Origin: a phage | Sequence record: PZ452598.1 | Length of the DNA stretch: 64,000 nt | Strand: one strand, 5' to 3' | Shown: positions 1 through 64,000 of the stretch, in pieces | How the letters are laid out: every line of letters starts with the position of its first letter | Position numbering within the stretch: position 1 is the stretch's first letter | The notes under the pieces: model-generated | The model's database searches: none | What the model was told of the DNA's origin: nothing | Seen by the model: the letters and a program-made list of their open reading frames with translations, nothing else | Made by a program: the position numbers and the translations under genes

Positions 1-76
1 CACGCTTGTAGCCAGCGCGTTTAGAATCACCAACTTTCTTTTCAACTGCTTTCTTTGCTTTAGCTTGTTTTGCCAT
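1..76 (-). CDS. 5' end of an early-region ORF continuing beyond the window start (N-terminus MAKQAKAKKAVEKK...)
   Basis: ATG at 76..74 on minus strand, open to window edge; lies where T4 has 30.9 next to rIII; not in ORF track (partial). Confidence 0.4.
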   Translation of the reverse strand, partial: MAKQAKAKKAVEKKVGDSKRAGYKR

Positions 77-320
77 TATAAATTCTCTTTTAAATGAAAA
101 TGCAGGACTTATTGGCATTGCCTGCGCAAGCCCTCAAGGGGAACATAGGTTTTTGGATATTTAACGACCAGGATAACCATAAACCCGTCATCATTCACAT
201 TCAAGAGGTACACCGTAAAACTGTCGGGGTCTTAAAACTATAATGATTCGCAAATCATTAATCAGACAGTTCGACGGCTCCTCGATTTAGCTCACACTAA
301 GGCAGTGAATCTCCAATAAA

Positions 321-569
321 TTACTTCAGTGTTACCACAAAGTGACGAACTGCTTTTCGTGCAGCAGAAGCCAGAGGCTTAGCATATTTAAGTTCATCTT
401 TTTCCTGAAGCTCAGCAGCTAATGCAGTTTGAGCAGGATTCAGATGTTTGAAATAACGCAGGATTTCAAGAGCTTCGGCTTCAACATCAATAGATGCGCC
501 ATAGTTTTCGTGACCATTATTCCATGCGTTTCGTTGCAGTTCAAGAGCGTGTTGTAATTGTTTAATCAT
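321..569 (-). CDS. rIII: rIII lysis-inhibition accessory protein (82 aa)
   Basis: ORF track 82 aa; length and position next to gene 31 match T4 rIII. Confidence 0.8.
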   Translation of the reverse strand: MIKQLQHALELQRNAWNNGHENYGASIDVEAEALEILRYFKHLNPAQTALAAELQEKDELKYAKPLASAARKAVRHFVVTLK

Positions 570-716
570 TTAAAAATTCTCGTTAGAGATTAAAACTCGG
601 TAGTCACGTTCTTCTGAATTTCATCTTCTTTCGACAGATCTCTCAGTTGTAGACTACCACATAGAATTGTTCGGTTAACTTATTATTCCGACACCCAATT
701 CATATTATTATTTATA

Positions 717-1052
717 TCACTTATAAAGACACGGAATAGCTTTATAGTGACAGGTAACGAATTTTTGTTTAATTTCTTTTGGCTGCTTAAGACCCAGAGC
801 TACAAAAGGATGCGGAACATTTCGAATTTGACCAACTGGAAGAGAAGTCAAATCACCAACTTCGCAGAAACCTTCAGGAACATCAGGACCGACAGAGTGA
901 ACTACACACAGTTCAGGAACTTCACCTTGAACACGTTTACCGATAATAAGTCCTGATTCTGTAACTTCTTCATCACCGGCTTGTGCAGGTTCAGAAACTA
1001 AAATAACATATTCACCGACAGCACGAATTGGTAGCTGTTGTACTTCAGACAT
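717..1052 (-). CDS. 31: gp31 GroES-like co-chaperonin (111 aa)
   Basis: ORF track 111 aa; sequence recognised as T4 gp31; adjacent to rIII. Confidence 0.9.
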
Positions 1053-1108
1053 CGTTTTTCCTTTTTGTTAACAGATGAATTAATAATAACAAATAGTTCT
1101 TAAAGCAT

Positions 1109-1417
1109 TTATTTACCAATAAATTGAAGCAAATGCTCAACTTTCATACCATTAACGGAAATCAATTTGTCAATAGAAAAACCTCGCCACGCACCAAGCT
1201 CAACATCAAATACTGGAATCATGTCAGTAGATTCTTTCCGAGTAGATTCAGTCAATTTGCCAGTTTGCATGGTTGGCATAAAGTCTGCATCACGAGTACC
1301 TTTCATAGTACGAATAGTACCATCAGACTTTTCAAAAACTACGTTTGAAACACCCATGGACAATTTAGTTTTCAAAATTTCACGAATTGCTACTTTCTGC
1401 TCAGTTGTCAGTTTCAT
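1109..1417 (-). CDS. hypothetical protein (T4 31.1 position)
   Basis: ORF track 102 aa; same strand, tightly packed in early cluster. Confidence 0.55.
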   Translation of the reverse strand: MKLTTEQKVAIREILKTKLSMGVSNVVFEKSDGTIRTMKGTRDADFMPTMQTGKLTESTRKESTDMIPVFDVELGAWRGFSIDKLISVNGMKVEHLLQFIGK

Positions 1418-1654
1418 TTATTTACCTATTACAGTTTTAATATGAGTTGTTCCACGTTCTTTAAGGGTGGAAAGTAATTTTTGGCATTTTTCTAAATCAG
1501 ATTTCCAACTATATGGTCTATCAATACAAACCCAATTTGTCTTATAATACTGTTTCCATTTAGAGAAAAAATATTTCTTATACTCTACAGCAAATGAGAT
1601 GTTCTCGTTAGAATAAGAACTAATTGCTGTGAGTTTTACCAAACGAAATTTCAT
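1418..1654 (-). CDS. hypothetical protein (T4 31.2 position)
   Basis: ORF track 78 aa; stop abuts next start. Confidence 0.5.
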   Translation of the reverse strand: MKFRLVKLTAISSYSNENISFAVEYKKYFFSKWKQYYKTNWVCIDRPYSWKSDLEKCQKLLSTLKERGTTHIKTVIGK

Positions 1655-2235
1655 TATTCACCACAGAATTCGTTGATATTTTCCCAGTTTAACTTATTCA
1701 AGTTTTTCTTAGGAACATTAAACACTTCAATACCTGCATTTCGCAGAATATCATCCCAACCGGGTTTATTTTTGTCGTATGTTTCACAATAAACCAGCTT
1801 TTTAATACCAGATTGAGCTATCGCTTTTGCGCAATCTGGACAAGGAGAAAGTGTTACATACATAGTAGCACCTTCAATAGAAGAACCATTTCGTGCAGCA
1901 AACAAAATTGCATTTAGTTCAGCATGAATTTCATTTTTAGATGACCATTCCGAGTGAGCACTACGATGTTCTTTCGCCAAAACAAAACGATCAGTTGAAC
2001 CAAATGATACGCATTCAGGCTTATGACCTTGAATGATAGCATGTTTAGGCTTATTCAACAACCATCCTTGCTCAGCAGCATAATCACAACAGTTCACACC
2101 CCCTGCGGGTGAACCATTATACCCAGTAGAAATAATACGTCCATTCTTTTCAATTACTGCTCCTACCTTCCAGGAGCAACATTTTGATTCCTGCGATACT
2201 AAATATGCAATTTGAAGTACTGTACTCGCTTTCAT
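1654..2235 (-). CDS. cd: dCMP deaminase (193 aa)
   Basis: ORF track 193 aa; zinc deaminase motifs HAE...PCxxC; T4 Cd length. Confidence 0.92.
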   Translation of the reverse strand: MKASTVLQIAYLVSQESKCCSWKVGAVIEKNGRIISTGYNGSPAGGVNCCDYAAEQGWLLNKPKHAIIQGHKPECVSFGSTDRFVLAKEHRSAHSEWSSKNEIHAELNAILFAARNGSSIEGATMYVTLSPCPDCAKAIAQSGIKKLVYCETYDKNKPGWDDILRNAGIEVFNVPKKNLNKLNWENINEFCGE

Positions 2236-2570
2236 TTCATAATCACCAGATAAGCAGATTTAGCAGTTTCAACACGATAAATTTCGTGACGAAGTTTAGT
2301 TATACTTTTAATAACAGAACTAATTATATTCTGCCCATCTTTAAAGCGGTTTTTCTTATCAATAAAAACTGCGCCAGTCATCTTTTTGTGAAGCTCAACT
2401 GGATACTTCGTCACAATAATAGCATCATACACAGAAGGATGAATACTATTCACCAGAGTATCATTCATTAAAGTTATTCTAATGAACTGTGCTGTTTCAG
2501 AATCAAGCGCTCTATGATCGCCAGTATCATTTTCAAGACAATTATCAATTATATCAGTTAAATTCATCAT
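2232..2570 (-). CDS. hypothetical protein (cd.1 position)
   Basis: ORF track 112 aa; overlapping start/stop with cd. Confidence 0.55.
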   Translation of the reverse strand: MMNLTDIIDNCLENDTGDHRALDSETAQFIRITLMNDTLVNSIHPSVYDAIIVTKYPVELHKKMTGAVFIDKKNRFKDGQNIISSVIKSITKLRHEIYRVETAKSAYLVIMK

Positions 2571-2806
2571 AGTACGCCATACACCCTTTGTGCTTCAACT
2601 AATCCATCAAAATCCAGTTTAAGATGCGATATTTGATCGCCATCACCTGGATTCACAATTACTAATACTGAACGAGGAGTTTCGGTAATAACACGAACCG
2701 ATGTTTCAGGAAATCGTTCAGAAACCTTATTTACTAATTCCTGCGCAAATAGTTTAACTTTTTCTTGGAATTCTTTAACAGTAATCGGTTTTTCACTTAG
2801 CAACAT
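2567..2806 (-). CDS. hypothetical protein (cd.2 position)
   Basis: ORF track 79 aa; early promoter-like element just upstream. Confidence 0.55.
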   Translation of the reverse strand: MLLSEKPITVKEFQEKVKLFAQELVNKVSERFPETSVRVITETPRSVLVIVNPGDGDQISHLKLDFDGLVEAQRVYGVL

Positions 2807-2836
2807 TTTGTTTTCCTCATTTGTTTTGGTAGAGCT

Positions 2837-2866
2837 ATAATATCACAACTCTACCGTAAAGTAAAC
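2837..2866 (-). promoter_or_regulatory. early (sigma70-type) promoter-like element: GTTTAC, 18-bp spacer, TATTAT
   Basis: read on minus strand immediately upstream of ORF 2567..2806. Confidence 0.45.
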
Positions 2867-2868
2867 CA

Positions 2869-3144
2869 TTAAATCGCTTTGAATTCCGCAGTTTGAGATT
2901 CAAAGCGAATATCGCCTTTGATAACAAGCTCAGCATCAAGACCAAATACGACAATGATATGCGCGGAACCTGGATACAGTGTAATGGCAATAGAATCCAC
3001 CTGGTCTGGAAGCAAAGTGTTCAATACATGAGTCACTTGAGCATGGATTCGAAGCTCAGCTGCGTTATCAAGTTTTTCAAACATATTATTAGCGATAATT
3101 TGGCTAAACACTACTTCTACGATTTTAGAGTAAGTCGGAAACAT
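2869..3144 (-). CDS. hypothetical protein (cd.3 position)
   Basis: ORF track 91 aa. Confidence 0.5.
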   Translation of the reverse strand: MFPTYSKIVEVVFSQIIANNMFEKLDNAAELRIHAQVTHVLNTLLPDQVDSIAITLYPGSAHIIVVFGLDAELVIKGDIRFESQTAEFKAI

Positions 3145-3146
3145 AT

Positions 3147-3339
3147 TTACCTCACATAATTTTCTTCAAGCCAATCAATAACATCCAACGCATTATCAAA
3201 AGTTGAACCATCTACTCTGTCTTCTGTTTCATAATCAAGAACATCTAGGCCTACTCTTCCGTCAACAATAGGCCATAGACAAAATAGATATTTCTTTTCT
3301 TTTTCAATTTTATCACAAAGACGATAAATCTTTTCTAGG

Positions 3340-3347
<8 letters not shown>
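3147..3347 (-). CDS. hypothetical protein (cd.4 position)
   Basis: ORF track 66 aa. Confidence 0.5.
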
Positions 3348-4666
<1,319 letters not shown>

Positions 4667-4670
<4 letters not shown>

Positions 4671-4966
4671 TTACATTTATCCTCTTTTAGCTCTTGACGA
4701 TAATAACATATCATAGTTTTCTGGTCATGTACATATCGTTTTACATCATTAAGCCAAATACGAAATTCCTGAGAATCTTCAAATGGCATACCGACCCAGG
4801 CTTTACCATCAATAACTTTAACTTGCCAAGATAGTTTAGCTTCATCATATGACTTTATTTGCACAGGCCAATTAGGATGAACTGTTTCTTTCTTTACTTC
4901 TAGAGGCTTTGTCGAACAACCAACTAGAAGACCAATAGATAATATTACTGCTGATAGTTTAATCAT
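4667..4966 (-). CDS. hypothetical lipoprotein (pseT.2 position)
   Basis: ORF track 99 aa; signal peptide with lipobox LVGC. Confidence 0.55.
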
Positions 4967-5316
4967 TTAGAAAGGTCCTGGATGTCTTCTGCGAACTTGT
5001 TGAAGGAGTTGTTGATTTGTTTTTCAACCAATCCTGGCTTATGAGCCACCACATCCGCCTTCTTTGCATCTTTGCGCAGTTTTTCATTTTCACGCTCAAT
5101 AGCAGCAATTGCCTCACGATTTTTATTATTCATCGCATCAATATAATTATACTGAATTCGCAAATTATTTAATGCTAAGGCGTTTTCATTGGCCGTTTTT
5201 GTAATTTCAGTAACTGATGTTTCTAATCTTTCTACCTTATGTTTTAAAATAATAGATGTTCCGCCAAATGCTATTACAAGTAATAGCAATCCAGCTGTAA
5301 AATTACTTACATGCAT
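4963..5316 (-). CDS. hypothetical membrane-anchored protein (pseT.3 position)
   Basis: ORF track 117 aa; N-terminal hydrophobic helix. Confidence 0.55.
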   Translation of the reverse strand: MHVSNFTAGLLLLVIAFGGTSIILKHKVERLETSVTEITKTANENALALNNLRIQYNYIDAMNNKNREAIAAIERENEKLRKDAKKADVVAHKPGLVEKQINNSFNKFAEDIQDLSK

Positions 5317-5810
5317 AAAGTTTTAATAACCTCTACAATATCGTCTTGAGAAAGACCGTTAATTAAAATATGATGTTCAGCTGGAGATTTAGAAATTTTA
5401 AAGCATGCCTCAACATCTTCTGCCATATCCGATGCACTACGATTTGGATTACTAATACCAAGGCGATGTTTTCCCGTCAAAGGATTAACGATGATATAGC
5501 ATTTGCAGCTATTGATATGAACATTGGGTTGAGTCTGATTAATGAACACTTCACAATCATACTTAGCAAGTTGATTTTCTAAAAAGACTTTCATCTCTTC
5601 AACCGCATCAGGAAGCATATCACGGGCTTGCTCAAGACGACGATTTCGATATTCTTTAATGGTCGTTTTCCGCTTGACTTGCTTAGCTAAATCTTTCTTA
5701 AGATCAGTGATATATCCAACTCGACGATTTCCTTTGAATACAGAAATCCCATCTGTAGTATCACCGTATGCTTCAACGACCATTTCAGTAGTAATAAGTT
5801 GTAAATCCAT
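5307..5810 (-). CDS. alc: Alc, terminator of transcription on cytosine-containing DNA (167 aa)
   Basis: ORF track 168 aa, start trimmed to second Met; size and position between pseT.3 and rnlA match T4 alc. Confidence 0.7.
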   Translation of the reverse strand: MDLQLITTEMVVEAYGDTTDGISVFKGNRRVGYITDLKKDLAKQVKRKTTIKEYRNRRLEQARDMLPDAVEEMKVFLENQLAKYDCEVFINQTQPNVHINSCKCYIIVNPLTGKHRLGISNPNRSASDMAEDVEACFKISKSPAEHHILINGLSQDDIVEVIKTLCM

Positions 5811-5841
5811 CATAAAGTCCTCATGTTATGTCAGTAAGACT

Positions 5842-5871
5842 ACTATAACACAACACGAGGGACTTGTAAAC
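5842..5871 (-). promoter_or_regulatory. early promoter-like element: GTTTAC, 18-bp spacer, TATAGT
   Basis: minus strand, between rnlA stop and alc start. Confidence 0.45.
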
Positions 5872-5874
5872 AAC

Positions 5875-7462
<1,588 letters not shown>

Positions 7463-7470
7463 AATAAAAT

Positions 7471-7484
7471 GGGCCTTGCGGCCC
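7471..7484 (-). terminator. GC-rich hairpin (GGGCCGCAAGGCCC) followed by U-rich tract, between nrdB stop and denA start
   Basis: palindrome read directly; could equally be an RBS-spanning structure for denA. Confidence 0.4.
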
Positions 7485-7489
7485 ACTCC

Positions 7490-7992
7490 TTAAAAGTATT
7501 TTTTAAAACTCATCATAACTTTATCATCAACATCATTATCAATCTGTGCAACAAGGTAAGATGACAGTTCTACTTCTTGCGGCGCGGATTGAACATTATC
7601 AGAATTAAGATATTCACGAATCCAAGGATATGGATGTTTAACCGGAGCATCGGTAATTGGGCATGGAAGACCGCACTGTTTCATACGAGATACAGTTAAG
7701 TAATCAATAAAGCTCCACATGCTATTTGTATTTAATCCAGGAACATCACCATCTTTAAATAAATGAACTGCCCAGTCTTTTTCCTGGCGGTTAACTTCCA
7801 TGAAAATATCAACTGCTTCTTGTTCACACTCTTGGGCAATTTTAACCCATTCATCACCATCAGTACCGGATTGAAGTTGACGAATAATATATTGGGTGCC
7901 TTTAAGGTGAAGCTGTTCATCACGTGCAATGAACTTCATAATCTTGGCATTACCTTCCATGATTTCCATGTTCTTATGGAAGTTAAAGGTAC
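7490..7992 (-). CDS. nrdB: ribonucleotide reductase small subunit NrdB, exon 2
   Basis: ORF track 7490..8023; 3' splice site placed after G at 7993 so junction codon is UGU (Cys) and spliced product is 388 aa. Confidence 0.85.
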
Positions 7993-8590
7993 CGTATGTT
8001 CGATTGAGCTCGCTAATTCTCAACCCGTTCTCTTATGAACTGCTGCATGTTACCATGCAGTCCAGACTATATCACAATCCCGGAGGGATTCTCCCCATTT
8101 CGAGTCGCTTGACCCTACGTCCGAAGACTAGTCGTTGAACCTTGTTTTGCAATTGTCGCCGTGCCATCGTTTATATGTTGATGGTGATAAATCTTTCTTA
8201 TCACAATATGGACAATTCAATTGAATTCTATTTGGATTTAATTTACATCTGTCATTATGTTTTAGATAAAATCCAGGACCTTTACCAATGTGACCACAGA
8301 AATCACATGTGATTTCTTTTTGTGCAGGATGGGTCCCGTTCTTAACCATTTCTAATGTTTTTGCTGATGTTCTTTTCTTATGTTCTTCCATCAGAATCTT
8401 TAGGTATAGGTCCGTTAGCATCTATCCAAATTTTTCTATAGTTCAATTGTGCATCCTCTTAAAAGTATAATCATATTTATATTATACTAATTAAAGGTGC
8501 AAGCAAAACCTTGGCTGCTAGTTTTCCATAAAGGACTTTCCAGCAATTAAAGGAGTTTTCGATAAACGTTACCGTTTAAAGGCGCATTTT
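7993..8590 (-). mobile_element. group I self-splicing intron in nrdB (598 nt)
   Basis: 5' exon ends in U, intron ends in G; length equals the T4 nrdB intron as I recall; contains a truncated endonuclease ORF. Confidence 0.85.
8128..8421 (-). pseudogene. I-TevIII: truncated I-TevIII-like intron ORF (97 aa, Cys-rich zinc-finger region only)
   Basis: ORF track 97 aa inside the nrdB intron; CxxC...CxxC motifs; T4 copy is reported as defunct. Confidence 0.6.
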
Positions 8591-9254
8591 ACGCAAAAGA
8601 TACATAAAAACGAATAGCTTCTAAGGCATTAATAACGTGCAAACAGAGGTAAAGAGATTTCATCAGATCTCGTTTAGCTCTTTGCTCAACGTCTTTATCA
8701 GCTAGAATTAGACCTTGGTCTTTATAATATTCAACCATGTCTTTAGCATTTTCCCATTCACGGGTTTTAACCAAGACATCATCGTAATATCGCCCAATGG
8801 ACTCAGCACGTTTCATAATAGCTTCATCTAATACAATCTCATCAAACACCTTCGATGGATCAGTATAAAGATTTCGCATGATATGAGTATATGAACGACT
8901 GTGAATAGTTTCACTAAAAGTCCATGTAGCAACCCATGTATCAAGGCTTGGGTCTGAAATTAATGACATAAGTACAGCAGATGGCGCACGACCCTGAATG
9001 CTATCCAAAAGTGATTGATACTTCAGGTTGTTAGTAAAAATATTTTGCTGATACTGAGGAAGCTTATTAAATTGCGCAGCATCCATCATTAAGTTTACTT
9101 CTTCAGGACGCCAAAAAAAACTGATCTGCCGCTCAATGAGTTCTTCAAATACTCGATGTCGTTGAATATCATATCGAGCTAAACCTAATCCAGAACCAAA
9201 GAACATCGGTTCATTCAAAACATCAACTGGATTTGTATTAAAAACTGTACTCAT
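8591..9254 (-). CDS. nrdB: ribonucleotide reductase small subunit NrdB, exon 1
   Basis: ORF track 8589..9254; ORF ends ...FYVSFA then UAA, which starts the intron. Confidence 0.85.
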
Positions 9255-9949
9255 TTAGAATCCTTAAATTTACATTTATCATAATGCCATCTTAAAGCAT
9301 TGCCTTTATTAACTTTCTTACCACAGTGCGGGCAAGGTGGATACTCTGCTCCTTGTTTAGTTCTCAAAGAAATCAAATCACGGGTTTCTTTAGTATGAGG
9401 AACATCTCTTGTCGGAGAAATTGTACCATACATCGGATTAAGCACGCCGACTTTAGCAGCAGCTATATTCTTTTTAGCTTCTTCAGTTTTAGGCTTTCTC
9501 ATCTTTTTCTTAGTTTCTTCGCTTTTAGCCCTTCCTTTGGTTGCCGCCGATATTTTGTGTTTGGTTTCTTCTGTTAAACGCAGACCTGTTTTCGCTTTTG
9601 ACATTTTCAGTCTCGTTTCTTCAGAAATGACCGTACCTTTGCGAAATTGCGAATTTAACTTCTTTGCATGGGCATATATTTTAGAATGAACTTTATAATG
9701 ACGTTTCTTAGTTCCTTTCATATTGCACATCATGAAAAATGCGAATATAACAGATTTTACCGGATAAATCTTTGATAAAATAGCATGCGCTATAAAATGC
9801 TCTCTAGCTGTTAATTCAACTAAATTTTCTTTATCATCAGAACCTCCCATGCATCTAGGGATTATATGATGTGTCTCTTTATATTCGGATAAAGGTTCCC
9901 GAGCCTGAGCTCGGGAAATTAGGTCGTTATAGATTTTTTGATAATTCAT
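9251..9949 (-). CDS. mobE: free-standing HNH homing endonuclease (232 aa)
   Basis: ORF track 232 aa; HNH motif HHIIPRCMGGSDDKENLVELTAREH; sits between nrdA and nrdB as T4 mobE does. Confidence 0.8.
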   Translation of the reverse strand: MNYQKIYNDLISRAQAREPLSEYKETHHIIPRCMGGSDDKENLVELTAREHFIAHAILSKIYPVKSVIFAFFMMCNMKGTKKRHYKVHSKIYAHAKKLNSQFRKGTVISEETRLKMSKAKTGLRLTEETKHKISAATKGRAKSEETKKKMRKPKTEEAKKNIAAAKVGVLNPMYGTISPTRDVPHTKETRDLISLRTKQGAEYPPCPHCGKKVNKGNALRWHYDKCKFKDSK

Positions 9950-12213
9950 TACAATTTACACGCTGCACAATCATCGGCTTTAGGAGTTTCTATTTCATAA
10001 TCATCAGTACCAGAACCATCACGGGTATTATGATAATAGAAATTTTTAATGCCATAATACCATCCGTATAGCATGTCATCAATCATTATTGACATTGGAA
10101 CCTTTCCTTTTGGAAAAATCTGCGGGTCATAATATGTATTCGCTGAAGCTGATTGACATACCCATTTCAGCATAATAGCTACCTGCGTAAGATAAGGTTT
10201 ATTACCTTTCTTAGCTAATTTCCATGTATAATCATAGAGGTCTATGTTATGCTCAATATTGGGCACGACTTGATTAAAGGAACCCTCTTTTGATTCTTTA
10301 ACACTTACCGGTCCACGTGGAGGCTCGATGCCGTTTGTACTGTTAGAAACTTGGGAAGATGACTCACATGGCATAAGTGCTGATAATGTGCTATTACGGA
10401 TGCCAAATAGCTTAAGGTCTTCCCGCAGCGCCGACCAGTCACAAACGTATTTTGGAGCTGCGATTTGGTCAATCTTTTTATTGTACCAGTCGATAGGTAA
10501 TTCGCCTCGAGACCAACGAGTGTCTGAATAATATTCGCAAGGTCCTTTTTCTTTGGCGAGCTTAATGGATGCTTTAATGAGTCCATACTGTAATCTCTCA
10601 AATAGTTCATGTGTTAAATCGTTAGCATCTTCATAAGAAGCAAAGTTACTTGCCAGCCAAGCTGCATAGTTGGTAACACCTACACCGAGGTTACGACGCT
10701 TTTTAGCTTTTTCTGCTTCAGGAACCGGATATCCTTGGTAATCCAACAGATTATCAAGAGCACGAACTTGAACTTCTGCCAATTCATTAATTTTATCTTG
10801 GTCTTGCCAGTCAAAATTATCTAATACGAATGCAGAGAGAGTACACAATCCAATTTCAGCATCAGGGCTATTCACATCATTTGTTGGAATAGCAATTTCA
10901 CAGCACAAGTTACTCTGACGAATAGGTGCCTTTTCACGAATAAACGGAGTATAGTTATTCGTATTATCAATGAACTGCACATAAATCCTTGCTGTTCCTG
11001 AACGTTCAGTCATGAGCAATTCAAATAGTTCACGGGCTTTAATACGCTTTTTACGAATATTAGGGTCTTTTTCTGCTGCTTCGTATAATTCACGGAAACG
11101 GTCTTGGTCTTTAAAATAAGAATAATAAAGCTCGCCACCCATTTCATGCGGACTGAACAAAGTAATGTAATCGTTTTTTCCAAAACGTTCCATCATCAAA
11201 TCATTCAGTTGAACACCATAATCCATATGACGAATGCGGTTTTCTTCTACGCCTTTGTTATTTTTCAAAACGAGAAGATTTTCAACTTCCAAATGCCAAA
11301 TAGGATAATAAGCAGTAGCAGCGCCGCCACGAATTCCACCCTGTGAACATGATTTAACTGCAGTCTGAAAATGTTTCCAAAAAGGAATAACACCAGTATG
11401 GCGTACTTCACCCATGCCAATCTTAGAACCTTCGGCACGAATCATACCAACGTTAATACCAATTCCAGCGCGTTTAGAGATATATTCAACAATTGAAGCA
11501 GAAGCCTTATTGATAGACTTCAATGAATCTCCTGCCTCAATAACAACACATGAACTAAACTGTCGAGTCGGAGTACGACAACCAGCCATAATAGGAGTTG
11601 GCAATGAAATCTGTCGAGTAGATACTGCTTCATAAAAACGGATAACATGTTTTAATCTATCAACAGGTTCATCTTGATGCAGTGCCATTCCAATAGTCAT
11701 AAATGCAAACTGTGGAGTTTCATAAATTTGACCAGTGGTTTTATCTTTAACTAGATATTTTTCTTTTAATTGCATTGCCCCGGAATAAGTAAATTCCATA
11801 TCCCGTTCGTGCTTAATTTTTGATTCTAAAAATGTAATTTCTTCTGCTGAATATTTTGACAATAATTCAGGGTCGTATTTACCTGCATTTACACAATAAG
11901 AAATATGGTCAATAAATGAACGTGGTTCATACTGCCCATAAACATGCTTACGAAGAGCAAACATTAAACAGCGTGCAGCTACATATTGATAATCAGGTTC
12001 TTCAACCGAAATAGAATTCGCAGCAGCCTTAATGACAATAGTCTGAATATCATCAGTTGTCATTCCATCACGGAGATAAGATTTAATATTTTCATATAAT
12101 TCATAAGGATCTACTGATGTTCCTTCAGCTGCCCAAGATAAAACTTTAATAATTTTTTGTGGGTCAAAGCTCTGAGAAACACCACTACTTTTGATAACAT
12201 TAATTAATTGCAT
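9949..12213 (-). CDS. nrdA: ribonucleotide reductase large subunit NrdA (754 aa)
   Basis: ORF track 754 aa; class Ia RNR; T4 NrdA length. Confidence 0.95.
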   Translation of the reverse strand: MQLINVIKSSGVSQSFDPQKIIKVLSWAAEGTSVDPYELYENIKSYLRDGMTTDDIQTIVIKAAANSISVEEPDYQYVAARCLMFALRKHVYGQYEPRSFIDHISYCVNAGKYDPELLSKYSAEEITFLESKIKHERDMEFTYSGAMQLKEKYLVKDKTTGQIYETPQFAFMTIGMALHQDEPVDRLKHVIRFYEAVSTRQISLPTPIMAGCRTPTRQFSSCVVIEAGDSLKSINKASASIVEYISKRAGIGINVGMIRAEGSKIGMGEVRHTGVIPFWKHFQTAVKSCSQGGIRGGAATAYYPIWHLEVENLLVLKNNKGVEENRIRHMDYGVQLNDLMMERFGKNDYITLFSPHEMGGELYYSYFKDQDRFRELYEAAEKDPNIRKKRIKARELFELLMTERSGTARIYVQFIDNTNNYTPFIREKAPIRQSNLCCEIAIPTNDVNSPDAEIGLCTLSAFVLDNFDWQDQDKINELAEVQVRALDNLLDYQGYPVPEAEKAKKRRNLGVGVTNYAAWLASNFASYEDANDLTHELFERLQYGLIKASIKLAKEKGPCEYYSDTRWSRGELPIDWYNKKIDQIAAPKYVCDWSALREDLKLFGIRNSTLSALMPCESSSQVSNSTNGIEPPRGPVSVKESKEGSFNQVVPNIEHNIDLYDYTWKLAKKGNKPYLTQVAIMLKWVCQSASANTYYDPQIFPKGKVPMSIMIDDMLYGWYYGIKNFYYHNTRDGSGTDDYEIETPKADDCAACKL

Positions 12214-12530
12214 AAGTCCTCAACTTGAAAATCGTCTTTAAACAATCGGTTAACTATATGAGCTATTATATCACCATGACACGGCTTTGGTTTACATGTG
12301 CATCCTAGCCTCATTCCACGTAAAGGCTCTAAATGTGCTTTAGTTATTTCTCCGGATTTAATTCGACGTATAAAATCTTTTTTGAATAATTCAATGGCAG
12401 CCTCCCGGCTGCCAGCATCTTTACCGACGTAATTTCCCCAAAATGTACCGCGGTGAATATTAACATCAAAGTCGGATTTATATTTATTCACTACCCGGCA
12501 TAGACGGCCCACGCTGGAATAATTCGTCAT
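12204..12530 (-). CDS. hypothetical protein (nrdA.1 position)
   Basis: ORF track 108 aa. Confidence 0.5.
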
Positions 12531-12759
12531 ATTGTTTTTCCGTTAAAACAGTAATATCGTAGTAACAGTCAGAAGAAGTTTTAACTGTGGAAATTTTATT
12601 ATCAAAATACTCACGAGTCATTTTATGAGTATAGTATTTTTTACCATAAATGGTAATAGGCTGTTCTGGTCCTGGAACTTCTAACTCGCTTGGGTTAGGA
12701 AGTGTAAAAAGAACTACACCAGAAGTATCTTTAAATCGTAAAATCATATATCCTCGCAA
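12484..12759 (-). CDS. hypothetical protein (nrdA.2 position)
   Basis: ORF track 91 aa. Confidence 0.5.
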
Positions 12760-12767
12760 TAATAAAA

Positions 12768-13079
12768 TTACACCGCCATCTTTCCTTTAATAGGAGGGTG
12801 TGATACATAGTTGTTAAGAACGAAATCTTTAGGCCTAAGTTTAAGAACATATTTTAATTGTTCTTTAGTAGAAAGATATCGGAATTTATAAGGTAGACCA
12901 CTTATTACCAGCTCACAAAGCTCTTTAGGTTCACGCCTCAAAATTTCTTTACATTGTTCTACGTGATTCATATAGATATGAGTATTACCACCAGAAAATA
13001 TCAAATCCCCTGGAATAAGATTACACATCTTAGCTACAATATGAACTAACGTAGCATATGACGCAATATTAAACGGTAG
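12768..13079 (-). CDS. td: thymidylate synthase, exon 2
   Basis: ORF track 12768..13082; its initial AUG is the last 3 nt of the intron; exon starts CUACCG (LPFNIAS...). Confidence 0.9.
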
Positions 13080-14095
13080 CATTATGTTCAGATAAGGTCG
13101 TTAATCTTACCCCGGAATTATATCCAGCTGCATGTCACCATGCAGAGCAGACTATATCTCCAACTTGTTAAAGCAAGTTGTCTATCGTTTCGAGTCACTT
13201 GACCCTACTCCCCAAAGGGATAGTCGTTAGGCATTTATGTAGAACCAATTCCATTTATCAGATTTTACACGATAAGTAACTAATCCAGACGAAATTTTAA
13301 AATGTCTAGCTGCATCTGCTGCACAATCAAAAATAACCCCATCACATGAAATCTTTTTAATATTACTAGGCTTTTTACCTTTCATCTTTTCTGATATTTT
13401 AGATTTAGTTATGTCTGAATGCTTATGATTAAAGAATGAATTATTTTCACCTGAACGATTTCTGCATTTACTACAAGTATAAGCAGAAGTTTGTATGCGA
13501 ACACCGCACTTACAAAACTTATGGGTTTCTGGATTCCAACGCCCGTTTTTACTTCCGGGTTTACTGTAAAGAGCTTTCCGACCATCAGGTCCAAGTTTAA
13601 GCATCTTAGCTTTAACAGTTTCAGAACGTTTCTTAATAATTTCTTCTTTTAATGGATGCGTAGAACATGTATCACCAAACGTTGCATCAGCAATATTGTA
13701 TCCATTAATTTTAGAATTAAGCTCTTTAATCCAAAAATTTTCTCGTTCAATAATCAAATCTTTCTCATATGGAATTTCTTCCAAAATAGAACATTCAAAC
13801 ACATTACCATGTTTGTTAAAAGACCTCTGAAGTTTTATAGAAGAATGGCATCCTTTTTCTAAATCTTTAAAATGCCTCTTCCATCTCTTTTCAAAATCTT
13901 TAGCACTTCCTACATATACTTTATTGTTTAAAGTATTTTTAATCTGATAAATTCCGCTTTTCATAAATACCTCTTTAAATATAGAAGTATTTATTAAAGG
14001 GCAGTCCTACAATTTAGCACGGGATTGTCTACTAGAGAGGTTCCCCGTTTAGATAGATTACAAGTATAAGTCACCTTATACTCAGGCCTCAATTA
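13080..14095 (-). mobile_element. group I self-splicing intron in td (1016 nt)
   Basis: 5' junction ...UUGGGU|UAAUUGAGGCCUGAGUAUAAGG and 3' end ...AACAUAAUG| read directly; length matches T4 td intron. Confidence 0.92.
13227..13964 (-). CDS. I-TevI: I-TevI GIY-YIG intron homing endonuclease (245 aa)
   Basis: ORF track 245 aa inside td intron; N-terminal GIYQIKNTLNNKVYVGSAKDFEKRWKRH. Confidence 0.93.
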   Translation of the reverse strand: MKSGIYQIKNTLNNKVYVGSAKDFEKRWKRHFKDLEKGCHSSIKLQRSFNKHGNVFECSILEEIPYEKDLIIERENFWIKELNSKINGYNIADATFGDTCSTHPLKEEIIKKRSETVKAKMLKLGPDGRKALYSKPGSKNGRWNPETHKFCKCGVRIQTSAYTCSKCRNRSGENNSFFNHKHSDITKSKISEKMKGKKPSNIKKISCDGVIFDCAADAARHFKISSGLVTYRVKSDKWNWFYINA

Positions 14096-15237
<1,142 letters not shown>

Positions 15238-15293
15238 TTAATTGAAAACGAATGCTTACTTGGATAATTTCAATGACATACATAATATTTTCC

Positions 15294-15536
15294 TCAAACA
15301 GACTTTTTCACAATTTTCCAATCAGCTTTAAACTGCTCGACGTCAGAATGGTAAATCCAAAATCCTGCGCTTTCTCCGTCTTCATAAAGAGGACATCCAT
15401 CGCATTCATCTTCCCATCCCATATCACGTAAAAGATGTTCAGCTTTTTCAACAAGTTCAGAATCTTTACCGATGATATTAAAATACCATTTACCTCTAAC
15501 TTCTAAATCTTTGATGCTCTGGCGTTGTAATCTCAT
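15294..15536 (-). CDS. hypothetical protein (frd.1 position)
   Basis: ORF track 80 aa. Confidence 0.5.
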   Translation of the reverse strand: MRLQRQSIKDLEVRGKWYFNIIGKDSELVEKAEHLLRDMGWEDECDGCPLYEDGESAGFWIYHSDVEQFKADWKIVKKSV

Positions 15537-15645
15537 TTTATTCTCCTTAGCAAGCTTTAATCAAAAGATATAAACAGACCAACATAACTGCTGCCATAAT
15601 ATAAGGTGCGAACATTTTCTTTTCTCCATTAGTTTTGATAGGGTA

Positions 15646-15675
15646 ATAGTATCACACTACTACCCTGATGTAAAC
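15646..15675 (-). promoter_or_regulatory. early promoter-like element: GTTTAC, 18-bp spacer, TACTAT
   Basis: minus strand; -35 overlaps stop of ORF 15675..16076. Confidence 0.45.
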
Positions 15676-16076
15676 TACTTTTTGAAAGTTTTTCGCAAAA
15701 GTTCAATGATTTCATCTACATTGTTTTCGTCAACAATGCAGTGAATTTTTGTTACGCCAGAAACCTTGTCTTTGACTTCATCTTCTTCAGAAGTCGGTTC
15801 TTTATATTCGCGGAAACAATAAAACTCTTCTTCACTAAGTTCAAAATAATCATCACCCATACCATCATCATTATAGATTTCACCATTAGCACAAATGATT
15901 TCGGTTACATAATCAAAGCCATCTAAACTTGATATTGATTTAACTTCAAACCAACCGCCATTTTCTTGAATGATGCCGACCATACTAGCATTTGATGAAC
16001 TAATATCAATGAAAGATTTAATACGATGTGGATTTAACTCGTATTTTTTGCCGATTTCCATTTTGATTTTCCTCAT
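15675..16076 (-). CDS. hypothetical acidic protein (frd.2 position)
   Basis: ORF track 133 aa. Confidence 0.5.
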   Translation of the reverse strand: MRKIKMEIGKKYELNPHRIKSFIDISSSNASMVGIIQENGGWFEVKSISSLDGFDYVTEIICANGEIYNDDGMGDDYFELSEEEFYCFREYKEPTSEEDEVKDKVSGVTKIHCIVDENNVDEIIELLRKTFKK

Positions 16077-16106
16077 TTTAATAGGGGCTTGATAGCCCCT
16101 TGATAA

Positions 16107-16334
16107 TTATTGTTCAATCAGTCCCATGTAAAATTCTGCGTCTTCAGAATCCATGCCATCACAATATTCATTAGCCATAAAGCGGGTGAGGTCTTCAAGA
16201 GGACCTTCAATAACGATTTGAATACTCCAAAACTTAGAATCTTGCACGCTTGTGATACTAAGTTCAGGATAACGATTACGAATAATCTCTTCAATATATT
16301 CAAAATCAACGATGTCAATATCAACTTTAGCCAT
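16107..16334 (-). CDS. hypothetical protein (frd.3 position)
   Basis: ORF track 75 aa. Confidence 0.5.
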
Positions 16335-16377
16335 ATTATTTTCCTCTTTAATTATTAGCAGTATTGCCGATAGTTGT

Positions 16378-16407
16378 ATAGTACCATAAAGCTTTATGCT
16401 TGTAAAC
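16378..16407 (-). promoter_or_regulatory. early promoter-like element with A/T-rich upstream tract
   Basis: member of repeated promoter-leader cassette, upstream of ORF 16107..16334. Confidence 0.5.
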
Positions 16408-16438
16408 CGTTTTGTGAAAAAATTTTTAAAATAAAAAA

Positions 16439-16457
16439 GGGGACCTCTAGGGTCCCC
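16439..16457 (-). terminator. rho-independent terminator downstream of gene 32
   Basis: hairpin GGGGACC-CUAGA-GGUCCCC then U-run on minus strand, about 20 nt past gene 32 stop. Confidence 0.6.
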
Positions 16458-16479
16458 AATTAATTAGTAATATAATCTA

Positions 16480-17385
16480 TTAAAGGTCATTCAAAAGGTC
16501 ATCCAGGTCCGTGTCATCAGCACTAGATGAACTACCAGAGCTTGAGCTCATAAAATCATCTTCAGTTTTTGTATTGAAGTCATCAACATTGAATGCATCC
16601 AAATCATCAGCAACTTTATCAGCTTTCTTAGCAGCAGTTGCAGCAGCACCGCCCATCACAGCAGTTCCCATAACTTGACCGAATTTAGTATTAAGTTCTT
16701 CAAACGATTTGAATTTATCTTTAGAAGTCATTTCAGAAAGGTCAACCATTTGTTCGAACAGTTCTTTCTGGAAAGATTCATCGTCAATGTTTGGAATCGC
16801 AGATTGATTCAGGAATTTAGATTCATCGTAGTTACTAAATCCAGAAACTTGTTTAACTTTCAGTACAAAGTTAGCACCTTCCCACGGACAAGTTACATCA
16901 ACTGGAGTTTCACCCATTTCAACATCAACCGCAATCATTGCATTGATTTTATCCCAGATTTTCTTACCGAAACGGTATTTAAATACTTTACCTTCGTTTT
17001 CTGGAGCAGCTGGGTCTTTTACTACAAGAATGTTAGCCCAGTAAGAAGTTTTACGTTTAACAAGACTGTACTCTTTATTGTCAGTGTTGTATAGATCATT
17101 TTTACTGATGTATTGACATACTGGGCAAGAATCGTAATCACCATGGGTAGATGAACATGTTTCAATATACCATTTACCATTTTTCTTGAAACCGTGATTT
17201 ACAAGAATTGCGAATGGTGCTTGTTCATCATTTTTAGACGGAAGAAAACGAATTACTGCTTGACCGTTACCCGCATTATCGAGTTTCAGTTTCCACTCGC
17301 CTTTATCTTCAGAAGAAAAACCTTTATTGCCATTCAGTTTAGCCATTTGTGCAGCGAGTTCAGCAGTAGATTTACGTTTAAACAT
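16480..17385 (-). CDS. 32: gp32 single-stranded DNA-binding protein (301 aa)
   Basis: ORF track 301 aa; acidic Ser/Asp-rich C-terminus; recognised as T4 gp32. Confidence 0.95.
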
Positions 17386-17450
17386 TTTTATTTCCTTTTT
17401 AATTTAATTTAATTAACAGTTGGTGCTATGACACTTTACCTCATAGCTGG
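17386..17450 (-). promoter_or_regulatory. gene 32 mRNA leader / translational operator (UUAAA repeats, pseudoknot region)
   Basis: minus strand reads ...GUGUCAUAGCACCAACUGUUAAUUAAAUUAAAUUAAAAAGGAAAUAAAAAUG; known gp32 autoregulation site. Confidence 0.7.
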
Positions 17451-18073
17451 CATAATTCGCAATACTCTGGGTCTTCGAGAGGTATCCAACCTGAGTTGAA
17501 ATACTTTACCATCGATTTAGCAGTTGTATCAGTTATATTTATATTACCTTTAACTCTTCGCCATCCAGGAGTTTTACCGTACAGATTAGAGGATAATAAT
17601 AACACATAATTCTCGTAAGCAATATGAGATAATTTCCAAGACTCTATATTAGCTCGTGATGTTTTCCAAGGTCTAAAATCGTCACGGTTCATATAATTAG
17701 CCAATCTCATATGCTCTCTAACTTCCGGGTCTTTGGCTGGATGAGTTTCACCACTCACACCAAATCCACCACCAGCATATACCAGATTAAAATAGTCTGG
17801 ATTATCTCTGGCATTTACTTCAAGTTGGTATTTTCGTTCTGCTTCAATAACATCCAAGTCATCATCAATTTGAATTATTTTAACGCTCGGTTTTTGAAGC
17901 ATTAGCGCATTCAAAAATCTTTTTTGTTTACATGAGCTCCAGTATTCCTTTCCGGAAGAGTCATATATTATTCCGTTCTCAAATGAGCAATTTAATTTAC
18001 TACCGATATAGTAGTATGGCGGAGTCTTATTTTTGACACGGTCTTCAAATGTAAACCAATATACTATATTCAT
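17441..18073 (-). CDS. segG: GIY-YIG homing endonuclease-like protein (210 aa)
   Basis: ORF track 210 aa; GIY-YIG-like YYYIGSK motif; between 59 and 32 as T4 segG. Confidence 0.65.
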   Translation of the reverse strand: MNIVYWFTFEDRVKNKTPPYYYIGSKLNCSFENGIIYDSSGKEYWSSCKQKRFLNALMLQKPSVKIIQIDDDLDVIEAERKYQLEVNARDNPDYFNLVYAGGGFGVSGETHPAKDPEVREHMRLANYMNRDDFRPWKTSRANIESWKLSHIAYENYVLLLSSNLYGKTPGWRRVKGNINITDTTAKSMVKYFNSGWIPLEDPEYCELCQL

Positions 18074-18074
18074 A

Positions 18075-18728
18075 TCAATACTTGCAAGATTTCACAGTTT
18101 CAATGAAAACATTTTTAGCTTTCTGTGAATCAATATTTAAAATTTTTCTATAAGCCTTTAACTTTATAGAATAATTATTCCAGACTAAATTATCAGTCTG
18201 TTCATCATGTTTATCAATTATATTTAAAAACGAATCAAGCAAGATAAACGTCTCAAACGAAATTATGTTCGATTGCAGAAGTTTAAAAATATAACTTGAT
18301 TGAACTTTTGGATTATACTCAAAAATTTCTTTAAAAGCAGAAACTTCAACTTTTTTACTAAAATAATAAATGTTGCGAATATCTTCTTCAAACTTAAATT
18401 TAATTTGCTTTAAGCGTCCGATATATTCACGATAAAACACAAGTGCATCAGCGTCAGAGATGTCACCAATCCAAGCATCTTGGTTAGCAACCAAATTGCT
18501 TATAAAGATTAAAGCAAGTTCCTTTAATTTATATTTTTCTGATAACTTCTGGAAAAAATACTTATCCCTTCGCTTTTGATAAGCGGCATCAGACACCCGC
18601 ATGCACCAATTATACTTAATTACATCATACTTTCCATTCATATGTTGTTTTATCATTAAGTATAATTTATAAACTGATTTACCATCAATGTATCTTTCAC
18701 CACCAGCAGGCATGCGGAGTTTAATCAT
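18075..18728 (-). CDS. 59: gp59 helicase loader (217 aa)
   Basis: ORF track 217 aa; T4 gp59 length and position. Confidence 0.9.
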   Translation of the reverse strand: MIKLRMPAGGERYIDGKSVYKLYLMIKQHMNGKYDVIKYNWCMRVSDAAYQKRRDKYFFQKLSEKYKLKELALIFISNLVANQDAWIGDISDADALVFYREYIGRLKQIKFKFEEDIRNIYYFSKKVEVSAFKEIFEYNPKVQSSYIFKLLQSNIISFETFILLDSFLNIIDKHDEQTDNLVWNNYSIKLKAYRKILNIDSQKAKNVFIETVKSCKY

Positions 18729-19063
18729 AGTAGAAAATCTAATGTATTAGTTTTTTCACAACGAACAACAGAAGGACGTAAAAGATTTTCGTCAATAGCT
18801 TCTGACTGAATTTTTTCAATTATACCCGAAGGAATAAATTTAGCAAATTGAGTTTCAGGAATAGAATTTTCTTCTAAGAATGCTGTTGTAGCTTCAAGAT
18901 AACTCATTCCAAACTCTTCTACCATTTTTTCAATAATAAATCCATTTTCTTGGCGGTCAAGAAGCTTTGCTATTTCATCCTTTTCTTTCTTAATTGAAAG
19001 TTCTTTTTCTGAAAGACCGGTCTCATCGACCGGACGAATATCATTTAGAGAAAACTGTGTCAT
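18725..19063 (-). CDS. 33: gp33 late transcription co-activator (112 aa)
   Basis: ORF track 115 aa trimmed to MTQFSLND... Confidence 0.8.
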   Translation of the reverse strand: MTQFSLNDIRPVDETGLSEKELSIKKEKDEIAKLLDRQENGFIIEKMVEEFGMSYLEATTAFLEENSIPETQFAKFIPSGIIEKIQSEAIDENLLRPSVVRCEKTNTLDFLL

Positions 19064-19310
19064 AAAGTTCAACTACCTCTTCAGTTTCAGCTTCAAACAC
19101 ATCACGGTTATCTTTATGATACAAAGCTAATAGACGATTAAACATCTTACCATCAACGCCAAGTTCATCTTTAGCACGAATTCGAATATCTTTAATCAGT
19201 TCATTATAACCGGAAATTTTCAGTTTATGATCAGATGCTTCTTTAATAAATTTAGCCAAGTCTTCGCCATGGATAGCTTCATCAAATTCAACCATTTCTT
19301 TTTTAGCCAT
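19041..19310 (-). CDS. dsbA: DsbA double-stranded DNA-binding protein (89 aa)
   Basis: ORF track 89 aa; position between rnh and 33. Confidence 0.8.
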   Translation of the reverse strand: MAKKEMVEFDEAIHGEDLAKFIKEASDHKLKISGYNELIKDIRIRAKDELGVDGKMFNRLLALYHKDNRDVFEAETEEVVELYDTVFSK

Positions 19311-19318
19311 TATTCACC

Positions 19319-20236
19319 TCAAAATTCATTAATGCTATTAGTTAATTTAGAAAGACCCGCTTTTACAAAATATGAATAAATTTTGCCACGCGGTGGTAAT
19401 TTATATGAATTATAGTAATTCACAATGTTTGAAGCAATATTATCAGGAATATAATCAAAATCAATTAGAACTAAATTTTCTTTATAACGATTATATTCAG
19501 ATTCAGTGAGAAGCACCTTAGCTTGCTCACGGTCATTAGCAATAGCTTCAACGATTGAAGTTTTCATTGAAGGAGTTCGTTCACCTTCAACTCTGGTAAA
19601 CCAAAAGTCAGATCGTACTTTAACTGAAGCAACGTTATCCTTTTTGTCGCCTTTAAGGATTTTAGTCATACAGTCAATTTCAGCAGAACCGCTTTTAATT
19701 TTAACCCATTTCTTATGCATCGGAGACCATTGCTTAACATTTGGATATTTGTGAAGCTGAGTAAAGTCACCATCTGACGAAATGATTAAAATCTTATGTC
19801 CTTCTAAAGAGAACTTTTTAACAAGAACAGCAATGTGGTCATCTGCTTCATACTTATCAATATCCATAACAATGTATGGCATATAAGCTTTCAATTCATC
19901 TATAACTTTATGGCTGGATTCAAAATAACCTTCCCAGTCCCAAGTAGATTCTTCTCGTGCTTTTCCACGGTTTTTCTTATAATAATAAGCGAAATCACGA
20001 CGCCAATATCCAGATTTCGCGTTATCAATACACAGTACAATTTTAGTGTATCCAAGCGTTTTTGCTTTTTTGACATTAAACTTAATTGAGTTCAATATCA
20101 AATGACGAACCATTGATAAATTAATTTTTTCTTTATCTGGGAAGTTTACCAAAGCAGTTGAAAGCGCAATTTGACTAAAGTCAATTAAGCAGATTCCTTC
20201 TTTGTAATCTTCATCCAACATCATTTCTAAATCCAT
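19319..20236 (-). CDS. rnh: RNase H / 5'-3' exonuclease (305 aa)
   Basis: ORF track 310 aa trimmed to MDLEMMLDEDY...; FEN-family nuclease. Confidence 0.9.
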   Translation of the reverse strand: MDLEMMLDEDYKEGICLIDFSQIALSTALVNFPDKEKINLSMVRHLILNSIKFNVKKAKTLGYTKIVLCIDNAKSGYWRRDFAYYYKKNRGKAREESTWDWEGYFESSHKVIDELKAYMPYIVMDIDKYEADDHIAVLVKKFSLEGHKILIISSDGDFTQLHKYPNVKQWSPMHKKWVKIKSGSAEIDCMTKILKGDKKDNVASVKVRSDFWFTRVEGERTPSMKTSIVEAIANDREQAKVLLTESEYNRYKENLVLIDFDYIPDNIASNIVNYYNSYKLPPRGKIYSYFVKAGLSKLTNSINEF

Positions 20237-20265
20237 ATGAACCTCGTTCAATTAGTGAGATTTCT

Positions 20266-20295
20266 ATTATATACCATCCAAATCTTAAAGTAAAC
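20266..20295 (-). promoter_or_regulatory. early promoter-like element: GTTTAC, spacer, TATAAT
   Basis: minus strand upstream of rnh, in the rnh/34 divergent intergenic region. Confidence 0.45.
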
Positions 20296-20298
20296 AAG

Positions 20299-20306
20299 TA
20301 TAAATA
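20299..20306 (+). promoter_or_regulatory. late promoter TATAAATA
   Basis: exact T4 late consensus 35 nt upstream of gene 34 ATG. Confidence 0.6.
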
Positions 20307-20340
20307 CTTATTATTGAAAACACAATAGGAGCCCGGGAGA

Positions 20341-23300
20341 ATGGCCGAGATTAAAAGAAAGTTCAGAGCAGAAGATGGTCTGGACGCAGGTGGTGATAAA
20401 ATAATCAACGTAGCTTTAGCTGATCGTACCGTAGGAACTGACGGTGTTAACGTTGATTACTTAATTCAAGAAAACACAGTTCAACAGTATGATCCAACTC
20501 GTGGATATTTAAAAGATTTTGTAATCATTTATGATAACCGCTTTTGGGCTGCTATAAATGATATTCCAAAACCAGCAGGAGCTTTTAATAGCGGACGCTG
20601 GAGAGCATTACGTACCGATGCTAACTGGATTACGGTTTCATCTGGTTCATATCAATTAAAATCTGGTGAAGCAATTTCGGTTAACACCGCAGCTGGAAAT
20701 GACATCACGTTTACTTTACCATCTTCTCCAATTGATGGTGATACTATCGTTCTCCAAGATATTGGAGGAAAACCTGGAGTTAACCAAGTTTTAATTGTAG
20801 CTCCAGTACAAAGTATTGTAAACTTTAGAGGTGAACAGGTACGTTCAGTACTAATGACTCATCCAAAGTCACAGCTAGTTTTAATTTTTAGTAATCGTCT
20901 GTGGCAAATGTATGTTGCTGATTATAGTAGAGAAGCTATAGTTGTAACACCAGCGAATACTTATCAAGCGCAATCCAACGATTTTATCGTACGTAGATTT
21001 ACTTCTGCTGCACCAATTAATGTCAAACTTCCAAGATTTGCTAATCATGGCGATATTATTAATTTCGTCGATTTAGATAAACTAAATCCGCTTTATCATA
21101 CAATTGTTACTACATACGATGAAACGACTTCAGTACAAGAAGTTGGAACTCATTCCATTGAAGGCCGTACATCGATTGACGGTTTCTTGATGTTTGATGA
21201 TAATGAGAAATTATGGAGACTGTTTGACGGGGATAGTAAAGCGCGTTTACGTATCATAACGACTAATTCAAACATTCGTCCAAATGAAGAAGTTATGGTA
21301 TTTGGTGCGAATAACGGAACAACTCAAACAATTGAGCTTAAGCTTCCAACTAATATTTCTGTTGGTGATACTGTTAAAATTTCCATGAATTACATGAGAA
21401 AAGGACAAACAGTTAAAATCAAAGCTGCTGATGAAGATAAAATTGCTTCTTCAGTTCAATTGCTGCAATTCCCAAAACGCTCAGAATATCCACCTGAAGC
21501 TGAATGGGTTACAGTTCAAGAATTAGTTTTTAACGGTGAAACTAATTATGTTCCAGTTTTGGAGCTTGCTTACATAGAAGATTCTGATGGAAAATATTGG
21601 GTTGTACAGCAAAACGTTCCAACTGTAGAAAGAGTAGATTCTTTAAATGATTCTACTAGAGCAAGATTAGGCGTAATTGCTTTAGCTACACAAGCTCAAG
21701 CTAATGTCGATTTAGAAAATTCTCCACAAAAAGAATTAGCAATTACTCCAGAAACGTTAGCTAATCGTACTGCTACAGAAACTCGCAGAGGTATTGCAAG
21801 AATAGCAACTACTGCTCAAGTGAATCAGAACACCACATTCTCTTTTGCTGATGATATTATCATCACTCCTAAAAAGCTGAATGAAAGAACTGCTACAGAA
21901 ACTCGTAGAGGTGTCGCAGAAATTGCTACGCAGCAAGAAACTAATGCAGGAACCGATGATACTACAATCATCACTCCTAAAAAGCTTCAAGCTCGTCAAG
22001 GTTCTGAATCATTATCTGGTATTGTAACCTTTGTATCTACTGCAGGTGCTACTCCAGCTTCTAGCCGTGAATTAAATGGTACGAATGTTTATAATAAAAA
22101 CACTGATAATTTAGTTGTTTCACCTAAAGCTTTGGATCAGTATAAAGCTACTCCAACACAGCAAGGTGCAGTAATTTTAGCAGTTGAAAGTGAAGTAATT
22201 GCTGGACAAAGTCAGCAAGGATGGGCAAATGCTGTTGTAACGCCAGAAACGTTACATAAAAAGACATCAACTGATGGAAGAATTGGTTTAATTGAAATTG
22301 CTACGCAAAGTGAAGTTAATACAGGAACTGATTATACTCGTGCAGTCACTCCTAAAACTTTAAATGACCGTAGAGCAACTGAAAGTTTAAGTGGTATAGC
22401 TGAAATTGCTACACAAGTTGAATTCGACGCAGGCGTCGACGATACTCGTATCTCTACACCATTAAAAATTAAAACCAGATTTAATAGTACTGATCGTACT
22501 TCTGTTGTTGCTCTATCTGGATTAGTTGAATCAGGAACTCTCTGGGACCATTATACACTTAATATTCTTGAAGCAAATGAGACACAACGTGGTACACTTC
22601 GTGTAGCTACGCAGGTCGAAGCTGCTGCGGGAACATTAGATAATGTTTTAATAACTCCTAAAAAGCTTTTAGGTACTAAATCTACTGAAGCGCAAGAGGG
22701 TGTTATTAAAGTTGCAACTCAGTCTGAAACTGTGACTGGAACGTCAGCAAATACTGCTGTATCTCCAAAAAATTTAAAATGGATTGCGCAGAGTGAACCT
22801 ACTTGGGCAGCTACTACTGCAATAAGAGGTTTTGTTAAAACTTCATCTGGTTCAATTACATTCGTTGGTAATGATACAGTCGGTTCTACCCAAGATTTAG
22901 AACTGTATGAGAAAAATAGCTATGCGGTATCACCATATGAATTAAACCGTGTATTAGCAAATTATTTGCCACTAAAAGCAAAAGCTGCTGATACAAATTT
23001 ATTGGATGGTCTAGATTCATCTCAGTTCATTCGTAGGGATATTGCACAGACGGTTAATGGTTCACTAACCTTAACCCAACAAACGAATCTGAGTGCCCCT
23101 CTTGTATCATCTAGTACTGGTGAATTTGGTGGTTCATTGGCCGCTAATAGAACATTTACCATCCGTAATACAGGAGCCCCGACTAGTATCGTTTTCGAAA
23201 AAGGTCCTGCATCCGGGGCAAATCCTGCACAGTCAATGAGTATTCGTGTATGGGGTAACCAATTTGGCGGCGGTAGTGATACGACCCGTTCGACAGTGTT

Positions 23301-24210
23301 TGAAGTTGGCGATGACACATCTCATCACTTTTATTCTCAACGTAATAAAGACGGTAATATAGCGTTTAACATTAATGGTACTGTAATGCCAATAAACATT
23401 AATGCTTCCGGTTTGATGAATGTGAATGGCACTGCAACATTCGGTCGTTCAGTTACAGCCAATGGTGAATTCATCAGCAAGTCTGCAAATGCTTTTAGAG
23501 CAATAAACGGTGATTACGGATTCTTTATTCGTAATGATGCCTCTAATACCTATTTTTTGCTCACTGCAGCCGGTGATCAGACTGGTGGTTTTAATGGATT
23601 ACGCCCATTATTAATTAATAATCAATCCGGTCAGATTACAATTGGTGAAGGCTTAATCATTGCCAAAGGTGTTACTATAAATTCAGGCGGTTTAACTGTT
23701 AACTCGAGAATTCGTTCTCAGGGTACTAAAACATCTGATTTATATACCCGTGCGCCAACATCTGATACTGTAGGATTCTGGTCAATCGATATTAATGATT
23801 CAGCCACTTATAACCAGTTCCCGGGTTATTTTAAAATGGTTGAAAAAACTAATGAAGTGACTGGGCTTCCATACTTAGAACGTGGCGAAGAAGTTAAATC
23901 TCCTGGTACACTGACTCAGTTTGGTAACACACTTGATTCGCTTTACCAAGATTGGATTACTTATCCAACGACGCCAGAAGCGCGTACCACTCGCTGGACA
24001 CGTACATGGCAGAAAACCAAAAACTCTTGGTCAAGTTTTGTTCAGGTATTTGACGGAGGTAACCCTCCTCAACCATCTGATATCGGTGCTTTACCATCTG
24101 ATAATGCTACAATGGGGAATCTTACTATTCGTGATTTCTTGCGAATTGGTAATGTTCGCATTGTTCCTGACCCAGTGAATAAAACGGTTAAATTTGAATG
24201 GGTTGAATAA
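20341..24210 (+). CDS. 34: gp34 long tail fibre proximal subunit (1289 aa)
   Basis: ORF track 1289 aa; internal ~30-aa fibre repeats; T4 gp34 length. Confidence 0.95.
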   Translation: MAEIKRKFRAEDGLDAGGDKIINVALADRTVGTDGVNVDYLIQENTVQQYDPTRGYLKDFVIIYDNRFWAAINDIPKPAGAFNSGRWRALRTDANWITVSSGSYQLKSGEAISVNTAAGNDITFTLPSSPIDGDTIVLQDIGGKPGVNQVLIVAPVQSIVNFRGEQVRSVLMTHPKSQLVLIFSNRLWQMYVADYSREAIVVTPANTYQAQSNDFIVRRFTSAAPINVKLPRFANHGDIINFVDLDKLNPLYHTIVTTYDETTSVQEVGTHSIEGRTSIDGFLMFDDNEKLWRLFDGDSKARLRIITTNSNIRPNEEVMVFGANNGTTQTIELKLPTNISVGDTVKISMNYMRKGQTVKIKAADEDKIASSVQLLQFPKRSEYPPEAEWVTVQELVFNGETNYVPVLELAYIEDSDGKYWVVQQNVPTVERVDSLNDSTRARLGVIALATQAQANVDLENSPQKELAITPETLANRTATETRRGIARIATTAQVNQNTTFSFADDIIITPKKLNERTATETRRGVAEIATQQETNAGTDDTTIITPKKLQARQGSESLSGIVTFVSTAGATPASSRELNGTNVYNKNTDNLVVSPKALDQYKATPTQQGAVILAVESEVIAGQSQQGWANAVVTPETLHKKTSTDGRIGLIEIATQSEVNTGTDYTRAVTPKTLNDRRATESLSGIAEIATQVEFDAGVDDTRISTPLKIKTRFNSTDRTSVVALSGLVESGTLWDHYTLNILEANETQRGTLRVATQVEAAAGTLDNVLITPKKLLGTKSTEAQEGVIKVATQSETVTGTSANTAVSPKNLKWIAQSEPTWAATTAIRGFVKTSSGSITFVGNDTVGSTQDLELYEKNSYAVSPYELNRVLANYLPLKAKAADTNLLDGLDSSQFIRRDIAQTVNGSLTLTQQTNLSAPLVSSSTGEFGGSLAANRTFTIRNTGAPTSIVFEKGPASGANPAQSMSIRVWGNQFGGGSDTTRSTVFEVGDDTSHHFYSQRNKDGNIAFNINGTVMPININASGLMNVNGTATFGRSVTANGEFISKSANAFRAINGDYGFFIRNDASNTYFLLTAAGDQTGGFNGLRPLLINNQSGQITIGEGLIIAKGVTINSGGLTVNSRIRSQGTKTSDLYTRAPTSDTVGFWSIDINDSATYNQFPGYFKMVEKTNEVTGLPYLERGEEVKSPGTLTQFGNTLDSLYQDWITYPTTPEARTTRWTRTWQKTKNSWSSFVQVFDGGNPPQPSDIGALPSDNATMGNLTIRDFLRIGNVRIVPDPVNKTVKFEWVE

Positions 24211-24218
24211 GAGGTATT

Positions 24219-25337
24219 ATGGAAAAATTTATGGCAGAGTTTGGACAAGGATATGTCCAAACGCCATTTTTATCGGAAAGTAATTCAGTAAGATATAAAA
24301 TAAGTATAGCGGGTTCTTGCCCGCTTTCTACAGCAGGACCATCATATGTTAAATTTCAGGATAATCCTGTAGGAAGTCAAACATTTAGCGCAGGCCTTCA
24401 TTTAAGAGTTTTTGACCCTTCCACCGGAGCATTAGTTGATAGTAAGTCATATGCTTTTTCGACTTCAAATGATACTACATCAGCTGCTTTTGTTAGTTTC
24501 ATGAATTCTTTGACGAATAATCGAATTGTTGCTATATTAACTAGTGGAAAGGTTAATTTTCCTCCTGAAGTAGTATCTTGGTTAAGAACCGCCGGAACGT
24601 CTGCCTTTCCATCTGATTCTATATTGTCAAGATTTGACGTATCATATGCTGCTTTTTATACTTCTTCTAAAAGAGCTATCGCATTAGAGCATGTTAAACT
24701 GAGTAATAGAAAAAGCACAGATGATTATCAAACTATTTTAGATGTTGTATTTGACAGTTTAGAAGATGTAGGAGCTACCGGGTTTCCAAGAAGAACGTAT
24801 GAAAGTGTTGAGCAATTCATGTCGGCAGTTGGTGGAACTAATAACGAAATTGCGAGATTGCCAACTTCAGCTGCTATAAGTAAATTATCTGATTATAATT
24901 TAATTCCTGGAGATGTTCTTTATCTTAAAGCTCAGTTATATGCTGATGCTGATTTACTTGCTCTTGGAACTACAAATATATCTATCCGTTTTTATAATGC
25001 ATCTAACGGATATATTTCTTCAACACAAGCTGAATTTACTGGGCAAGCTGGGTCATGGGAATTAAAGGAAGATTATGTAGTTGTTCCAGAAAACGCAGTA
25101 GGATTTACGATATACGCACAGAGAACTGCACAAGCTGGCCAAGGTGGCATGAGAAATTTAAGCTTTTCTGAAGTATCAAGAAATGGCGGCATTTCGAAAC
25201 CTGCTGAATTTGGCGTCAATGGTATTCGTGTTAATTATATCTGCGAATCCGCTTCACCTCCGGATATAATGGTACTTCCTACGCAAGCATCGTCTAAAAC
25301 TGGTAAAGTGTTTGGGCAAGAATTTAGAGAAGTTTAA
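24219..25337 (+). CDS. 35: gp35 long tail fibre hinge (372 aa)
   Basis: ORF track 372 aa. Confidence 0.9.
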   Translation: MEKFMAEFGQGYVQTPFLSESNSVRYKISIAGSCPLSTAGPSYVKFQDNPVGSQTFSAGLHLRVFDPSTGALVDSKSYAFSTSNDTTSAAFVSFMNSLTNNRIVAILTSGKVNFPPEVVSWLRTAGTSAFPSDSILSRFDVSYAAFYTSSKRAIALEHVKLSNRKSTDDYQTILDVVFDSLEDVGATGFPRRTYESVEQFMSAVGGTNNEIARLPTSAAISKLSDYNLIPGDVLYLKAQLYADADLLALGTTNISIRFYNASNGYISSTQAEFTGQAGSWELKEDYVVVPENAVGFTIYAQRTAQAGQGGMRNLSFSEVSRNGGISKPAEFGVNGIRVNYICESASPPDIMVLPTQASSKTGKVFGQEFREV

Positions 25338-25342
25338 ATTGA

Positions 25343-25368
25343 GGGAGCCTTCGGGTTCCCTTTTTCTT
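25343..25368 (+). terminator. hairpin with UUCG tetraloop followed by U-run
   Basis: GGGAGCC-UUCG-GGUUCCC then UUUUUCUUU, directly after gene 35 stop. Confidence 0.55.
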
Positions 25369-25376
25369 TATAAATA
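25369..25376 (+). promoter_or_regulatory. late promoter TATAAATA
   Basis: exact consensus 24 nt upstream of gene 36 ATG. Confidence 0.6.
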
Positions 25377-25399
25377 CTATTAAAATAAAGGGGCATACA

Positions 25400-26065
25400 A
25401 TGGCTGATTTAAAAGTAGGTTCAACAACTGGAGGCTCTGTCATTTGGCATCAAGGAAATTTTCCATTGAATCCAGCCGGTGACGATGTACTCTATAAATC
25501 ATTTAAAATATATTCAGAATATAACAAACCACAAGCTGCTGATAACGATTTCGTTTCTAAAGCTAATGGTGGTACTTATGCATCAAAGGTAACATTTAAC
25601 GCTGGCATTCAAGTCCCATATGCTCCAAACATCATGAGCCCATGCGGGATTTATGGGGGTAACGGTGATGGTGCTACTTTTGATAAAGCAAATATCGATA
25701 TTGTTTCATGGTATGGCGTAGGATTTAAATCGTCATTTGGTTCAACAGGCCGAACTGTTGTAATTAATACACGCAATGGTGATATTAACACAAAAGGTGT
25801 TGTGTCGGCAGCTGGTCAAGTAAGAAGTGGTGCGGCTGCTCCTATAGCAGCGAATGACCTTACTAGAAAGGACTATGTTGATGGAGCAATAAATACTGTT
25901 ACTGCAAATGCAAACTCTAGGGTGCTACGGTCTGGTGACACCATGACAGGTAATTTAACAGCGCCAAACTTTTTCTCGCAGAATCCTGCATCTCAACCCT
26001 CACACGTTCCACGATTTGACCAAATCGTAATTAAGGATTCTGTTCAAGATTTCGGCTATTATTAA
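25400..26065 (+). CDS. 36: gp36 long tail fibre distal connector (221 aa)
   Basis: ORF track 221 aa. Confidence 0.9.
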
Positions 26066-26073
26066 GAGGACTT

Positions 26074-29000
26074 ATGGCTACTTTAAAACAAATACAATTT
26101 AAAAGAAGCAAAATCGCAGGAACACGTCCTGCTGCTTCAGTATTAGCCGAAGGTGAATTGGCTATAAACTTAAAAGATAGAACAATTTTTACTAAAGATG
26201 ATTCAGGAAATATCATCGATCTAGGTTTTGCTAAAGGCGGGCAAGTTGATGGCAACGTTACTATTAACGGACTTTTGAGATTAAATGGCGATTATGTACA
26301 AACAGGTGGAATGACTGTAAACGGACCCATTGGTTCTACTGATGGCGTCACTGCAAAAATTTTCAGATCTACACAGGGTTCATTTTATGCAAGAGCAACA
26401 AACGATACTTCAAATGCCCATTTATGGTTTGAAAATGCCGATGGCACTGAACGTGGCGTTATATATGCTCGCCCTCAAACTACAACTGACGGTGAAATAC
26501 GCCTTAGGGTTAGACAAGGAACAGGAAGCACTGCCAACAGTGAATTCTATTTCCGCTCTATAAATGGAGGCGAATTTCAGGCTAACCGTATTTTAGCATC
26601 AGATTCGTTAGTAACAAAACGCATTGCGGTTGATACCGTTATTCATGATGCCAAAGCATTTGGACAATATGATTCTCACTCTTTGGTTAATTATGTTTAT
26701 CCTGGAACCGGTGAAACAAATGGTGTAAACTATCTTCGTAAAGTTCGCGCTAAGTCCGGTGGTACAATTTATCATGAAATTGTTACTGCACAAACAGGCC
26801 TGGCTGATGAAGTTTCTTGGTGGTCTGGTGATACACCAGTATTTAAACTATACGGTATTCGTGACGATGGCAGAATGATTATCCGTAATAGCCTTGCATT
26901 AGGTACATTCACTACAAATTTCCCGTCTAGTGATTATGGCAACGTCGGTGTAATGGGCGATAAGTATCTTGTTCTCGGCGACACTGTAACTGGCTTGTCA
27001 TACAAAAAAACTGGTGTATTTGATCTAGTTGGCGGTGGATATTCTGTTGCTTCTATTACTCCTGACAGTTTCCGTAGTACTCGTAAAGGTATATTTGGTC
27101 GTTCTGAGGACCAAGGCGCAACTTGGATAATGCCTGGTACAAATGCTGCTCTCTTGTCTGTTCAAACACAAGCTGATAATAACAATGCTGGAGACGGACA
27201 AACCCATATCGGGTACAATGCTGGCGGTAAAATGAACCACTATTTCCGTGGTACAGGTCAGATGAATATCAATACCCAACAAGGTATGGAAATTAACCCG
27301 GGTATTTTGAAATTGGTAACTGGCTCTAATAATGTACAATTTTACGCTGACGGAACTATTTCTTCCATTCAACCTATTAAATTAGATAACGAGATATTTT
27401 TAACTAAATCTAATAATACTGCGGGTCTTAAATTTGGAGCTCCTAGCCAAGTTGATGGCACAAGGACTATCCAATGGAACGGTGGTACTCGCGAAGGACA
27501 GAATAAAAACTATGTGATTATTAAAGCATGGGGTAACTCATTTAATGCCACTGGTGATAGATCTCGCGAAACGGTTTTCCAAGTATCAGATAGTCAAGGA
27601 TATTATTTTTATGCTCATCGTAAAGCTCCAACCGGCGACGAAACTATTGGACGTATTGAAGCTCAATTTGCTGGGGATGTTTATGCTAAAGGTATTATTG
27701 CCAACGGAAATTTTAGAGTTGTTGGATCAAGCGCTTTAGCCGGCAATGTTACTATGTCTAACGGTTTGTTTGTCCAAGGTGGTTCTTCTATTACTGGACA
27801 AGTTAAAATTGGCGGAACAGCAAACGCACTGAGAATTTGGAACGCTGAATATGGTGCTATTTTCCGTCGTTCGGAAAGTAACTTTTATATTATTCCAACC
27901 AATCAAAATGAAGGAGAAAGTGGAGACATTCACAGCTCTTTGAGACCTGTGAGAATAGGATTAAACGATGGCATGGTTGGGTTAGGAAGAGATTCTTTTA
28001 TAGTAGATCAAAATAATGCTTTAACTACGATAAACAGTAACTCTCGCATTAATGCCAACTTTAGAATGCAATTGGGGCAGTCGGCATACATTGATGCAGA
28101 ATGTACTGATGCTGTTCGCCCGGCGGGTGCAGGTTCATTTGCTTCCCAGAATAATGAAGACGTCCGTGCGCCGTTCTATATGAATATTGATAGAACTGAT
28201 GCTAGTGCATATGTTCCTATTTTGAAACAACGTTATGTTCAAGGCAATGGCTGCTATTCATTAGGGACTTTAATTAATAATGGTAATTTCCGAGTTCATT
28301 ACCATGGCGGCGGAGATAACGGTTCTACAGGTCCACAGACTGCTGATTTTGGATGGGAATTTATTAAAAACGGTGATTTTATTTCACCTCGCGATTTAAT
28401 AGCAGGCAAAGTCAGATTTGATAGAACTGGTAATATCACTGGTGGTTCTGGTAATTTTGCTAACTTAAACAGTACAATTGAATCACTTAAAACTGATATC
28501 ATGTCGAGTTACCCAATTGGTGCTCCGATTCCTTGGCCGAGTGATTCAGTTCCTGCTGGATTTGCTTTGATGGAAGGTCAGACCTTTGATAAGTCCGCAT
28601 ATCCAAAGTTAGCTGTTGCATATCCTAGCGGTGTTATTCCAGATATGCGCGGGCAAACTATCAAGGGTAAACCAAGTGGTCGTGCTGTTTTGAGCGCTGA
28701 GGCAGATGGTGTTAAGGCTCATAGCCATAGTGCATCGGCTTCAAGTACTGACTTAGGTACTAAAACCACATCAAGCTTTGACTATGGTACGAAGGGAACT
28801 AACAGTACGGGTGGACACACTCACTCTGGTAGTGGTTCTACTAGCACAAATGGTGAGCACAGCCACTACATCGAGGCATGGAATGGTACTGGTGTAGGTG
28901 GTAATAAGATGTCATCATATGCCATATCATACAGGGCGGGTGGGAGTAACACTAATGCAGCAGGGAACCACAGTCACACTTTCTCTTTTGGGACTAGCAG

Positions 29001-29154
29001 TGCTGGCGACCATTCCCACTCTGTAGGTATTGGTGCTCATACCCACACGGTAGCAATTGGATCACATGGTCATACTATCACTGTAAATAGTACAGGTAAT
29101 ACAGAAAACACGGTTAAAAACATTGCTTTTAACTATATCGTTCGTTTAGCATAA
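26074..29154 (+). CDS. 37: gp37 long tail fibre distal subunit / receptor-binding tip (1026 aa)
   Basis: ORF track 1026 aa; C-terminal His-rich HxH repeats. Confidence 0.95.
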
Positions 29155-29156
29155 GG

Positions 29157-29177
29157 AGAGGGGCTTCGGCCCCTTCT
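29157..29177 (+). promoter_or_regulatory. stable hairpin with UUCG loop between a Shine-Dalgarno sequence and the gene 38 start codon
   Basis: GGAG at 29155..29158, hairpin GAGGGGC-UUCG-GCCCCUUC, ATG at 29182; no U-run so not a canonical terminator. Confidence 0.5.
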
Positions 29178-29181
29178 AAAT

Positions 29182-29733
29182 ATGAAAATATATCATTATT
29201 ATTTTGACACTAAAGAATTTTACAAAGAAGAAAATTACAAACCGGTTAAAGGCCTCGGTCTTCCTGCTCATTCAACAATTAAAAAACCTTTAGAACCTAA
29301 AGAAGGATACGCGGTTGTATTTGATGAACGTACTCAGGATTGGATTTATGAAGAAGACCATCGCGGAAAACGCGCATGGACTTTTAATAAAGAAGAAATT
29401 TTTATAAGTGACATTGGAAGCCCGGTTGGTATAACTTTCGATGAGCCCGGCGAATTTGATATATGGACTGATGACGGTTGGAAAGAAGACGAAACATATA
29501 AGCGAGTTTTAATTCGTAATAGAAAAATTGAAGAATTATATAAAGAGTTCCAAGTTTTAAATAATATGATTGAAGCTTCTGTCGCCAATAAAAAGGAAAA
29601 ATTCTATTATAAAAACCTTAAGCGGTTCTTTGCTCTTTTAGAAAAGCATGAGCATTTAGGTGGTGAATTCCCTTCATGGCCTGAAAAAGAACAGAAGCCT
29701 TGGTATAAGCGTTTATTCAAGCATTACGTATAA
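29182..29733 (+). CDS. 38: gp38 tail fibre assembly chaperone (183 aa)
   Basis: ORF track 183 aa. Confidence 0.9.
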   Translation: MKIYHYYFDTKEFYKEENYKPVKGLGLPAHSTIKKPLEPKEGYAVVFDERTQDWIYEEDHRGKRAWTFNKEEIFISDIGSPVGITFDEPGEFDIWTDDGWKEDETYKRVLIRNRKIEELYKEFQVLNNMIEASVANKKEKFYYKNLKRFFALLEKHEHLGGEFPSWPEKEQKPWYKRLFKHYV

Positions 29734-29753
29734 ATATCTTAAAAGGAGGGTCT

Positions 29754-30410
29754 ATGGCAGCACCTAGAATATCATTTTCGCCCTCTGATATTCTATTTGG
29801 TGTTCTAGATCGCTTGTTCAAAGATAACGCTACCGGGAAGGTTCTTGCTTCCCGGGTAGCTGTCGTAATTCTTTTGTTTATAATGGCGATTGTTTGGTAT
29901 AGGGGAGATAGTTTCTTTGAGTACTATAAGCAATCAAAGTATGAAACATACAGTGAAATTATTGAAAAGGAAAGAACTGCACGCTTTGAATCTGTCGCCC
30001 TGGAACAACTCCAGATAGTTCATATATCATCTGAGGCAGACTTTAGTGCGGTGTATTCTTTCCGCCCTAAAAACTTAAACTATTTTGTTGATATTATAGC
30101 ATACGAAGGAAAATTACCTTCAACAATAAGTGAAAAATCACTTGGAGGATATCCTGTTGATAAAACTATGGATGAATATACAGTTCATTTAAATGGACGT
30201 CATTATTATTCCAACTCAAAATTTGCTTTTTTACCAACTAAAAAGCCTACTCCCGAAATAAACTACATGTACAGTTGTCCATATTTTAATTTGGATAATA
30301 TCTATGCTGGAACGATAACCATGTACTGGTATAGAAATGATCATATAAGTAATGACCGCCTTGAATCAATATGTGCTCAGGCGGCCAGAATATTAGGAAG
30401 GGCTAAATAA
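29754..30410 (+). CDS. t: holin (218 aa)
   Basis: ORF track 218 aa; N-terminal transmembrane segment; T4 T length. Confidence 0.9.
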   Translation: MAAPRISFSPSDILFGVLDRLFKDNATGKVLASRVAVVILLFIMAIVWYRGDSFFEYYKQSKYETYSEIIEKERTARFESVALEQLQIVHISSEADFSAVYSFRPKNLNYFVDIIAYEGKLPSTISEKSLGGYPVDKTMDEYTVHLNGRHYYSNSKFAFLPTKKPTPEINYMYSCPYFNLDNIYAGTITMYWYRNDHISNDRLESICAQAARILGRAK

Positions 30411-30683
30411 TTATTTGTTCGTATACATCTCTAGATATCGATATACACCCTCAAAACCCTCGTTGAATTCGTCGATGAGGGTTTTCTTATCTTCTTGAGT
30501 TAATTCAGAAACAATTTTACGGAATGAATTTTGATTTAACTTTCTACCTTCATGCGTTACTCCAATCTCATTTAGAAATGCAATAAAATTAGCACGATTC
30601 TCAACAATATCTTCTCTGGAAAATTTAATCAAAATAGATGCAACAGTAATAATTTCACGAACTGTATCAATGTTTTTATTCAT
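30411..30683 (-). CDS. asiA: AsiA anti-sigma70 factor (90 aa)
   Basis: ORF track 90 aa; sequence recognised as T4 AsiA. Confidence 0.92.
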   Translation of the reverse strand: MNKNIDTVREIITVASILIKFSREDIVENRANFIAFLNEIGVTHEGRKLNQNSFRKIVSELTQEDKKTLIDEFNEGFEGVYRYLEMYTNK

Positions 30684-30695
30684 TAACTATACCAC

Positions 30696-30848
30696 TCAAT
30701 TAGTTGACTTTGTTATAATATCATCAGACGCTTGATTTGTAAACTGGTCTGTGTAATTTTCTTCAAAAATTTTTTCTACGAATTCCTTGAACGATTCACG
30801 TTCCTGAGCTACATTATGCTCGATTACCTTTTCAAGATTATGACTCAT
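30696..30848 (-). CDS. small hypothetical protein (50 aa, asiA.1 position)
   Basis: hand-translated; ATG overlaps arn stop (ATGA); below ORF-track size cutoff. Confidence 0.4.
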   Translation of the reverse strand: MSHNLEKVIEHNVAQERESFKEFVEKIFEENYTDQFTNQASDDIITKSTN

Positions 30849-31123
30849 TCGAAATAATCTTCAATTTCATAATCATGGACATAAATCATTATAGTTTTTA
30901 ATACATCATCAATATTTTTTCCTGGAGCTGGAATTACGTAAAAATACCCTGCTTTTGAGAGGTCTTTATAAGTTCCAATCAAGAAATCATTATTCTCAAG
31001 ATGTAACTCTTCAACTAATTCATTGACAATTGAATGGTATAGGTTTGGCAGAAACTTATATAGCTTTTCTAGAATATCAATTTTGAATGTATATTGAACC
31101 ACGGACTGAGAATCAATAATCAT
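30845..31123 (-). CDS. arn: Arn anti-restriction nuclease (92 aa)
   Basis: ORF track 92 aa; size and position match T4 arn. Confidence 0.8.
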   Translation of the reverse strand: MIIDSQSVVQYTFKIDILEKLYKFLPNLYHSIVNELVEELHLENNDFLIGTYKDLSKAGYFYVIPAPGKNIDDVLKTIMIYVHDYEIEDYFE

Positions 31124-31206
31124 AGACCTTCCCCTTATGTTTCTGTTTGCGATTAGATTCTTTAAACGCTTTCTTCTTATCCTTATGAACAGAAGCTTTA
31201 TTAAAA

Positions 31207-31425
31207 TTATGCTTTGCGACTAAATTGTTCATAGTGCTGAATTACCTCTCTTAAACATTTGCATGTGAATGAAAACTTTTTAGCTACACCACATTCAAAT
31301 ATATGTTCTCTTAAATCGCGTGTATCGGTATATCCCATCTCAACAATAAAATGCCGTATTAGATTTTTATCTTTATCGTTTAGAGAATTAAAATAATCAG
31401 ATTTTGAATTAATTTCCCTGGCCAA
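31207..31425 (-). CDS. hypothetical protein
   Basis: ORF track 72 aa. Confidence 0.5.
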   Translation of the reverse strand: MAREINSKSDYFNSLNDKDKNLIRHFIVEMGYTDTRDLREHIFECGVAKKFSFTCKCLREVIQHYEQFSRKA

Positions 31426-31705
31426 ATTGAATCACCTTCAGTTGACGTTTTAACTCTTTTATCATCTCTTCGTTCATCGCAATATAAAGATCGCGTAGAG
31501 CAGGTTTTAGCATTCCATTTACTGGAGAACTAAATGGACATACATAATCTTTTCCTACGAGCTTTTTAGTGAATTCCATATCACAGAACTGAAATCCCGG
31601 CTCATTGGTATAAATTCCCCAATTAGTTGACATCATTTTATTGGCATATTCCAGTGCCTGGATTTGATTCATAATTCCATCAATTTGAAACTTTTTAATA
31701 TTCAT
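31409..31705 (-). CDS. hypothetical protein
   Basis: ORF track 98 aa. Confidence 0.5.
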   Translation of the reverse strand: MNIKKFQIDGIMNQIQALEYANKMMSTNWGIYTNEPGFQFCDMEFTKKLVGKDYVCPFSSPVNGMLKPALRDLYIAMNEEMIKELKRQLKVIQFGQGN

Positions 31706-32163
31706 TAGTAAAGGTCCTCAGAGTAAAGTTCTTTTTCACTACCACGTTCAATACTTACTTGTCCAGCGTAAGTTGCAATAATCATTGCTTCTTCACGTGT
31801 CCAATAATTACTATATTGGTCAATAAACCCTTGGTCATCATCACAAACTTGCTGAGTAACTAATTGAGGTTTAACTACATCTAAAACTTCTGCCATATCT
31901 TTAGAATAATGACGAGCACCTGGAATAATAAGAGTTCGTCCATCTTTTAATTTAAAACGGTTGGCTGCGCAAACAATTCGTCGTTGATACTTTTGGTTTT
32001 CATCCCAGTACGCAGTCTGCCAACAGATTTCAGGAACTTCTTTCAGAATATCTTCTTCTGTGCATTTATAACCATGCGCTTTAAATTTTTCAACAAGACT
32101 TTCTGGAGTTTCACGAGATAAAGGAACATTCAGCATTTTTAAACGATTGATAAATGGGTTCAT
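31705..32163 (-). CDS. hypothetical protein
   Basis: ORF track 152 aa. Confidence 0.5.
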
Positions 32164-32489
32164 TTAAACCATCCTTTAATACGCTGCCACAAAGTTTTCT
32201 GTTGAGCTTTGTTGACGCCAATTGAGCGAATAACCGGTTGAGATTCCTGGAATTCTTTATAATCAGCAAGGTAAATTTCGTAAGCTGCATCCGTAAATGA
32301 ACTTATCGCTGCCATAAAATTATTGCGAATACCTACTGGAGCATCTTTACTTTCACGAATAATCATGTATTTACCAGTCTTAATCTTTACGATAGTTCCA
32401 AGATAAGCTCCATGGTACCAAATATCCCAACCCTCTTGAGTAGGTTCTGCGCAACGACGAAGTTCATTGACAATTTCTAACTTGTTCAT
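32160..32489 (-). CDS. hypothetical protein
   Basis: ORF track 109 aa. Confidence 0.5.
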
Positions 32490-32499
32490 TATTTATTCC

Positions 32500-33135
32500 T
32501 CACAGTTCAGATGCTACAGTGATTACAGCTTCAATGTTTTCTGCCGAGCGTTTAATGTCAAGATACACATTACCGTTTTTAGCGATTTTACATGACATTC
32601 CGATGTCAGTAAATTTCTGAATATGATGTTCCATCATTTTGTATCCAAAAATTCGCATATTTCCATTGTTATTAATTTCAAAATTACGAATTCCGTTAGT
32701 GCGTTTTTCTAAAATAGCAAGATAATTACTACGATAAATTTCAACCTTTTTAAGAACAAATCCATTTTTATCTAAAAGTTTTAACATGAGGTCTTTATCT
32801 TCTTCCATATCGGAAGTAATCTCGCGAGCTTTACGAGTTGCTCGTTTTTTCAGCAGTTCCGGAGCATTTTCCTGTGCATATAAAGTTGCTGCATTTGAAA
32901 TAATATCCTGAGCTTCACCAGTAATGATTAATCCATCACCAGATTTCTCCACCAGGCCTTTTTTAATCAATACCCCAATATTACTATTAACTACTGCGTT
33001 ACCTAAATCTGGATGCACCTCACGAACTTCTGCAGCTGTAATGAAATCTTTCTTAGCAATGGTAATTAAAATCGTAGCAGTTTTTTCATTCAGAACATCG
33101 TTAGAAGCTTTGATGATGTAAGTTACTTTAGACAT
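32500..33135 (-). CDS. motA: MotA middle-transcription activator (211 aa)
   Basis: ORF track 211 aa; recognised as T4 MotA. Confidence 0.93.
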   Translation of the reverse strand: MSKVTYIIKASNDVLNEKTATILITIAKKDFITAAEVREVHPDLGNAVVNSNIGVLIKKGLVEKSGDGLIITGEAQDIISNAATLYAQENAPELLKKRATRKAREITSDMEEDKDLMLKLLDKNGFVLKKVEIYRSNYLAILEKRTNGIRNFEINNNGNMRIFGYKMMEHHIQKFTDIGMSCKIAKNGNVYLDIKRSAENIEAVITVASEL

Positions 33136-33176
33136 TTTCTAATCTCCGTAATTCTGTATCAGTAGTTGATAGTTGT

Positions 33177-33206
33177 ATAGTACCACAGTATGCTTTGGTT
33201 GTAAAC
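33177..33206 (-). promoter_or_regulatory. early promoter-like element upstream of motA
   Basis: member of repeated promoter-leader cassette. Confidence 0.5.
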
Positions 33207-33237
33207 CGTTTTGTGAAAAAATTTTTAAAATAAAAAA

Positions 33238-33257
33238 GGGAGAGCCTCGGCTCTCCC
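33238..33257 (-). terminator. rho-independent terminator
   Basis: hairpin GGGAGAGCC-GAGG-CUCUCCC then UUUUUUAUUUU on minus strand. Confidence 0.55.
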
Positions 33258-33262
33258 TAAAA

Positions 33263-33412
33263 TTACTGCATGACTGTGATAACTGTCATGATAACACGTT
33301 GAATTCCGAACGCAAGAAGACCTCCTGCTACGGCTGGAACAACGCCTAAACCCGCCAGTAAAATGCTACCAGATACTAATGCAGCGCTTGTAATACCAAT
33401 GAATGGACTCAT
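33263..33412 (-). CDS. small hydrophobic protein (49 aa)
   Basis: hand-translated MSPFIGITSAALVSGSILLAG...; ATG overlaps gene 52 stop. Confidence 0.4.
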   Translation of the reverse strand: MSPFIGITSAALVSGSILLAGLGVVPAVAGGLLAFGIQRVIMTVITVMQ

Positions 33413-34737
33413 TTGATTTCCTCTAAATCTTTGGTGTATTCAGTAACTACATCAGTAGTTTTCCAATATTCGTTTTCTTCTTTTTTAGCTTTAGCTTCTT
33501 CAGCAAGTTTCTTTGCTTCATCGGAAGTCATATGAAAAATATTCATTCCAACTAGTTTATCAACATAAGAAGAATACATATCGATTTTCGAAAGTTCTTC
33601 GGTCAGTTCTTTACGAGTTTTACCCTGTACAACAATTTCACCTGAAATTACTTTCTTAATGAAATGTGCTTTGGCAAAGGCTAAACGAAAAGCTGACTCA
33701 GTTTCTTTAATTTTGTTATCAATTCGTTTTTGGACATAAGTTTTACGAACTTCAACAAAGTCTTTAATTAAATCAACTACGTTATCGTAAACTTGCAGCT
33801 TTCCTTTCTCATTAATAACCGTAATATTCTGGGAACGACGCTCAATCAGTCCGAAGTCTTTCATAATTTTTGCATGGCGTTCTTCTTCGTTATCGCTCAA
33901 AGAATATTCTTTGCGGAATTTAACTTTGAAGCCAAAACCATGCTCACCACAAGCATCATCCCATGTAATGAAGCCTTTATCTTCAAGTGGGTCTAAGATT
34001 TTACTCACATAAGTTTCACGATCATACTTATACGGAATCTCAGTGATATGCATTTGAGTTCGTGAAGTAAACTTATATGTTCCACGAATTTCATATTGCC
34101 CATCAATTTCAACGACTTCACCACGAAATTCTGGGAATTCTACTTTCGGTTTAGTTACTTTCTTTCCTTGAAGAGCTTGCAGTACAGCTTTCTTGACAGA
34201 AGAAACACTATGAGGAAGAATGTAAGTTGCATAACCAGTTGCAATACCGGAAACGCCATTAAGAAGAACAGTAGGAATAATAGGCAAATAGAAAGCAGGC
34301 GGAATGTGTTCTTTATCTTGATGTACCGGAGCATATTCAGTATCTTTATATACGTTATAGAAATTTTTACTTACACGAGCAAAAATATAACGACTTGCCG
34401 CTGCCTTTTGGACAGTACGAGAACCAAAGTTTCCTTGACCATCTAACAGAGGAAAGTTATTATTCCAAGTATTAGCCATCAAAGCACCTGCGTCTTGTGC
34501 AGAGTTTTCACCATGATGATATCCAAGGTCCGCTACACCACCTGCAATAGAAGCGAGTTTGTGAAACTTATCTTTATTTCCTCGTGCCAAATCAAGAGCT
34601 CGAGCAATAACAAATCGTTGAACTGGCTTAAATCCATCAATCATATTTGGGATAGCACGATTTTCAACCGTGTACATAGCATAAGCCAATGCTTCATTAT
34701 CAATGATACTTTTTAAATCGCGATTATTCAGTTGCAT
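33409..34737 (-). CDS. 52: gp52 DNA topoisomerase II medium subunit (442 aa)
   Basis: ORF track 442 aa; GyrA-like breakage-reunion domain. Confidence 0.93.
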   Translation of the reverse strand: MQLNNRDLKSIIDNEALAYAMYTVENRAIPNMIDGFKPVQRFVIARALDLARGNKDKFHKLASIAGGVADLGYHHGENSAQDAGALMANTWNNNFPLLDGQGNFGSRTVQKAAASRYIFARVSKNFYNVYKDTEYAPVHQDKEHIPPAFYLPIIPTVLLNGVSGIATGYATYILPHSVSSVKKAVLQALQGKKVTKPKVEFPEFRGEVVEIDGQYEIRGTYKFTSRTQMHITEIPYKYDRETYVSKILDPLEDKGFITWDDACGEHGFGFKVKFRKEYSLSDNEEERHAKIMKDFGLIERRSQNITVINEKGKLQVYDNVVDLIKDFVEVRKTYVQKRIDNKIKETESAFRLAFAKAHFIKKVISGEIVVQGKTRKELTEELSKIDMYSSYVDKLVGMNIFHMTSDEAKKLAEEAKAKKEENEYWKTTDVVTEYTKDLEEIK

Positions 34738-34741
34738 AAAT

Positions 34742-34882
34742 TTACCATACTAGTGAATGTAGTGCCATAATAACATCAGAAATGAAAAGCACGACTTGAA
34801 TTAATCCGAACATTACTCCGTAATATAGTGCTACCAATAAAGCAGCAAGGGCTAATGAATAGCCCAAGATTTTCTTAATCAT
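34742..34882 (-). CDS. small hydrophobic protein (46 aa, 52.1 position)
   Basis: hand-translated; start overlaps upstream stop. Confidence 0.4.
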   Translation of the reverse strand: MIKKILGYSLALAALLVALYYGVMFGLIQVVLFISDVIMALHSLVW

Positions 34883-35030
34883 TAGATAACAACACAAATG
34901 TTAAATATGCACACATACCCTGGGCTAAAGCTTGTGAAAACACACTGCTAGCATCGATACAGATAGTTAAAACACATGCTACTATCCAACAAATAAATGA
35001 AATAACTCCTAATAATTTTGCAATATTCAT
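34875..35030 (-). CDS. ac: small membrane protein (51 aa), acridine-resistance locus position
   Basis: hand-translated MNIAKLLGVISFICWIVACVL...; size matches T4 ac. Confidence 0.5.
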   Translation of the reverse strand: MNIAKLLGVISFICWIVACVLTICIDASSVFSQALAQGMCAYLTFVLLSND

Positions 35031-35037
35031 ATTTTCC

Positions 35038-35118
35038 TCACTGGCGTCCGAAGACGCCTTTAGTTTTAAGATTGTTACGATAGAACTGCATCACGTGTTC
35101 GTTATGGAAATTACTCAT
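35038..35118 (-). CDS. stp: Stp peptide (26 aa)
   Basis: hand-translated [26 protein letters not shown], which I recognise as T4 Stp; ATG overlaps ndd stop. Confidence 0.75.
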
Positions 35119-35573
35119 TAATATGCCTGTAAAACAAATTTAAAGTTATCAGCCAACATACGGTTCATTTCTTCGAGTGTTTGATACTCAGAATGATGAT
35201 TACGAGTAAACGCCAAAGCTAGCTGACCTTTTCCAAATCCCGTCGTTAGAGGTTTCATCTTAGAAGCAGGCAGATAAAACACTGTGTATGGAACATTGTT
35301 ATTTGCAATAGTACGCGCAAGTTGAGACCGGCGTTGACGAATATGACTTAAAACCGCACTGAATCCTTGCTTAGAACGCTGATTACCTACATAAAATCGT
35401 GCAGATACGCATGGATTACTAAATGGACCACCGAGTTTACTCACTAAAAAGTAAAATCCAGGTTTAGATAAAATATCTTTATGCGGAGTTCCTAAAAACC
35501 ATTCACCACCCTTGATTGTACCAATAACAGTAGCGCCTGCATCATTCAGATCAGTAACAGTCATATATTTCAT
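35118..35573 (-). CDS. ndd: Ndd nucleoid disruption protein (151 aa)
   Basis: ORF track 167 aa trimmed to [10 protein letters not shown]... Confidence 0.8.
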
Positions 35574-35633
35574 ATTAATTTCCTCTAAATTATTTTCTAC
35601 TCCAAGGCCGCATGAATACACACGGCCATTAAA

Positions 35634-35849
35634 TTACTCGTCGCAGTCGACGCTCAATTCCCAAAACTCTTCTACAGTATAAGTTTCAGTATCATTTTCA
35701 ATACAGAAACGTTCATTACTATTATTTGCTAAAGTAGCATTAACTGTCATTTTTTCGCTAGTGCTCTTAAGAGGTGAAATACGAATTAACTGATCACCGT
35801 TATCTAAACAAAAAATTTCACCAACTTTTACATCTTTAAAACTTTTCAT
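35634..35849 (-). CDS. hypothetical protein (ndd.x)
   Basis: ORF track 71 aa. Confidence 0.5.
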   Translation of the reverse strand: MKSFKDVKVGEIFCLDNGDQLIRISPLKSTSEKMTVNATLANNSNERFCIENDTETYTVEEFWELSVDCDE

Positions 35850-35964
35850 AATTCACCTCAAGGAGTATAAAATCCAAATGCAGTTGTTGACCATCCCATC
35901 CAATATGGAAAATTTACACCAATGTAAAACATAAGAATATAAAACCAACCGCTCAGCAAATTCA

Positions 35965-36183
35965 TCATTTTACACCATTCCAAATTGTTTCAACCACGGA
36001 TTTTAAACCATTTTGATGAATATCCATTCCTACTACCGCCATCAAATAAATTCCAACTACAACTGAACCTAAGGCAAAAATCAGCATGAAAATGAATAAA
36101 GCCGGAAAAATATTATCGAAAAACCATTCAATAAATGTAAAAGCACTGCGTTTACGCTTCATATTTTCCTCACATAAATCCAA
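35965..36183 (-). CDS. hypothetical small membrane protein (ndd.x)
   Basis: ORF track 72 aa; two hydrophobic helices. Confidence 0.45.
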   Translation of the reverse strand: MDLCEENMKRKRSAFTFIEWFFDNIFPALFIFMLIFALGSVVVGIYLMAVVGMDIHQNGLKSVVETIWNGVK

Positions 36184-36418
36184 AGTAAACGTTTAATACA
36201 TCAATCATTAAAACGATTGGGAATATACTCAAAACTATTAGTATTATAACTACATTCCATATAGCTTTAATAATCTTTTTCATTTTCTGTTCCTCCATAG
36301 TTGATAGGGTAATAGTACCACGGAAGAACAGTCTTGTAAACAACTTTTTTAAAAATATTCGTAATAAATGTGAATACCAACTACTACCGCTGAAACCTGT
36401 GCAACCCACCACGCACAA
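36170..36418 (-). CDS. hypothetical small membrane protein (ndd.x); true start probably internal
   Basis: ORF track 82 aa; hydrophobic C-terminal half. Confidence 0.4.
   Translation of the reverse strand: MCVVGCTGFSGSSWYSHLLRIFLKKLFTRLFFRGTITLSTMEEQKMKKIIKAIWNVVIILIVLSIFPIVLMIDVLNVYFGFM
36312..36341 (-). promoter_or_regulatory. early promoter-like element
   Basis: GTTTAC, 18-bp spacer, TACTAT on minus strand; lies inside the N-terminal part of track ORF 36170..36418, arguing for an internal start. Confidence 0.45.
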
Positions 36419-36590
36419 GCAATAAGTACAGAATTCAAAATTTTCATAATAACCTCATTACAAAAGTAAATGTTAAACAAATTACTGGAATACTAATTAA
36501 CCAAACAAAACACCACCATAATGAACTCATAGTTCAATCTCAGCGATTTTCATTTTATTCTCCAAATCCGTATCAGTAGTTGATAGTTGT

Positions 36591-36620
36591 ATAGTACCAC
36601 GGTCCTTGTGGTATGTAAAC
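36591..36620 (-). promoter_or_regulatory. early promoter-like element
   Basis: member of repeated promoter-leader cassette, downstream of denB. Confidence 0.5.
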
Positions 36621-36636
36621 TGTTTTGTGAAATTTT

Positions 36637-37194
36637 TTAAATGGAAAGATACCATCCGTTGTAGTTGCTTTTTCTTACAACTTTACGAAGGTCTTCTCTG
36701 TCACCGATGAACTTCGGAGTGTACTGGATGACACCTGGATGAATTTCTTTAGTGTTGAATATAATTATACAGTCAGCGACTTGATGATTTAGAATGGGCC
36801 CTAGATTTATTCCAGAACCATATGGATACTCTCCGCTGCATCCCGTTGTTACCGAAATCCAACGTGAGTCAGTTTGATGTGTCTTAACTTCTACACGAAG
36901 CCCGCAGTATTTTGGATGAGCCAATACATCCCATGCATATGTGTACGGATCATCGACATCCTCTTGGCCTTTATTGACATATCCACTCAACCAATCTGCC
37001 ACAAAAAACTCTGCGTACACAGCGATACGGCATCTTTCGATAACTTCTGCCTTATCTTGATTTGGGTTTTGTTTTAAAGAGTATCTTGCAGTATCAGCAA
37101 TTTTGACCTTCATTTCACAGGTCAAGTCACTGTTCGATAGGGTAAATGTCGGAATCTGAAATAGTCTCTGTAACCCAGGATTCGTTTTCTGCAT
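36637..37194 (-). CDS. denB: endonuclease IV (185 aa)
   Basis: ORF track 185 aa; size and position match T4 denB. Confidence 0.8.
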   Translation of the reverse strand: MQKTNPGLQRLFQIPTFTLSNSDLTCEMKVKIADTARYSLKQNPNQDKAEVIERCRIAVYAEFFVADWLSGYVNKGQEDVDDPYTYAWDVLAHPKYCGLRVEVKTHQTDSRWISVTTGCSGEYPYGSGINLGPILNHQVADCIIIFNTKEIHPGVIQYTPKFIGDREDLRKVVRKSNYNGWYLSI

Positions 37195-37256
37195 TTAAAC
37201 TTTCCTTTATGTCGGAATCACCGATATTCATATAAATCATAATTTCTCTTAAAACA

Positions 37257-37274
37257 AAAGGGCCGAAGCCCTTT
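37257..37274 (-). terminator. hairpin GGGC-UUCG-GCCC followed by U-rich tract
   Basis: between ORF 37278..37472 and denB. Confidence 0.5.
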
Positions 37275-37277
37275 ATT

Positions 37278-37472
37278 TTACTTGAATTGTGCAATTCTTT
37301 TCTCTAGACATTCAGCATAAGATTTCATTGAGATGAACTGCGAAAGTAGCAGTTCTTGCTCAACTGCGCTAACTGTTAGAAACTTTGCGCTTTCTAAAAA
37401 TTTGCTCAGTGCATTAATTTTGAGCATTAATTGATCGTATTCTTCTTTTACTCGTGCTTGATAACCTAACAT
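37278..37472 (-). CDS. hypothetical protein
   Basis: ORF track 64 aa. Confidence 0.45.
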   Translation of the reverse strand: MLGYQARVKEEYDQLMLKINALSKFLESAKFLTVSAVEQELLLSQFISMKSYAECLEKRIAQFK

Positions 37473-37486
37473 AATTTTCCTTAGTT

Positions 37487-37502
37487 AAGGGCCGAAGCCC
37501 TT
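37487..37502 (-). promoter_or_regulatory. UUCG-tetraloop hairpin overlapping the rII-fusion stop codon, followed by SD and ATG of next ORF
   Basis: AAGGGC-UUCG-GCCCUU then AAGGAAAAUUAUG; no U-run. Confidence 0.4.
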
Positions 37503-38928
37503 ATTTAAATTGTTCAGTAACGTCTTCAACTACTTCATATTGGCAGGTACGCATTTTAGCATCGTTGTAATCAATCGGAATTGATACTACATCGCGAGGA
37601 TGAACTTTAACTTTTACAACTCGGCTGGTTGAACTACCAAAGTGACGAATATAAGATTTAGAACACACATGCAAACCACGAGAACAAGTTTGTGTATCAT
37701 CGTCATTCACACGAGTACGTGGCATTTTAACTACTTTACCCGGACTGTTATCAAAGGTGTTTGAGTGACAGTCAAAGTAATTGCTGCGAACTACTTTCCA
37801 AGCATAGAAGTAACCATCTTCTGTAATTTCAATATCGTTTGCTACCAAGAAATCAAAGAGTCGAGATACCGCTTTTTGGCTTGGGTTTTCCAACAGATTT
37901 TCCAAGAACGGAAAATAAAATTCAAAGTTTTCGCCTTTTTCCATCGAGTCAAGAATACGATCAACCAAACCAGACCGCAATTCAATATTTTGATAGAACA
38001 AGCTTCCACCTTCAATTCGAACATCGCCGGAAATATATTTTTCAACAGCACGACGAACATTAATTTTTTGTGCCGCTTCTTCCAACTTATCCGCTACAAG
38101 CAGATTAAGAATTTCCTGGAAGTTTGAATGAGTATTAGGAGTTGCGTTATAAGTTACGCCATCAACAGTAATTGAAATGAATTTTTTAGATGCATTCCAA
38201 ATAATGTCAGATTTAGCAACTGGAGCAATAACTGCATCGCTATTAACTTTAACTGTAATATCACCGCTAATAGTCATCAAAATCCGGAAAATAATCATTT
38301 CGCGGTCAAGACCATTAATGATAGCCAAATCTTTGAACGGTCGCATGATATAAGAAACTTCATAAGCAAAGTTTCTAAAGTCTTTTTCTTCAACTGGAAC
38401 TACGATTTCAATACCAGTTTTATCATCTGGACCCATTTCTTTTACGAATGTAGGTTTAATCTGTGGACCATCACCATCCATGTAAGCTACATAACCACGA
38501 ATTTCACCTTTATGATACGAAGTAATACTAAACGTATCAGTATAACTAAACGGAGATTTAGAACCTAAACCAAATCCGCCAATAAAGTCATTAGATTCAG
38601 CTTTAGATGAACTGAAGTATGAATTATACAACCCAGGAGAATTATCATCACCTTGAATATCAAAATCACTCATACCCGGACCAAAATCTCGACAAACAAA
38701 TCGTGGGTCTAAACGTCCAGGAACTTGTATGATAAATTTTTCAGGATTTCCATTAAGTGCATGAGCATCAATCATGTTAGTAATCAATTCACGGACTACT
38801 GCGCGAATCTTGTTTGTATACAAATCAGATGACAGAATTTTAAATACTTTAGGAGATGCTGTGATGCTAAATGCTTTTGATTTAGAACCATTACCAAGAA
38901 TTGTTTCTTTTTCAGTGGTGATAATCAT
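37501..38928 (-). CDS. rIIA/rIIB: rIIA–rIIB in-frame fusion protein (475 aa)
   Basis: ORF track 475 aa; N-terminal GHKL ATPase motifs as in rIIA, C-terminal part recognised as rIIB-like; locus about 1.7 kb shorter than separate rIIA (725 aa) + rIIB (312 aa). Confidence 0.7.
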
Positions 38929-38938
38929 AATTTCCTCA

Positions 38939-39142
38939 TTAATTCATATTACGCTTAATAACTTCAGCAACTTCTAGTAGTTCATCTTTAGTTGCGGTGT
39001 CGGATTGAATTTTATCTCTAATATCTTTAAAGCGGGTTTTAAATTCTTCGGCTTCTCCCATATCGAAAAAGCGTTGAATGATTCTATATTCTCGATGAAC
39101 TGCTTTATCAAAAAGTTCTAAATTTACTTTATATGATTTCAT
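38939..39142 (-). CDS. hypothetical protein (rIIA.1 position)
   Basis: ORF track 67 aa. Confidence 0.55.
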
Positions 39143-39196
39143 TTCAATATCCTCATTTGCCCAATTAATTATACCACATCCTTGTGGTAAAGTAAA

Positions 39197-39541
39197 CTAC
39201 TGGCTCATCCATTCTTTACGAAGGTCAGCATTATCTCCCATGAGCATTTCAAAAAGCTCTTTCCAGTTCTCAGGAAGTTTAACAACATCATATACTGGGT
39301 TTTGAATCATCTCACGATATTCAGATTTTTCCAAAGAGCCAAGTCCCTTAATATAACGGATGCTATGTTTAGGTAGAGCATCTTTGGCACTCTCATATTC
39401 AGCGACTGTATAAAACCATTCTTGTTTTTTACCGACCTGAGCGATGATTACAGGAGTTTTGACAAAGCGAATTCGTCCTTGCTCAAACAATTCTGGCCAA
39501 TTACTAAAAAATCCGAGCAGAGAAGGATAAATAGAACCTAA
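39197..39541 (-). CDS. 60: gene 60 topoisomerase II small subunit, codons 47–160 (after the bypass)
   Basis: track ORF 39197..39490 extended upstream in frame to the landing site; resumes UUA GGU UCU... Confidence 0.92.
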   Translation of the reverse strand, partial: LGSIYPSLLGFFSNWPELFEQGRIRFVKTPVIIAQVGKKQEWFYTVAEYESAKDALPKHSIRYIKGLGSLEKSEYREMIQNPVYDVVKLPENWKELFEMLMGDNADLRKEWMSQ

Positions 39542-39591
39542 TCCAATAATCTCTTAATTATGAGGTATTTCTATAGATAGCCCGAAGGCTA
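39542..39591 (-). other. 60: gene 60 50-nt translational bypass (hop) element
   Basis: take-off GGA 39594..39592, UAG stop 39591..39589, stem-loop with UUCG loop, landing GGA 39544..39542. Confidence 0.93.
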
Positions 39592-39729
39592 TCCATCGTG
39601 ATCTGCGTCTGTCATAATAGCGACATTCGCATAGTTCATTGAAGAGGATTTAATAGAACGACGAACATTGTTCTGCAATTTATATTTTTTCATATCAACG
39701 CTAGAAGAATCAATTTTTACAAATTTCAT
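39592..39729 (-). CDS. 60: gene 60 topoisomerase II small subunit, codons 1–46 (before the bypass)
   Basis: MKFVKIDSSSVDMKKYKL...MTDADHDG then UAG; track ORF 39589..39780 has an upstream extension. Confidence 0.92.
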
Positions 39730-40528
39730 TATACACCTCATAGAACTTTTCATCAGGAATCCAACCGCGTTTAAATTCATTAAATGCTCGGCCGAATAAT
39801 TTTGAATTCACAGTTATATTATTAACTGATTTCCATTTAGCAACTCCCGTTCGTTTATAATGATCGGGGTCATATTTCGTGACGTACCATTCATATAAAT
39901 TTGGTATTAATTTTACAGCCTCTGGATTTGTCGCTGATTTATTATACCATGGTTTCGCTTTTTCAAGTTCAGCTGCTTTTGCAGTAGCAGCAACAGTATT
40001 TCCAATACCAACTAATTTTTCAGTTTTAATGCGTGGATCATTAACATGAAGACGAAAAACTTCGCCCTTTTCATTTTTAAAGCATGTCATGCCTTTAATT
40101 CCAGGAAGCTTAACACCTTTATTAACACCGCACCATTCCTTTGGGTTAAATGATCCTTTAATTAATAAGGCGCATTTACCCGATTTAATACTTCTCATTA
40201 AAACTTTATCTTTCATAAAGTTTTTTGACCATTCAGATACTGCTCTTTGATGGTAAATTCTAGCAATTTCATATAATTTACTAGAACGTAAATATTTTTC
40301 AGTGTTTAACATTCTATTCATCGCATATGCCATTTCACGATTACGATGAATTTTATATAGTAGAAAATGTGCTAAAAAGTGTTCACGAAAAGTCAGTTTC
40401 ACCAAATTTTCTTTATCATCAGAACCTCCCATTGATCTTGGAAGGATATGATGAATTTCACCCTTAAATTTAGAAACGCGGGTTTTACCCCGCACTATTA
40501 AGTCATTATAGATTTTTTCGTAATTCAC
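39710..40528 (-). CDS. mobA: free-standing HNH homing endonuclease (272 aa)
   Basis: ORF track 272 aa; HNH motif HHILPRSMGGSDDKENLVKLTFREH; overlaps 39 end and 60 start. Confidence 0.8.
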   Translation of the reverse strand: MNYEKIYNDLIVRGKTRVSKFKGEIHHILPRSMGGSDDKENLVKLTFREHFLAHFLLYKIHRNREMAYAMNRMLNTEKYLRSSKLYEIARIYHQRAVSEWSKNFMKDKVLMRSIKSGKCALLIKGSFNPKEWCGVNKGVKLPGIKGMTCFKNEKGEVFRLHVNDPRIKTEKLVGIGNTVAATAKAAELEKAKPWYNKSATNPEAVKLIPNLYEWYVTKYDPDHYKRTGVAKWKSVNNITVNSKLFGRAFNEFKRGWIPDEKFYEVYNEICKN

Positions 40529-42056
40529 CTACTGTTATCCATTTACCATTAATCTGTACTTCATCATTTTCATTTACGATAATTGTATCGCCATTTAGCT
40601 CGAAAGTAAACCACTCGCCATCTTCTTTTTCTTCAAACGCTTTTTCACCGAGAACTAGACCAGTGATTGCGCAAATATCAAATAGTTCTTTGTTTTTAAG
40701 CATATCTGCATAAGACATACCCCAACTGTTGAGAACTTTACCACGCAATGGATAACCACCGTGAAGTTCTTTATCACGAACATCAATAAGATATCCGATA
40801 GCCGAATCACCCTCAGTCAAGAAAAGAGTAGTATCAGCATCTTTACCGCAAAGATTCGCTTTGATATGTTTATGAACCTTAGCTTTAGAAGCCTTTTTAG
40901 CTGCTTTAGTTTCTGCTGCTTTTTCTGCCGCCAATTTACGAGCCAAAGCAGCTTCAATAATCGGCATTAGAATTGCTTCATTATTTAGAATAGCACGTGA
41001 AATCTTTTTAGCATCAAGTTGAATATGACTACGAATTTCGCCAAATGGAGAAGTCAAACGCTCTTTAGTTTGAGAATCAAATCGCATGTTTTTCATATCA
41101 CGAACAAACATAACGATAGTCAAACATTCTTTGACACGTGCTTTAGTCACATCAATTTTGAACTTACGTTTGATTTGTGGAATAAGGTCTTCACAAATAT
41201 CATCCATAGCGCAGTCAATGTGATGGCCACCATTCTTAGTATGAATGTTATTGACGTATGTTAATTGACGAAAACCATCCGGTGAACGACCAACCGCAAT
41301 AGAACAATTTTCTTGCTCTTGAACAATAGCATGTTCATCATACTGCCGTGCATATTTCTTAAAATTGCCCTGAACCTTTTTACCATTAAAGGTAAATTGA
41401 ATATCAGGATAAACTACAGCAAGTGTCTGGAGACGATCCAGTGTAATGTCAAGATAAACTTGGGACAGCTCATTAGTTTCAAATGACATAAAATCAGGAA
41501 TGAAAGTAACACGAGTTCCTTTCCATTTTCCAGGAATATCTTCCCATGATTTATTTTCCATGCCATTTGAACAACGAACTACAATATTATTTTGACCGTC
41601 GCCAGTTTCACCGACAAACATCACAGAAAAAATGTTTGTCAAACTAGAACCAACACCGTTCATACCGCCGGTGACGCGTTCTTTATCATCACCAAAGTTA
41701 CCACCTGCTTTTGGAATAGTCCATGCGGCAACAGGACCAGGAATTTCTTCACCGGTAGGTGTTTTAACCATCGCTTGTGGAATACCGCGACCGTTATCTT
41801 CAACTGTTACTTGATTGTTTTTAATAGTAACATTAATTTTATTCGCGAATTTAAACTTAGTACGAATACCTTCATCTACTGAGTTATCGATAATTTCATC
41901 AATAAGCTTAACAAGACCAGGTACATACTGAACACTTTCCCATTTACCAAACATAAAGCGCTCATGCGTTTCATTAGCAGAAGAGCCAATGTACATGCCA
42001 CTACGCTTTTTGATATGTTCAATATCGCTCAGAATTTTAATTTCATTCTTAATCAT
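40506..42056 (-). CDS. 39: gp39 DNA topoisomerase II large subunit (ATPase)
   Basis: ORF track 517 aa, start trimmed to second Met; GyrB-like GHKL ATPase and TOPRIM. Confidence 0.92.
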   Translation of the reverse strand: MIKNEIKILSDIEHIKKRSGMYIGSSANETHERFMFGKWESVQYVPGLVKLIDEIIDNSVDEGIRTKFKFANKINVTIKNNQVTVEDNGRGIPQAMVKTPTGEEIPGPVAAWTIPKAGGNFGDDKERVTGGMNGVGSSLTNIFSVMFVGETGDGQNNIVVRCSNGMENKSWEDIPGKWKGTRVTFIPDFMSFETNELSQVYLDITLDRLQTLAVVYPDIQFTFNGKKVQGNFKKYARQYDEHAIVQEQENCSIAVGRSPDGFRQLTYVNNIHTKNGGHHIDCAMDDICEDLIPQIKRKFKIDVTKARVKECLTIVMFVRDMKNMRFDSQTKERLTSPFGEIRSHIQLDAKKISRAILNNEAILMPIIEAALARKLAAEKAAETKAAKKASKAKVHKHIKANLCGKDADTTLFLTEGDSAIGYLIDVRDKELHGGYPLRGKVLNSWGMSYADMLKNKELFDICAITGLVLGEKAFEEKEDGEWFTFELNGDTIIVNENDEVQINGKWITVGELRKNL

Positions 42057-42110
42057 CACTTATCCTCGTTTGGTTTCGGGAATATTATACTCCGGTAATC
42101 ATAAAGCTAA

Positions 42111-42124
42111 AGGCCCGAAGGCCT
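42111..42124 (-). promoter_or_regulatory. UUCG-tetraloop hairpin downstream of 39.1 stop, upstream of gene 39
   Basis: AGGCC-UUCG-GGCCU read on minus strand; terminator or processing/stability element. Confidence 0.4.
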
Positions 42125-42125
42125 T

Positions 42126-42386
42126 TTATTTAAAACGAATAGTTGAATCCTTAAAGAACAGCCCAGAACATACTGTTCCTTCTACTTTCTGCCCGGTAGG
42201 TCCAATAGCACGAAATCCAGTATGCTGGAAATCATTTTCAGAGCAACCGAACCAATTATATCCAGTGATTTCAATATTAGTAAAACCACTTGAAGACAAA
42301 ACTTTGGTTGCATTATCAGCATCAGTACATCCTATTAAAGACACTGCTAATACTAATGCTGCAATAGAACGATTAATATATTTCAT
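42126..42386 (-). CDS. hypothetical lipoprotein (39.1 position)
   Basis: ORF track 86 aa; signal peptide with lipobox LIGC. Confidence 0.55.
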   Translation of the reverse strand: MKYINRSIAALVLAVSLIGCTDADNATKVLSSSGFTNIEITGYNWFGCSENDFQHTGFRAIGPTGQKVEGTVCSGLFFKDSTIRFK

Positions 42387-42388
42387 AA

Positions 42389-42565
42389 TTACCCTTTAAG
42401 CAAGTCGTAAAATCCACCATTCACATGCTTAGGAGCGGAAACTAACCGAACAGCCAGCCGATGACAATCAGGACATACATCAGTATCTCTTTCAGAAATT
42501 TTCTTGATTTTTTCGTATTCTTTTGCACAGTCTTTGGATTGACATTTATAATCATAAAGCGGCAT
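42389..42565 (-). CDS. small zinc-ribbon protein (58 aa, 39.2 position)
   Basis: hand-translated MPLYDYKCQSKDCAKEYE...CPDCHRL; CxxC...CxxC. Confidence 0.45.
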   Translation of the reverse strand: MPLYDYKCQSKDCAKEYEKIKKISERDTDVCPDCHRLAVRLVSAPKHVNGGFYDLLKG

Positions 42566-42567
42566 AA

Positions 42568-42993
42568 TTATTCCTTAAAGTAAGCTTTCAACATCTGATA
42601 TAAAGACCACGCCTGATCATTATTTTCAATAGTAACTTTCATGACTGGGAATTCTGTGAAATCTTCTATTTGTTCTTGCTCTTTCTCTTCCTGCTCTTGC
42701 TCTTCAACCGCCTGATATGGATTTTCCACTTCATCAAAGAACCCAGCTTCGTTAGTAGAGAGCCAGATAAAGTTTTCGTCAAGGATATCACCGCCGGCAC
42801 AACGTTTGAGTACACCTATGGATGTCATAATTTTAGTAGGACGCCCAAGATAATCAGCATCTAAAATTTTAAAAGGCTCCATACCTAAACGTCGTGCATA
42901 GATTCCGTTATCAGTATGGTCTTTAATAAAATTTTCTTGAGCTTGTTTATTTTTAAATTGATACCATTTATTAACTTCAAATTTAATAGCCAT
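42568..42993 (-). CDS. goF: hypothetical acidic protein (141 aa); size and position fit T4 goF
   Basis: ORF track 141 aa; assignment by size and order only. Confidence 0.45.
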
Positions 42994-43208
42994 TAATAAA
43001 TTTCCTTCCAGTAAGTTGTGCCGTCTTCAGTAATTTCACGAAATACACCATAAATTGGCTGTTTATCACCGACTTTCTCATACACATAAACAGAAGTCAA
43101 GTGAGTAAACTTGCTAGTATGTTCCTTTTGAACTACTACCAAATTTGGATCAAATAATACATCTTCAAATTCATCATTAGTGCAATTCTGAACAATTTTA
43201 CGTTTCAT
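42993..43208 (-). CDS. cef: hypothetical protein (71 aa); size and position fit T4 cef
   Basis: ORF track 71 aa; assignment by size and order only. Confidence 0.45.
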
Positions 43209-43307
43209 TACAATTTCCTCATTAATTGAACAGTGGAGCGATACGTTTCAGAAGAGTATCAACACCTTTAGCGAATTTTCCATTTTATTCTCCAAGTTGT
43301 TTTCTGT

Positions 43308-43350
43308 ATCAGTAGTTGATATTGATATAGTACCATAATCAACTACTGAT
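43308..43350 (-). repeat. perfect 13-bp inverted repeat (ATCAGTAGTTGAT / ATCAACTACTGAT) flanking a TACTAT -10-like box
   Basis: read directly; variant copy of the promoter-leader cassette in which the leader is duplicated in inverted orientation. Confidence 0.6.
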
Positions 43351-43378
43351 GTATATAGTTTTATGAAAAATTTAAACT

Positions 43379-43867
43379 TTATGCATAGAGAGCATTGCTA
43401 TAGTGTTTAATCCAACTTTCAGGAATGACTTTGTATGTTCCTAAAAATACCACGTTGTACAACTTAACACCATCTTCTACCCATTGATCGGTAATGTATC
43501 CACACATAGCGCGAGTATAAACAACCCTTCCATCATCTTTAATAAAGTTAAATTCACAAGGAGCAATGAACTTGATAGCCTGACCGAGTTTCCACTTAAA
43601 GTCTACACCTACATGCGAAGTATCAATCGTTTCAATTCCTTTAGCAGGAACAGCTTTTAAAAACGCAGACTCAAGAAATTTCGCACGAACATAGCCAAAC
43701 TGGGGTTTAGACTTTCCATCTTTAGGAATGATACGCACTTTTACTTCAGAATCTTCATCTTTAACACCATGCTTAAGCTGAATGCTTACAACTTCGACCA
43801 ATTTTCCTGCTGCTTTAGAACGGGATTTATCAGATACACGAGCTAATTCACCAATATTAATAATCAT
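43379..43867 (-). CDS. motB: hypothetical protein (162 aa); size and position fit T4 motB
   Basis: ORF track 162 aa; assignment by size and order only. Confidence 0.5.
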   Translation of the reverse strand: MIINIGELARVSDKSRSKAAGKLVEVVSIQLKHGVKDEDSEVKVRIIPKDGKSKPQFGYVRAKFLESAFLKAVPAKGIETIDTSHVGVDFKWKLGQAIKFIAPCEFNFIKDDGRVVYTRAMCGYITDQWVEDGVKLYNVVFLGTYKVIPESWIKHYSNALYA

Positions 43868-43943
43868 AGTTATCTCTCACTTGTTAAAAAGATTTTATAC
43901 TCCACGGGACCATTATACTCTGGTCCCAAGAGTTTGTAAACTA

Positions 43944-44375
43944 TTAATTCAAAATAGCTACCACTGCACTACGAGGAACTACGGAGTACTCTCCAGCATG
44001 AACTACGTTCAGAAGTTCAACGCCATCTTCAATCCATTGGTCAGTTACCCAACCACCAATCGGATTCGCAAATGGACGACGAATGTAAACTGCCTTACAC
44101 AACAAATCAGTCGGGTCTTCAGGTTTTTCAATTTCTGTCAATAGATTAAAATCTTCTTCATAGATGATGAATGATGATACCCTTCCATAATAGTTTCTAA
44201 TTTCCATGTACACTGTACCAATGAGAATTCCACTATTAACACTAATGACAGTAAAAGGATATCCGCCAGTTGTACCAAGAAGTTCCCAAAATTTGCTATC
44301 AGTCGTATTCGACATTGTCTGAAAATCAATTTCAGATGGTTTTTTCATTTGATACGCAGTATTAATTTTAATCAT
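43944..44375 (-). CDS. hypothetical protein
   Basis: ORF track 143 aa; C-terminal half resembles the preceding ORF's C-terminus. Confidence 0.5.
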   Translation of the reverse strand: MIKINTAYQMKKPSEIDFQTMSNTTDSKFWELLGTTGGYPFTVISVNSGILIGTVYMEIRNYYGRVSSFIIYEEDFNLLTEIEKPEDPTDLLCKAVYIRRPFANPIGGWVTDQWIEDGVELLNVVHAGEYSVVPRSAVVAILN

Positions 44376-44385
44376 AATTTTCTCT

Positions 44386-44886
44386 TTAGTTTAAGGTAAT
44401 AAAGCCTTTTAGTTCGGCATAGGATTTACGGAACATTACTTGATGCCCGCCAATGATAACTTGGTCATCTGGTACTTCGTATACAGCAAGATAAAATCCT
44501 TTCGAAGCTAATTCTTCACGCTCTTCTCGTGTGAACCATTTCATCATATCATATTCGCTAGCAAAAGCAAAATGATAAAGAGCTACAAACCATCCGGGAA
44601 TATGATATTCTACTCCAACATAATCTTTCTTGAACTTAGTATTAATTACGATATTAGCATTTTTAACTAATAGTTTGTCTTCGTGCGGCACAGGAATTCT
44701 TTTATTATCATTACTATGATGCATAAAATTAGGTCTGTCATAACCTACATGTAATAACCACTCTTCACTCCATGAATCTATTATACTTCTATACGGCGTT
44801 ATTTGAACACAAAGATCTCGGCGTATTGTTATAGCGTCTTCATAATTAAGAATACTAAACGATGATTCAACACGATAAATTTTCAT
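44386..44886 (-). CDS. hypothetical protein (start trimmed to MKIYRVESSF)
   Basis: ORF track 179 aa; promoter-like element lies inside the track's N-terminal extension. Confidence 0.5.
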   Translation of the reverse strand: MKIYRVESSFSILNYEDAITIRRDLCVQITPYRSIIDSWSEEWLLHVGYDRPNFMHHSNDNKRIPVPHEDKLLVKNANIVINTKFKKDYVGVEYHIPGWFVALYHFAFASEYDMMKWFTREEREELASKGFYLAVYEVPDDQVIIGGHQVMFRKSYAELKGFITLN

Positions 44887-44913
44887 TTTATTATCCTCAG
44901 TAGCTATGGTGTT

Positions 44914-44943
44914 ATAGTACCACAACTAACCGAGGAAGTAAAC
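44914..44943 (-). promoter_or_regulatory. early promoter-like element
   Basis: GTTTAC, 18-bp spacer, TACTAT; between dexA and next ORF. Confidence 0.45.
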
Positions 44944-44949
44944 AACTTT

Positions 44950-45633
44950 TTATCGTTTTGTTGGAAGAGATAGAGGATCGCATTCTTCCTCTGATGGAGC
45001 ATCTTCAAGACCCATAGCATATCGCAAAGCATACTTCATCATCAGGATGTCTTTCGCACAGTCATGAATAGAATCATGTGCAACGAATCCATCTAAAGTT
45101 CCCTTTGGAAGAGGACACGTTGTCATATCACGAACAAGCAGAAGTGCTTCAATTCTAGTACGAATATCACGCTGATTCCAAAATTTACAAGGTTCTAACT
45201 TAAATGTATCAAGCTCATTCTCGGAAACGCCGTTAAGACGTTGAATATCGCGAATAAGATCGACTAAAATTGGAAAATCAAACGACATTCCACGGCACCA
45301 GCCTTGAGATTTCCAAGGATCGATATTATGTGCATTGATGTAATCATTAAATTTTGCAATACCGTCGATAGTGCTTACATCTTCATCGGATGGTGCAATA
45401 TTTTTTCGAGCTTCAGGAGATTGATTCTTCCACCATTCGATAGTACTTTTAGTAAAAAGACGGTGTCCTTTTTGGCTTTTTAAATCAAATTTGATTTTAA
45501 TGCCACGTGAAACTAATTCATCGAATGTTTCAACTACTTCTGGATTAGGGTCAAAAGCAATTACAGCCAAATCAATAACCGCTGCTTTTTCACCACTTCC
45601 CATTGTTTCAAAATCTATAATAAAATCAAACAT
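44950..45633 (-). CDS. dexA: exonuclease A, DnaQ-like 3'-5' exonuclease (227 aa)
   Basis: ORF track 227 aa; Exo I motif FDFETMG. Confidence 0.88.
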   Translation of the reverse strand: MFDFIIDFETMGSGEKAAVIDLAVIAFDPNPEVVETFDELVSRGIKIKFDLKSQKGHRLFTKSTIEWWKNQSPEARKNIAPSDEDVSTIDGIAKFNDYINAHNIDPWKSQGWCRGMSFDFPILVDLIRDIQRLNGVSENELDTFKLEPCKFWNQRDIRTRIEALLLVRDMTTCPLPKGTLDGFVAHDSIHDCAKDILMMKYALRYAMGLEDAPSEEECDPLSLPTKR

Positions 45634-45890
45634 TAAATTTTCCTCGCTAAATCACGAATTTGACCTACAGTATAGTCTTGAATATAAACTTTATTAATAG
45701 GCTCATCAATAAATTTTGCCATAGATTCAATATCTTTTTGTATTTCTTCAAGACTGTATACTATCTTTGAAGCTTTTTCGCGAATAGTGATATTTTCAGG
45801 ACCCGGATTTTCTTGAATGACAACTTTAACATTTGTCATAAGAGATTTAAACTGGTACCAACTTAATTCAATCATTAATAATCGCCTCAT
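45633..45890 (-). CDS. hypothetical protein
   Basis: ORF track 85 aa. Confidence 0.5.
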   Translation of the reverse strand: MRRLLMIELSWYQFKSLMTNVKVVIQENPGPENITIREKASKIVYSLEEIQKDIESMAKFIDEPINKVYIQDYTVGQIRDLARKI

Positions 45891-46128
45891 AAAGATAGCT
45901 AATTTCGCCTAAAACATAATCATTGATTGTAACAGTTTTAACTTCACCGCAAAAGAATTCTAACGCAATTAAATCTCGTTCAATTTCTTCTAATTGAAGC
46001 ATCAACTTACTAGATTCAATTTTTACAGTTTCACGATTTTTGCTATAAGCTATTTCATAAATTTCGCTTACTTTATCTTGAAGAAGATAAAACTGATCTT
46101 TAGTTATTTCCACGAATAGCTTCCTCAA
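45868..46128 (-). CDS. hypothetical protein (paralogous to preceding ORF)
   Basis: ORF track 86 aa; similar length and C-terminal pattern to 45633..45890. Confidence 0.5.
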   Translation of the reverse strand: MRKLFVEITKDQFYLLQDKVSEIYEIAYSKNRETVKIESSKLMLQLEEIERDLIALEFFCGEVKTVTINDYVLGEISYLYEAIIND

Positions 46129-46134
46129 ATTTAA

Positions 46135-47454
46135 TCATACATAAAACACATCATAACGACCACGGGTGACACCAACATAAAGAAGTTGTTGAGCTAATTC
46201 AGCATCTGCATAATGAATACAAGGCGTATAAATGAAAGCACGGTCTACAGACATACCCTGCGCTTTATGGAATGTTGATGCAGGAAGTGCTTTCACTTTA
46301 CTAAACTGTGATTTAGCATCCCAAAAATCACTCCACGGAGCTTTTCCGCCTTTGTTCCAATTTTTATAAGTTTCTGCTGTTTTACCTAAAAATAGGTTAA
46401 ACTTATACAATTCTTCGTCAGATGAAATTATTTTAATCTTTTCACGATAATATTCATCATCGCCATAAGTTTCTACTGTTAAATCCCAATGACGAATTAG
46501 ATATTCTCCAGGAACACCACGGGCTTTAACAAACGTTGATGTATACTCTGCTTCTATAATACGAACTAATTGTCCGTTATTAAAAATAATTTCTGACACA
46601 GGCTTTCCATCAATTTTATATGTTTTAATTAATGGTTCCTGCATTACAATAATTTCACCGACAATAAAATCTTTATCAGTTTCAAAAATCTTTTTACGAA
46701 TAATGCTATTTAACTTGTCAACAGATTTATTCGTAAATGCCATTACGCGATTTTCAAACAAATCATCTAGTGATTTGACGATTGAAAAATAATTTACCAT
46801 AAAATCGCGTAAAGCGGTATCACCAGTAAATCCACGTACTCCATGCCCGTCAACAACTTTATCATAAATCCACTTACCGTTGCGAACGTCAGTAGCTACA
46901 TCAATAATAGGAGCATTACTGCGTTTAACTTCAGTGAGTTCACACTGATAAAAATCTTTATGTGTAAAGAATGGACTGATATAAGCAGTATTTTCTCCTG
47001 GGTCAACAGGTCTGATTTGCTTATTATCCCCTATTCCAATTATAGTACACCAAGGTGGAATAGTTGAAAGCAGAATTTTAAATAGCTTTCTATCATACAT
47101 TGACACTTCGTCGCAGATTAATACTCTGCATTTGGCTAAATCAGGTACTTCTTTTTGTTCAAAAAGAACATTTTCTTCATATGTTACTGGGTTAATTTTA
47201 AGAATACTATGAATAGTACTCGCTTCTTTCCCTGATAGTTTTGAAAGAATCTTTTTAGCTGCATGTGTAGGAGCTGCTAAAATAATACCAGTTTCACCCG
47301 TAGATATTAAAGCTTCAATGATGAACTTAGTAAGAGTAGTCTTACCGGTACCAGCAGGTCCATTAATAGTTACATGATGTTTCTTTTCTTTAATAGCCTT
47401 CATAACAATGTTAAAGGCATTTTTCTGGCCTTCGGTCAAATCATCAAATGTCAT
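46135..47454 (-). CDS. dda: Dda SF1B DNA helicase (439 aa)
   Basis: ORF track 439 aa; Walker A GPAGTGKTT. Confidence 0.93.
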   Translation of the reverse strand: MTFDDLTEGQKNAFNIVMKAIKEKKHHVTINGPAGTGKTTLTKFIIEALISTGETGIILAAPTHAAKKILSKLSGKEASTIHSILKINPVTYEENVLFEQKEVPDLAKCRVLICDEVSMYDRKLFKILLSTIPPWCTIIGIGDNKQIRPVDPGENTAYISPFFTHKDFYQCELTEVKRSNAPIIDVATDVRNGKWIYDKVVDGHGVRGFTGDTALRDFMVNYFSIVKSLDDLFENRVMAFTNKSVDKLNSIIRKKIFETDKDFIVGEIIVMQEPLIKTYKIDGKPVSEIIFNNGQLVRIIEAEYTSTFVKARGVPGEYLIRHWDLTVETYGDDEYYREKIKIISSDEELYKFNLFLGKTAETYKNWNKGGKAPWSDFWDAKSQFSKVKALPASTFHKAQGMSVDRAFIYTPCIHYADAELAQQLLYVGVTRGRYDVFYV

Positions 47455-47762
47455 CGTAAATTCCCTGCAATTGGTATACTAACAATACGCCCAGTATCTA
47501 AAATTCGCTGATATAATCTTTGCGTGTCTACGTCAGGCTTAACATGTTTAACTTCTATTTTATTAAACCAAAATTTACGTGGAGTCTCAACTAATCTTGG
47601 AATTCCCTTACCTAAAGCTAATCGATACTGCTCTTTAAGAGTGGTAAATACTTTATCAGCAATCTTCCATTCAAAAAATACAGCAGGACGATGTTCATCA
47701 AGCGGAACTGGCGCTGTAAATCCGTCTTTGTCTCGGTAAACTATCGCATATACATAAACCAT
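47451..47762 (-). CDS. hypothetical protein (dda.1 position)
   Basis: ORF track 103 aa. Confidence 0.5.
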   Translation of the reverse strand: MVYVYAIVYRDKDGFTAPVPLDEHRPAVFFEWKIADKVFTTLKEQYRLALGKGIPRLVETPRKFWFNKIEVKHVKPDVDTQRLYQRILDTGRIVSIPIAGNLR

Positions 47763-47763
47763 A

Positions 47764-48510
47764 TTATCCTCGGATAAGTTTAAAAATTGAACAATTTAGC
47801 GGATATCCTCTTTTCAGTTTAAGTTTATCAATAAAAGACAAATTTTGATACCGCTCTACACCTTGAATAATTTTATCACACATATCATATTGCATTTCTG
47901 CTTCTGACAACTTTTTCACAATTTTCCAATCCGAGCCTTTAAGAAGAACGTTCAATTTAACAACTTCAGCGCCTTCTGCTATGCGAGAACCATCAATACG
48001 TGCTTTAAGTGCTATAATTCTCAGCTTAATGTCAGAGGTCTGTTTTGATTTAGAAAGCTGAGAAATGTGTTCAATTCGATTTTCACGTTTTTTCTGTATA
48101 GCTTTAATTTGATTATAAGTCTTTTTGATTTTAGCCCATTTCTTTTCATCTAAATTTAGTTTATGAACTTTTTTCGCAGATGAACGACCAATTCGCAAAG
48201 CAAATAAATCACGCTTTTCAATCAACTCTTCTAAAGTATAATCAGAACGAAATGTATTATACTTTTTCTTTACTGCAATAACATTCCCTTTAATGTATCC
48301 AACGTTATTATCAAAACGTTCTAATGATAATTTCTCTCCTTCAATACGATTATCAAAAGGTTCTCCCGAGTAAGCACAAACTTTTTGATCTAAAATGTTC
48401 TTAATGTAATTGAAGTCTAAGTTAAAATCTTTAGAACGTCTTTTTGCAGATGCCTGAGTATGCTCTAAACGACGTTTAATTTTACGAATTTGGTTATTAG
48501 ACAGCTTCAT
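47764..48510 (-). CDS. srd: hypothetical basic protein; position fits T4 srd
   Basis: ORF track 248 aa; assignment by order and approximate size. Confidence 0.5.
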   Translation of the reverse strand: MKLSNNQIRKIKRRLEHTQASAKRRSKDFNLDFNYIKNILDQKVCAYSGEPFDNRIEGEKLSLERFDNNVGYIKGNVIAVKKKYNTFRSDYTLEELIEKRDLFALRIGRSSAKKVHKLNLDEKKWAKIKKTYNQIKAIQKKRENRIEHISQLSKSKQTSDIKLRIIALKARIDGSRIAEGAEVVKLNVLLKGSDWKIVKKLSEAEMQYDMCDKIIQGVERYQNLSFIDKLKLKRGYPLNCSIFKLIRG

Positions 48511-48546
48511 ATTTTTCTCACATCTTACGGACGGTTAACTACTTAT

Positions 48547-48576
48547 ACTATAACATTTTTACTTTAACTTGTAAAC
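48547..48576 (-). promoter_or_regulatory. early promoter-like element upstream of srd: GTTTAC, 18-bp spacer, TATAGT
   Basis: read on minus strand. Confidence 0.45.
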
Positions 48577-48632
48577 AACTTTATGAAAAATGCTTTAAAA
48601 CTTTCATGGTATAATGAATCTAAGTCCTTCCA

Positions 48633-49235
48633 TTATAGATTAAATCCTTCAAAATCAAGAGTATAGATAGTGTATGTTGAACACTTTTTATACTCATATC
48701 TATCTGCAATTCTAAATACACTTCCAGCTGGTATCATTACTTCTTGTTCATCTGAAACTAATTCCATATTACGATAACGATGACTATCCGGAAACTTAAA
48801 GTTTGGATTGTATTCTTTACAGCGTAGAGCTTTTATAGCATACTCCTGGAAATTGAATACCATAGGAGCTTTGAATTCAAAAATAACTTGTGTGTTATAC
48901 TCTAAACCAGAAGCAAAATGTAGAGCTATATTTTTATCATATGAAGCTGATACGACTTTATCAAATGTAATAATATCAATTCCTTGATTTAATACTTGTT
49001 TAGTCTCAGCTGGAACACCTCTCCAAAGAGGTTTATCGTTTGGAACCAAACGAGATTTGATTATTTCATTTAACCAAGAATGGTCATCTGGTTTATTAGT
49101 AATACAATGAATTAAAAGTTCAATTTCAGATAAATTAAACCCTTCAGAAAGTAATTCTTCACGAATAGAAGCACGCACCGATGCATCCATTGATTTTATT
49201 TTAAAATCTTTTAGTTGCATTACTGAGTATTTCAT
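48633..49235 (-). CDS. modA: ADP-ribosyltransferase ModA (200 aa)
   Basis: ORF track 200 aa; R-S-E-type motifs (WRGV, SASYD, EQEVMIP). Confidence 0.75.
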   Translation of the reverse strand: MKYSVMQLKDFKIKSMDASVRASIREELLSEGFNLSEIELLIHCITNKPDDHSWLNEIIKSRLVPNDKPLWRGVPAETKQVLNQGIDIITFDKVVSASYDKNIALHFASGLEYNTQVIFEFKAPMVFNFQEYAIKALRCKEYNPNFKFPDSHRYRNMELVSDEQEVMIPAGSVFRIADRYEYKKCSTYTIYTLDFEGFNL

Positions 49236-49855
49236 TCAACTACCTCAATATCATAAACTTTAAATGTTCCAAATGAATCGTGTAATTTTTCTTTTGAAAT
49301 AGAAGTTATTTTATACTTTCCAATTGGAATCATCCATTCTTGTTCACGCACAATCATCATTAAGTTATCAGTACGCTCTGAATCTAATCCATCAGTATCT
49401 TCATACGTGTACTTAAACTCAGTATTAGGAGAAGAAAGTATAATATCGCTGATATGGTCAGAATAATTAAAAGCTTTATCAGTTTTTAAACGAAGTATTG
49501 TTTCAGTGAAATATTCAGCATAAGAAAAAGAACACGCTGTATGCAAACTAGTAGTAAATGAATCTACCCTGTTCGTTGAAAACACTTCTCCAACTTGTAA
49601 ATCTTTAATGAGTTCTTTTGTCGATTTTGATATACCACGATATAATTGATAAGGCGATTTAGTTAAATGCTTTTTAATGATTTCATTTAAATGCTTATGA
49701 AGAGCTTCATTCTTTTTGGCTTCCATACATTGCCAAAGAACAGACTGCTCAAAGTCAGTAAATTTTTCACAGACCTTTTTATACATATCATATTGAAAAT
49801 CAACGCTTTCAGCTTTTATAGATAACTGTTCAACATCTGCAAGATTAATAATCAT
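49232..49855 (-). CDS. modB: ADP-ribosyltransferase ModB (207 aa)
   Basis: ORF track 207 aa; paralogue of ModA (YRGI, STN, EQEWMIP). Confidence 0.75.
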   Translation of the reverse strand: MIINLADVEQLSIKAESVDFQYDMYKKVCEKFTDFEQSVLWQCMEAKKNEALHKHLNEIIKKHLTKSPYQLYRGISKSTKELIKDLQVGEVFSTNRVDSFTTSLHTACSFSYAEYFTETILRLKTDKAFNYSDHISDIILSSPNTEFKYTYEDTDGLDSERTDNLMMIVREQEWMIPIGKYKITSISKEKLHDSFGTFKVYDIEVVE

Positions 49856-49922
49856 GATAGCCTCCGTATACTTCAGAAGCTATCATATCATCGTTAGAAA
49901 GGAAAGTAAACAACTTTTTGAA

Positions 49923-50105
49923 TTATTTTGCCCAGGGAGCCCAAGGCGGAGGGTCAAGATGGTATGAAGCTAGTTCTTCTAGAAGAGCATCTGGGGCTTC
50001 AATTCCATAATTCTGTAATACTATACGGTACTCTTTCTTATAATCACTAGAATCATTCTGGTTATTCGTAGAATGATTATCTTCTAACATCTCAAATAAA
50101 TCCAT
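49923..50105 (-). CDS. hypothetical acidic protein
   Basis: ORF track 60 aa. Confidence 0.4.
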   Translation of the reverse strand: MDLFEMLEDNHSTNNQNDSSDYKKEYRIVLQNYGIEAPDALLEELASYHLDPPPWAPWAK

Positions 50106-50113
50106 ATTAATTC

Positions 50114-50584
50114 CTAGCGATAAAAACCAAATTTACGATTAGTTTCAATGATCTTTCTTTCTTCTTCGGACATTCTCCAGCGTAGTCCAACATCAAAATG
50201 AGCCCAGACCATCCTAACAAATGCATTTATATCTTTAATATCTTCAATAATGAATGTTTTACTTTTAGAAGGTTGACTCGCTAATTTAACTTTATCGTCT
50301 TCAAACATGTCAAAAAGACCATATTCATGAGCTCTTTTATAGCCTTTAATAGTTAAAGCTTCAGAAGAAGAAAATGGTGAATCTGTATTCTGCAAAATAT
50401 CTTCAGTATGCTTTATAATTAGAATAATATTTTCTGGATATTTTCTTTCTTTTATATCTTTAATTAAAAAATCCGGATTTTCTGCTAAAGGAATAATTAA
50501 TGAGCAATTTTTATCAAGTGTATTTACTGATTTACCTTCTTTAGACATAAATTCTATTGAATATAATTTTGCTACTTCAATCAT
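50114..50584 (-). CDS. hypothetical protein
   Basis: ORF track 156 aa. Confidence 0.5.
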
Positions 50585-50737
50585 GTGATTTCCTTTTGCC
50601 TACTAATGGACCGTCAGGAATTTTATTTTCCTGGATATATTTCTCATTTTCTTCCATCATTTTACTGCCAATTTTAAGAAGCAAATCCATTGCTTCATTT
50701 GCTTTTGCTTTAGCTTCTTCTAACGTCATATCTTTGT

Positions 50738-50941
50738 TCATGATTTATCACCATAGATGTCTCTCATCAATTTAAGCGCTGAGCGTTCTAGTTTCTTTTC
50801 TTTCTCAGCACTAATCATTGATTTCATCCATTCTTCTGATTCATTCTGCATTTCTTTATTTGCTTGTTCAACCCAACCGTCATCAATATACATTGAGTTT
50901 GGTCTATTGAACCATTCAAGCATCTTCTTCAGAACTTTCAT
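50738..50941 (-). CDS. hypothetical protein
   Basis: ORF track 67 aa. Confidence 0.45.
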
Positions 50942-51413
50942 TCGTTTTACCTAAAACAATAGTAGGAGCATCGTCAAATTTATGAATTTTTAGCAAATTT
51001 GGATTTAAATTATTCCATAAAGAGGTAATAAAATATGATAGCGCACTTTCGTCCGTAATTATAAATTTATTTCCTTTATCTATTTTCCAATCATATATTG
51101 AATCATATGAATAGAAGGATAACGGTTTATTATTATAATATGCTTCAGCAACATCAATATAGTTAGATTTAGTAAATGCTTGAATTGCCATAAATGGAGA
51201 ATTTTGTACAGTTTCAATAATTCCGATCTTTTTAAGTTTTATTTCAACATCTTCTGGAATTGGCATTGAAATAAAATCTTCTACTAGATACATATTATTG
51301 TCATATCTTTTATCAATCATTACTGCTACAGTAATTGGAACATCCTTGACAAACGCCATACTAATACTATTGATAGACATTTCAAACAAAATTGCTTCCA
51401 TAATTTTCCTCAA
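50916..51413 (-). CDS. hypothetical protein
   Basis: ORF track 165 aa. Confidence 0.5.
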
Positions 51414-51751
51414 TCACAAGATGTAGATGAACAACTAGAATCACAAGAACTTCCACATGAATCACCTGCCCATACATGAACAGGAACATTAGTATCATAT
51501 GAATCAGAACTAGACTGTGTATTCTGTGTGTTAGATGATGTAGTAGGTGTTGACCAGCGCCAAGGATTTTTATAATATTCTTGGGCTTCTTCATAAGTCA
51601 TAGTAACTGCTTCTACTGTTCCATCTCCCATATAAACATATTCAACTACAGTTAAAGGAAGGTAGTCATTTGAAATAGGAACTACACCTTCCCCAGGAGT
51701 TGTAGAGAAAAAATCCGTAAAGAAACTTTTAAACCAATTAAAGATAAACAT
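51410..51751 (-). CDS. hypothetical protein with Cys/Ser-rich C-terminal tail
   Basis: ORF track 113 aa; tail ...[15 protein letters not shown]. Confidence 0.5.
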
Positions 51752-51957
51752 TACAAAAAGCCTCTTTTGAATTCGACTTGCTTCTCACCATAATCATATC
51801 GAATCTCTGCATTAAATTCGACAGAACCATCTGCGTACATCATAAATGAATGCACAACAACTTCTGTAGACCATGGTTGTAGTTCATATTTCTTCATTAC
51901 ATGTCGTGAAATGATAATATCTAAATCTTCATTTGGTTTAATCCAACGATTTAACAT
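51751..51957 (-). CDS. hypothetical protein
   Basis: ORF track 68 aa. Confidence 0.45.
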   Translation of the reverse strand: MLNRWIKPNEDLDIIISRHVMKKYELQPWSTEVVVHSFMMYADGSVEFNAEIRYDYGEKQVEFKRGFL

Positions 51958-52029
51958 AGTACTCTCCTCTATAAGATAATTCTATTATACCATACTCATT
52001 TTGGAAAGTAAACCATTTAAATGAAAAAA

Positions 52030-52047
52030 GGACTCCCGAAGGAGTCC
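52030..52047 (-). terminator. rho-independent terminator after soc
   Basis: hairpin GGACUCC-UUCG-GGAGUCC then UUUUUU on minus strand. Confidence 0.6.
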
Positions 52048-52055
52048 TTGAGTTA

Positions 52056-52298
52056 TTAACCAGTTACTTTCCACAAATCTTCATTTGCAGCAATCCATTC
52101 AGTACGTTGATTTTCTTCATATACTGTAGAATATGCTGCTTTTTCTGAAGGGAATGTCTGGTAATGAGCGCCAGAAATTTTGTGAACGTCAGAATAAAGA
52201 GGGAAAGCTACAGAAATTTCCTTTCCTTCAATTTTCTTATTTCCATCTAATTTCTGCTCAAATGTTTTGATATTAACATAACCGCGAGTACTAGCCAT
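52056..52298 (-). CDS. soc: Soc small outer capsid protein (80 aa)
   Basis: ORF track 80 aa; late promoter upstream, terminator downstream. Confidence 0.88.
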   Translation of the reverse strand: MASTRGYVNIKTFEQKLDGNKKIEGKEISVAFPLYSDVHKISGAHYQTFPSEKAAYSTVYEENQRTEWIAANEDLWKVTG

Positions 52299-52327
52299 GT
52301 AATTCTCCTTTATTTAAATTACATGAT

Positions 52328-52335
52328 TATTTATA
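52328..52335 (-). promoter_or_regulatory. late promoter TATAAATA for soc
   Basis: exact consensus on minus strand about 30 nt upstream of soc ATG, overlapping segF stop. Confidence 0.55.
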
Positions 52336-53020
52336 CATCTTCTTTTCTGAATAAGTAAATTAAATTCTTAAGAGCCGAACTTGTTACATCATATTTTCCT
52401 TTAAGCGCCTTTACAACCGGGCCTGTTGCTGGTTTACCTAAAGAAACCCATAACTCGTGTATTTCGCTTTTAAGTGGTTCATGCCAATGCGGTGCTTTTC
52501 TTTGCGCCCTTGAAGTTCCTTCTGAAATCTTTTTATTTCCGCCATTCGAATAAAACTTTTTCATTACTTCAGATTGCCGAGCTTTTCTTTCTGCCCTATT
52601 TTGGGCTATACGTTGTGAATTCTTCATCCGAGTTTTTGTTTCAGGATTGTTTAATCTAAGTTTATGTTCTAATCGTTGTTGCTCAGTCCATTTTCTTCCT
52701 TCTCCACCCTGACCACCAGGAGAAATATTAATGCAAGTATCTGGGTGTTTACGTTTTAATGCAGATATTAGCTCACGTTCAACTTCATATGATTTTTCTC
52801 TAGAACCATGGCATTTTGACCATCGTATTTTATAATTAAATCCATACTTACGATATATGTTCCATAGTATTTTACCTGAACCCGGATATTTATCATTATA
52901 TGGATTTACAATAAATGATTCATGTTTCCCAGCGTACCAAAAGACGCCTTTCGGCGTCCTAACTTTTACTATATATGTTCTATAAAATTTTTGTTTAATA
53001 TCCATTATCTTGACGTTCAA
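52331..53020 (-). CDS. segF: GIY-YIG-type homing endonuclease-like protein
   Basis: ORF track 229 aa; position between 56 and soc as T4 segF; true start may be an internal Met. Confidence 0.65.
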   Translation of the reverse strand: MNVKIMDIKQKFYRTYIVKVRTPKGVFWYAGKHESFIVNPYNDKYPGSGKILWNIYRKYGFNYKIRWSKCHGSREKSYEVERELISALKRKHPDTCINISPGGQGGEGRKWTEQQRLEHKLRLNNPETKTRMKNSQRIAQNRAERKARQSEVMKKFYSNGGNKKISEGTSRAQRKAPHWHEPLKSEIHELWVSLGKPATGPVVKALKGKYDVTSSALKNLIYLFRKEDV

Positions 53021-53510
53021 AATTATGTTTGTTCTTCAGATAATAAAGTTTAAAGATTTCTTCCGCATTCATTCCAAGGCCAACAAACATATTTAATACG
53101 AAATGAAATATATCCACAAGCTCAAATTTAATTTCGAGCTGGTCTTCGGGGGACATTTCATCAATGCGTTTTTCTTGCGCTTCAATATAACGTGCTTTCC
53201 ATTTTTTCCATACAGCAGAAGCTTCTTTTTCACCACGTGACATTTCACCAAGAGAAGTCAGAAGTTCGCGGAATTCATCATCAATACAGTCTTTTTGTTC
53301 ACGCATCCAAGAAACAACATCACCGGCAGTTTCTAATTTATCTGGATGATAGCAGTATTCGCGGACATTAGCCAAACGAATCTGTAAAGACCGCTGCATA
53401 TCAAGCATAACTTGCAGCGGATCTTTTTCATCACCGAGAATATCCCAGTATTCATTTTGAGCTTTATCAACACCTTCGATCAAATGAGCACATTCATTAA
53501 AGTGAGCCAT
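52995..53510 (-). CDS. 56: gp56 dCTPase/dUTPase (171 aa)
   Basis: ORF track 176 aa trimmed to MAHFNECAHL... Confidence 0.82.
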   Translation of the reverse strand: MAHFNECAHLIEGVDKAQNEYWDILGDEKDPLQVMLDMQRSLQIRLANVREYCYHPDKLETAGDVVSWMREQKDCIDDEFRELLTSLGEMSRGEKEASAVWKKWKARYIEAQEKRIDEMSPEDQLEIKFELVDIFHFVLNMFVGLGMNAEEIFKLYYLKNKHNFERQDNGY

Positions 53511-53570
53511 TAGTTTTCCTTTCAATTCATTAATAAGTTAAATAATTATATCATTTGAGTATGTAAGCAA

Positions 53571-54359
<789 letters not shown>

Positions 54360-54462
54360 TCATTTATTGCAGCAAAAATGAATTATACAATTCTTCATCA
54401 TATGTATTTGATAGTAATACTAACACGTTTTGCGATAAATATTAATTTAAAGGAGGATATAT

Positions 54463-54663
54463 ATGGTACAAAAATTAATGGCACTTGTTAATGCCATAAA
54501 AGGTAATAAGAAACGTATAGCTTTTACTATTTCTGCTATGGTAGGAATTTTACTCTGGAACTTTATTTTATCACCTGTTGCAATTGCACATGGTGTTAAT
54601 ATTCCAGTAGTTACTCTTGATACATTCGTAGATTTAGCATTTGCTTTAGTTGGGTTAATTTAA
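54463..54663 (+). CDS. small hydrophobic protein on the opposite strand to flanking genes (66 aa)
   Basis: ORF track 66 aa; strong SD AAAGGAGG 6 nt before ATG; 3' end overlaps gene 61 stop by 4 nt. Confidence 0.4.
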   Translation: MVQKLMALVNAIKGNKKRIAFTISAMVGILLWNFILSPVAIAHGVNIPVVTLDTFVDLAFALVGLI

Positions 54664-55688
54664 ATCTTAGCATATTTAGATAGCCGCATTTTAGCCATTA
54701 ACCCCTGGGCAATATTATTTTTCATATATTCCATAATTTGTTCAGGGGTTGCACCTTCCTTTCTAATCATATCATTAACATCTTTTGATTTCCAGGGAGA
54801 TTTATCCCAAAACATAACCCTTTCTCCTGCATCAACTAATTTAGTCATTCGTTTAATAGTGTCAGGGTGACGAGGTTCATTATCTAAGACCCACACACGT
54901 CTATCTTTAAATGGAACAACTTCTAGGTCTAATTGACCGCCCGTAATAGCTATACCATTTTCAATAAAAAGTGAATCTATAGGTCCTTCTAGAACATATA
55001 CATCACCATCTTTAACTCGTTCGACTCCATAGATTTTTGTTGCCTCAGGATAAGCTTTGATGGTGATATATTTTTGAGGAGCATCTTTCTTTAATGCACG
55101 TCCTTGAAAAGACTCAGCTTTTCCATTAGCATTATAAATTGGAATAACAAGACGAGGCTCAGAAATTTCCTTTTTGTATGTTCCCGGTGCTATGCTATTA
55201 ACTAATTTAGGCCATTCGGTTGTAAACCAAAGATATTTCCATTTATCCTTTGGAATACAACGAGCTTTTACGTATTTTATAATTGGATGGTCTTCCGCCA
55301 GTTTATCTAATCTAACACATGACGGAAGAGATTTAATTATTTTCTTCTCGGGTTGTTTAGGAAGTTCTTTAGGTTTTTCTATTGGACGACTTTTACCTTT
55401 TTCTTTTCTTATTTCAAAGATATACTCACGATATAAATCGGGTTCAAACTCCTTTAAATATATTCCGATTGGTGCATGATAGTTACAGTTATAACAATGA
55501 ATATTTCCTTCATTATTATCACCATAATACCATCCACGGGCTTTATTCTGGTCGGTTTTTGAATCTCCACAAACAGGGCATCTAAACCGTAATTTAAAAG
55601 TTGAACTATTATTTACTTGTGTGAATTTAGGTAAATGAGCTAATGCACGGTATGCAAACTCATTATCAATCCAAGGTATTGATGACAT
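54660..55688 (-). CDS. 61: gp61 DNA primase (342 aa)
   Basis: ORF track 342 aa; N-terminal zinc ribbon CPVCGDS...CYNC and TOPRIM. Confidence 0.93.
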   Translation of the reverse strand: MSSIPWIDNEFAYRALAHLPKFTQVNNSSTFKLRFRCPVCGDSKTDQNKARGWYYGDNNEGNIHCYNCNYHAPIGIYLKEFEPDLYREYIFEIRKEKGKSRPIEKPKELPKQPEKKIIKSLPSCVRLDKLAEDHPIIKYVKARCIPKDKWKYLWFTTEWPKLVNSIAPGTYKKEISEPRLVIPIYNANGKAESFQGRALKKDAPQKYITIKAYPEATKIYGVERVKDGDVYVLEGPIDSLFIENGIAITGGQLDLEVVPFKDRRVWVLDNEPRHPDTIKRMTKLVDAGERVMFWDKSPWKSKDVNDMIRKEGATPEQIMEYMKNNIAQGLMAKMRLSKYAKI

Positions 55689-55690
55689 TT

Positions 55691-55855
55691 TTACTCTTCT
55701 TTTTCTTTAGATTCCTCTTTTTTCTTTTTAGGAATCTGTTCAGGACCTTTATTTACTACAGCGCCTGATGTTGTTCCAGTAGAGATATTTTCAGGATTAC
55801 CACCTGAATCTCCAGCGACCATATCTTCTTTGATAAATTCTTTAAATGTTTTCAT
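55691..55855 (-). CDS. small hypothetical protein (54 aa, 61.1 position)
   Basis: hand-translated MKTFKEFIKEDMVAGDSGGNPEN... Confidence 0.4.
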   Translation of the reverse strand: MKTFKEFIKEDMVAGDSGGNPENISTGTTSGAVVNKGPEQIPKKKKEESKEKEE

Positions 55856-55856
55856 A

Positions 55857-56483
55857 TTAACCTCTATTCATAAAAGCATTAAAAATTTGGTCATCAATAG
55901 AAACATTTACTTTAGGCTGTTTTTCAGATGGCAATTCATATCCACATATTACAATTTTATGATCAATATCAAAATACACAGAAGCAATATGATTAATGAT
56001 ATTTTCAGTAAAGTCTAAATCAACATCAATATCTTTTTGACCAAAGCCCAAAGGATAAATAATGCGAGTAATTCGATTATCTTTAACAAAGATTCCACCG
56101 ACATACTCTGTGCTGCGTTTAAAGTCTACACGCCGACGAAATGAAAAATATTCAGGCTCTTTATGAGCTCGGCTCATAGGACACAACGAATAACTAGAAT
56201 AAGAGATGTCAAATCCTACGCCTTCAATATGAACTAAATTGTCATGATTAAACCAATTATAATCATATGCCAAGTCCATTAGATTGTCATATGTGAAAGG
56301 CACCGGATTAACATCATTGGTCACAAGCATATAATTAGCAACTGCTATAATTTCATTATTTTTAACGAATACAAACCGTGATTGATGCGAATGGCCTGGA
56401 CCTGCGTTTTCACGATTAATGATATAACACTGGGCACCTTTATATTTGTACGTGTCTTTACACTTGTGCATTTGATAAAGCAT
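55857..56483 (-). CDS. hypothetical protein (61.2 position)
   Basis: ORF track 208 aa. Confidence 0.5.
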   Translation of the reverse strand: MLYQMHKCKDTYKYKGAQCYIINRENAGPGHSHQSRFVFVKNNEIIAVANYMLVTNDVNPVPFTYDNLMDLAYDYNWFNHDNLVHIEGVGFDISYSSYSLCPMSRAHKEPEYFSFRRRVDFKRSTEYVGGIFVKDNRITRIIYPLGFGQKDIDVDLDFTENIINHIASVYFDIDHKIVICGYELPSEKQPKVNVSIDDQIFNAFMNRG

Positions 56484-56776
56484 TATTCACCTACCACTTC
56501 AGCGATGATATTTTTGTTATTAAAGTTTTTATCGCAATACAGAACATAATTATACTGCATTACACCACCAGACTTAAGCTGTTTTTGCACTTCAGCTTTC
56601 ATTTCAGGACGATCACGCTTAACGATATTCATAATATCTGCTTCAATTTGAGTTTCAACCTCAGTCTGATCCGCAGTCATAGACCATTCGCACAAATCTT
56701 TATCATAACCTGCCATAGCAGGCTGAGCAGCACAAGAAGCTAAAGCAAAAATTGTAGCAAAGATGAATTTTTTCAT
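56483..56776 (-). CDS. sp: Spackle periplasmic superinfection-exclusion protein (97 aa)
   Basis: ORF track 97 aa; signal peptide; size and position match T4 sp (61.3). Confidence 0.65.
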   Translation of the reverse strand: MKKFIFATIFALASCAAQPAMAGYDKDLCEWSMTADQTEVETQIEADIMNIVKRDRPEMKAEVQKQLKSGGVMQYNYVLYCDKNFNNKNIIAEVVGE

Positions 56777-56836
56777 GATAATCTCCTCAGTAGTTTATGT
56801 TTATATAGTATCTCAATTTCCAACAAAAGTAAACAG

Positions 56837-57136
56837 TTATTTTAAAATTTCTGCGTAATCACATGTTACAAACTGTTTCTCTAACTTGACGATTTTACGA
56901 AAGTATCTTTTGCATTGGCGAATCTGCCTCTTCGTAGGGCGAACAGCAAACTTAATAAATTCCACTCGACCAAATGGAGGGCTTTCTTCTGCTGGAATAT
57001 CTAACACCAATTCCCACGTATCTGCAATAAGTGCTTTGAATTGCGTATTTTTCCTGACGTTATACGGAGTAGGTTTAAATAAAACAATATGCATATTATC
57101 CTCGGCAATCCACTTCACATACTTTCTTGTCATCAA
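56837..57136 (-). CDS. hypothetical protein (61.4 position)
   Basis: ORF track 99 aa. Confidence 0.5.
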   Translation of the reverse strand: MMTRKYVKWIAEDNMHIVLFKPTPYNVRKNTQFKALIADTWELVLDIPAEESPPFGRVEFIKFAVRPTKRQIRQCKRYFRKIVKLEKQFVTCDYAEILK

Positions 57137-57278
57137 TGAAAGCTTTAACTAATGCTTTATTAACTTCAGCATATTGAGTAGTAGCCCATTGAACGTCATC
57201 TTTCATCATTGTGATTTCTTTAGTAAACATGCTTTCATTCTTAAACCACCCCATAAAAACTACCTTTACCAATTCCAT
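57096..57278 (-). CDS. dmd: Dmd antitoxin / discriminator of mRNA degradation (60 aa)
   Basis: ORF track 60 aa; immediately upstream of gene 41 as T4 61.5. Confidence 0.65.
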   Translation of the reverse strand: MELVKVVFMGWFKNESMFTKEITMMKDDVQWATTQYAEVNKALVKAFIDDKKVCEVDCRG

Positions 57279-57336
57279 AACAATCTCCTCATTTAACCGA
57301 CAAGACTACTATACCATAGTCTTGTCAGCTTGTAAA

Positions 57337-58764
57337 CTAAAATTTTAATTCATTCGCCAAAGCATCTAACTGAGCTCGAGTCGATTCATTTCTTTGATAG
57401 CGATTCTGCTCAGCCTGAATCTGTTGTGAACCTGCTACTTCGTTCACTTCAGTTGGAGTAGAATCTTGTTCAATTTCTACCCATTTTTGATTTCCTTTTT
57501 GAACACCCATCAAAAACTTATTCCACTTATTCTTATCACCATATCGTGATTTGATTTGCTTAATGAGTTGTTGTTCAGCAGCTGCTAGCTCCTCGGTTTC
57601 AATGACCGCAAGCATAAAATCGGCTGTTGCTGGAAGACCGGCAGATTCTGCAATATCGCTCATGTTAACATCGGAAGAGTCCCAAGCTTGTTTACCAACC
57701 TGTGCTGCAGTCCAAAGAACAGTTTCGGTTTCAACAGCCAGAGCACGTAATTCCTCTGCAATAGCTTTAACAGTTGTGTAACTATTTTCTGAATAAACTC
57801 TAATGCGGCAAGATTTACAAATACCTAGATAGTCGACAATAATGATTGTTGGAACAAAATTCTTCTTGAGCTTCAATTCGTTTAAAAGTGATCGAAATGT
57901 ATTAGCGTCTGCTCCACCAGTAGGATACTGTTTAACGATTAAACGACCAAGAGTAGATTTCTCACGCCATTTTTCCATTTTTCCTTTATACTCAGCGTAA
58001 GAAATATGCCCATCATCAATGTCATCAAGAGAAACATCAAGCATATTAGCGTCAATACGTTTAGCACAGACTTCTTCTGCCATTTCCATGGAAATGTAAA
58101 GAACATTATGTCCGAGCTGTAAATAATCTGCCGCTAATGAACACAATCCTAATGATTTACCAACGTTAACGCCAGCCATTAAAACGTTCAGTGTTCCAGT
58201 TTCAGCTCCGCCTTTCGTAATTTTGTTCAGAATTCTGAGTTTAAATGGAACCTTACGAGCTTTATTCATATAAGATAGCCAACGTGCTTCGTAGTCATCC
58301 ATCCAATCATGACCAACGTAACTATCAAATGAAATTGATAATGCCTGGCGCATGATGTCAGGAATAGCACCAACATCCGGCATTTTCTTATTTCGTTTTT
58401 CCGGAGGAAGCTCAGCATTAGTTTGAATTTCGATTATTTTAGACGTAGCATTAAACATCGCCCTTTGCTGAACATATTTTTCTGTTTCTTTTACTAACCA
58501 GCTGTGGTCTTCCGGAGAATCAGCCAGTTTTGAAATAAGTGTTTTTACACCAGAATATTCTGTTTCAGTAAATGAACTATTTTCTAATGCAACATTTAAC
58601 GCATTAATAGATGGAACGCTATGGTACTCATTAACATGAGATTTAATTAATTTGAATGTATTTTTAGCTGGACCACTTTCAAAATATTCTGAATCCATAT
58701 ATGGCCAAACTTTTGAAAAATAAGCTTGATCAAATATGAGATGAGAAAGAATAATTTCTACCAC
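57337..58764 (-). CDS. 41: gp41 replicative DNA helicase (475 aa)
   Basis: ORF track 475 aa; DnaB-like with Walker A GVNVGKS. Confidence 0.95.
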   Translation of the reverse strand: MVEIILSHLIFDQAYFSKVWPYMDSEYFESGPAKNTFKLIKSHVNEYHSVPSINALNVALENSSFTETEYSGVKTLISKLADSPEDHSWLVKETEKYVQQRAMFNATSKIIEIQTNAELPPEKRNKKMPDVGAIPDIMRQALSISFDSYVGHDWMDDYEARWLSYMNKARKVPFKLRILNKITKGGAETGTLNVLMAGVNVGKSLGLCSLAADYLQLGHNVLYISMEMAEEVCAKRIDANMLDVSLDDIDDGHISYAEYKGKMEKWREKSTLGRLIVKQYPTGGADANTFRSLLNELKLKKNFVPTIIIVDYLGICKSCRIRVYSENSYTTVKAIAEELRALAVETETVLWTAAQVGKQAWDSSDVNMSDIAESAGLPATADFMLAVIETEELAAAEQQLIKQIKSRYGDKNKWNKFLMGVQKGNQKWVEIEQDSTPTEVNEVAGSQQIQAEQNRYQRNESTRAQLDALANELKF

Positions 58765-58773
58765 ACTTACTCC

Positions 58774-59136
58774 TTAAAAGAATTTAAATTTTTTCTTTGA
58801 CCTTTTATTAAATGCATCTTGCAGTTGCATTGTAATACATTTTTCTACATGAGGAGCTAACTCAGCTTTTCTTTCTTGGTCAAGAACAGCAAAGTCCATT
58901 ACAACCTTTCCATCAACCCAATCCAGTTTAGTTACATACACTATATGCGTAGAACCATCTTCTAGTTTAATGACAATCTCCTGGATAACATTTTCCATAG
59001 CAGATTTAATTATCTTAAGAGACTCATTAAAAAGACGTTCTTTTCTTTCTTCTTCCCCCTCCGAAGAGGGGGATTCATCGATAATTTCTAGATCTAAATC
59101 TAAATCATCTTTATTCATTAAATTCTTCCATATCAC
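58774..59136 (-). CDS. 40: gp40 head-assembly accessory protein
   Basis: ORF track 120 aa; between uvsX and 41; true start may be an internal Met after uvsX stop. Confidence 0.55.
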   Translation of the reverse strand: MIWKNLMNKDDLDLDLEIIDESPSSEGEEERKERLFNESLKIIKSAMENVIQEIVIKLEDGSTHIVYVTKLDWVDGKVVMDFAVLDQERKAELAPHVEKCITMQLQDAFNKRSKKKFKFF

Positions 59137-60286
59137 TTAGCTGTTCGAGGTCAGTTTCTAAATCAGCAGCTGATTTACTTTTACTTTCTGGAGATTTAAA
59201 TTTTTCAACCTTTGAGTTAATCAATTCATCAACTTCAGCTTCAACAATTTCATTACTATCAATAGCACCTAACTGATAAGCACGTTTAATAGCATCTCGG
59301 AATGGTTGATGCTTAAATAAAGGACCCCAGAATGTAGTGCAGTTGGTATCTTTTGCACGCCAAGATTTTTCTTCGCGAATCATCTCGCCAGTTTCTTCGT
59401 CAAGAAATTCACGAGCATACCAGCCATTTTTAGGTTTTACCACGAATCCTAATTCTAGAGCCATATCTAACAATCCAGAATAAGGATCGATACCACCGTC
59501 AAATTTAACATCAATAAAGAATTTACTTTTTTCTTTAACGGTACGAGATTTTTCTACATTTAGAACAAATTGATACCCCTGAAGATCAGAACCATCTTTA
59601 ATCTGGCGTTTACCGATAATGAATACGGTATCAGCCGAATACATCGGTCCAGTACCACCTCCCATAACTGTTTTACTAAACATTTCTTGTGTTTCGTATG
59701 TATGGTTAATAGCAATACATGGAATATTTTTAGTACTAAAATAGGGAGTTACGATACGAAATAAGCTTTTCATTGTTTTAGCTCTAGTCATATCACTAAC
59801 AACTTTTTCATTTAAAGCATCTTCAGTTTCTTTCTTAGAAGCTAAGTTACCAAGTGAATCGATAAAAACGACTACCTTTTCGCCGCGTTCAATTGCATCC
59901 AATTGATTAACCATGTCAATACGTAATTGCTCAAGTGATTGAACCGGAGTATGAATTACTCGTTCTGGATCGACTCCCATAGACCGCAAATAAGCAGGAG
60001 TAATACCAAATTCACTATCATAAAACAAACATACTGCATCAGGATATTGACGCATGTAAGATGACACCATTGTTAATCCAAAGTTTGATTTAAATGATTT
60101 TGATGGACCTGCCAAAATTAACAGACCAGATTGCATACCACCAGTAATTTCACCAGAAAGTGCAATATTCATCATAGGAATTTTTGTTCGAACTACATCT
60201 TTTTCATTAAAGAATTTAGATGCTGTTAATTCTGCAGTCAATTTAGAAGTAGAAGCTTTAATCAAACGAGATTTTAAATCAGACAT
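59111..60286 (-). CDS. uvsX: UvsX RecA-like recombinase (391 aa)
   Basis: ORF track 391 aa; Walker A GPSKSFKS. Confidence 0.95.
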   Translation of the reverse strand: MSDLKSRLIKASTSKLTAELTASKFFNEKDVVRTKIPMMNIALSGEITGGMQSGLLILAGPSKSFKSNFGLTMVSSYMRQYPDAVCLFYDSEFGITPAYLRSMGVDPERVIHTPVQSLEQLRIDMVNQLDAIERGEKVVVFIDSLGNLASKKETEDALNEKVVSDMTRAKTMKSLFRIVTPYFSTKNIPCIAINHTYETQEMFSKTVMGGGTGPMYSADTVFIIGKRQIKDGSDLQGYQFVLNVEKSRTVKEKSKFFIDVKFDGGIDPYSGLLDMALELGFVVKPKNGWYAREFLDEETGEMIREEKSWRAKDTNCTTFWGPLFKHQPFRDAIKRAYQLGAIDSNEIVEAEVDELINSKVEKFKSPESKSKSAADLETDLEQLSDMEEFNE

Positions 60287-60294
60287 ATAATACC

Positions 60295-60960
60295 TTATAG
60301 TAGTGTTCTTGTTCCACGAAATACTTCGAGCATTCTTGCATAAGATTTATTTGGAAATCCAGCTTCAATTGCTAATTTTTTAAGCTTAATAGCACCGGGT
60401 TTTCCAGAGTTTTCCCATATTTCTTTAATCTTTTCAATGTTATCCCACATTATTGGGTCACGTTTATGTGATGGTTTATTTCTATTATAACCATATGGAT
60501 TATTAAGCAAAGCTTCTTTTCGTTTTGCTTTAGTTTCTTCTGACTGCTTTTTGCCTAGCTGGGCTTTCCGGCAAACATCACTAAATCCAAGATGTTTTGG
60601 TTTTCCTTTTTGAGCTTTTGAAATTTTTTCTTTGGTTTCTGATGAAACTCTATAACCAATTCTTCTACGACCCTCTCCACCAATTTTTAAATTATAAGTC
60701 ATAGGATCATTTACCACATCTATTGTTACTAATTCTCTTTCAGCATCACGGGCTGATTTAAAATCTTTATAAAACCCAAGAATGCTTAAATTAAAATTTT
60801 TCTTACCATACTTTTTCTTGGCTTGTGCTAATAAAGTTCCTGATCCCATATAACCATCATTTAAATCATCGGTTGAATGAGTTCCATAGTAAATTTTATT
60901 ATTAACTAAATTAGTTATAACATAAGTATAATTATATTTCTTTTCTTTATGTCTTTTCAT
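60295..60960 (-). CDS. segA: SegA GIY-YIG homing endonuclease (221 aa)
   Basis: ORF track 225 aa trimmed to MKRHKEKKYNYTYVITN...; GIY-YIG motif. Confidence 0.78.
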   Translation of the reverse strand: MKRHKEKKYNYTYVITNLVNNKIYYGTHSTDDLNDGYMGSGTLLAQAKKKYGKKNFNLSILGFYKDFKSARDAERELVTIDVVNDPMTYNLKIGGEGRRRIGYRVSSETKEKISKAQKGKPKHLGFSDVCRKAQLGKKQSEETKAKRKEALLNNPYGYNRNKPSHKRDPIMWDNIEKIKEIWENSGKPGAIKLKKLAIEAGFPNKSYARMLEVFRGTRTLL

Positions 60961-61124
60961 GTCATTAATCAACTGCTATTCGATGAACTTCTCTCTTTTC
61001 TAATCAATATAACAAAAGAAGTCCCAAAAAGCAAACAGACCTAAACCGATAATAAGCAATAAAGGTCCTAACATTTATTCCACCGGTTAAAGATAAATAA
61101 CTTTCTAATAATAGTTCATAATTT

Positions 61125-62180
61125 TTATAAATCAATAGCTTTTTTGAACGCATCTTGCCATTCGGCTTTCTTTGCACGGGTTTTATTTAAAATATCATGT
61201 TGAATAGAAAGCATCTCTTTACGCAAAACATCACTGTGTTTTAACTCATTGACTCTATCAATGAGTTCAGCACGATTATTTACATAAAAACGAGCATCAT
61301 TAATAATTCGATGTTTGGTATCAAATTCTTCGTCAATTAGCATCACTGCATCAGATGCCATTGTTTCCCAGACGCGTAAGGTAATAAAGTTGTCATTATA
61401 ATTCTTGTCACCAATAATTAATGCAGCAATAGCTTGACTATTCTTTTCAGATACCATGTTCATAGGAATTTTTCCAGTGAACACCGGAGCTTTGGTCCAA
61501 GGATATTTAGGATTTTTAAACTGTTTTTCTCGTGCATTGCCAAAAAACTCAATATTTAAACCGGTGTCAAATAAGAATTCTACCATCTTGGATTCGCGTT
61601 GACCGGACCGAAATGAACCGCCATAAATAACATCCAAAGTTTTCTTGGTAGGCTTAGATAATTGAAAATCGTTCATATGAATTTTATATTGTTCAATAGG
61701 AAAATATTCAAATTCAATAACATTATCAACTTTCTTATGCGCAGCCTTAGCAATGTCTAAATTTATACCTTGGGAAATCACTTTAATTGGTGATTTAATT
61801 AATAGCTCTTCTTCAGTGTACAAATATGCCCATGGTCTATTTTTAACATTTGGCCAAGACTGCGAAAACGGCAAACGTATATCTGTAAATAAATAATAAA
61901 TTTTACTTTTGTATTTTGCCATAAATTTTTGCGCAGATAAAATTGCTAAATTAGGTTTACCGCCAAAAAAGTTAATAGAAGAATTAACAACTATCAAACG
62001 GTCATAATCATTAACATCTACTTCATCAAAAGATTTAGTGTAAACACCATTTTTAAGAGAAATAATGTCGACATTAAGACCCATTTCAGAAATAACTTTA
62101 AAAAGATAAATAGTTTCAGAAGATGGAACAGTTTTAAAATTAATAACATTATTACCCATATTAATTATAGCAATTTTCAT
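61125..62180 (-). CDS. bgt: DNA beta-glucosyltransferase (351 aa)
   Basis: ORF track 351 aa; recognised N-terminus MKIAIINMGNNVINFKT. Confidence 0.9.
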   Translation of the reverse strand: MKIAIINMGNNVINFKTVPSSETIYLFKVISEMGLNVDIISLKNGVYTKSFDEVDVNDYDRLIVVNSSINFFGGKPNLAILSAQKFMAKYKSKIYYLFTDIRLPFSQSWPNVKNRPWAYLYTEEELLIKSPIKVISQGINLDIAKAAHKKVDNVIEFEYFPIEQYKIHMNDFQLSKPTKKTLDVIYGGSFRSGQRESKMVEFLFDTGLNIEFFGNAREKQFKNPKYPWTKAPVFTGKIPMNMVSEKNSQAIAALIIGDKNYNDNFITLRVWETMASDAVMLIDEEFDTKHRIINDARFYVNNRAELIDRVNELKHSDVLRKEMLSIQHDILNKTRAKKAEWQDAFKKAIDL

Positions 62181-62203
62181 ATTATTCCTTTTATGTTAAA
62201 CGA

Positions 62204-62944
62204 TTAAGCGTATTTTCCTACATAATCTTTTTTCGAAATATGTGTTTCGCCAGTTTTCCACCAATGATCAACCAAATAAAAATGACGAGAATACACATGT
62301 AGGCTTCCAACATTCCATATAATGGAACCTGCTTTATACTGGCGAGTTGAATCACCTGCATTCAAATCAGATACTAATTTATCTAATACGTATTTTTGCC
62401 ATGCATAATCATTACGGAATCCGAAGACCACGTCATTTGAGCGCATGTTAACAACCGCATTGATTTTCTTGTCACGAATCAGGTATTGTACTGTATTCGT
62501 GCACATGAAATCTGACATACCATCTTTATTATAGTCAAACTGCATAGATGGACGAGTATAAATCATGATACCACGTCGAGAATCAGGATTTTGACCAAGT
62601 TCAGCTAAACACATGTCATACTGAGCATAGTTATCTTCTGACCAGATAGCCCAACCATAATTCGAGTTAATTTCACCTTTAGAAGATGCTACTTGTTGCC
62701 AAATCTTCGGTGTTTCACCCGGAATATCTTTAACGAACAAGCTTTTAGATTTATACCATTCAAGTTCACGCTGAATGTATTCATCATTAAGAGCGCCAAA
62801 AATAAACGGTTCATCTGCTACAAATGATGCGCCAATAATTTCAATAGTTTTAACACCTGTTTTATCAACTACGAAATCTTTTTCTTTTAATGCAAGCCCC
62901 AAATGAAGACGGATTTCTTCAACTGTCATAGAGTCACTAATCAT
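62204..62944 (-). CDS. 42: gp42 dCMP hydroxymethylase (246 aa)
   Basis: ORF track 246 aa; thymidylate-synthase-like fold. Confidence 0.92.
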   Translation of the reverse strand: MISDSMTVEEIRLHLGLALKEKDFVVDKTGVKTIEIIGASFVADEPFIFGALNDEYIQRELEWYKSKSLFVKDIPGETPKIWQQVASSKGEINSNYGWAIWSEDNYAQYDMCLAELGQNPDSRRGIMIYTRPSMQFDYNKDGMSDFMCTNTVQYLIRDKKINAVVNMRSNDVVFGFRNDYAWQKYVLDKLVSDLNAGDSTRQYKAGSIIWNVGSLHVYSRHFYLVDHWWKTGETHISKKDYVGKYA

Positions 62945-62951
62945 TTAAACC

Positions 62952-63101
62952 TCAATTGATACATTCATATTTAACTTGTAACAGTAATAAACTCCAACCT
63001 AAAATAATAGTTGGAATCATAAGAGGAACCGTTACACTATAGTATATACTTATTATAATCATCAAGATTAAAAGCAATGCTGCTATAATTTTGCTTTTCA
63101 T
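62952..63101 (-). CDS. small membrane protein (49 aa) between imm and 42
   Basis: hand-translated MKSKIIAALLLILMIIISIYY...; ATG overlaps imm stop. Confidence 0.4.
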   Translation of the reverse strand: MKSKIIAALLLILMIIISIYYSVTVPLMIPTIILGWSLLLLQVKYECIN

Positions 63102-63349
63102 TCCTTCTCTCTGATGATAATTACCTGATTTGGCTGCGCAGACTTTTTAGTTTCACCTGCAATTGACCAAATAAATGTAATAAACCAACCAATAATTGAC
63201 CAGTTAAACAGTAAAGATGCGAAAAAGATTCCTACTGTCGATTTTGACCCACGCATCAAGGCGATAAACCATGGAAGCATGTATATAATAATAGCCAACA
63301 CGCCTGAAACTAAAACCATAAAAATTGAACCTGCTACTAAAGTTTCCAT
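63098..63349 (-). CDS. imm: Imm superinfection immunity membrane protein (83 aa)
   Basis: ORF track 83 aa; two transmembrane helices. Confidence 0.8.
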   Translation of the reverse strand: METLVAGSIFMVLVSGVLAIIIYMLPWFIALMRGSKSTVGIFFASLLFNWSIIGWFITFIWSIAGETKKSAQPNQVIIIREKE

Positions 63350-63356
63350 GTTTTCC

Positions 63357-63737
63357 TCACTTAGTCAAATTTTTTACACATGAATTATAAGAATTCACTA
63401 CATACTCCATCGGAGCGTTTTTACCTGTACGCCACTGGTAATTATTAGCCCAATTTGCCCAAAGCTCAGCGCAGTAGTTTTCAATTTTTTCTTCGCGTGT
63501 AATTACATCTGAATTACGATATGCTTGAGCAGATTCATCTGGACGAATAGCTTCGTCAAAATTCGCCTGCATTTGTTCTACTGTCTGTTTTGGAGCTTCT
63601 TTATAACACTTGACATTAGGATTATAAAATTTGCTTGAACAGTTTACAATTTTTCCTACATCAGACTGATTTACTACCGGTCCTTGAGCTACACAACCAG
63701 CAAGACCTAATGCAATAACCAAAATAGCGATTTTCAT
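63357..63737 (-). CDS. hypothetical lipoprotein (imm.1 position)
   Basis: ORF track 130 aa trimmed to MKIAILVIALGLAGC (lipobox). Confidence 0.55.
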   Translation of the reverse strand: MKIAILVIALGLAGCVAQGPVVNQSDVGKIVNCSSKFYNPNVKCYKEAPKQTVEQMQANFDEAIRPDESAQAYRNSDVITREEKIENYCAELWANWANNYQWRTGKNAPMEYVVNSYNSCVKNLTK

Positions 63738-63774
63738 TTCATTCTCCAAATCCGTATCAGTAGTTGATAGTTGT

Positions 63775-63804
63775 ATAGTACCATGGAAGAACAGTCTTGT
63801 AAAC
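63775..63804 (-). promoter_or_regulatory. early promoter-like element
   Basis: member of repeated promoter-leader cassette. Confidence 0.5.
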
Positions 63805-63892
63805 AGTTTTGTGAAAAAATTTTTAGGGAATCCAAAGGGTCCAGAATCATCTCTTTTTCATAAGTATAGATTTATATTACTTGTATGAAAAA

Positions 63893-63908
63893 GGGACCTG
63901 GAGGTCCC
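63893..63908 (-). terminator. rho-independent terminator after gene 43
   Basis: hairpin GGGACC-UCCA-GGUCCC then UUUUU on minus strand. Confidence 0.55.
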
Positions 63909-63921
63909 TAGATTTATTCTA

Positions 63922-64000
63922 TCAGCCAAACAGGAAGTCTAACGAAGCTTTTTCTTCATAGTCCATGCCAGCCGATTCACACATACCCGCAAGCGGTTTA
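63922..64000 (-). CDS. 43: 3' end of DNA polymerase gene 43 (C-terminus ...SLDFLFG)
   Basis: minus-strand frame open to window edge, stop TGA at 63924..63922; partial, not in ORF track. Confidence 0.55.
   Translation of the reverse strand, partial: KPLAGMCESAGMDYEEKASLDFLFG

Follow-up and report, generated by a model that had tools for sequence, protein, structure and literature searches.

The td locus

The stretch of DNA analyzed (64,000 nt of phage sequence, record PZ452598.1, termed the window) displays a thymidylate synthase (td) reading frame on its minus strand, as seen in the open reading frame list and translations. The frame is interrupted. An open reading frame at 14644..14093 runs to ...DVFLG and is closed by an in-frame TAA (UAA in the RNA), and the td frame resumes beyond an insert at 14095..13080 that is exactly 1016 nt long. 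Both the stop directly after ...VFLG and the 1016-nt gap had been reported in a preliminary description made from the sequence alone. The locus has the following layout:

14096..14644, minus strand: td exon 1, 183 codons, ends ...DVFLG; annotated td in T4
13080..14095, minus strand: td group I intron, 1016 nt, starts with UAA (an in-frame stop) and has G as its last base
13227..13964, minus strand: I-TevI open reading frame, 245 aa plus stop, intron nt 132–869, in the P6 loop with its 3′ end abutting P7
12768..13079, minus strand: td exon 2, 103 codons plus stop, starts LPFNIASY...

The ATG of td exon 1 and the frd stop codon overlap (ATGA). At the 5′ junction the minus strand reads TTGGGT/TAATTGAGGCCTGAGTATAAGG (the slash marks the junction), and in longer context TTCTTGGGT/TAATTGAGGCCTGAGTATAAGG. 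At the 3′ junction it reads AACATAATG/CTACCG, and in longer context GAACATAATG/CTACCGTTTAAT. These are the junctions that had been proposed, and the proposed coordinates, 13080–14095, are the exact intron boundaries; that the gene is on the minus strand had been left unstated. Splicing in silico joins exon 1 to exon 2 as ...GTTTTCTTGGGT/CTACCGTTTAAT... The exons of 549 nt and 312 nt encode 183 and 103 aa, which gives the total of 286 aa claimed earlier.

The edges of the insert coincide exactly with the exon junction of the intron-less td gene of phage T2, GGT/CT, in an alignment. The T2 td sequence (AY310907.2) shows no gap across GGT/CT when aligned to the junction spliced in silico, and matches this query in one piece with 96.6% identity. 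Thus the insert boundaries are fixed independently. A string search of T2 with the exact T4 junction string gives no match, which is due to synonymous differences; the alignment does find the T2 junction.

The joined exons encode a complete thymidylate synthase. Residues 2–286 match the Pfam Thymidylat_synt profile (PF00303) over positions 1–266 of 266 with 318.9 bits, and full coverage of the profile needs both exons joined. The spliced protein aligns with the T4 thymidylate synthase crystal structure 1TIS in a single alignment over residues 1–286. Among the matches listed, the other thymidylate synthase chains likewise give one alignment each, over approximately the whole length and through DVFLG/LPFNIASY, the conserved motif within which the intron site lies.

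Relation to phage T4 and other features of the window

A megablast search of 50,697 phage records shows window positions 12700–14700 to be 100.0% identical (2001/2001 nt) to at least 11 T4-type records. The fully identical records include M12742.1 (the original td sequence), T4T HM137666.1, RB55 and RB59. The match to the T4 td intron given earlier is thus borne out in sequence, in td insertion site and in the length of 1016 nt. The RefSeq record NC_000866.4 displays 99.85% identity to the 2-kb region, with only three differences. A TA/AT swap at 14552/14551 results in Thr at thymidylate synthase residue 32 in the window and Ser32 in the reference; 1TIS also carries Ser at this residue. There is also one extra T near 14004 in NC_000866.4, so that its intron has 1017 nt. 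NC_000866.4 is probably the outlier at these positions, as the window sequence is shared there by at least 11 other T4-type records.

In the NC_000866.4 annotation, td is a two-piece join CDS with frd and nrdA.2 as neighbors, and I-TevI is described as ‘DNA endonuclease encoded by group 1A intron in td; GIY-YIG family’. Judged by nucleotide identity, the td intron and I-TevI of the window are the type specimen T4 element, which is already known. No property of the td copy in the window departs from the characterized T4 element.

The window as a whole is T4 DNA that starts near T4T coordinate 130482, passes the conventional record origin and ends near 27261. A deletion of 1699 nt has removed the 3′ two-thirds of rIIA along with the beginning of rIIB; the junction is at 38274/38275 and the deletion is located at a CCG(C)TAATAGT microhomology. 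There is a second rII lesion, a 1-nt deletion near position 38296, 22 nt from the junction, and the frame is restored. The resulting in-frame rIIA-rIIB fusion open reading frame (37501–38928, minus strand) has 475 aa and consists of rIIA aa 1–210, an 8-aa out-of-frame linker (MIIFRILM) and the last 257 aa of rIIB. No record among the 50,697 phage records spans the fusion junction. A T4 stock with an rIIA-rIIB fusion deletion resembling r1589 of Benzer and Champe has been described in the BASEL paper (PMC8594841). The rII fusion in the window resembles that of this r1589-like stock, and the window therefore comes from a T4 rII deletion laboratory strain.

An exact match to GGATAGCCTTCGGGC is found at 39580–39594 on the minus strand. 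We take this sequence to comprise the take-off and stop codons and the beginning of the hairpin in the 50-nt translational bypass of T4 gene 60. The adjacent open reading frame at 39197–39490 looks like the post-gap part of gp60.

Distribution of the intron and ORF-deleted relatives

With the spliced junction as query, 379 of 581 matching records contain at least 80% of the query in one place, an approximate count since an 80% match need not span the junction and covers both intron-less (T2) and short-intron (UPWr_E2) alleles. With the 2-kb intron-containing query the comparable count is 196 of 647 records. From these two counts the td intron appears to be patchily distributed, as expected of a mobile element. 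The td introns of the collection differ from that of T4 at only a handful of positions.

Phages UPWr_E2 (PP418986.1) and ESh30 (ON528740.1) carry an insert of 320 nt at the same td position (851–1170 of each extracted locus). These short introns are the T4 intron minus 696 nt (T4 intron nt 104–799), with few substitutions, and the two phages share identical deletion endpoints. They are similar to T4 in insertion site and have a nearly identical ribozyme core. Unlike T4, the promoter and ribosome-binding region and the I-TevI open reading frame are gone, with the exception of the last 70 nt of the frame, stop codon included. This deletion leaves both introns without an endonuclease of their own by which to home.

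In the UPWr_E2 and ESh30 deposits, td is entered as two separate genes, and three very small ‘hypothetical proteins’ are annotated in place of the intron. Many intron-containing Tequatrovirus relatives have approximately 210–420 nt more than T4 across frd-td-nrdA.2. UPWr_E2 displays a 207-nt open reading frame between frd and td (extracted locus 96–302); in T4, frd and td overlap by ATGA.

The ribozyme core

The preliminary description called for a covariance-model search for the group I core (P3–P9), and this was run. At gathering scores (50 bits for RF00028, Intron_gpI) the Rfam scan of the whole window gives 0 matches, and no group I intron. A permissive scan with the full model finds RF00028 at 13128–13358 (minus strand); its 40.3 bits (E = 1.8e-8) fall short of the cut-off of 50. 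This alignment places P1–P6 inside the I-TevI open reading frame and was rejected, as the true 5′ half is located 870 nt upstream. The permissive scan also gives weak snoRNA, sRNA and group II matches inside the open reading frame, which are at chance level and were dismissed.

Separate scanning of the two flanks of the open reading frame gives a different picture. The 5′ flank (window 13975–14105) matches RF00028 model positions 1–129 with 16.4 bits (E = 0.025, a 3′-truncated match) and takes in P1, P2, the P3 5′ strand, P4, P5 and P6. The 3′ flank (window 13128–13232) matches model positions 137–253 with 28.9 bits (E = 5.2e-6, a 5′-truncated match) and takes in the P3 3′ strand, P8, the P7 strands and P9. 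The two halves are in the right order and on the right strand around the open reading frame. The ORF-deleted natural copies of UPWr_E2 and ESh30 give 66.9 and 70.3 bits over model positions 1–253, which is above the cut-off of 50. The silence of Rfam on the td intron is therefore due to the 738-nt open reading frame in P6, which splits the ribozyme core; as a case against an intron it was rejected, since the flanks and the ORF-deleted copies confirm the split core. The elements assigned in the T4 intron are:

13965..14095, minus strand: 5′ ribozyme segment, intron nt 1–131, RF00028 positions 1–129
14088..14082, minus strand: P1 3′ strand (IGS), in the 5′ segment
14083..14062, minus strand: P2, in the 5′ segment
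14057..14052, minus strand: P3 5′ strand, in the 5′ segment
14048..14043 and 14024..14019, minus strand: P4, in the 5′ segment, where P5 and the start of P6 are also found
13080..13226, minus strand: 3′ ribozyme segment, intron nt 870–1016, RF00028 positions 137–253
13225..13220, minus strand: P7 5′ strand, in the 3′ segment, where P7.1 and P7.2 are also found
13186..13181, minus strand: P3 3′ strand, in the 3′ segment
13180..13161, minus strand: P8, in the 3′ segment
13155..13150, minus strand: P7 3′ strand, in the 3′ segment
13144..13129, minus strand: P9, in the 3′ segment, where the distal P9 elements are also found
13080, minus strand: terminal G (omega-G), last base of the intron

In P1, UUGGGU/U pairs with GGCCUGA at 7 of 7 positions, with U(-1)·G9 as the wobble of the 5′ splice site; the Rfam alignment agrees on this P1 assignment. 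The helices consist entirely of standard pairs and are in canonical order: P2 (9/9), P3 (6/6), P4 (6/6), P7 (6/6), P8 (7/7) and P9 (5/5), with P7.1 and P7.2 fully paired. The P3/P7 pseudoknot is present, and the conserved P7 strands GACUA and UAGUC align to RF00028. P7.1 and P7.2 are among the features that define group I subclasses (PMC3984707), and their presence fits the ‘group 1A’ label of the T4 record. The minimum free energy structure of an ORF-deleted construct recovers P1, P2, P3, P4, P7.1, P7.2, P8 and P9; relative to mononucleotide shuffles its stability is modest (z = −1.94), by a method that is blind to the P7 pseudoknot.

The insert could be read instead as a free-standing homing endonuclease cassette that does not splice, with td split into pieces that are separately translated or inactive. 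The automatic annotation of some relatives, ‘thymidylate synthase (x2)’ with two separate CDSs, would agree with this, as would the silent Rfam gathering scan of the window. However, the two halves of the group I model are both found in the flanks, the ORF-deleted copies pass the curated threshold, and the T4 sequence has every core helix as well as the U·G pair and the terminal G. In addition, the insert boundaries are exactly those of the T2 junction, the curated T4 record joins the exons, and self-splicing is documented, the T4 td, nrdB and nrdD introns being described as self-splicing (PMC2988022, PMC3984707). That the insert is a cassette of this type and not a group I intron is considered extremely improbable.

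The I-TevI endonuclease

The intron contains a single long open reading frame, 13964..13227 on the minus strand (245 aa, intron positions 132–869). Its earlier identification as a 245-aa GIY-YIG open reading frame, I-TevI, agrees with its length and with three Pfam domains above threshold. These are GIY-YIG (PF01541) at aa 3–90 (66.8 bits, cut-off 22.6), I-TevI_ZnF (PF22635) at aa 149–179 (73.4 bits) and I-TevI_DNA-bd (PF20987) at aa 192–242 (110.5 bits). A NUMOD3 match is sub-threshold. Residues 130–245 are identical to PDB 1I3J. Residues 1–97 are identical to PDB 1MK0 with the exception of an engineered substitution, Ala in the structure and Glu75 in the window; PDB 1LN0 matches the same residues with an equal score. 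The translation displays GIY (4–6), YVG (17–19), R27, E75 and N90, and we take the last three to be the catalytic residues. The full domains and the identity to solved structures indicate that the I-TevI open reading frame is intact. I-TevI is the best characterized homing endonuclease of the T-even phages (PMC2988022).

Two other homing endonuclease genes or remnants are found near td in the window:

9251–9949, minus strand: mobE, a free-standing HNH homing endonuclease gene between nrdA and nrdB
approximately 8024–8588, minus strand: T4 nrdB group I intron, with an open reading frame at 8128–8421 and nrdB exons at 8589–9254 and 7490–8023

mobE, I-TevI and the I-TevIII remnant constitute three endonuclease genes within 6 kb, and the T4 record also has segG, a few kb further on from td. 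The nrdB intron matches RF00028 at 8043–8283 with 35.7 bits (E = 1.1e-6), which is under the gathering score. Like the td intron, it belongs to group I, interrupts a nucleotide-metabolism gene of this phage and has an endonuclease open reading frame in a peripheral loop. It differs in host gene and in its endonuclease, I-TevIII, which is of the HNH family and not of the GIY-YIG family. The I-TevIII open reading frame is truncated (97 aa) and defunct in T4 (PMC2790892, PMC1865063). Unlike this remnant, I-TevI is intact.

An intron that is real but carries a decayed or inactive I-TevI would have precedents in the 97-aa remnant of the nrdB intron and in UPWr_E2 and ESh30, where the 696 nt lost span most of the open reading frame. 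The window sequence, however, has the full length of 245 aa with all three domains above threshold, differs from the crystallized catalytic and DNA-binding domains by the engineered mutation alone, retains R27, E75 and N90, and has the same DNA as the open reading frame annotated I-TevI in T4 records. Decay of I-TevI in the window therefore has an exceedingly small probability.

I-BmoI is encoded in a group I intron of a thyA gene, a Bacillus host gene, and has another insertion site. It shares with I-TevI, as do other GIY-YIG intron endonucleases of thymidylate synthase genes, the modular GIY-YIG nuclease architecture; it is a distinct protein. I-BmoI is described as a GIY-YIG homing endonuclease (PMC2853131, PMC3161791).

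Homing site, operator-like sequence and RNA hairpin

Four elements related to the action and expression of I-TevI are found at the 5′ side of the intron and in exon 1:

14118..14122, minus strand: CAACG, I-TevI cleavage-site motif (5′-CNNNG-3′), −27..−23 from the insertion site
13990..14012, minus strand: operator-like sequence, intron nt 84–106, resembles the exon junction
13995..13988, minus strand: late-promoter-like AATAAATA box, overlapped by the operator-like sequence
13954..14004, minus strand: RNA hairpin over the I-TevI ribosome-binding site

The I-TevI binding region extends across the insertion site, and the intron now separates it from CAACG. Cleavage by I-TevI requires 5′-CXXXG-3′ and takes place in a homing site of 38 bp, at 23 and 25 nt upstream of where the intron inserts (PMC2988022). 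The location of CAACG at −27..−23 fits the distance reported for cleavage.

The AATAAATA box is one base off the T4 late-promoter consensus, which we take to be TATAAATA. The operator-like sequence has 14 of 20 ungapped matches to the exon junction, and 3.5% of shuffles are as good; the likeness between operator and homing site is thus supportive but not strong alone. The review gives 15 of 20 for the operator and homing site (PMC2988022), and the difference from the 14 of 20 found here is probably one of register. I-TevI is autorepressed by way of an operator that overlaps its own late promoter (PMC2988022), and the position of the operator-like sequence over the AATAAATA box agrees with this published operator.

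The RNA hairpin pairs the Shine-Dalgarno GAGG (13973..13970) and the AUG (13964..13962) with upstream intron sequence. It has a predicted stability of −16.6 kcal/mol (z = −3.41), and 0 of 200 shuffles are equally stable. It matches the published I-TevI hairpin, which holds back I-TevI translation until late infection and thereby protects splicing (PMC2988022).

Proposed mechanism

It is virtually certain that the feature represents the phage T4 td intron, a self-splicing group I intron of subgroup IA that carries I-TevI, with homing and restrained expression of the endonuclease. The chance that the interruption is bridged by other means is close to nil, be it by an intein, by a group II intron or by ribosomes that bypass it as they do in T4 gene 60 (the gene 60 take-off sequence is likewise found in the window): the weak group II D1–D4 match inside the open reading frame (E = 9) has 12.5 bits against a cut-off of 34.5 and is at chance level, an intein would not open with an in-frame stop and hold many more, the gap of 1016 nt is far beyond the 50-nt bypass of gene 60, and the RF00028 halves, the ORF-deleted copies and the core helices are specific to group I.

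For the T4 td intron, the steps of splicing are established in the literature and can be read onto the window copy from its anatomy. The td transcript would fold into the P1–P9 core. The U·G pair of P1 marks the 5′ splice site, where an exogenous guanosine would attack; the freed exon 1 would then attack after the terminal G. The exons joined in this way would form the mRNA for the 286-aa enzyme.

I-TevI, encoded in the P6 loop, would act as a monomeric GIY-YIG homing endonuclease. It would bind the uninterrupted exon junction of intron-less td alleles, e.g. that of T2, and cut at CAACG, 23 and 25 nt upstream. The cut allele would then receive the intron by recombinational repair off the intron-bearing copy (homing). 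The expression of I-TevI may be restrained in two ways. The operator, similar to the homing site and overlapping the late promoter, would provide the first, and the hairpin, by occluding the ribosome-binding site in read-through transcripts, would provide the second. Self-splicing, cleavage, homing by double-strand-break repair, autorepression and translational delay are properties we infer for the window copy from the literature.

Significance

No intron had been found in a prokaryotic system before that of td, and the importance of this element is historical and not one of discovery. A methodological point does emerge. The window has two real group I introns, td and nrdB, and both give 0 matches at the Rfam gathering score, since their long P6-loop open reading frames split the core beyond what the model can bridge. 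The curated Rfam threshold misses group I introns with a core split by a long open reading frame, and separate scanning of the flanks of the open reading frame recovers both halves of the group I model.

With respect to the 320-nt introns of UPWr_E2 and ESh30, the spread of an endonuclease-less derivative of this type has not been explicitly described in the literature as far as it was checked. It is possible, although somewhat doubtful, that these introns represent a derivative that is spreading without its endonuclease. They would then offer a snapshot of the gain and decay of a homing endonuclease in present-day Tequatrovirus populations.

Follow-up and report, generated by a model that had tools for sequence, protein, structure and literature searches.

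The 64,000-nt stretch of phage DNA studied here (PZ452598.1, hereafter the window) very probably comes from a stock of phage T4 in which the rII locus has a deletion-fusion allele like that of r1589 (r1589 type). At the rII locus a single open reading frame (37501..38928, minus strand, stop codon included) starts with ATG and encodes a chimeric product of 475 aa and 53.6 kDa. This product is formed by residues 1-210 of rIIA, eight frameshifted residues (MIIFRILM) and residues 56-312 of rIIB (210 + 8 + 257 residues). The locus has all the structural features of the in-frame rIIA-rIIB fusion deletions, a textbook class that is already known (r1589 type), and it is not a new biological system. 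An earlier note on this DNA had described a single 475-codon reading frame in a T4 background, with about 215 residues of rIIA including ATPase motifs at its N-terminus and about 255 residues of rIIB at its C-terminus, placed between rIIA.1 and the denB side. This description holds in our analysis. The reading frame is real, residues 1-210 agree fully with T4 rIIA and the last 257 with T4 rIIB 56-312, and the quoted motifs are present at residue 47 (ELITNMIDA, N box), residue 81 (DFGPGM, DxGxG) and residue 117 (GGFGLGSKS, G2). The terms 'laboratory derivative' and 'r1589 type', which the earlier note had also used, are ones that we infer.

The three parts of the gene were assigned by sequence identity. 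The rIIA codons 1-210, which carry the GHKL/Bergerat ATPase motifs, lie at 38299..38928 on the minus strand and are identical to T4. They are followed at 38275..38298 (minus strand) by eight shifted-frame codons of rIIA-derived DNA, ATG ATT ATT TTC CGG ATT TTG ATG, located between a one-base deletion and the junction of a large deletion. The rIIB frame is then entered at Thr56 (ACT ATT AGC...), and rIIB codons 56-312 together with the stop codon occupy 37501..38274 on the minus strand, again identical to T4. Residues 219-475 of the fusion product correspond exactly to rIIB 56-312. Since the identity of each half to its T4 gene is 100%, chance resemblance is not an issue.

The window comes from T4 itself and not from a T4 relative. 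This is clear because T4 record OZ035787.1 aligns with the 64-kb window in two collinear blocks of 99.98-100% identity, separated from it by only 3 SNPs, and because the gene order denB, denB.1, rII, rIIA.1, 60, mobA, 39 agrees with that of AF158101. The rII lesions are the only indels against OZ035787.1 in the window. A megablast search of 50,697 phage records with positions 36600-39600 also matched OZ035787.1 (99.9% identity), in two pieces which take up 4,701 bp of the record for a query of 3,001 bp. All neighbours of the fusion gene are in place. Upstream is the intact rIIA.1 (38939..39142, minus strand, 67 aa; Pfam T4_RIIA1, E = 2e-33). Downstream is the intact denB.1 (37278..37472, minus strand, 64-aa ORF), followed by denB (36637..37194, 185-aa ORF). 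Two of the SNPs are private missense changes, Frd.1 S11L at 15505 and SegA G98R at 60669, which no other sequenced T4 record contains. They indicate a lineage apart from the sequenced T4 stocks, without dating it. The feature table of AF158101 contains no mutant or deletion annotations.

A comparison with intact T4 shows that exactly 1,700 bp are missing from the locus, the sum of a 1,699-bp deletion and a 1-bp deletion. The earlier note had proposed that about 1.7 kb is missing, with a junction near 38255..38300, and had suggested an alignment to reference T4. In this alignment, blocks of near-identity are found on either side of the missing segment; the reference locus exceeds that of the window by 1,700 bp and is not of equal length, so the proposal stands. 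According to the alignments to OZ035787.1 and AF158101, the 1,699-bp deletion corresponds to AF158101 168739..168903 plus 1..1534. Alignment to the intact locus places the junction at 38262..38274 with the breakpoint between 38274 and 38275, inside the proposed interval. The junction lies inside a 7-bp microhomology, TAATAGT (38268-38274), that the two parental sites share. This microhomology is embedded in an imperfect repeat with 12 of 13 matching positions, of which the rIIB copy reads CACCGCTAATAGT and the rIIA copy CACCGTAATAGT. As the window has the rIIB version of the repeat with its extra C, the crossover can be placed within TAATAGT. The deletion spans the cistron divide, so that both the rIIA stop codon and the rIIB start codon are gone. 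On the rIIA side it removes codons 219 onward, the stop codon and the intercistronic region, and on the rIIB side the ribosome-binding site, the start codon and the first 55 codons.

The second lesion is a 1-bp deletion at 38297..38298, where AA becomes A on the plus strand (AF158101 1557/1558). On the coding strand it removes one T from rIIA codon 211, ATT, and changes GAA ATT GAT to GAA ATG AT. The site is 23 nt from the deletion junction and lies 5' of it in the gene. The start codons of rIIA and rIIB are 2,189 nt apart, and an in-frame fusion thus needs a deletion length of 2 mod 3. The large deletion of 1,699 bp is 1 mod 3, while the total of 1,700 nt is 2 mod 3 and restores the rIIB frame, so that the two lesions form a compensating frameshift pair. 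When we simulated the 1,699-bp deletion alone, the product read ...DFDDY and ended at a TAG codon at the junction (GAC TAT TAG), a truncated rIIA of 220 aa. The simulated one-base deletion alone, in the wild-type context, gave a truncated rIIA of 222 aa. Only through the additional one-base deletion does the frame stay open all the way between the start of rIIA and the stop of rIIB. The earlier statement that the frame is preserved is thus correct for the final reading frame, but not for the large deletion by itself, which is out of frame and runs into TAG at the junction.

The one-base deletion is the sole small indel against T4 in 64 kb, and the probability that it would fall within 23 nt of the junction by chance is about 7e-4. 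A link between the two lesions is clear, be it through the mechanism or through selection. The large deletion would have arisen via short-homology (illegitimate) recombination or replication slippage. T4 deletions usually form between homologies of 2-10 bp (Srikant et al. 2022, PMC9391042). The one-base deletion may have come from the same error-prone event or may have followed as a separate second step. With the large deletion alone, rIIA translation would have ended at the junction TAG and the rIIB body would have stayed untranslated. The one-base deletion shifts the ribosome, which enters the rIIB frame after eight missense codons. No copy of AATAATCATTTC with at most one substitution, which could have served as donor for the one-base deletion, was found in the rII locus. 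A point against our explanation is that no obvious selection accounts for the fixation of a second, frame-restoring lesion in a phage that is rIIA-null.

This arrangement recalls the suppression described by Crick and Brenner, in which FC0-type plus and minus mutations in rIIB are paired and a short missense stretch is tolerated. In both cases two frame-breaking lesions cancel each other and a short missense stretch lies between them. In contrast to those pairs, one partner here is not a change of a single base but a deletion of 1,699 bp, and the shifted stretch lies in the rIIA-derived joint and not in the B1 segment.

Against the PHROGs profiles, residues 1-211 of the fusion product match positions 1-206 of 725 in RIIA phrog_612 (E = 2e-109), and residues 228-475 match RIIB phrog_609 (E = 9e-145). 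The Pfam family HATPase_c_3 gives 22.7 bits on residues 43-143, below the cutoff of 25 bits. Distant RIIA PHROGs match rIIA residues of about 8-199, which lie within the 210 retained residues. Residues 211-725 of rIIA are absent, a loss of 515 of the 725 residues (71%). The rIIA part is a fragment and does not have the complete 725-aa rIIA architecture. On the rIIB side, the distant RIIB PHROGs 36818, 3803, 11221 and 2886 match within the retained portion, and the rIIB core seen by such distant families (rIIB 161-312) is intact. What is deleted from rIIB is its helix-turn-helix domain (residues about 7-50) together with its own translation start. In Pfam, residues 1-60 of rIIB are recognized by HTH_7 (27.9 bits, cutoff 23.8) and by HTH_28 (26.7 bits, cutoff 25). 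A natural rIIB variant of 310 aa (P0002) is without residues 57-58, right at the fusion point, and this suggests that the fusion point may lie in a linker that tolerates changes in length. The allele also suggests that the portion of rIIB classically seen as dispensable forms a separable helix-turn-helix domain of its own. No solved structures matching the product were found.

The fusion gene has lost the upstream signals of rIIB. The promoter of rIIB itself sits in the last 1,534 nt of rIIA, which are deleted here. With these signals gone, the rIIB body would be made only within the chimera and from the signals of rIIA, that is, the chimera would be expressed only from the rIIA promoter and ribosome-binding site. 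A candidate promoter upstream of rIIA.1 and rIIA is found at 39168..39196 (minus strand), the best sigma-70-like match with TTTACT-17-TATAAT and a TG element. It is a match to the consensus, and its role for the fusion gene is putative. With 515 of 725 residues missing, the rIIA function would be lost. The rIIB function is probably kept at least in part, since only the separable N-terminal helix-turn-helix domain is missing and the conserved core is intact; this expectation is based on the loss of only a separable domain and on the analogy to r1589. The eight missense residues and a foreign N-terminal domain of 210 aa could also impair rIIB function. For a phage with this allele we predict r-type plaques on E. 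coli B and exclusion by lambda RexAB. We also predict complementation of B-null testers and not of A-null testers.

Champe and Benzer in 1962 and Crick, Barnett, Brenner and Watts-Tobin in 1961 reportedly worked with r1589. In this mutant A has lost its end and B its beginning, and one polypeptide is made with B in phase with A. The A function is lost, and the B function is governed by the reading frame that the A fragment sets. The present allele is alike in that a deletion crosses the rIIA/rIIB divide and the B body is in phase with an A fragment. It may differ in that 71% of rIIA and 55 rIIB codons are missing, and in that the frame needs a one-base deletion and a stretch of eight shifted codons. 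In the classical genetic maps r1589 deletes only the distal part of A, which stands against an identity with the present allele, where 71% of rIIA is absent. Distances on a genetic map do not have to scale with physical ones.

A second candidate is a culture-collection T4 in which whole-genome sequencing revealed that the rIIA and rIIB ORFs are fused (Maffei et al. 2021, PMC8594841). This phage forms no plaques on a host expressing rexAB, and the fusion is likened to r1589 and called 'apparently hypomorphic'. It shares with the present allele the T4 background, one fused rIIA-rIIB frame and an r1589-like layout, and its RexAB sensitivity is the phenotype that we predict for the present allele. 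The text and supplements of PMC8594841 used here give neither coordinates nor an accession for the fusion. It is possible that the present allele is the one of this culture-collection phage. In the literature searched for a name of the allele, this BASEL paper alone was relevant, and an omics paper on DSM 4505 is silent on rII lesions.

The narrower version of our explanation is thus that the allele in the window is Benzer's r1589 itself or that of the culture-collection T4 of Maffei et al., and we regard this as quite possible, if somewhat short of likely. The architecture agrees, with a deletion over the divide, an A fragment in frame with B and the start of B missing. Such a fusion does exist in a culture-collection T4 that is RexAB-sensitive (S5 Fig of PMC8594841). 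The two private SNPs are consistent with a separate, old laboratory lineage. Against a link to a named allele is that the junction occurs in none of the sequence collections searched. In INPHARED, none of the 499 matching records covers at least 80% of a 301-bp probe for the junction. An exact 33-nt probe found nothing in IMG/VR and the JGI metagenomes, and the exact 475-aa product is not on record in the protein collections by exact look-up. No r1589 sequence was found in INPHARED, IMG/VR, the JGI metagenomes or the protein collections. The shorter T4 records OZ209023 and OZ209057 were considered as carriers and rejected; they are alpha-gt and beta-gt mutants with rIIA intact.

Alternatively, a recent spontaneous r mutant could have taken over an ordinary T4 stock, with the fusion in frame by coincidence and the two lesions produced in one complex event; the allele would then be no historical one. 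Laboratory phage stocks accumulate r mutants, as is generally known. The absence of the junction from all databases searched would also fit a recent origin, and so would the microhomology at the junction, which is typical of spontaneous T4 deletions (PMC9391042). Evolved T4 lines contain short-homology deletions, including deletions across rII, and such phages do not grow on lambda lysogens (PMC9391042). The deletions of Srikant, Guegler and Laub 2022 resemble the present one in their very short direct repeats and in the loss of rII function (PMC9391042). The deletions in those lines are large, take out all of rII together with its neighbours and compensate genome amplification (PMC9391042), whereas the present deletion lies within two genes and creates an in-frame chimera. 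Several points stand against a recent mutant. A random deletion would be in frame in one third of cases, and a nearby one-base deletion would not be expected (about 7e-4 by chance) and has no local template sequence. Two lesions that jointly restore the frame look selected or screened for. We therefore hold a recent takeover to be possible but on balance doubtful.

An artefact of assembly or sequencing, namely a collapse across the repeat with or without an indel error in the consensus, is very improbable. Both rII lesions are read from one assembled sequence, and single-base indels are a common type of error. However, the repeat has 7 exact bp (12/13 when imperfect) and is far too short for an assembly collapse, the remainder of the 64 kb is free of indels against T4, and an erroneous indel that falls 23 nt from the junction and also restores the frame is very unlikely. 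Little probability is likewise left for a deliberately engineered rII deletion made by CRISPR or recombineering. Engineered T4 deletion mutants do exist in the databases, as the alpha-gt and beta-gt records mentioned above show. In the present case, however, the endpoints fall within the two genes, at a natural microhomology rather than at boundaries chosen by design, no scar or marker is present, and the frame requires the extra one-base deletion.

The last alternative, a natural single-gene rII architecture as in a wild T4-like phage, is effectively refuted for this T4 window, in which the two halves are 100% identical to T4 genes with eight frameshifted codons between them. With its 1,055 positions, the profile of PHROG 609 runs collinearly through rIIA and on into rIIB, which implies that some phage records hold a full-length single rIIA-rIIB protein. 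Such proteins resemble the fusion product in having rIIA and then rIIB in one polypeptide, but they would be of about 1,050 aa with both parts complete, whereas the fusion product has 475 aa and is without most of rIIA and the rIIB helix-turn-helix domain. We looked for a single natural protein collinear with the fusion, the finding that the earlier note had named as contrary to its view. No protein over more than 55% of the reading frame was found among the 120 best matches listed from 5.8 billion clusters, and the best matches were the 312-aa rIIB (54-55% coverage) or the 725-aa rIIA (45% coverage). A protein of 526 aa (P0004) that was considered as a collinear homologue is a frameshift-truncated rIIA. 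At the DNA level, 262 of the 50,697 phage records in the megablast search cover at least 80% of 36600-39600. Each of the 40 among these 262 that are listed aligns in 2-3 pieces, which extend over 4.6-4.9 kb and fit two genes; rIIA and rIIB are separate wherever they are annotated among these listed matches, and the fusion junction was found in no record.

A T4 stock with an r1589-type deletion-fusion thus remains the best explanation of the window. We also suggest, tentatively and as an unlikely case, that r1589, perhaps handed on by a culture collection under the name 'T4', could have its first retrievable sequence in the window, and that r1589 is a compound lesion. If this is true, the classic fusion with which reading-frame continuity and the concept of nonsense were established would be a 1,699-bp deletion at a microhomology, out of frame by itself, whose rescue came from a one-base deletion 23 nt upstream. 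The 'dispensable' B1 segment of rIIB would then be a discrete N-terminal helix-turn-helix domain (residues 1-55). The case has a modest historical and teaching interest, as one can follow at base resolution how a deletion and a frameshift compensate for one another. Its main value concerns provenance and quality control. A 'T4' stock or assembly with this allele is rII-defective. This bears on experiments with lambda RexAB or other defence systems and on those that concern lysis inhibition and plaque morphology, and automatic annotation would report the 475-aa product as a spurious 'new' protein.

In T4 gene 60 (39197..39780, minus strand), the window retains an intact 50-nt coding gap for translational bypass, at 39542..39591 on the minus strand. 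Its take-off GGA occupies 39592-39594 and its TAG stop 39589-39591, with the landing GGA at the end of the coding gap. Because of this 50-nt gap, gene 60 appears as two separate entries in the ORF list. The neighbouring mobA (39710..40528, minus strand) is one intact ORF of 272 aa encoding an HNH homing endonuclease, and it overlaps the end of gene 39. In AF158101, the old T4 reference, the same stretch is annotated as gp60.1 and a 'MobA pseudogene', and its comparison with the window reveals many single-base indels there, whereas the window agrees with the modern T4 records OZ035787, OZ209023 and OZ209057. The pseudogene call looks like an error in AF158101.

Three single-base differences are observed between the window and OZ035787.1, an intact T4 record. 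Two of them, 15505 G>A (Ser11Leu in Frd.1) and 60669 C>G (Gly98Arg in SegA), are seen in no T4 record of the phage collection, and they could be used as lineage markers of the source T4 stock. The third, in dda at 46706, is peculiar to OZ035787.1, since the window agrees with AF158101 at this position.

Two dispersed repeats are also present. Copies of a 58-bp direct repeat, identical at 57 of 58 positions, are located at 36542..36599 and 63726..63783, with about 27 kb between them. Read on the minus strand, this repeat spans a leader, a Shine-Dalgarno sequence (GGAG) and the opening codons ATG AAA ATC GC of two small ORFs, both beginning with MKIA. The repeat appears to be a duplicated expression signal together with the start of a signal peptide. 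Self-comparison through the T4 reference detected a second repeat of about 83 bp (16369..16447 and 33168..33248), with 89% identity and small indels.

Around the rII fusion ORF, two copies of a GC-rich hairpin with the core GGGCCGAAGCCC are observed, one directly downstream of denB.1 (37257..37274) and the other directly downstream of the fusion ORF (37486..37503), where it overlaps the stop codon of the latter. They are probably intergenic terminators or RNA-stability hairpins, which are common in T4.

The fusion ORF (37501..38928) matches the 'RIIB' profile PHROG 609, which has 1,055 positions and is also matched by T4 rIIA at positions 19-310 and by T4 rIIB at positions 751-1049. Such a collinear arrangement of rIIA and rIIB implies that single full-length rIIA-rIIB proteins of about 1,050 aa would be present, or annotated, in some phage records; these entries may be genuine natural fusions, or they may be artefacts of annotation or sequencing. 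A natural rIIB variant of 310 aa from public assemblies (P0002) lacks Ile57-Ser58 (KVT--GDITV). Its gap corresponds to about 38266..38271 of the window, the exact point where the fusion enters rIIB. This suggests that the rIIB segment following the N-terminal HTH domain is a linker of variable length.

Follow-up and report, generated by a model that had tools for sequence, protein, structure and literature searches.

How does the gene for a topoisomerase large subunit come to be divided in two, with an endonuclease gene between its halves and a stretch of untranslated letters inside the second half? The question is raised by positions 39197..42056 of phage sequence record PZ452598.1, of which a stretch of 64,000 nucleotides was analyzed (the window). 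This part of the window has 100% nucleotide identity to T4T, T4 wild/147/GT7, RB55, RB59 and other T4 records. It is almost certainly the 39-mobA-60 locus of phage T4, in which a mobile MobA cassette splits the topoisomerase large-subunit gene. The window also carries an rIIA::rIIB fusion, which may correspond to Benzer's r1589; a junction for comparison was sequenced by Maffei et al. 2021. The arrangement is already known as textbook T4 and has been published (Bonocora et al. 2011; Manning & Atkins 2022). The published MobA/gene 60 cassette of T4 (Bonocora, Zeng, Abel & Shub 2011; Manning & Atkins 2022, 10.1101/2022.08.31.505936) is the same locus and shows no substantive difference; mobA is intact in the window, whereas it is frameshifted in the legacy RefSeq record. 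The composing features are listed in Table 1. An earlier sequence-only reading had placed an HNH open reading frame between genes 39 and 60, overlapping both, and its coordinates were reproduced exactly: mobA shares 23 nt with gene 39 (40506..40528) and 20 nt with gene 60 (39710..39729), each time in a different frame. The distance between the endonuclease gene and the bypass element, estimated at about 150 nt at most, measures 118 nt from the end of mobA to the start of the gap. The gene names and the HNH assignment proposed at that stage also fit the sequence comparisons and the literature.

Table 1. Features of the 39-mobA-60 locus in window coordinates.
Feature	Position	Strand	Remarks
Gene 39	40506..42056	-	ATG 42056, stop 40506; 516 aa (ORF list)
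gp39 C-terminal extension (CTE), 43 codons (FEEKEDGEWFTFELNGDTIIVNENDEVQINGKWITVGELRKNL)	40509..40637	-	Element-encoded; missing from uninterrupted alleles
mobA	39710..40528	-	GTG 40528, stop 39710; 272 codons; free-standing HNH homing endonuclease
HNH catalytic core of MobA, residues 23-54 (GEIHHILPRSMGGSDDKENLVKLTFREHFLAH)	40367..40462	-	Alignments and sub-threshold Pfam HNH
MobA mobile cassette, T4-specific block	39542..40638	-	1,097 nt through landing codon; replaces 55 nt
Gene 60	39197..39729	-	ATG 39729, stop 39197; 160-aa gp60 after joining across gap
Gene 60 codons 1-30, N-terminal extension (NTE) MKFVKIDSSSVDMKKYKLQNNVRRSIKSSS	39640..39729	-	Element-derived; includes nascent-peptide signal
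homR, gene 60 codons 31-46 (MNYANVAIMTDADHDG)	39592..39639	-	Recoded target copy; TOPRIM DxD motif
Take-off stem-loop	39573..39596	-	10-bp stem, UUCG loop; ViennaRNA -14.7 kcal/mol (36-nt segment)
50-nt coding gap	39542..39591	-	Stops in all frames; length 2 mod 3
Gene 60 codons 47-160 and stop	39197..39541	-	Resident C-terminal part: second TOPRIM half and tail domain

The two topoisomerase genes divide between them what is a single protein elsewhere. The N-terminal 473 residues of gp39 correspond to the large subunit of a GyrB-like topoisomerase II, comprising the GHKL ATPase, the transducer and the first half of the TOPRIM domain. The Pfam profiles HATPase_c and DNA_gyraseB are found in gp39 and TOPRIM_C in gp60. 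As the glutamate of the TEGDSA motif lies at residue 415 of gp39 and the DADHDG motif at residues 41-46 of gp60, the TOPRIM metal site is divided, with one half on each polypeptide. The region matches PDB entries of T4 and T6 topoisomerase II, including the T4 gp39-gp60 entry 8yo3. In the cryo-EM structure of T4 gp39-gp60/gp52, an insertion of about 70 amino acids in TOPRIM forms an external pendant that leaves activity unaffected (PDB 8yo3).

The boundaries of the foreign DNA were determined by comparison with the uninterrupted allele of phage RB6, using local BLAST and an alignment with fixed register, as a global MAFFT alignment misplaced the insertion. Homology with RB6 ends at nucleotide 1418 of gene 39 and resumes at the landing codon, and both boundaries are sharp. 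Nucleotides 1-1418 of gene 39 are 96.5% identical to RB6, and the resident part of gene 60 is 97.7% identical to nucleotides 1470-1818 of RB6 gene 39. The T4-specific block in between contains the 43-codon gp39 tail, mobA, the 30-codon gp60 head, a recoded copy of the 16-codon target and the bypass gap. The next nine nucleotides (39533..39541) are divergent as well, in which case 1,106 nt replace 64 nt. These measures agree with the published ones, i.e., an element of 1,097-1,106 nt with a 43-aa CTE (described by Manning & Atkins 2022), a 46-aa NTE including homR and a 50-nt gap (Manning & Atkins 2022). The sequence-only reading had thus named the right gene as inserted, the HNH open reading frame, but the whole element is larger, as it also includes the tails, homR and the gap. 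The recoded copy is identical to nucleotides 1426-1473 of RB6 at 35 of 48 positions (73%), compared to 95-99% in the flanks, and the MobA nick site lies in the homR-equivalent segment of the uninterrupted allele (Manning & Atkins 2022). As a marker of the donor lineage homR proved uninformative, being identical at 35-38 of 48 positions to Tequatrovirus and Mosigvirus alleles alike.

The same comparison bears on the direction of the event. Conversely, the split could be ancestral, with T4 retaining a three-subunit topoisomerase, the single gene 39 of T2, T6 and the RB phages having arisen by fusion, and mobA being just a later lodger between genes. The cryo-EM paper leaves its wording open ('gene-fusion or gene-separation'), and a re-fused open reading frame has been reported in some Aeromonas phages (Manning & Atkins 2022). 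Yet, identity to contiguous alleles stays at 95-99% in the flanks until it breaks off at sharp junctions, the T4 block contains the 16 displaced codons a second time in recoded form, and neither the gp39 tail nor the gp60 head has a counterpart in uninterrupted alleles. The distribution points the same way, as the arrangement occurs in only 42 of 531 close records and each of six clades has near-identical relatives without the cassette (Manning & Atkins 2022). Transfer into T2 has moreover been observed experimentally, according to the literature. An ancestral split is therefore extremely improbable, and this reading can be considered already effectively refuted.

The full arrangement of 2,860 nt is present in the said 42 of the 531 matching records. 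Nearly all other matches listed (around 480 close relatives) align in two pieces spanning 1,818 nt with a single topoisomerase CDS at 96-98% identity. The expectation that close relatives encode one contiguous large subunit was thus borne out by an uninterrupted gene 39 of 1,818 nt in nearly all others listed, with RB6 as the aligned example. Beyond these, a tblastn search detected the CTE in 75 phage records, from Escherichia, Salmonella, Proteus, Acinetobacter, Aeromonas and Shewanella phages. The layout of gp39 tail, HNH gene, gp60 head and DADxDG-TAG-hairpin is repeated in Salmonella phage NP4 and Shewanella phage Thanatos-1, in which the MobA homologues at the same position have 60% and 42% identity, respectively. 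Splits lacking an intact endonuclease gene, which the sequence-only reading would have counted against an insertion, do exist: Acinetobacter phage KARL-1 carries the split with a broken mobA, an engineered T4 carries it with a mobA deletion, and clades of Aeromonas and Campylobacter phages have the split without endonuclease (Manning & Atkins 2022). Such derivatives are nevertheless not decisive against an insertion. Because the element-derived tails are kept, the natural cases are read as probable secondary losses.

Is mobA itself a functional gene? A match of its open reading frame to PHROG 655 ('homing endonuclease', E = 2e-57), full-length MobA matches in 73 phage records (tblastn) and the alignment of its HNH motif together identify mobA as a real gene and exclude a chance open reading frame. 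The Pfam HNH profile hits MobA residues 24-43 with 20.1 bits, 1.3 bits short of the gathering score of 21.4. The core residues are His26/His27, Asn41, His50 and His54, and the motif EIHHILPRSMGGSDDKENLVKLTFREH can be aligned to the HNH domain of a group II intron maturase and to Cas8f-HNH fusions. A lack of conserved catalytic residues upon alignment had been named as something that would refute the reading; these residues are intact, can be aligned and are invariant across four MobA-family proteins. Searched against the sequences of solved structures, MobA gave weak matches to the HNH motif alone (best E = 0.009). A weak resemblance of MobA residues 60-112 to the baseplate protein gp6 (sub-threshold in Pfam and PDB) was set aside as probably due to chance. 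As to expression, no mobA-specific promoter or terminator was found (8 promoter-like matches versus 13.3 in shuffled sequences), nor was the mobA start found to be masked by RNA structure, folding near the GTG being unremarkable (z = -1.4). We infer that mobA translation would be controlled by coupling to, or re-initiation from, gene 39 (Edgell 2010).

The legacy T4 record gives a different impression of this gene. NC_000866/AF158101 annotates a 'defective DNA endonuclease' and a separate ORF 60.1, and this view is repeated by Manning & Atkins and by Uzan & Miller. In addition, the complete genome of an engineered T4 has been deposited from which 284 nt of the region were removed, cutting mobA to 465 nt, and this suggests that mobA is dispensable. 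Taken together, mobA could be a dead remnant (a pseudogene) without function today, leaving the split and the bypass as frozen relics. In the window, however, mobA is one uninterrupted reading frame of 272 codons, collinear with those of HY03, BF15 and others, and its HNH residues are intact. In the legacy sequence, 11 extra single bases are scattered over about 210 nt (window positions 40189..40396), a pattern typical of old gel-reading errors; neither the window nor any of the other full-length T4 records listed contains them. Moreover, the GUG start of mobA and its 23-bp overlap with gene 39, as given in Edgell 2010, exist only in the corrected sequence, and nicking of the target by MobA, as well as high-frequency inheritance of MobA in mixed infections, are reported by the same source. 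We consider a pseudogene very unlikely; judging from its reading frame mobA is intact in the window, and the 'defective' mobA and 'gene 60.1' of RefSeq are attributable to legacy sequencing errors.

Downstream of mobA, gene 60 has its own translation signals, with a Shine-Dalgarno (SD) sequence GAGG located 6 nt upstream of its ATG. Codon 46, the end of homR, is the take-off codon GGA (39594..39592) and is followed directly by UAG. A matching landing codon GGA is found at 39544..39542, and joining across the 50 nt restores the frame, yielding a gp60 of 160 amino acids that is collinear with residues 476-605 of the contiguous gp39. The 5' arm of the take-off stem-loop holds the take-off GGA and the UAG, an SD-like GAG (39553..39551) precedes the landing codon by 6 nt, and the nascent peptide KKYKLQNNVRRSIKSSS is present in gp60. 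That the UAG, the hairpin, the GAG and the nascent peptide act as bypass signals is taken from the literature (Manning & Atkins 2022). Chain C of PDB entry 5np6 is the 46-aa peptide of gp60, and ribosomes are reported to hop the gap with an efficiency of around 50%. The same hairpin sequence (TAGCCTTCGGGCTA/TAGCCTTAGGGCTA) occurs in NP4 and Thanatos-1.

The sequence-only reading had derived both the endonuclease gene and the bypass insert from the invasion of a mobile element. They could instead be two independent arrivals, the insert being for example a separately acquired, degenerate intron remnant. A possible origin of the 50 nt in a degenerated group I intron has been raised (Atkins 2016), and some metagenomic bypass cassettes are paired with GIY-YIG or VSR endonucleases, or with none (Manning & Atkins 2022). 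On the other hand, T4 contains one continuous block of non-homology, in which the recoded copy, at 73% identity, is all the target-like DNA that intervenes, and the HNH gene co-occurs with a bypass gap carrying the same hairpin in every clade examined. Joint transfer has been reported too: according to papers citing Bonocora 2011 (PNAS 108:16351), the split and the 50-nt insert were both copied into T2 by MobA. Two separate events are hence improbable. The single block argues for an invasion in which both parts arrived together, and the literature agrees. The HNH gene and the bypass insert move as one unit today, while an ancient separate origin is conceivable.

The following sequence of events would account for the locus. 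A selfish cassette of about 1.1 kb occupies the GyrB-like large-subunit gene, which is single in most relatives. During mixed infection, MobA would nick the uninterrupted allele in the segment coding for the TOPRIM DxD motif, in line with published experiments, after which recombinational repair from the cassette-bearing genome would copy the cassette in. Cleavage of the uninterrupted T2 allele by MobA is an experiment that has already been published (Edgell 2010; Bonocora 2011, the latter as described in citing papers). Since an essential gene is divided by the insertion, the cassette brings its own repair kit. It supplies the upstream half of the gene, gp39, with an in-frame tail of 43 codons and a stop, and the downstream half, gp60, with a ribosome-binding site, a start codon and a head of 30 codons. 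The kit further includes the 16 target codons in recoded form and, where this copy ends, the 50-nt insert, which protects against MobA nicking according to papers citing Bonocora 2011. Ribosomes would hop the insert in the RNA (take-off GGA, UAG, hairpin, landing GGA), so that gp60 is still made, and gp39, gp60 and gp52 would assemble into an active enzyme, as described in the literature. The sequence holds nothing at odds with this MobA-cassette explanation.

Free-standing mob-family genes are known from other loci. MobE of Aeromonas phage Aeh1 is, like MobA, encoded by a free-standing HNH gene inside an essential enzyme gene, nrdA, and the two resulting polypeptides, which have element-derived tails, likewise reassemble into an active enzyme. 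It differs in its target, ribonucleotide reductase, and in having no translational bypass insert. In T4, mobE lies between nrdA and nrdB, neither of which is split. Endonucleases of introns and inteins (I-TevI/II/III in T4; HNH nickases of the I-HmuI type) spread in the same manner, by cleaving or nicking the empty allele followed by recombinational repair, and their own insertion also disrupts the target site. However, introns and inteins restore the product by RNA or protein splicing, whereas the T4 cassette leaves the gene split and its 50-nt disruption is hopped by the ribosome. The mitochondrial 'byp' elements of Magnusiomyces capitatus are also short mobile inserts bypassed between matched take-off and landing codons, but they have no endonuclease gene, occur in many copies per genome and belong to a different translation system.

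A second HNH gene was noticed in other phage records and lies outside the window. In 28 records (some of which are GenBank/RefSeq duplicates), a gene related to mobA is located just downstream of an unsplit gene 39. The HNH domain of its product is around 60% identical to that of MobA, while the C-terminal domain is different; in phage F1 the HNH protein has 265 aa. Four Tequatrovirus genomes carry this gene together with a gene 39 whose last 360-420 nt are replaced by Mosigvirus-type sequence, and the 5' ends of these replacements (nucleotides ~1400-1460) coincide with the junction and target of the MobA cassette. In the unverified genome CJY920, both elements occur back to back. It is possible, though less likely than not, that the TOPRIM segment of gene 39 (nucleotides ~1400-1480) is a hot spot shared by two different HNH homing elements, each with its own strategy of self-immunity. 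Should the second enzyme cut there as well, it would stand for a recoding-based alternative in which the gene stays unsplit, or for a forerunner of the arrangement in T4.

The locus in the window itself is left with no novel reading, and its confirmation here yields nothing new biologically. The annotation problem persists in RefSeq, where mobA of T4 is displayed as a defective fragment and a 'gene 60.1'. Programmed ribosomal bypassing has its founding example in the gene 60 locus of T4, which also shows clearly how a selfish endonuclease cassette can divide an essential gene and bring along all that is needed to preserve its function.

A dozen phage T4 genomes deposited independently, among them T4T, T4 wild/147/GT7, MT984581, RB55 and RB59, match all 2,860 nt of the locus (window 39197..42056) at 100% identity. 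One of these identical genomes annotates the three frames as topoisomerase II large subunit, homing endonuclease and topoisomerase II. The 39-mobA-60 arrangement is thus the T4 MobA/gene 60 cassette locus itself and not just a similar one: every defining feature testable in silico is present, and the enzymatic and genetic features of this classic, already known T4 system have been published. The anatomy, boundaries, polymorphism, catalytic motif and bypass signals described here derive from this analysis; the steps of the mechanism are taken from the literature.

An ORF scan of the window reveals three overlapping reading frames on the minus strand. The overlaps are exactly those given by the sequence-only reading, namely 23 nt (40506..40528) between mobA and gene 39 and 20 nt (39710..39729) between mobA and gene 60, and the proposed proximity of endonuclease ORF and bypass is also found, as 118 nt separate the mobA end from the start of the gap. 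When the 50-nt gap is skipped, the open frame is regained to 39197, giving a 160-aa protein. In the RNA fold, the first 24 nt of the bypass region make up a 10-bp take-off hairpin with a UUCG loop (-14.7 kcal/mol), of which the 5' arm holds the take-off GGA and the UAG; further on, a GAG precedes the landing codon by 6 nt. Pfam detects GHKL ATPase and GyrB transducer domains in gp39, and TOPRIM_C in gp60 after the gap. The split runs between the halves of the TOPRIM metal site, leaving the glutamate (TEGDSA, aa 415) to gp39 and the DxD motif (DADHDG) to gp60 (codons 41-46). Matches among solved structures comprise the T4 gp39-gp60 fusion (8yo3 and others), a 611-aa chain of T6 gp39 and, within 5np6, a chain that is the 46-aa gp60 peptide.

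Features of the gene 39-mobA-60 locus, of the T4-specific block in their order, and of the second HNH gene in other phages
Feature	Position	Strand	Details
Gene 39	ATG 42056 to stop 40506	minus	516 aa; start preceded by GAGGATAA
mobA ORF	GTG 40528 to stop 39710	minus	272 codons
Gene 60, first ORF	ATG 39729	minus	46 codons to UAG; GAGG upstream at 6-nt spacing
Gene 60 take-off codon	39594..39592	minus	codon 46, GGA; UAG next
Gene 60 gap	39591..39542	minus	50 nt; second GGA (landing) at its end
T4-specific block, part 1			C-terminal extension (CTE): 43 codons + stop finishing gene 39
T4-specific block, part 2			mobA
T4-specific block, part 3			N-terminal extension (NTE): start codon + 30 unique gene 60 codons
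T4-specific block, part 4			16-codon copy of displaced target (homR): MNYANVAIMTDADHDG in T4 vs LNYHNIAIMTDADHDG, 35/48 nt identical
T4-specific block, part 5			50-nt gap
Second HNH homing-endonuclease gene	L003 (phage F1) 1618..2415		265 aa; also in phage loci L012, L013, L014, L015

Elsewhere in the window, a 475-aa ORF (37501..38928) represents an in-frame rIIA::rIIB fusion. Compared to wild-type T4, 1,700 bp are deleted, and the junction (38262..38274) shows 13 nt of microhomology. The deletion takes out approximately rIIA codons 223-725, the intercistronic region and the first 55 or so rIIB codons, joining about the first 222 rIIA codons to rIIB from around codon 56. None of the phage records in the collection spans this junction unbroken. 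Maffei et al. (2021) reported an r1589-like rIIAB fusion in a T4 obtained from a culture collection, and the fusion in the window resembles it; this is a likeness rather than an established identity with r1589.

The whole 39-mobA-60 arrangement occurs in 42 of the 531 phage records matching the region. Nearly all others, among the matches listed, align in two pieces spanning 1,818 nt within one CDS, and RB6 (gene 39, 605 aa) and RB14 ('gp60plus39') are uninterrupted examples; the single contiguous large-subunit gene presumed for close relatives is thereby borne out. In local alignment, T4 and RB6 share 96.5% identity over gene 39 nt 1-1418 and 97.7% over the last 349 nt. Between these flanks lie 1,097 nt in T4 (window 40638..39542) versus 55 nt in RB6, and the following 9 nt are divergent too. 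As judged from this alignment, the block bears the signature of one inserted element that brings its own recoded target. Such a continuous block upholds the earlier proposal that endonuclease and bypass both arose from mobile-element invasion of a single gene. It also agrees in size and parts with the published MobA element (1,097-1,106 nt, CTE of ~44 aa, NTE of 44-46 aa, homR with 67-81% identity; Manning & Atkins 2022).

The literature describes MobA as nicking a single strand of the uninterrupted allele, inside the segment matching homR. Mixed infection leads to high-frequency copying of the cassette into T2, which thereby acquires the split as well as the 50-nt insert, and it is this insert, not the recoding, that blocks nicking of the cassette-bearing allele (Bonocora 2011, as relayed by later papers). 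About half of the ribosomes are reported to hop the gap. The split subunits join gp52, and the ~70-aa CTE and NTE hang from the TOPRIM domain as an external pendant (cryo-EM paper). Given the GUG start and 23-nt overlap of mobA, its translation would be set by coupling or re-initiation from gene 39; a promoter scan and folding around the GTG start revealed no special promoter or RNA structure for mobA.

The 272-codon ORF matches PHROG 655 'homing endonuclease' (E=2e-57); over residues 23-50 (GEIHHILPRSMGGSDDKENLVKLTFREH) its product is alignable with Cas8f-HNH fusions as well as with a group II intron maturase, in the HNH domain of the latter. Aligning it with the homologues of Salmonella phage NP4 (60% identity) and Shewanella phage Thanatos-1 (42%) and the related phage F1 enzyme shows His26/27, Asn41 and His50 to be invariant. 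At 20.1 bits, the Pfam HNH hit falls short of the cut-off of 21.4 bits, a marginal miss outweighed by the other evidence. By these homologies the middle ORF qualifies as a real HNH endonuclease gene, and the catalytic residues, whose lack would have spoken against the original claim, are present. Residues 60-112 (window 40193..40351) weakly resemble, below threshold, domain C-III of the T4 baseplate protein gp6 (PF21871: 19.8 bits, cut-off 27 bits; PDB 9f4a: E=0.18), probably by chance.

The mobA gene is intact in the window. T4 mobA has been called a pseudogene in two papers (Manning & Atkins; Uzan & Miller), and NC_000866/AF158101 annotates its space as 'mobA, defective' (114 nt) and 'gene 60.1'. 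Relative to the window, this legacy sequence carries 11 scattered single-base insertions over ~210 nt of mobA (40189..40396) and a few substitutions, as well as a compensating frameshift pair (41074..41079) and a substitution (40993) in gene 39. Together these produce RefSeq's 'defective mobA' and 'gene 60.1'. They are absent from the other full-length T4 records among the matches listed and from 97-98% identical relatives, all collinear with the window. The simplest reading is that they are probably sequencing errors. The description by Edgell (2010) of a GUG start, a 23-bp overlap, target nicking by MobA and high-frequency inheritance fits an intact ORF.

Outside the window, 28 records (including some GenBank/RefSeq duplicates) have, directly downstream of gene 39, a different, MobA-related HNH gene; gene 39 is unsplit in them. 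The first 70 aa of its product are ~60% identical to MobA; the C-terminal domain is different and annotated with NUMOD3 motifs. This gene appears native to Mosigvirus. In four Tequatrovirus genomes that carry it, gene 39 turns ~100% Mosigvirus-type from nt ~1400-1460 to its end, with breakpoints that coincide with the MobA cassette junction and target, and phage F1 retains a remnant of the old gene 39 3' end (..PDLRKEWMSQ*) on the far, downstream side of the endonuclease gene. One genome, CJY920 (locus L011, 712..4371; PQ349265.1, an UNVERIFIED record), contains both elements, in the order 39-mobA-60 with bypass gap, Mosigvirus-type 3' part of gene 60 and second HNH gene, which puts gene 60 between two HNH homing-endonuclease genes. 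No description of the second element was found in the literature searched.

The cassette recurs in NP4 (Gelderlandvirus) and Thanatos-1, where a gp39 tail, an overlapping HNH gene and an overlapping gp60 head ending in ...IMTDADVDG are followed by TAG, T4's hairpin and a gap. The CTE is found in 75 records from Escherichia, Salmonella, Shigella, Proteus, Acinetobacter, Aeromonas and Shewanella phages, versus 73 with a full-length MobA match. Degenerate derivatives include Acinetobacter phage KARL-1, whose mobA is broken, and reported clades that have lost endonuclease and/or gap but retain the tails (Manning & Atkins 2022). T4_583L (MZ375356.1), an engineered, genome-reduced mutant T4 clone, misses 284 nt of the region, leaving 465 nt of mobA, and keeps 39, 60 and the bypass; its deposition as a complete genome suggests that mobA is dispensable for growth. 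A split without endonuclease, earlier named as evidence against insertion, hence does occur (KARL-1, T4_583L and the reported clades), but it represents secondary decay and therefore leaves the insertion model standing.

Follow-up and report, generated by a model that had tools for sequence, protein, structure and literature searches.

Gene 60 of bacteriophage T4 and its programmed translational bypass in a 64 kb phage sequence

A phage DNA of 64 000 nucleotides (sequence record PZ452598.1; this whole stretch is referred to as the window) carries a topoisomerase gene whose reading frame is closed by a stop codon after 46 codons and is taken up again only 50 nt further on. How a single protein could be made from such a gene is the question that the locus raises. 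The first-pass annotation, made from the sequence alone, had recognised the known 50 nt bypass of T4 gene 60, seen intact. This is supported by 100 % identity to T4, a matching annotation, the bypass signals and the unsplit homologs. The feature is most probably (probability about 0.97) gene 60 of bacteriophage T4, programmed translational bypass included, and no contrary evidence was met within the present data. The hop as such is inferred from the sequence identity with an mRNA that has been studied experimentally. The present analysis established the anatomy of the gene and its identity with T4, and showed that the joined product is colinear with unsplit homologs and that the hairpin is conserved and covaries; the ribosomal mechanism, its efficiency and the protective role against MobA were taken from the literature.

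Reading frames of gene 60 and the 50-nucleotide gap

Gene 60 was located on the minus strand of the window, a strand that the first-pass annotation had not given. ORF1 (codons 1–46; 39592..39729) starts at the ATG at 39729, as annotated in the T4 record T4T, and is preceded by a putative Shine–Dalgarno sequence GAGG (39736..39739), 6 nt before the ATG (uaugaGGUGuauaAUG). Its translation (window 39729..39592) is MKFVKIDSSSVDMKKYKLQNNVRRSIKSSSMNYANVAIMTDADHDG, and the last codon is the take-off codon GGA for Gly46 (39594..39592). The proposed interruption of the frame by UAG after codon 46 was borne out, with the stop (39591..39589) standing directly after this GGA. The 50 nt that follow had been described as noncoding and as ending in a second GGA; both points held. 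The gap (39591..39542) reads UAGCCUUCGGGCUAUCUAUAGAAAUACCUCAUAAUUAAGAGAUUAUUGGA, and its landing codon (39544..39542) is the sole GGA within it. In T4T and in NC_000866, gene 60 is given as a two-piece joined CDS, and the misc_feature "non-coding translational bypass region in mRNA" (2803..2852) maps exactly to window 39542..39591. From 39541 the frame resumes as UUA GGU UCU, as had been claimed, and ORF2 (codons 47–160 and stop; 39197..39541) adds 114 aa to the 46 of ORF1 before the stop at 39199..39197, which gives the 160 aa of the predicted product. A TOPRIM_C match (Pfam, 6.4e-08) was found in ORF2. Around the junction the predicted gp60 reads ...DADHDG-LGSIYPSLLGFF..., and the predicted junction-spanning peptide is ...AIMTDADHDG-LGSIYPSLLGFFSNWPELFEQGR; the Gly46–Leu47 junction peptide has already been reported for T4 gp60.

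Stops close all three frames of the gap after 0, 10 and 11 codons, as determined by script, and in frame 0 another UAG lies six codons past the first. The 50 nt are 2 mod 3, that is, the frame changes across the gap. Because 50 is not a multiple of three and every frame is closed, neither readthrough nor a single frameshift can join ORF1 and ORF2. A UAG followed by a strong hairpin does superficially resemble the stimulators of readthrough or frameshifting, but no single event of this kind reaches ORF2, and conventional recoding (readthrough, +1/−1 frameshifting) or an error (pseudogene, assembly artefact) is given a negligible probability. An assembly error is excluded by more than 25 independent deposits of the identical sequence, and ORF2, with 99 % DNA identity to phage T2 and an identical protein, is not decaying as a pseudogene would.

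The mechanical ORF list splits gene 60 into 39589..39780 and 39197..39490, just as the first-pass annotation had stated. The former begins at an in-frame ATG (39780) within mobA, 17 codons upstream of the true start of ORF1, which explains why the ORF track has 63 aa in place of 46 codons. The start of the latter is an internal TTG that follows the landing site by 17 codons. A promoter scan found promoter-like sites only at the level expected by chance, and terminator-like sites were not found in a terminator scan.

Identity with phage T4 and the joined protein

The 1.5 kb around gene 60 and mobA were 100.0 % identical to 12 T4 and near-identical records (T4 isolates, T4T, RB55 and RB59) and 99.0 % identical to the old reference NC_000866.4. 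Chance is no issue, since the gene 60 stretch is 100 % identical to phage T4 records. The element described here and the T4 gene 60 bypass share sequence, annotation and 46-aa nascent peptide, and no difference between them was seen. By full-window BLAST the whole window corresponds to T4T 130482..168755 joined to about 1527..27261, and its differences from T4T over these 64 kb are seven substitutions and one lesion in rII.

The substitutions are at window positions 15505, 27323, 33981, 44160, 52422, 60669 and 61158. They were scored against T4T only, and some may be peculiarities of T4T. In position order the changes are frd.1 S11L, gp37 D417G, gp52 N253D (in the partner subunit of topoisomerase II), a synonymous change in motB.1, SegF D195G, SegA G102R, and TGG here for the TGA stop of the beta-glucosyltransferase gene of T4T.

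Compared with three T4 references, the rII locus (37501..38928, minus strand) is rearranged; its lesions lie at about 38296 and at 38268..38274. A 1-nt deletion in rIIA codon 211 changes GAAATTGAT to GAAATGAT and is followed by eight out-of-frame codons (MIIFRILM). Thirty nucleotides later, a 1699-bp deletion at a 7-bp ACTATTA microhomology joins about T4T 168755 to about 1527 and takes what remains of rIIA, the gap between the cistrons and the first 55 or so codons of rIIB. By itself, the 1699-bp deletion would not keep the frame; with 1700 nt lost in all (2 mod 3), rIIB(56–312) comes to lie in frame with rIIA(1–210), and a fusion ORF of 475 aa is predicted, composed of rIIA(1–210), 8 aa and rIIB(56–312). 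The lesion looks like a laboratory rII deletion or a frameshift-compensated genotype that follows an r1589-like logic. In one piece it was absent from all records of the phage collection, and a literature search for a named allele gave no match; a paper on T4 evolution describes other rII deletions.

Unsplit homologs allow the joined product to be compared with a protein made without any gap. Phages T2 and RB32 have a single unsplit gene of 605 aa, with 596/605 identities to gp39 plus the joined gp60. In the DNA alignment an exact 50-column gap falls in T2 and RB32 at the bypass site; where the gap sits here, both read GAT GGT CTA GGA AGC (D-G-L-G-S). Their protein runs across the junction as ...DADHDGLGSIYP..., colinear over Gly46|Leu47 (...DADHDG|LGSIYP...), and the sole extra material relative to it is a block of 71 aa, made up of the C-terminal tail of gp39 and the N-terminal 28 aa of gp60. 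About 460 related phage records align only from query position 1069 (window 39532) onward. The unsplit genes (T2, RB32, RB14, RB51 and the approximately 460 T4-like records) encode the same protein, colinear across the junction, but are without mobA, the 71 aa of split tails and the 50-nt gap. These unsplit topoisomerase genes represent the empty site.

The structural data point in the same direction. Upstream, gene 39 (40506..42056, minus strand) supplies the N-terminal portion (516 aa) of the topoisomerase II large subunit, which is split, as seen from its ORF, Pfam matches (HATPase_c and DNA_gyraseB) and alignment. The joined 160 aa are equal to residues 517–676 of the T4 topoisomerase II gp39–gp60 chain 8yo3 (PDB); by its deposited name this chain is a gp39–gp60 fusion, and so it demonstrates folding of the joined sequence, not ribosome hopping. 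Alignments to the uninterrupted phage homolog 8ylu (611 aa), to eukaryotic topo II and to GyrB also span the junction, over residues approximately 29–158. The 46-aa peptide of ORF1 is identical to chain C of 5NP6, a ribosome take-off complex.

Against this background the two halves could in principle be made as separate polypeptides, with ORF1 ending at the UAG, ORF2 being initiated on its own and the products assembling non-covalently in the manner of gp39 and gp60. The gene is indeed already split by mobA into gp39 and gp60, which do assemble; several database records give the two halves as separate CDSs; and the efficiency of bypass in the literature is about 50 %, approximately half of the ribosomes making no more than the 46-aa peptide. 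In the frame of ORF2, however, the first codon of start type is the TTG 17 codons on, which lacks a Shine–Dalgarno sequence, and the 17 codons that an initiation there would leave out (LGSIYPSLLGFFSNWPE) show 100 % conservation with T2 and RB32 and carry on from the DADHDG motif of the unsplit protein with no interruption. Moreover, such a reading would give no purpose to the match between the GGA codons, to the covarying hairpin or to the conserved residues of the nascent peptide, and a single joined gp60 product was found by published protein sequencing and mass spectrometry. Separate synthesis is therefore considered very improbable, and one polypeptide joined by programmed bypass is retained as the reading of the locus.

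Bypass signals and the proposed course of the hop

All bypass signals that are listed in the literature and readable from the sequence were tested, and all were present, with the exception of the 3′ stem-loop, which was unsupported. The stem-loop GAUAGCC-UUCG-GGCUAUC, placed at the take-off site by the first-pass annotation, was found there at 39593..39576. The full take-off stem-loop (39573..39596, minus strand) has a stem of 10 bp, whose 5′ arm contains both the take-off GGA and the UAG, and a UUCG tetraloop (39583..39586) forms its cap. A 23-nt fold of the hairpin gave −11.7 kcal/mol (z = −4.16; 0/200 shuffles folded as well), and the full 10-bp stem gave −14.7 kcal/mol. Within ORF1, the nascent-peptide signal KKYKLQNNVRRSIKSSS (codons 14–30; 39640..39690) was identified from the translation and the residue list in the literature: the implicated residues Y16, Q19, V22, R24, S25, K27 and S28 are all present, as is KKYK, and Y33, M39, T40 and H44 are present further downstream. 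The 5′ stem-loop (39604..39631, minus strand) has 5 bp at its top and 4 bp below (−10.8 kcal/mol, z = −2.25), a layout in agreement with the NAR review; its window coordinates were mapped in the present analysis. Near the end of the gap a Shine–Dalgarno-like GAG (39551..39553), whose role is taken from the literature, lies 6 nt 5′ of the landing codon in a context of 78 % A+U, compared with 65 % for the whole window.

The 3′ stem-loop ("forward slippage barrier") did not fold better than shuffles (z = −1.0); Manning and Atkins describe it as unconserved. In a 141-nt fold the 3′ half of the gap was paired with ORF2, and this pairing was rejected, being unsupported by the local fold (z = −0.16) and by published probing.

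In the same stretch of RNA, removal of the 50 nt before translation was considered, either as a tiny intron or by editing, after the model of the T4 group I introns td, nrdB and nrdD. T4 self-splicing introns with homing endonucleases do occur elsewhere in the window (td and nrdB, as annotated). Between 39000 and 40700, however, no Rfam family, introns included, was matched on either strand at E ≤ 1, and at so permissive a threshold this leaves neither an intron nor a curated RNA family with support. A group I intron core (P3–P9) takes hundreds of nucleotides; the insert has 50, far below the length of any self-splicing intron, and folds to one hairpin only. According to the literature, transcription includes the 50 nt and they remain part of the mRNA, the paper that founded the subject bearing the title "A persistent untranslated sequence", and translation of the full-length mRNA in vitro gives the bypass product. 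The probability of removal at the RNA level is accordingly put at next to nothing, and the 50 nt are taken to be passed over by the ribosome during translation.

The T4 gene 60 bypass has been described by Huang et al. (1988), Weiss et al. (1990) and Agirrezabala (2017; PDB 5NP6), and the hop on this same sequence has been followed by protein sequencing, mass spectrometry, kinetics and cryo-EM. The canonical gene 60 hop is thus already known since 1988 and dissected down to a cryo-EM structure. On the published model, the ribosome would translate codons 1–46, and the nascent peptide (KKYK...; Y16, R24, Y33, M39, T40 and H44) would grip the exit tunnel, slow the ribosome and hold the peptidyl-transferase centre locked and inactive. 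Once GGA occupies the P site and UAG the A site, the UUCG-capped top of the hairpin would form in the A site and exclude RF1 and near-cognate tRNAs. EF-G would drive a pseudo-translocation, in which the peptidyl-tRNA-Gly would leave the GGA yet stay on the ribosome, and the mRNA would slide through, aided by the 5′ stem-loop, which would refold behind the ribosome. Towards the end of the gap the anti-Shine–Dalgarno sequence would pair with GAG, and one protein of 160 aa would result. The bypass of T4 gene 60 was reportedly also the subject of studies by Samatova in 2014 and Chen in 2015, the content of which is taken here from reviews and a preprint.

The mobile cassette and its relatives

The gene order is gene 39, mobA, gene 60, with the bypass in the Toprim region downstream of the mobA insertion. 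mobA (39710..40528, minus strand; annotated in T4T) is an intact ORF for an HNH homing endonuclease of 272 aa, which overlaps the start of gene 60 by 20 nt; its HNH match in Pfam is weak (7e-4, below the gathering score). By BLAST, homology to T2 was 96 % up to 40639, absent through mobA and weak (76 %) at 39638..39593; it was then broken by the 50 nt and was back at 99 % from 39532. The codons directly after the landing site (39533..39541) are synonymously recoded, TTA GGT TCT here compared with CTA GGA AGC in T2 and RB32, which includes a switch of Ser codon family. These recoded codons, followed by 99 % identity, mark the 3′ edge of cassette-derived DNA. From the breakpoints in T2 homology and the recoded codons, a block inserted or replaced relative to the unsplit T2 gene 39 was delimited at about 39533..40638 (minus strand; BLAST against T2 and protein alignment). 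It holds the C-terminal tail of gp39, mobA, the N-terminal extension of gp60, the stretch of diverged homology, the 50-nt gap and the three recoded codons. The extent of this block agrees with the published notion of a single mobile cassette made up of mobA, the split tails and the gap; the gap is part of this cassette, which is carried along with the MobA homing endonuclease, and according to the literature it protects against cleavage by MobA.

The mobA sequence of the window is identical to that of T4T and 10 other records. Compared with it, extra bases at 11 scattered single positions (mostly G) and five substitutions are found in NC_000866.4, at 40006..40412, and these differences split mobA into a "mobA pseudogene" and "ORF 60.1". 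The scattered pattern suggests that the "defective mobA plus ORF 60.1" of NC_000866 may be a matter of sequence error or quality, or a strain difference. Reviews and a 2022 preprint (Manning and Atkins) still call T4 mobA defective.

A sensitive search of the GenBank phage collection with ORF1 and the gap found the cassette in 60 phage records. The T4 clade accounts for 42 of these (at least 97.6 % identity); the others are diverged (70–81 %) and come from Salmonella S16-like, Proteus, Acinetobacter and Shewanella phages. The diverged cassettes span four other phage genera, and their hairpin is kept through compensatory changes. One representative of each diverged group (S16, Pm5461, KARL-1 and Thanatos-1) was compared together with HY01 from the T4 clade. 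All representatives keep the upstream homing endonuclease, a UAG after the take-off codon and a hairpin tip of CC-UUCG-GG or CC-UUAG-GG (UUCG in five of six lineages, UUAG in Thanatos-1), and in every one the take-off codon and the landing codon can be read by one tRNA. In the four diverged representatives the insertion point in the Toprim motif is that of T4 to within one codon, and most of these cassette types have a GAG approximately 6 nt before the landing codon; HY01, S16 and KARL-1 share the exact 6-nt spacing. The gap and its matched codons differ from the 50 nt and GGA/GGA of the window: 48 nt with GGU/GGC for take-off and landing in S16, 51 nt with GGG/GGA in Pm5461, 43 nt with GAU/GAC in KARL-1 and 52 nt with GGU/GGU in Thanatos-1.

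Pairs of the lower stem in S16, Pm5461, KARL-1 and Thanatos-1 show compensatory changes relative to T4. In an alignment of the hairpin from six lineages, the 10-bp stem was 100 % paired, with compensatory double changes in four of its ten pairs; the covariation score was reached by 0/500 shuffles. As a control, the 3′ arm was slid by 1–3 columns, upon which pairing fell to 18–43 %. On a small scale the covariation leads to the conclusion already drawn by Manning and Atkins, whose 2022 preprint describes MobA-associated bypass cassettes in other Straboviridae. A scan of viral contigs with the Toprim motif, UAG and stem start (ATGACNGAYGCNGAYNNNGAYGGNTAGCCTT) gave one match and no further diversity.

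The gap of Pm5461 (1549–1599 of the retrieved segment; 51 nt) is a multiple of three and contains no second in-frame stop. Readthrough of the UAG would therefore insert 17 aa in frame (PSGYSLTHLTNKEIIG after the UAG); such a product would not be truncated, in contrast to the T4 gap, in which every frame is closed.

In many phage records (S16, Pm5461, KARL-1, Thanatos-1 and several of the T4 clade) each half of gene 60 is entered as a CDS of its own, at times named "hypothetical protein" or with the start of ORF2 set inside the gap. Beyond the curated T4 records, mis-annotation of the bypass is systematic.

Among other systems, the T4 group I introns (td, nrdB and nrdD) and inteins solve the same problem, a selfish endonuclease cassette inside an essential gene whose product is spared. 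Introns act at the RNA level by splicing and inteins at the protein level, whereas in gene 60 removal takes place in translation. The mitochondrial "byp" elements of the yeast Magnusiomyces capitatus (81 copies in 12 genes, according to the literature) are unrelated in sequence to the T4 gap. In contrast to gene 60, they are said there to use an unused sense codon in place of a stop, to have no dedicated nascent-peptide signal and to operate in mitochondrial translation.

Whether the bypass is more than a tolerated scar is a further question, and an affirmative answer is given little credence here. The efficiency of about one half and the reported temperature dependence could tune the dosage of gp60; or else the 46-aa "stop peptide", which is abundant, could be functional in its own right. 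With a mobA ORF as intact as that found here, the cassette would be a live homing element and not a relic. Questions of dosage, stop peptide and homing have already been raised by Manning and Atkins, and none of them is specific to the window.

The first-pass annotation recognised non-canonical decoding correctly from raw sequence. The mechanical ORF track and many deposited phage annotations split gene 60, and therein lies the lesson for annotation. Among cases of programmed translational bypassing, the gene 60 hop is the founding one and also the best understood. Its occurrence here adds no new biology to a system that has shaped views on how peptidyl-tRNA, nascent chain, mRNA structure and EF-G take part in holding and releasing the reading frame.

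Follow-up and report, generated by a model that had tools for sequence, protein, structure and literature searches.

Comparative data strongly support the plus-strand reading frame dam.1, which lies beside gene 61 of phage T4, as a genuine protein-coding gene under purifying selection. Taking the explanation as a whole, we consider it quite probable that this frame is a real gene whose product is a late, small inner-membrane protein with a predicted N-in/C-out orientation. The coding status is decided by conservation and purifying selection, and the expression and topology of the product are predicted from signals ahead of the start codon, from hydropathy and charge, and from a structural model.

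The dam.1 reading frame and its annotation

The DNA analysed (the window) is a stretch of 64,000 nucleotides from phage T4. T4T (HM137666) and several further T4 records match positions 54300-54720 at 100% identity; the reference AF158101 / NC_000866 matches them at 99.8%. Within this interval the plus strand carries a frame of 66 codons, with its ATG at 54463 and its TAA stop at 54661-54663, which encodes a protein of 66 amino acids (MVQKLMALVNAIKGNKKRIAFTISAMVGILLWNFILSPVAIAHGVNIPVVTLDTFVDLAFALVGLI). The main features of the locus are as follows.

53571-54350, minus strand: dam (DNA adenine methyltransferase), context
54434-54441, plus strand: GATAAATA, T4 late-promoter-like box, a 7/8 match to TATAAATA, 21 nt ahead of the ATG
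54449-54456, plus strand: Shine-Dalgarno sequence AAAGGAGG, 6 nt (ATATAT) ahead of the ATG, read from the sequence
54463-54663, plus strand: dam.1 coding sequence, 66 amino acids and stop (ORF list, T4T annotation, PHROG 2024, dN/dS 0.08-0.2)
54660-54663, both strands: TTAA, the 4-nt tail-to-tail stop overlap of dam.1 and gene 61 (sequence and ORF list)
54660-55688, minus strand: gene 61 (DNA primase), convergent neighbour, context

An earlier note on this DNA had described a plus-strand frame of 66 amino acids within a minus-strand block, a near-perfect Shine-Dalgarno sequence 6 nt from the ATG, an upstream match to ATAAATA of the late-promoter box and a 4-nt overlap with the gene 61 stop, and each of these is borne out at the positions listed above. 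The TTAA at 54660-54663 provides the stop codons of both genes. The neighbours segF, 56, dam, 61, 61.1, 61.2 and sp are without exception on the minus strand, and the six-frame ORF list holds no minus-strand ORF of at least 30 amino acids in 54351-54659.

A length of 66 amino acids is by itself not beyond chance, because the window contains 136 ATG-initiated ORFs of at least 60 amino acids in six frames, and antisense ORFs inside gene 61 reach 101 amino acids. The start signals of dam.1 do exceed chance expectation. With both strands of the 64 kb counted, the arrangement AGGAGG-N4-8-ATG is found at only two sites, one belonging to the holin gene t and the other to dam.1, and no structure is predicted for the initiation region of dam.1 (54441-54475; 0 kcal/mol).

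At the level of annotation dam.1 is already known, and hundreds of related phages carry it labelled as a hypothetical protein. T4T HM137666 annotates exactly this coding sequence as dam.1 (T4Tp032, ADJ39749.1, 'hypothetical protein'); it is the same gene, alike in sequence, position and orientation and with no difference, and the protein matches ADJ39749.1 exactly (UniRef name 'Uncharacterized protein dam.1'). In AF158101 / NC_000866 the interval carries no annotation, yet the frame is intact there with a single difference, A25T. It is because this reference annotation omits dam.1 that the earlier note could not place the frame in T4. The T2 orthologue is annotated as 'similar to RB69ORF029w; RB32030w', and the entries for the annotated orthologues RB32ORF030w and RB69ORF029w give no function. 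The protein also matches PHROG 2024 (function unknown) with an E-value of 1.5e-31, residues 2-66 aligning with positions 1-65 of the 65-position profile. In the literature on dam.1 and its homologues we found no transcript, ribosome-occupancy, proteomic, genetic or functional data.

Searches with the protein gave no meaningful match in Pfam, NCBIfam or PADLOC. The sole NCBIfam match, to a P13 porin, is noise (E 0.025, with a score of 14 bits where the cutoff is 100). A profile search of the PDB returned weak matches, all with E of at least 0.056, to nicotinic receptor transmembrane segments and YejA, which we take to reflect hydrophobic composition, and Foldseek against BFVD found family members only. 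There is no paralogue of dam.1 within the 64-kb window. The T6 record AP018814 has the label 'putative head morphogenesis protein' here and the T2 record AP018813 has similar ones, all of them unsupported and automatic; we reject them because AP018814 calls the gene at the place of the dCTPase (gene 56) 'ferredoxin' and tiny ORFs 'terminase'.

Conservation and selection across the Tevenvirinae

Using tblastn, 696 phage records match the protein, and 687 of them cover at least 80% of it in one piece; identity is at least 90% in Tequatroviruses and about 54% in Mosigviruses. More divergent queries extend the family to 943 records, and it is also present in phages of Klebsiella, Salmonella, Citrobacter and Raoultella. 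Loci were inspected in Tequatrovirus (T4, T2), Mosigvirus (JS09), Gaprivervirus (TH15), Kanagawavirus (ZX14, PEi20), Jiaodavirus (Mineola), Gelderlandvirus (UTK0003) and Dhakavirus (ESCO10), and homologues were found at the same position in all seven of these Tevenvirinae genera. The TH15 record is unannotated and its locus was placed by the tblastn match alone, while the PEi20 homologue, of 65 amino acids, is likewise unannotated. The earlier note had suggested following the ORF and its Shine-Dalgarno sequence across T4-type genomes, and both are conserved: the ORF is intact in 687 of the 696 records and GGAGG is kept in all homologous loci.

At every locus with an identifiable primase gene, the small ORF faces the 3' end of that gene tail-to-tail from the other strand. 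The 4-nt stop overlap recurs in JS09, UTK0003 and PEi20, whereas the overlap with the primase gene is 24 nt in ZX14 and a gap of 18 nt separates the two in Mineola. None of the loci examined in Mosigvirus, Jiaodavirus and Gelderlandvirus has dam. Because the ORF is kept at these dam-less loci, dam.1 is linked to gene 61, at its 3' end, and not to dam, so that the placement between dam and 61 given in the earlier note holds for gene 61 but not, across these three genera, for dam.

Nei-Gojobori dN/dS values for the close pairs T4/T2, T4/L010, T4/L011, JS09/L012 and JS09/L013 are 0.08-0.20, and variable sites are mostly third codon positions (6/2/11 and 6/0/13). In comparisons between genera 25-55% of residues are retained although synonymous sites have reached saturation. 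In an alignment of 20 diverse members M1, W32, N33, P38, G44 and G64 are invariant, A40 and P48 are nearly so, and position 53 is acidic in every member. The T4 protein fits the pattern W-N-[FY]-x4-P-x5-G-x3-P-x4-[DE] in a protein of 60-70 amino acids (W32, N33, F34, P38, G44, P48, D53).

When 1.84 billion representatives were searched exhaustively with phmmer, and in a profile search, the matches were only phage proteins of 56-73 amino acids and spurious repeat proteins, the latter being three long proteins from phmmer that score through many repeats. Outside the Tevenvirinae the ORF is absent beside the primase gene in Krischvirus, Slopekvirus, Pseudotevenvirus RB43, Gualtarvirus and the Acinetobacter Hadassahvirus, because a same-strand gene there overlaps the primase gene or begins within a few bases of it. 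By its distribution, the family is thus a Tevenvirinae-specific accessory gene encoding small proteins of 60-70 amino acids.

Two records, T4_7t1 and ESCO10, have a frameshifted ORF, which may reflect either assembly errors or a dispensable gene. T4_7t1 (OL964745), an evolved clone, has lost 4 nt and 2 nt within TA repeats, and its dam gene is split as well; here the disruption is probably an assembly artefact and not proof of dispensability.

Signals for late expression and for the opposing strand

A NATAAATA box and GGAGG precede the start in 8 of 9 lineages, in flanking sequence that is not alignable between genera. The box reads GATAAATA in T4 and T2, AATAAATA in Mosigvirus and Dhakavirus, CATAAATA in TH15 and PEi20, and perfect TATAAATA in ZX14; Mineola has both GATAAATA and CATAAATA, and UTK0003, with TATTAAATA, is the exception. 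In T2, JS09, TH15, ZX14, PEi20, ESCO10 and Mineola 12-33 nt separate the box from the start codon that follows it. The T4 box is without the first T of TATAAATA, this base being G in T4 and A, C or T in other genera. Across the window the ATAAATA heptamer is rarer than expected (21 occurrences against 39 +/- 6), a scarcity which fits avoidance of the signal where it is unwanted.

The layout is that of established late genes. Genes 34, 36, t and soc, recognised in the window by their sequences, have TATAAATA, then 17-34 nt including a Shine-Dalgarno sequence, then ATG, and the I-TevI ORF, recognised in the same way, has the variant AATAAATA upstream. Like t, soc, 34 and 36, dam.1 is on the plus strand and shares the order of box, 12-34 nt with a Shine-Dalgarno sequence, and ATG; gene t is closest to it in spacing and Shine-Dalgarno sequence (TATAAATA, 17 nt, ATG, with AGGAGG). 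Unlike the canonical T4 late genes, dam.1 has a box starting with G and stands alone in an early minus-strand block. No plus-strand sigma-70-like promoter was found near dam.1, and inspection by eye of the region upstream gave no properly spaced match to a middle (MotA) promoter. No convincing plus-strand terminator follows dam.1 (fold against shuffled sequence, z -0.25). SA20RB carries an annotated plus-strand terminator at the end of the ORF, but in T4 shuffled versions of the sequence at this point fold just as well.

Late and efficient expression of dam.1, as predicted from these signals, is the best inference. The earlier note's reading of a genuine late plus-strand gene within an early minus-strand block stands as regards coding, and as regards late expression it has comparative support, from the box and Shine-Dalgarno sequence in 8 of 9 lineages. 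The gene is probably its own transcription unit, which gp55-RNA polymerase would read late in infection from the variant box GATAAATA, and the unstructured and very strong Shine-Dalgarno site would then allow efficient translation.

The same interval also carries two minus-strand signals.

54478-54497, minus strand: terminator-like hairpin, ATGGCATTAACAAGTGCCAT then TAATTTTTGT, for transcripts leaving gene 61 (dam.1 codons 6-12)
54417-54421 (-10) and 54440-54445 (-35), minus strand: putative early dam promoter P(E)17.40 (X01416 annotation)

The records of fPS-65 and SA20RB annotate the hairpin (-8.9 kcal/mol, z -1.85) as a terminator. Both T4 and T2 have it, and there is a comparable one in UTK0003, but the homologues from Mosigvirus, Gaprivervirus, Kanagawavirus and Jiaodavirus showed none. 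Since the homologues in these four genera keep the ORF, the hairpin cannot account for its conservation. P(E)17.40 adjoins and partly overlaps the late box of dam.1. Late plus-strand RNA is expected to run antisense into gene 61 because there is no convincing plus-strand terminator after dam.1, and early 61/dam transcripts should in turn be antisense to dam.1; both might have effects on regulation.

The predicted membrane protein, competing explanations and possible roles

The earlier note had predicted a membrane-embedded product, and this is supported by both AlphaFold and hydropathy. In the AlphaFold2 model, built with a 20-sequence alignment and with a mean pLDDT of 74, residues 2-12, 16-42 and 52-63 are helical and residues 43-51 form a loop; the best 19-residue hydropathy window has a mean Kyte-Doolittle value of 2.0. 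The protein divides into three segments.

54466-54516, plus strand: residues 2-18, predicted to be cytoplasmic, with an amphipathic helix (2-12) and, after it, the basic cluster KGNKKR (AlphaFold, charge)
54508-54588, plus strand: residues 16-42, predicted transmembrane helix of 27 residues with the invariant W32, N33 and P38 (AlphaFold pLDDT 77-82, hydropathy)
54589-54660, plus strand: residues 43-66, predicted to lie in the periplasm or at the membrane interface, with the loop HGVNIPVVT and a short acidic/hydrophobic helix (52-63) ending in G64

Five K/R residues precede the hydrophobic core in T4 and 4-6 in other genera, compared with 0-1 after it; the segment after the core is neutral to net negative, and in T4 it has no K/R. 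From this K/R distribution the positive-inside rule predicts a cytoplasmic N-terminus, a single transmembrane helix and a periplasmic tail. The product is likely to insert in the inner membrane in this way, with its basic N-terminus in the cytoplasm, one spanning helix and an acidic/hydrophobic tail of about 24 residues in the periplasm. The C-terminal helix of 12 residues is, in the model, too short to span the bilayer. The T4 C-terminal segment is hydrophobic (mean Kyte-Doolittle 2.0 over 20 residues), and it is possible that it forms a re-entrant or second membrane segment, giving a hairpin with both ends cytoplasmic. The loop carries the invariant G44 and near-invariant P48. The Trp-Asn pair in the middle of the transmembrane helix, together with Pro38, may form a polar or kinked face of the kind that mediates helix-helix association.

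A chance ORF in a non-coding spacer between dam and 61, conserved for the dam promoter, the gene 61 terminator or other minus-strand signals, would fit the abundance of frames of this size in an AT-rich genome, the hairpin and putative promoter in or beside the ORF and its omission from the reference T4 annotation. We regard this as extremely improbable, and the comparative data essentially refute it: the frame is open in about 99% of the 696 records and in seven genera, at 25-55% amino acid identity with synonymous sites saturated, the dN/dS values are low, the ORF persists in the homologues in which the hairpin was not found, and the dam-less Mosigvirus, Jiaodavirus and Gelderlandvirus loci still carry it. 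Function could instead lie in the RNA, with sense/antisense pairing silencing primase and dam mRNA late, or dam.1 early, and the peptide being secondary. All genera examined keep gene 61 and the ORF tail-to-tail, the lack of a convincing plus-strand terminator should let late RNA reach antisense into gene 61, and with the T4/T2 hairpin in codons 6-12 gene 61 transcripts would be complementary to nearly the whole dam.1 coding sequence. This too appears quite improbable, as the amino acids are under purifying selection, with invariant residues throughout the transmembrane helix, and the very strong Shine-Dalgarno sequence is conserved, which an RNA-only function would not preserve. RNA and protein roles of dam.1 are not mutually exclusive. 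The product of dam.1 may or may not be a type I toxin-like hydrophobic peptide under antisense control: its architecture in the AlphaFold model, a small peptide with a single transmembrane helix, fits, and gene 61/dam transcripts should be antisense to it.

The T-even group is known for lysis inhibition, and dam.1 could be a lysis protein of the holin, pinholin or antiholin kind, acting either by making the inner membrane permeable or by adjusting when the T holin and lysis inhibition take effect. It has at least one predicted transmembrane domain in a small protein, as holins do, and at about 65-70 amino acids, membrane-embedded and with probable late expression, it is comparable to class II or pinholin-size holins. 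The holin gene t is the closest match to its box and Shine-Dalgarno sequence, the family occurs in the Tevenvirinae only, and UniRef labels the OE5505 homologue (A0A482MZV5) 'Holin'. That label has no visible evidence behind it, however, and in NCBI this homologue is a hypothetical protein; dam.1 matches no holin family of Pfam, even with E values up to 1 allowed, and none of NCBIfam. Holins typically have a charged hydrophilic C-terminal tail as a hallmark, whereas dam.1 ends in the hydrophobic ...DLAFALVGLI, with 0-1 K/R after the transmembrane helix, and AlphaFold gives it one full-length transmembrane helix and a 12-residue helix, not two transmembrane domains. No lysis gene adjoins it, the neighbours being dam and primase. 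T4 already has the T holin, and t mutants do not lyse. Among the heavily screened r (rapid-lysis) mutants (rI, rII, rIII, rIV/sp, rV/t) we know of none between dam and 61. A lysis protein of this kind is improbable, and the best reading is that dam.1 is not a canonical holin.

If dam.1 is a small inner-membrane protein expressed late, as we prefer, its function is a guess, because Pfam, NCBIfam, PADLOC, PDB and BFVD gave no homology to any characterised protein. To our knowledge, neither essential amber/ts genes nor r mutants of T4 map between dam and 61, which speaks against a role that is essential or critical for lysis inhibition. Our tentative guess, which could well be wrong, is a non-essential accessory factor, in which the W32-N33...P38 face would bind either the protein itself or another inner-membrane protein late in infection. 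Such a factor would resemble small membrane-protein modulators, not a hole-forming holin. AcrZ/MgrB-type single-pass peptides, T4 Imm and RI are small inner-membrane modulators, and by analogy dam.1 shares with them one helix, a length of under 100 amino acids and a basic cytoplasmic N-terminus. The conserved polar and Pro residues of its helix, which could mediate helix-helix binding, are a further likeness. However, no sequence or fold relationship to these modulators was detected, and Imm and RI differ from dam.1 both in architecture and in timing, being expressed early or at early and late times.

A stronger reading, in which dam.1 is an overlooked, strongly translated, Tevenvirinae-specific late inner-membrane protein with a real role in the late envelope, is unlikely. 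That role might lie in lysis timing or inhibition, in protection against superinfection or lysis from without, or in a host membrane target, and the convergent primase/dam transcripts might control expression of dam.1 through sense/antisense pairing. The gene would then have been missed since the reference T4 annotation behind most omics and screening omits it.

T4 is among the most studied viruses, yet NC_000866 / AF158101 lacks the conserved gene dam.1, and transcriptomic, proteomic and CRISPRi screens that use the reference annotation therefore skip it. From its sequence, trypsin would release a single usable peptide (LMALVNAIK) and a hydrophobic fragment of 48 residues, so that failure to see the protein in a tryptic proteome would be weak evidence. 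Adding dam.1 to working annotations is justified because of its purifying selection, its conserved late-type signals and its restriction to the Tevenvirinae. As things stand, dam.1 is one more conserved hypothetical small membrane protein, and the useful points are its omission from the T4 reference and the strong comparative case for a late promoter and purifying selection. If it is true that dam.1 acts in lysis control or envelope defence, it would be a new component for a classic system.

The interval between dam and dam.1

In T2 and in many other Tequatroviruses, dam is separated from dam.1 by an insertion of about 540 bp, which is not present in T4 and whose insertion point falls on the T4 map between window positions 54351 and about 54430. 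An ORF is encoded in the insertion:

1565-2110 of the T2 locus (L003), minus strand in T2: T2_31, 181 aa, belonging to PHROG 8706, which has no assigned function

Comparison of T2_31 with Pfam gave a weak match to the DpnII restriction endonuclease, which lies below threshold (E 0.0096; score 15.7 bits, cutoff 23). The DpnII endonuclease is specific for GATC, the sequence methylated by Dam, and the gene encoding T2_31 directly adjoins that of this methylase.

A short ORF also occupies this part of the T4 sequence, in another frame from dam.1:

54378-54491, plus strand: 37-aa ORF overlapping the start of dam.1

The ORF at 54378-54491 lacks a Shine-Dalgarno sequence, and in T2 the region that holds it is replaced by the insertion. 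This reading frame has most likely arisen by chance.

Homologues and their annotation

The window is identical across 54300-54720 to T4T (HM137666), in which dam.1 is annotated. Relative to the reference T4 record (AF158101) there are nine differences in 3.4 kb, at positions within 53389-55779 of the window, including a cluster within dam (53932, 53934 and 53935) and a change at 54535 which results in A25T in Dam.1.

In ESCO10 (Dhakavirus; L015, about 1966-2165) an apparent deletion of 1 nt from a run of G breaks the dam.1 homologue in two, and the record leaves it unannotated. An intact homologue is likewise unannotated in PEi20, where it occupies a 212-nt annotation gap after the primase gene:

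1917-2114 of the PEi20 locus (L022), minus strand: intact dam.1 homologue, 65 aa

In the evolved T4 clone T4_7t1 (OL964745), dam.1 is truncated by deletions of 4 nt and 2 nt in TA repeats, and dam is likewise split. The deletions in dam.1 are probably assembly errors, or they may be a signal of dispensability. In a metagenomic member of the family (P0034, 61 aa), nearly all the departures from T4 Dam.1 are A to V, T to I, S to F, P to L and H to Y changes, all of which correspond to C to T transitions; instead of a natural variant, this protein looks like the product of assembling DNA that had been bisulfite-converted or deaminated.

The T6 record (AP018814) names its dam.1 homologue a 'putative head morphogenesis protein', which we reject. 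This record contains other clearly erroneous product names, all carried over from PHASTER-type hits: 'ferredoxin' is given to the gene that stands where dCTPase (gene 56) is expected, and 'terminase large subunit' to small ORFs. Comparable labels lie beneath the match in the T2 record (AP018813).

Promoter-like, ribosome-binding and terminator-like signals

The late-promoter core ATAAATA is strongly depleted across the window, with 21 occurrences against 39 +/- 6 in shuffled sequences (at least 21 in all of 100 shuffles). Only two sites in the 64 kb have AGGAGG placed 4-8 nt before an ATG, those of holin gene t (ATG at 29754) and dam.1. A further late-type box, with a first base other than T, was seen elsewhere:

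13988-13995, minus strand: variant late-type box AATAAATA, 23 nt upstream of an I-TevI-like ORF
13964 (start), minus strand: I-TevI-like ORF, 245 aa, beginning MKSGIYQIKNTLNNKVYVGS and preceded by the box and a Shine-Dalgarno sequence

Within dam.1 itself lies a structure read from the opposite strand:

54478-54497, minus strand: terminator-like hairpin for gene 61 transcripts, within dam.1 codons 6-12

This hairpin occurs in T4 and T2, and was not found in the dam.1 homologues of Mosigvirus, Gaprivervirus, Kanagawavirus or Jiaodavirus. On this distribution, the hairpin within dam.1 looks like a lineage-specific, dual-use sequence.
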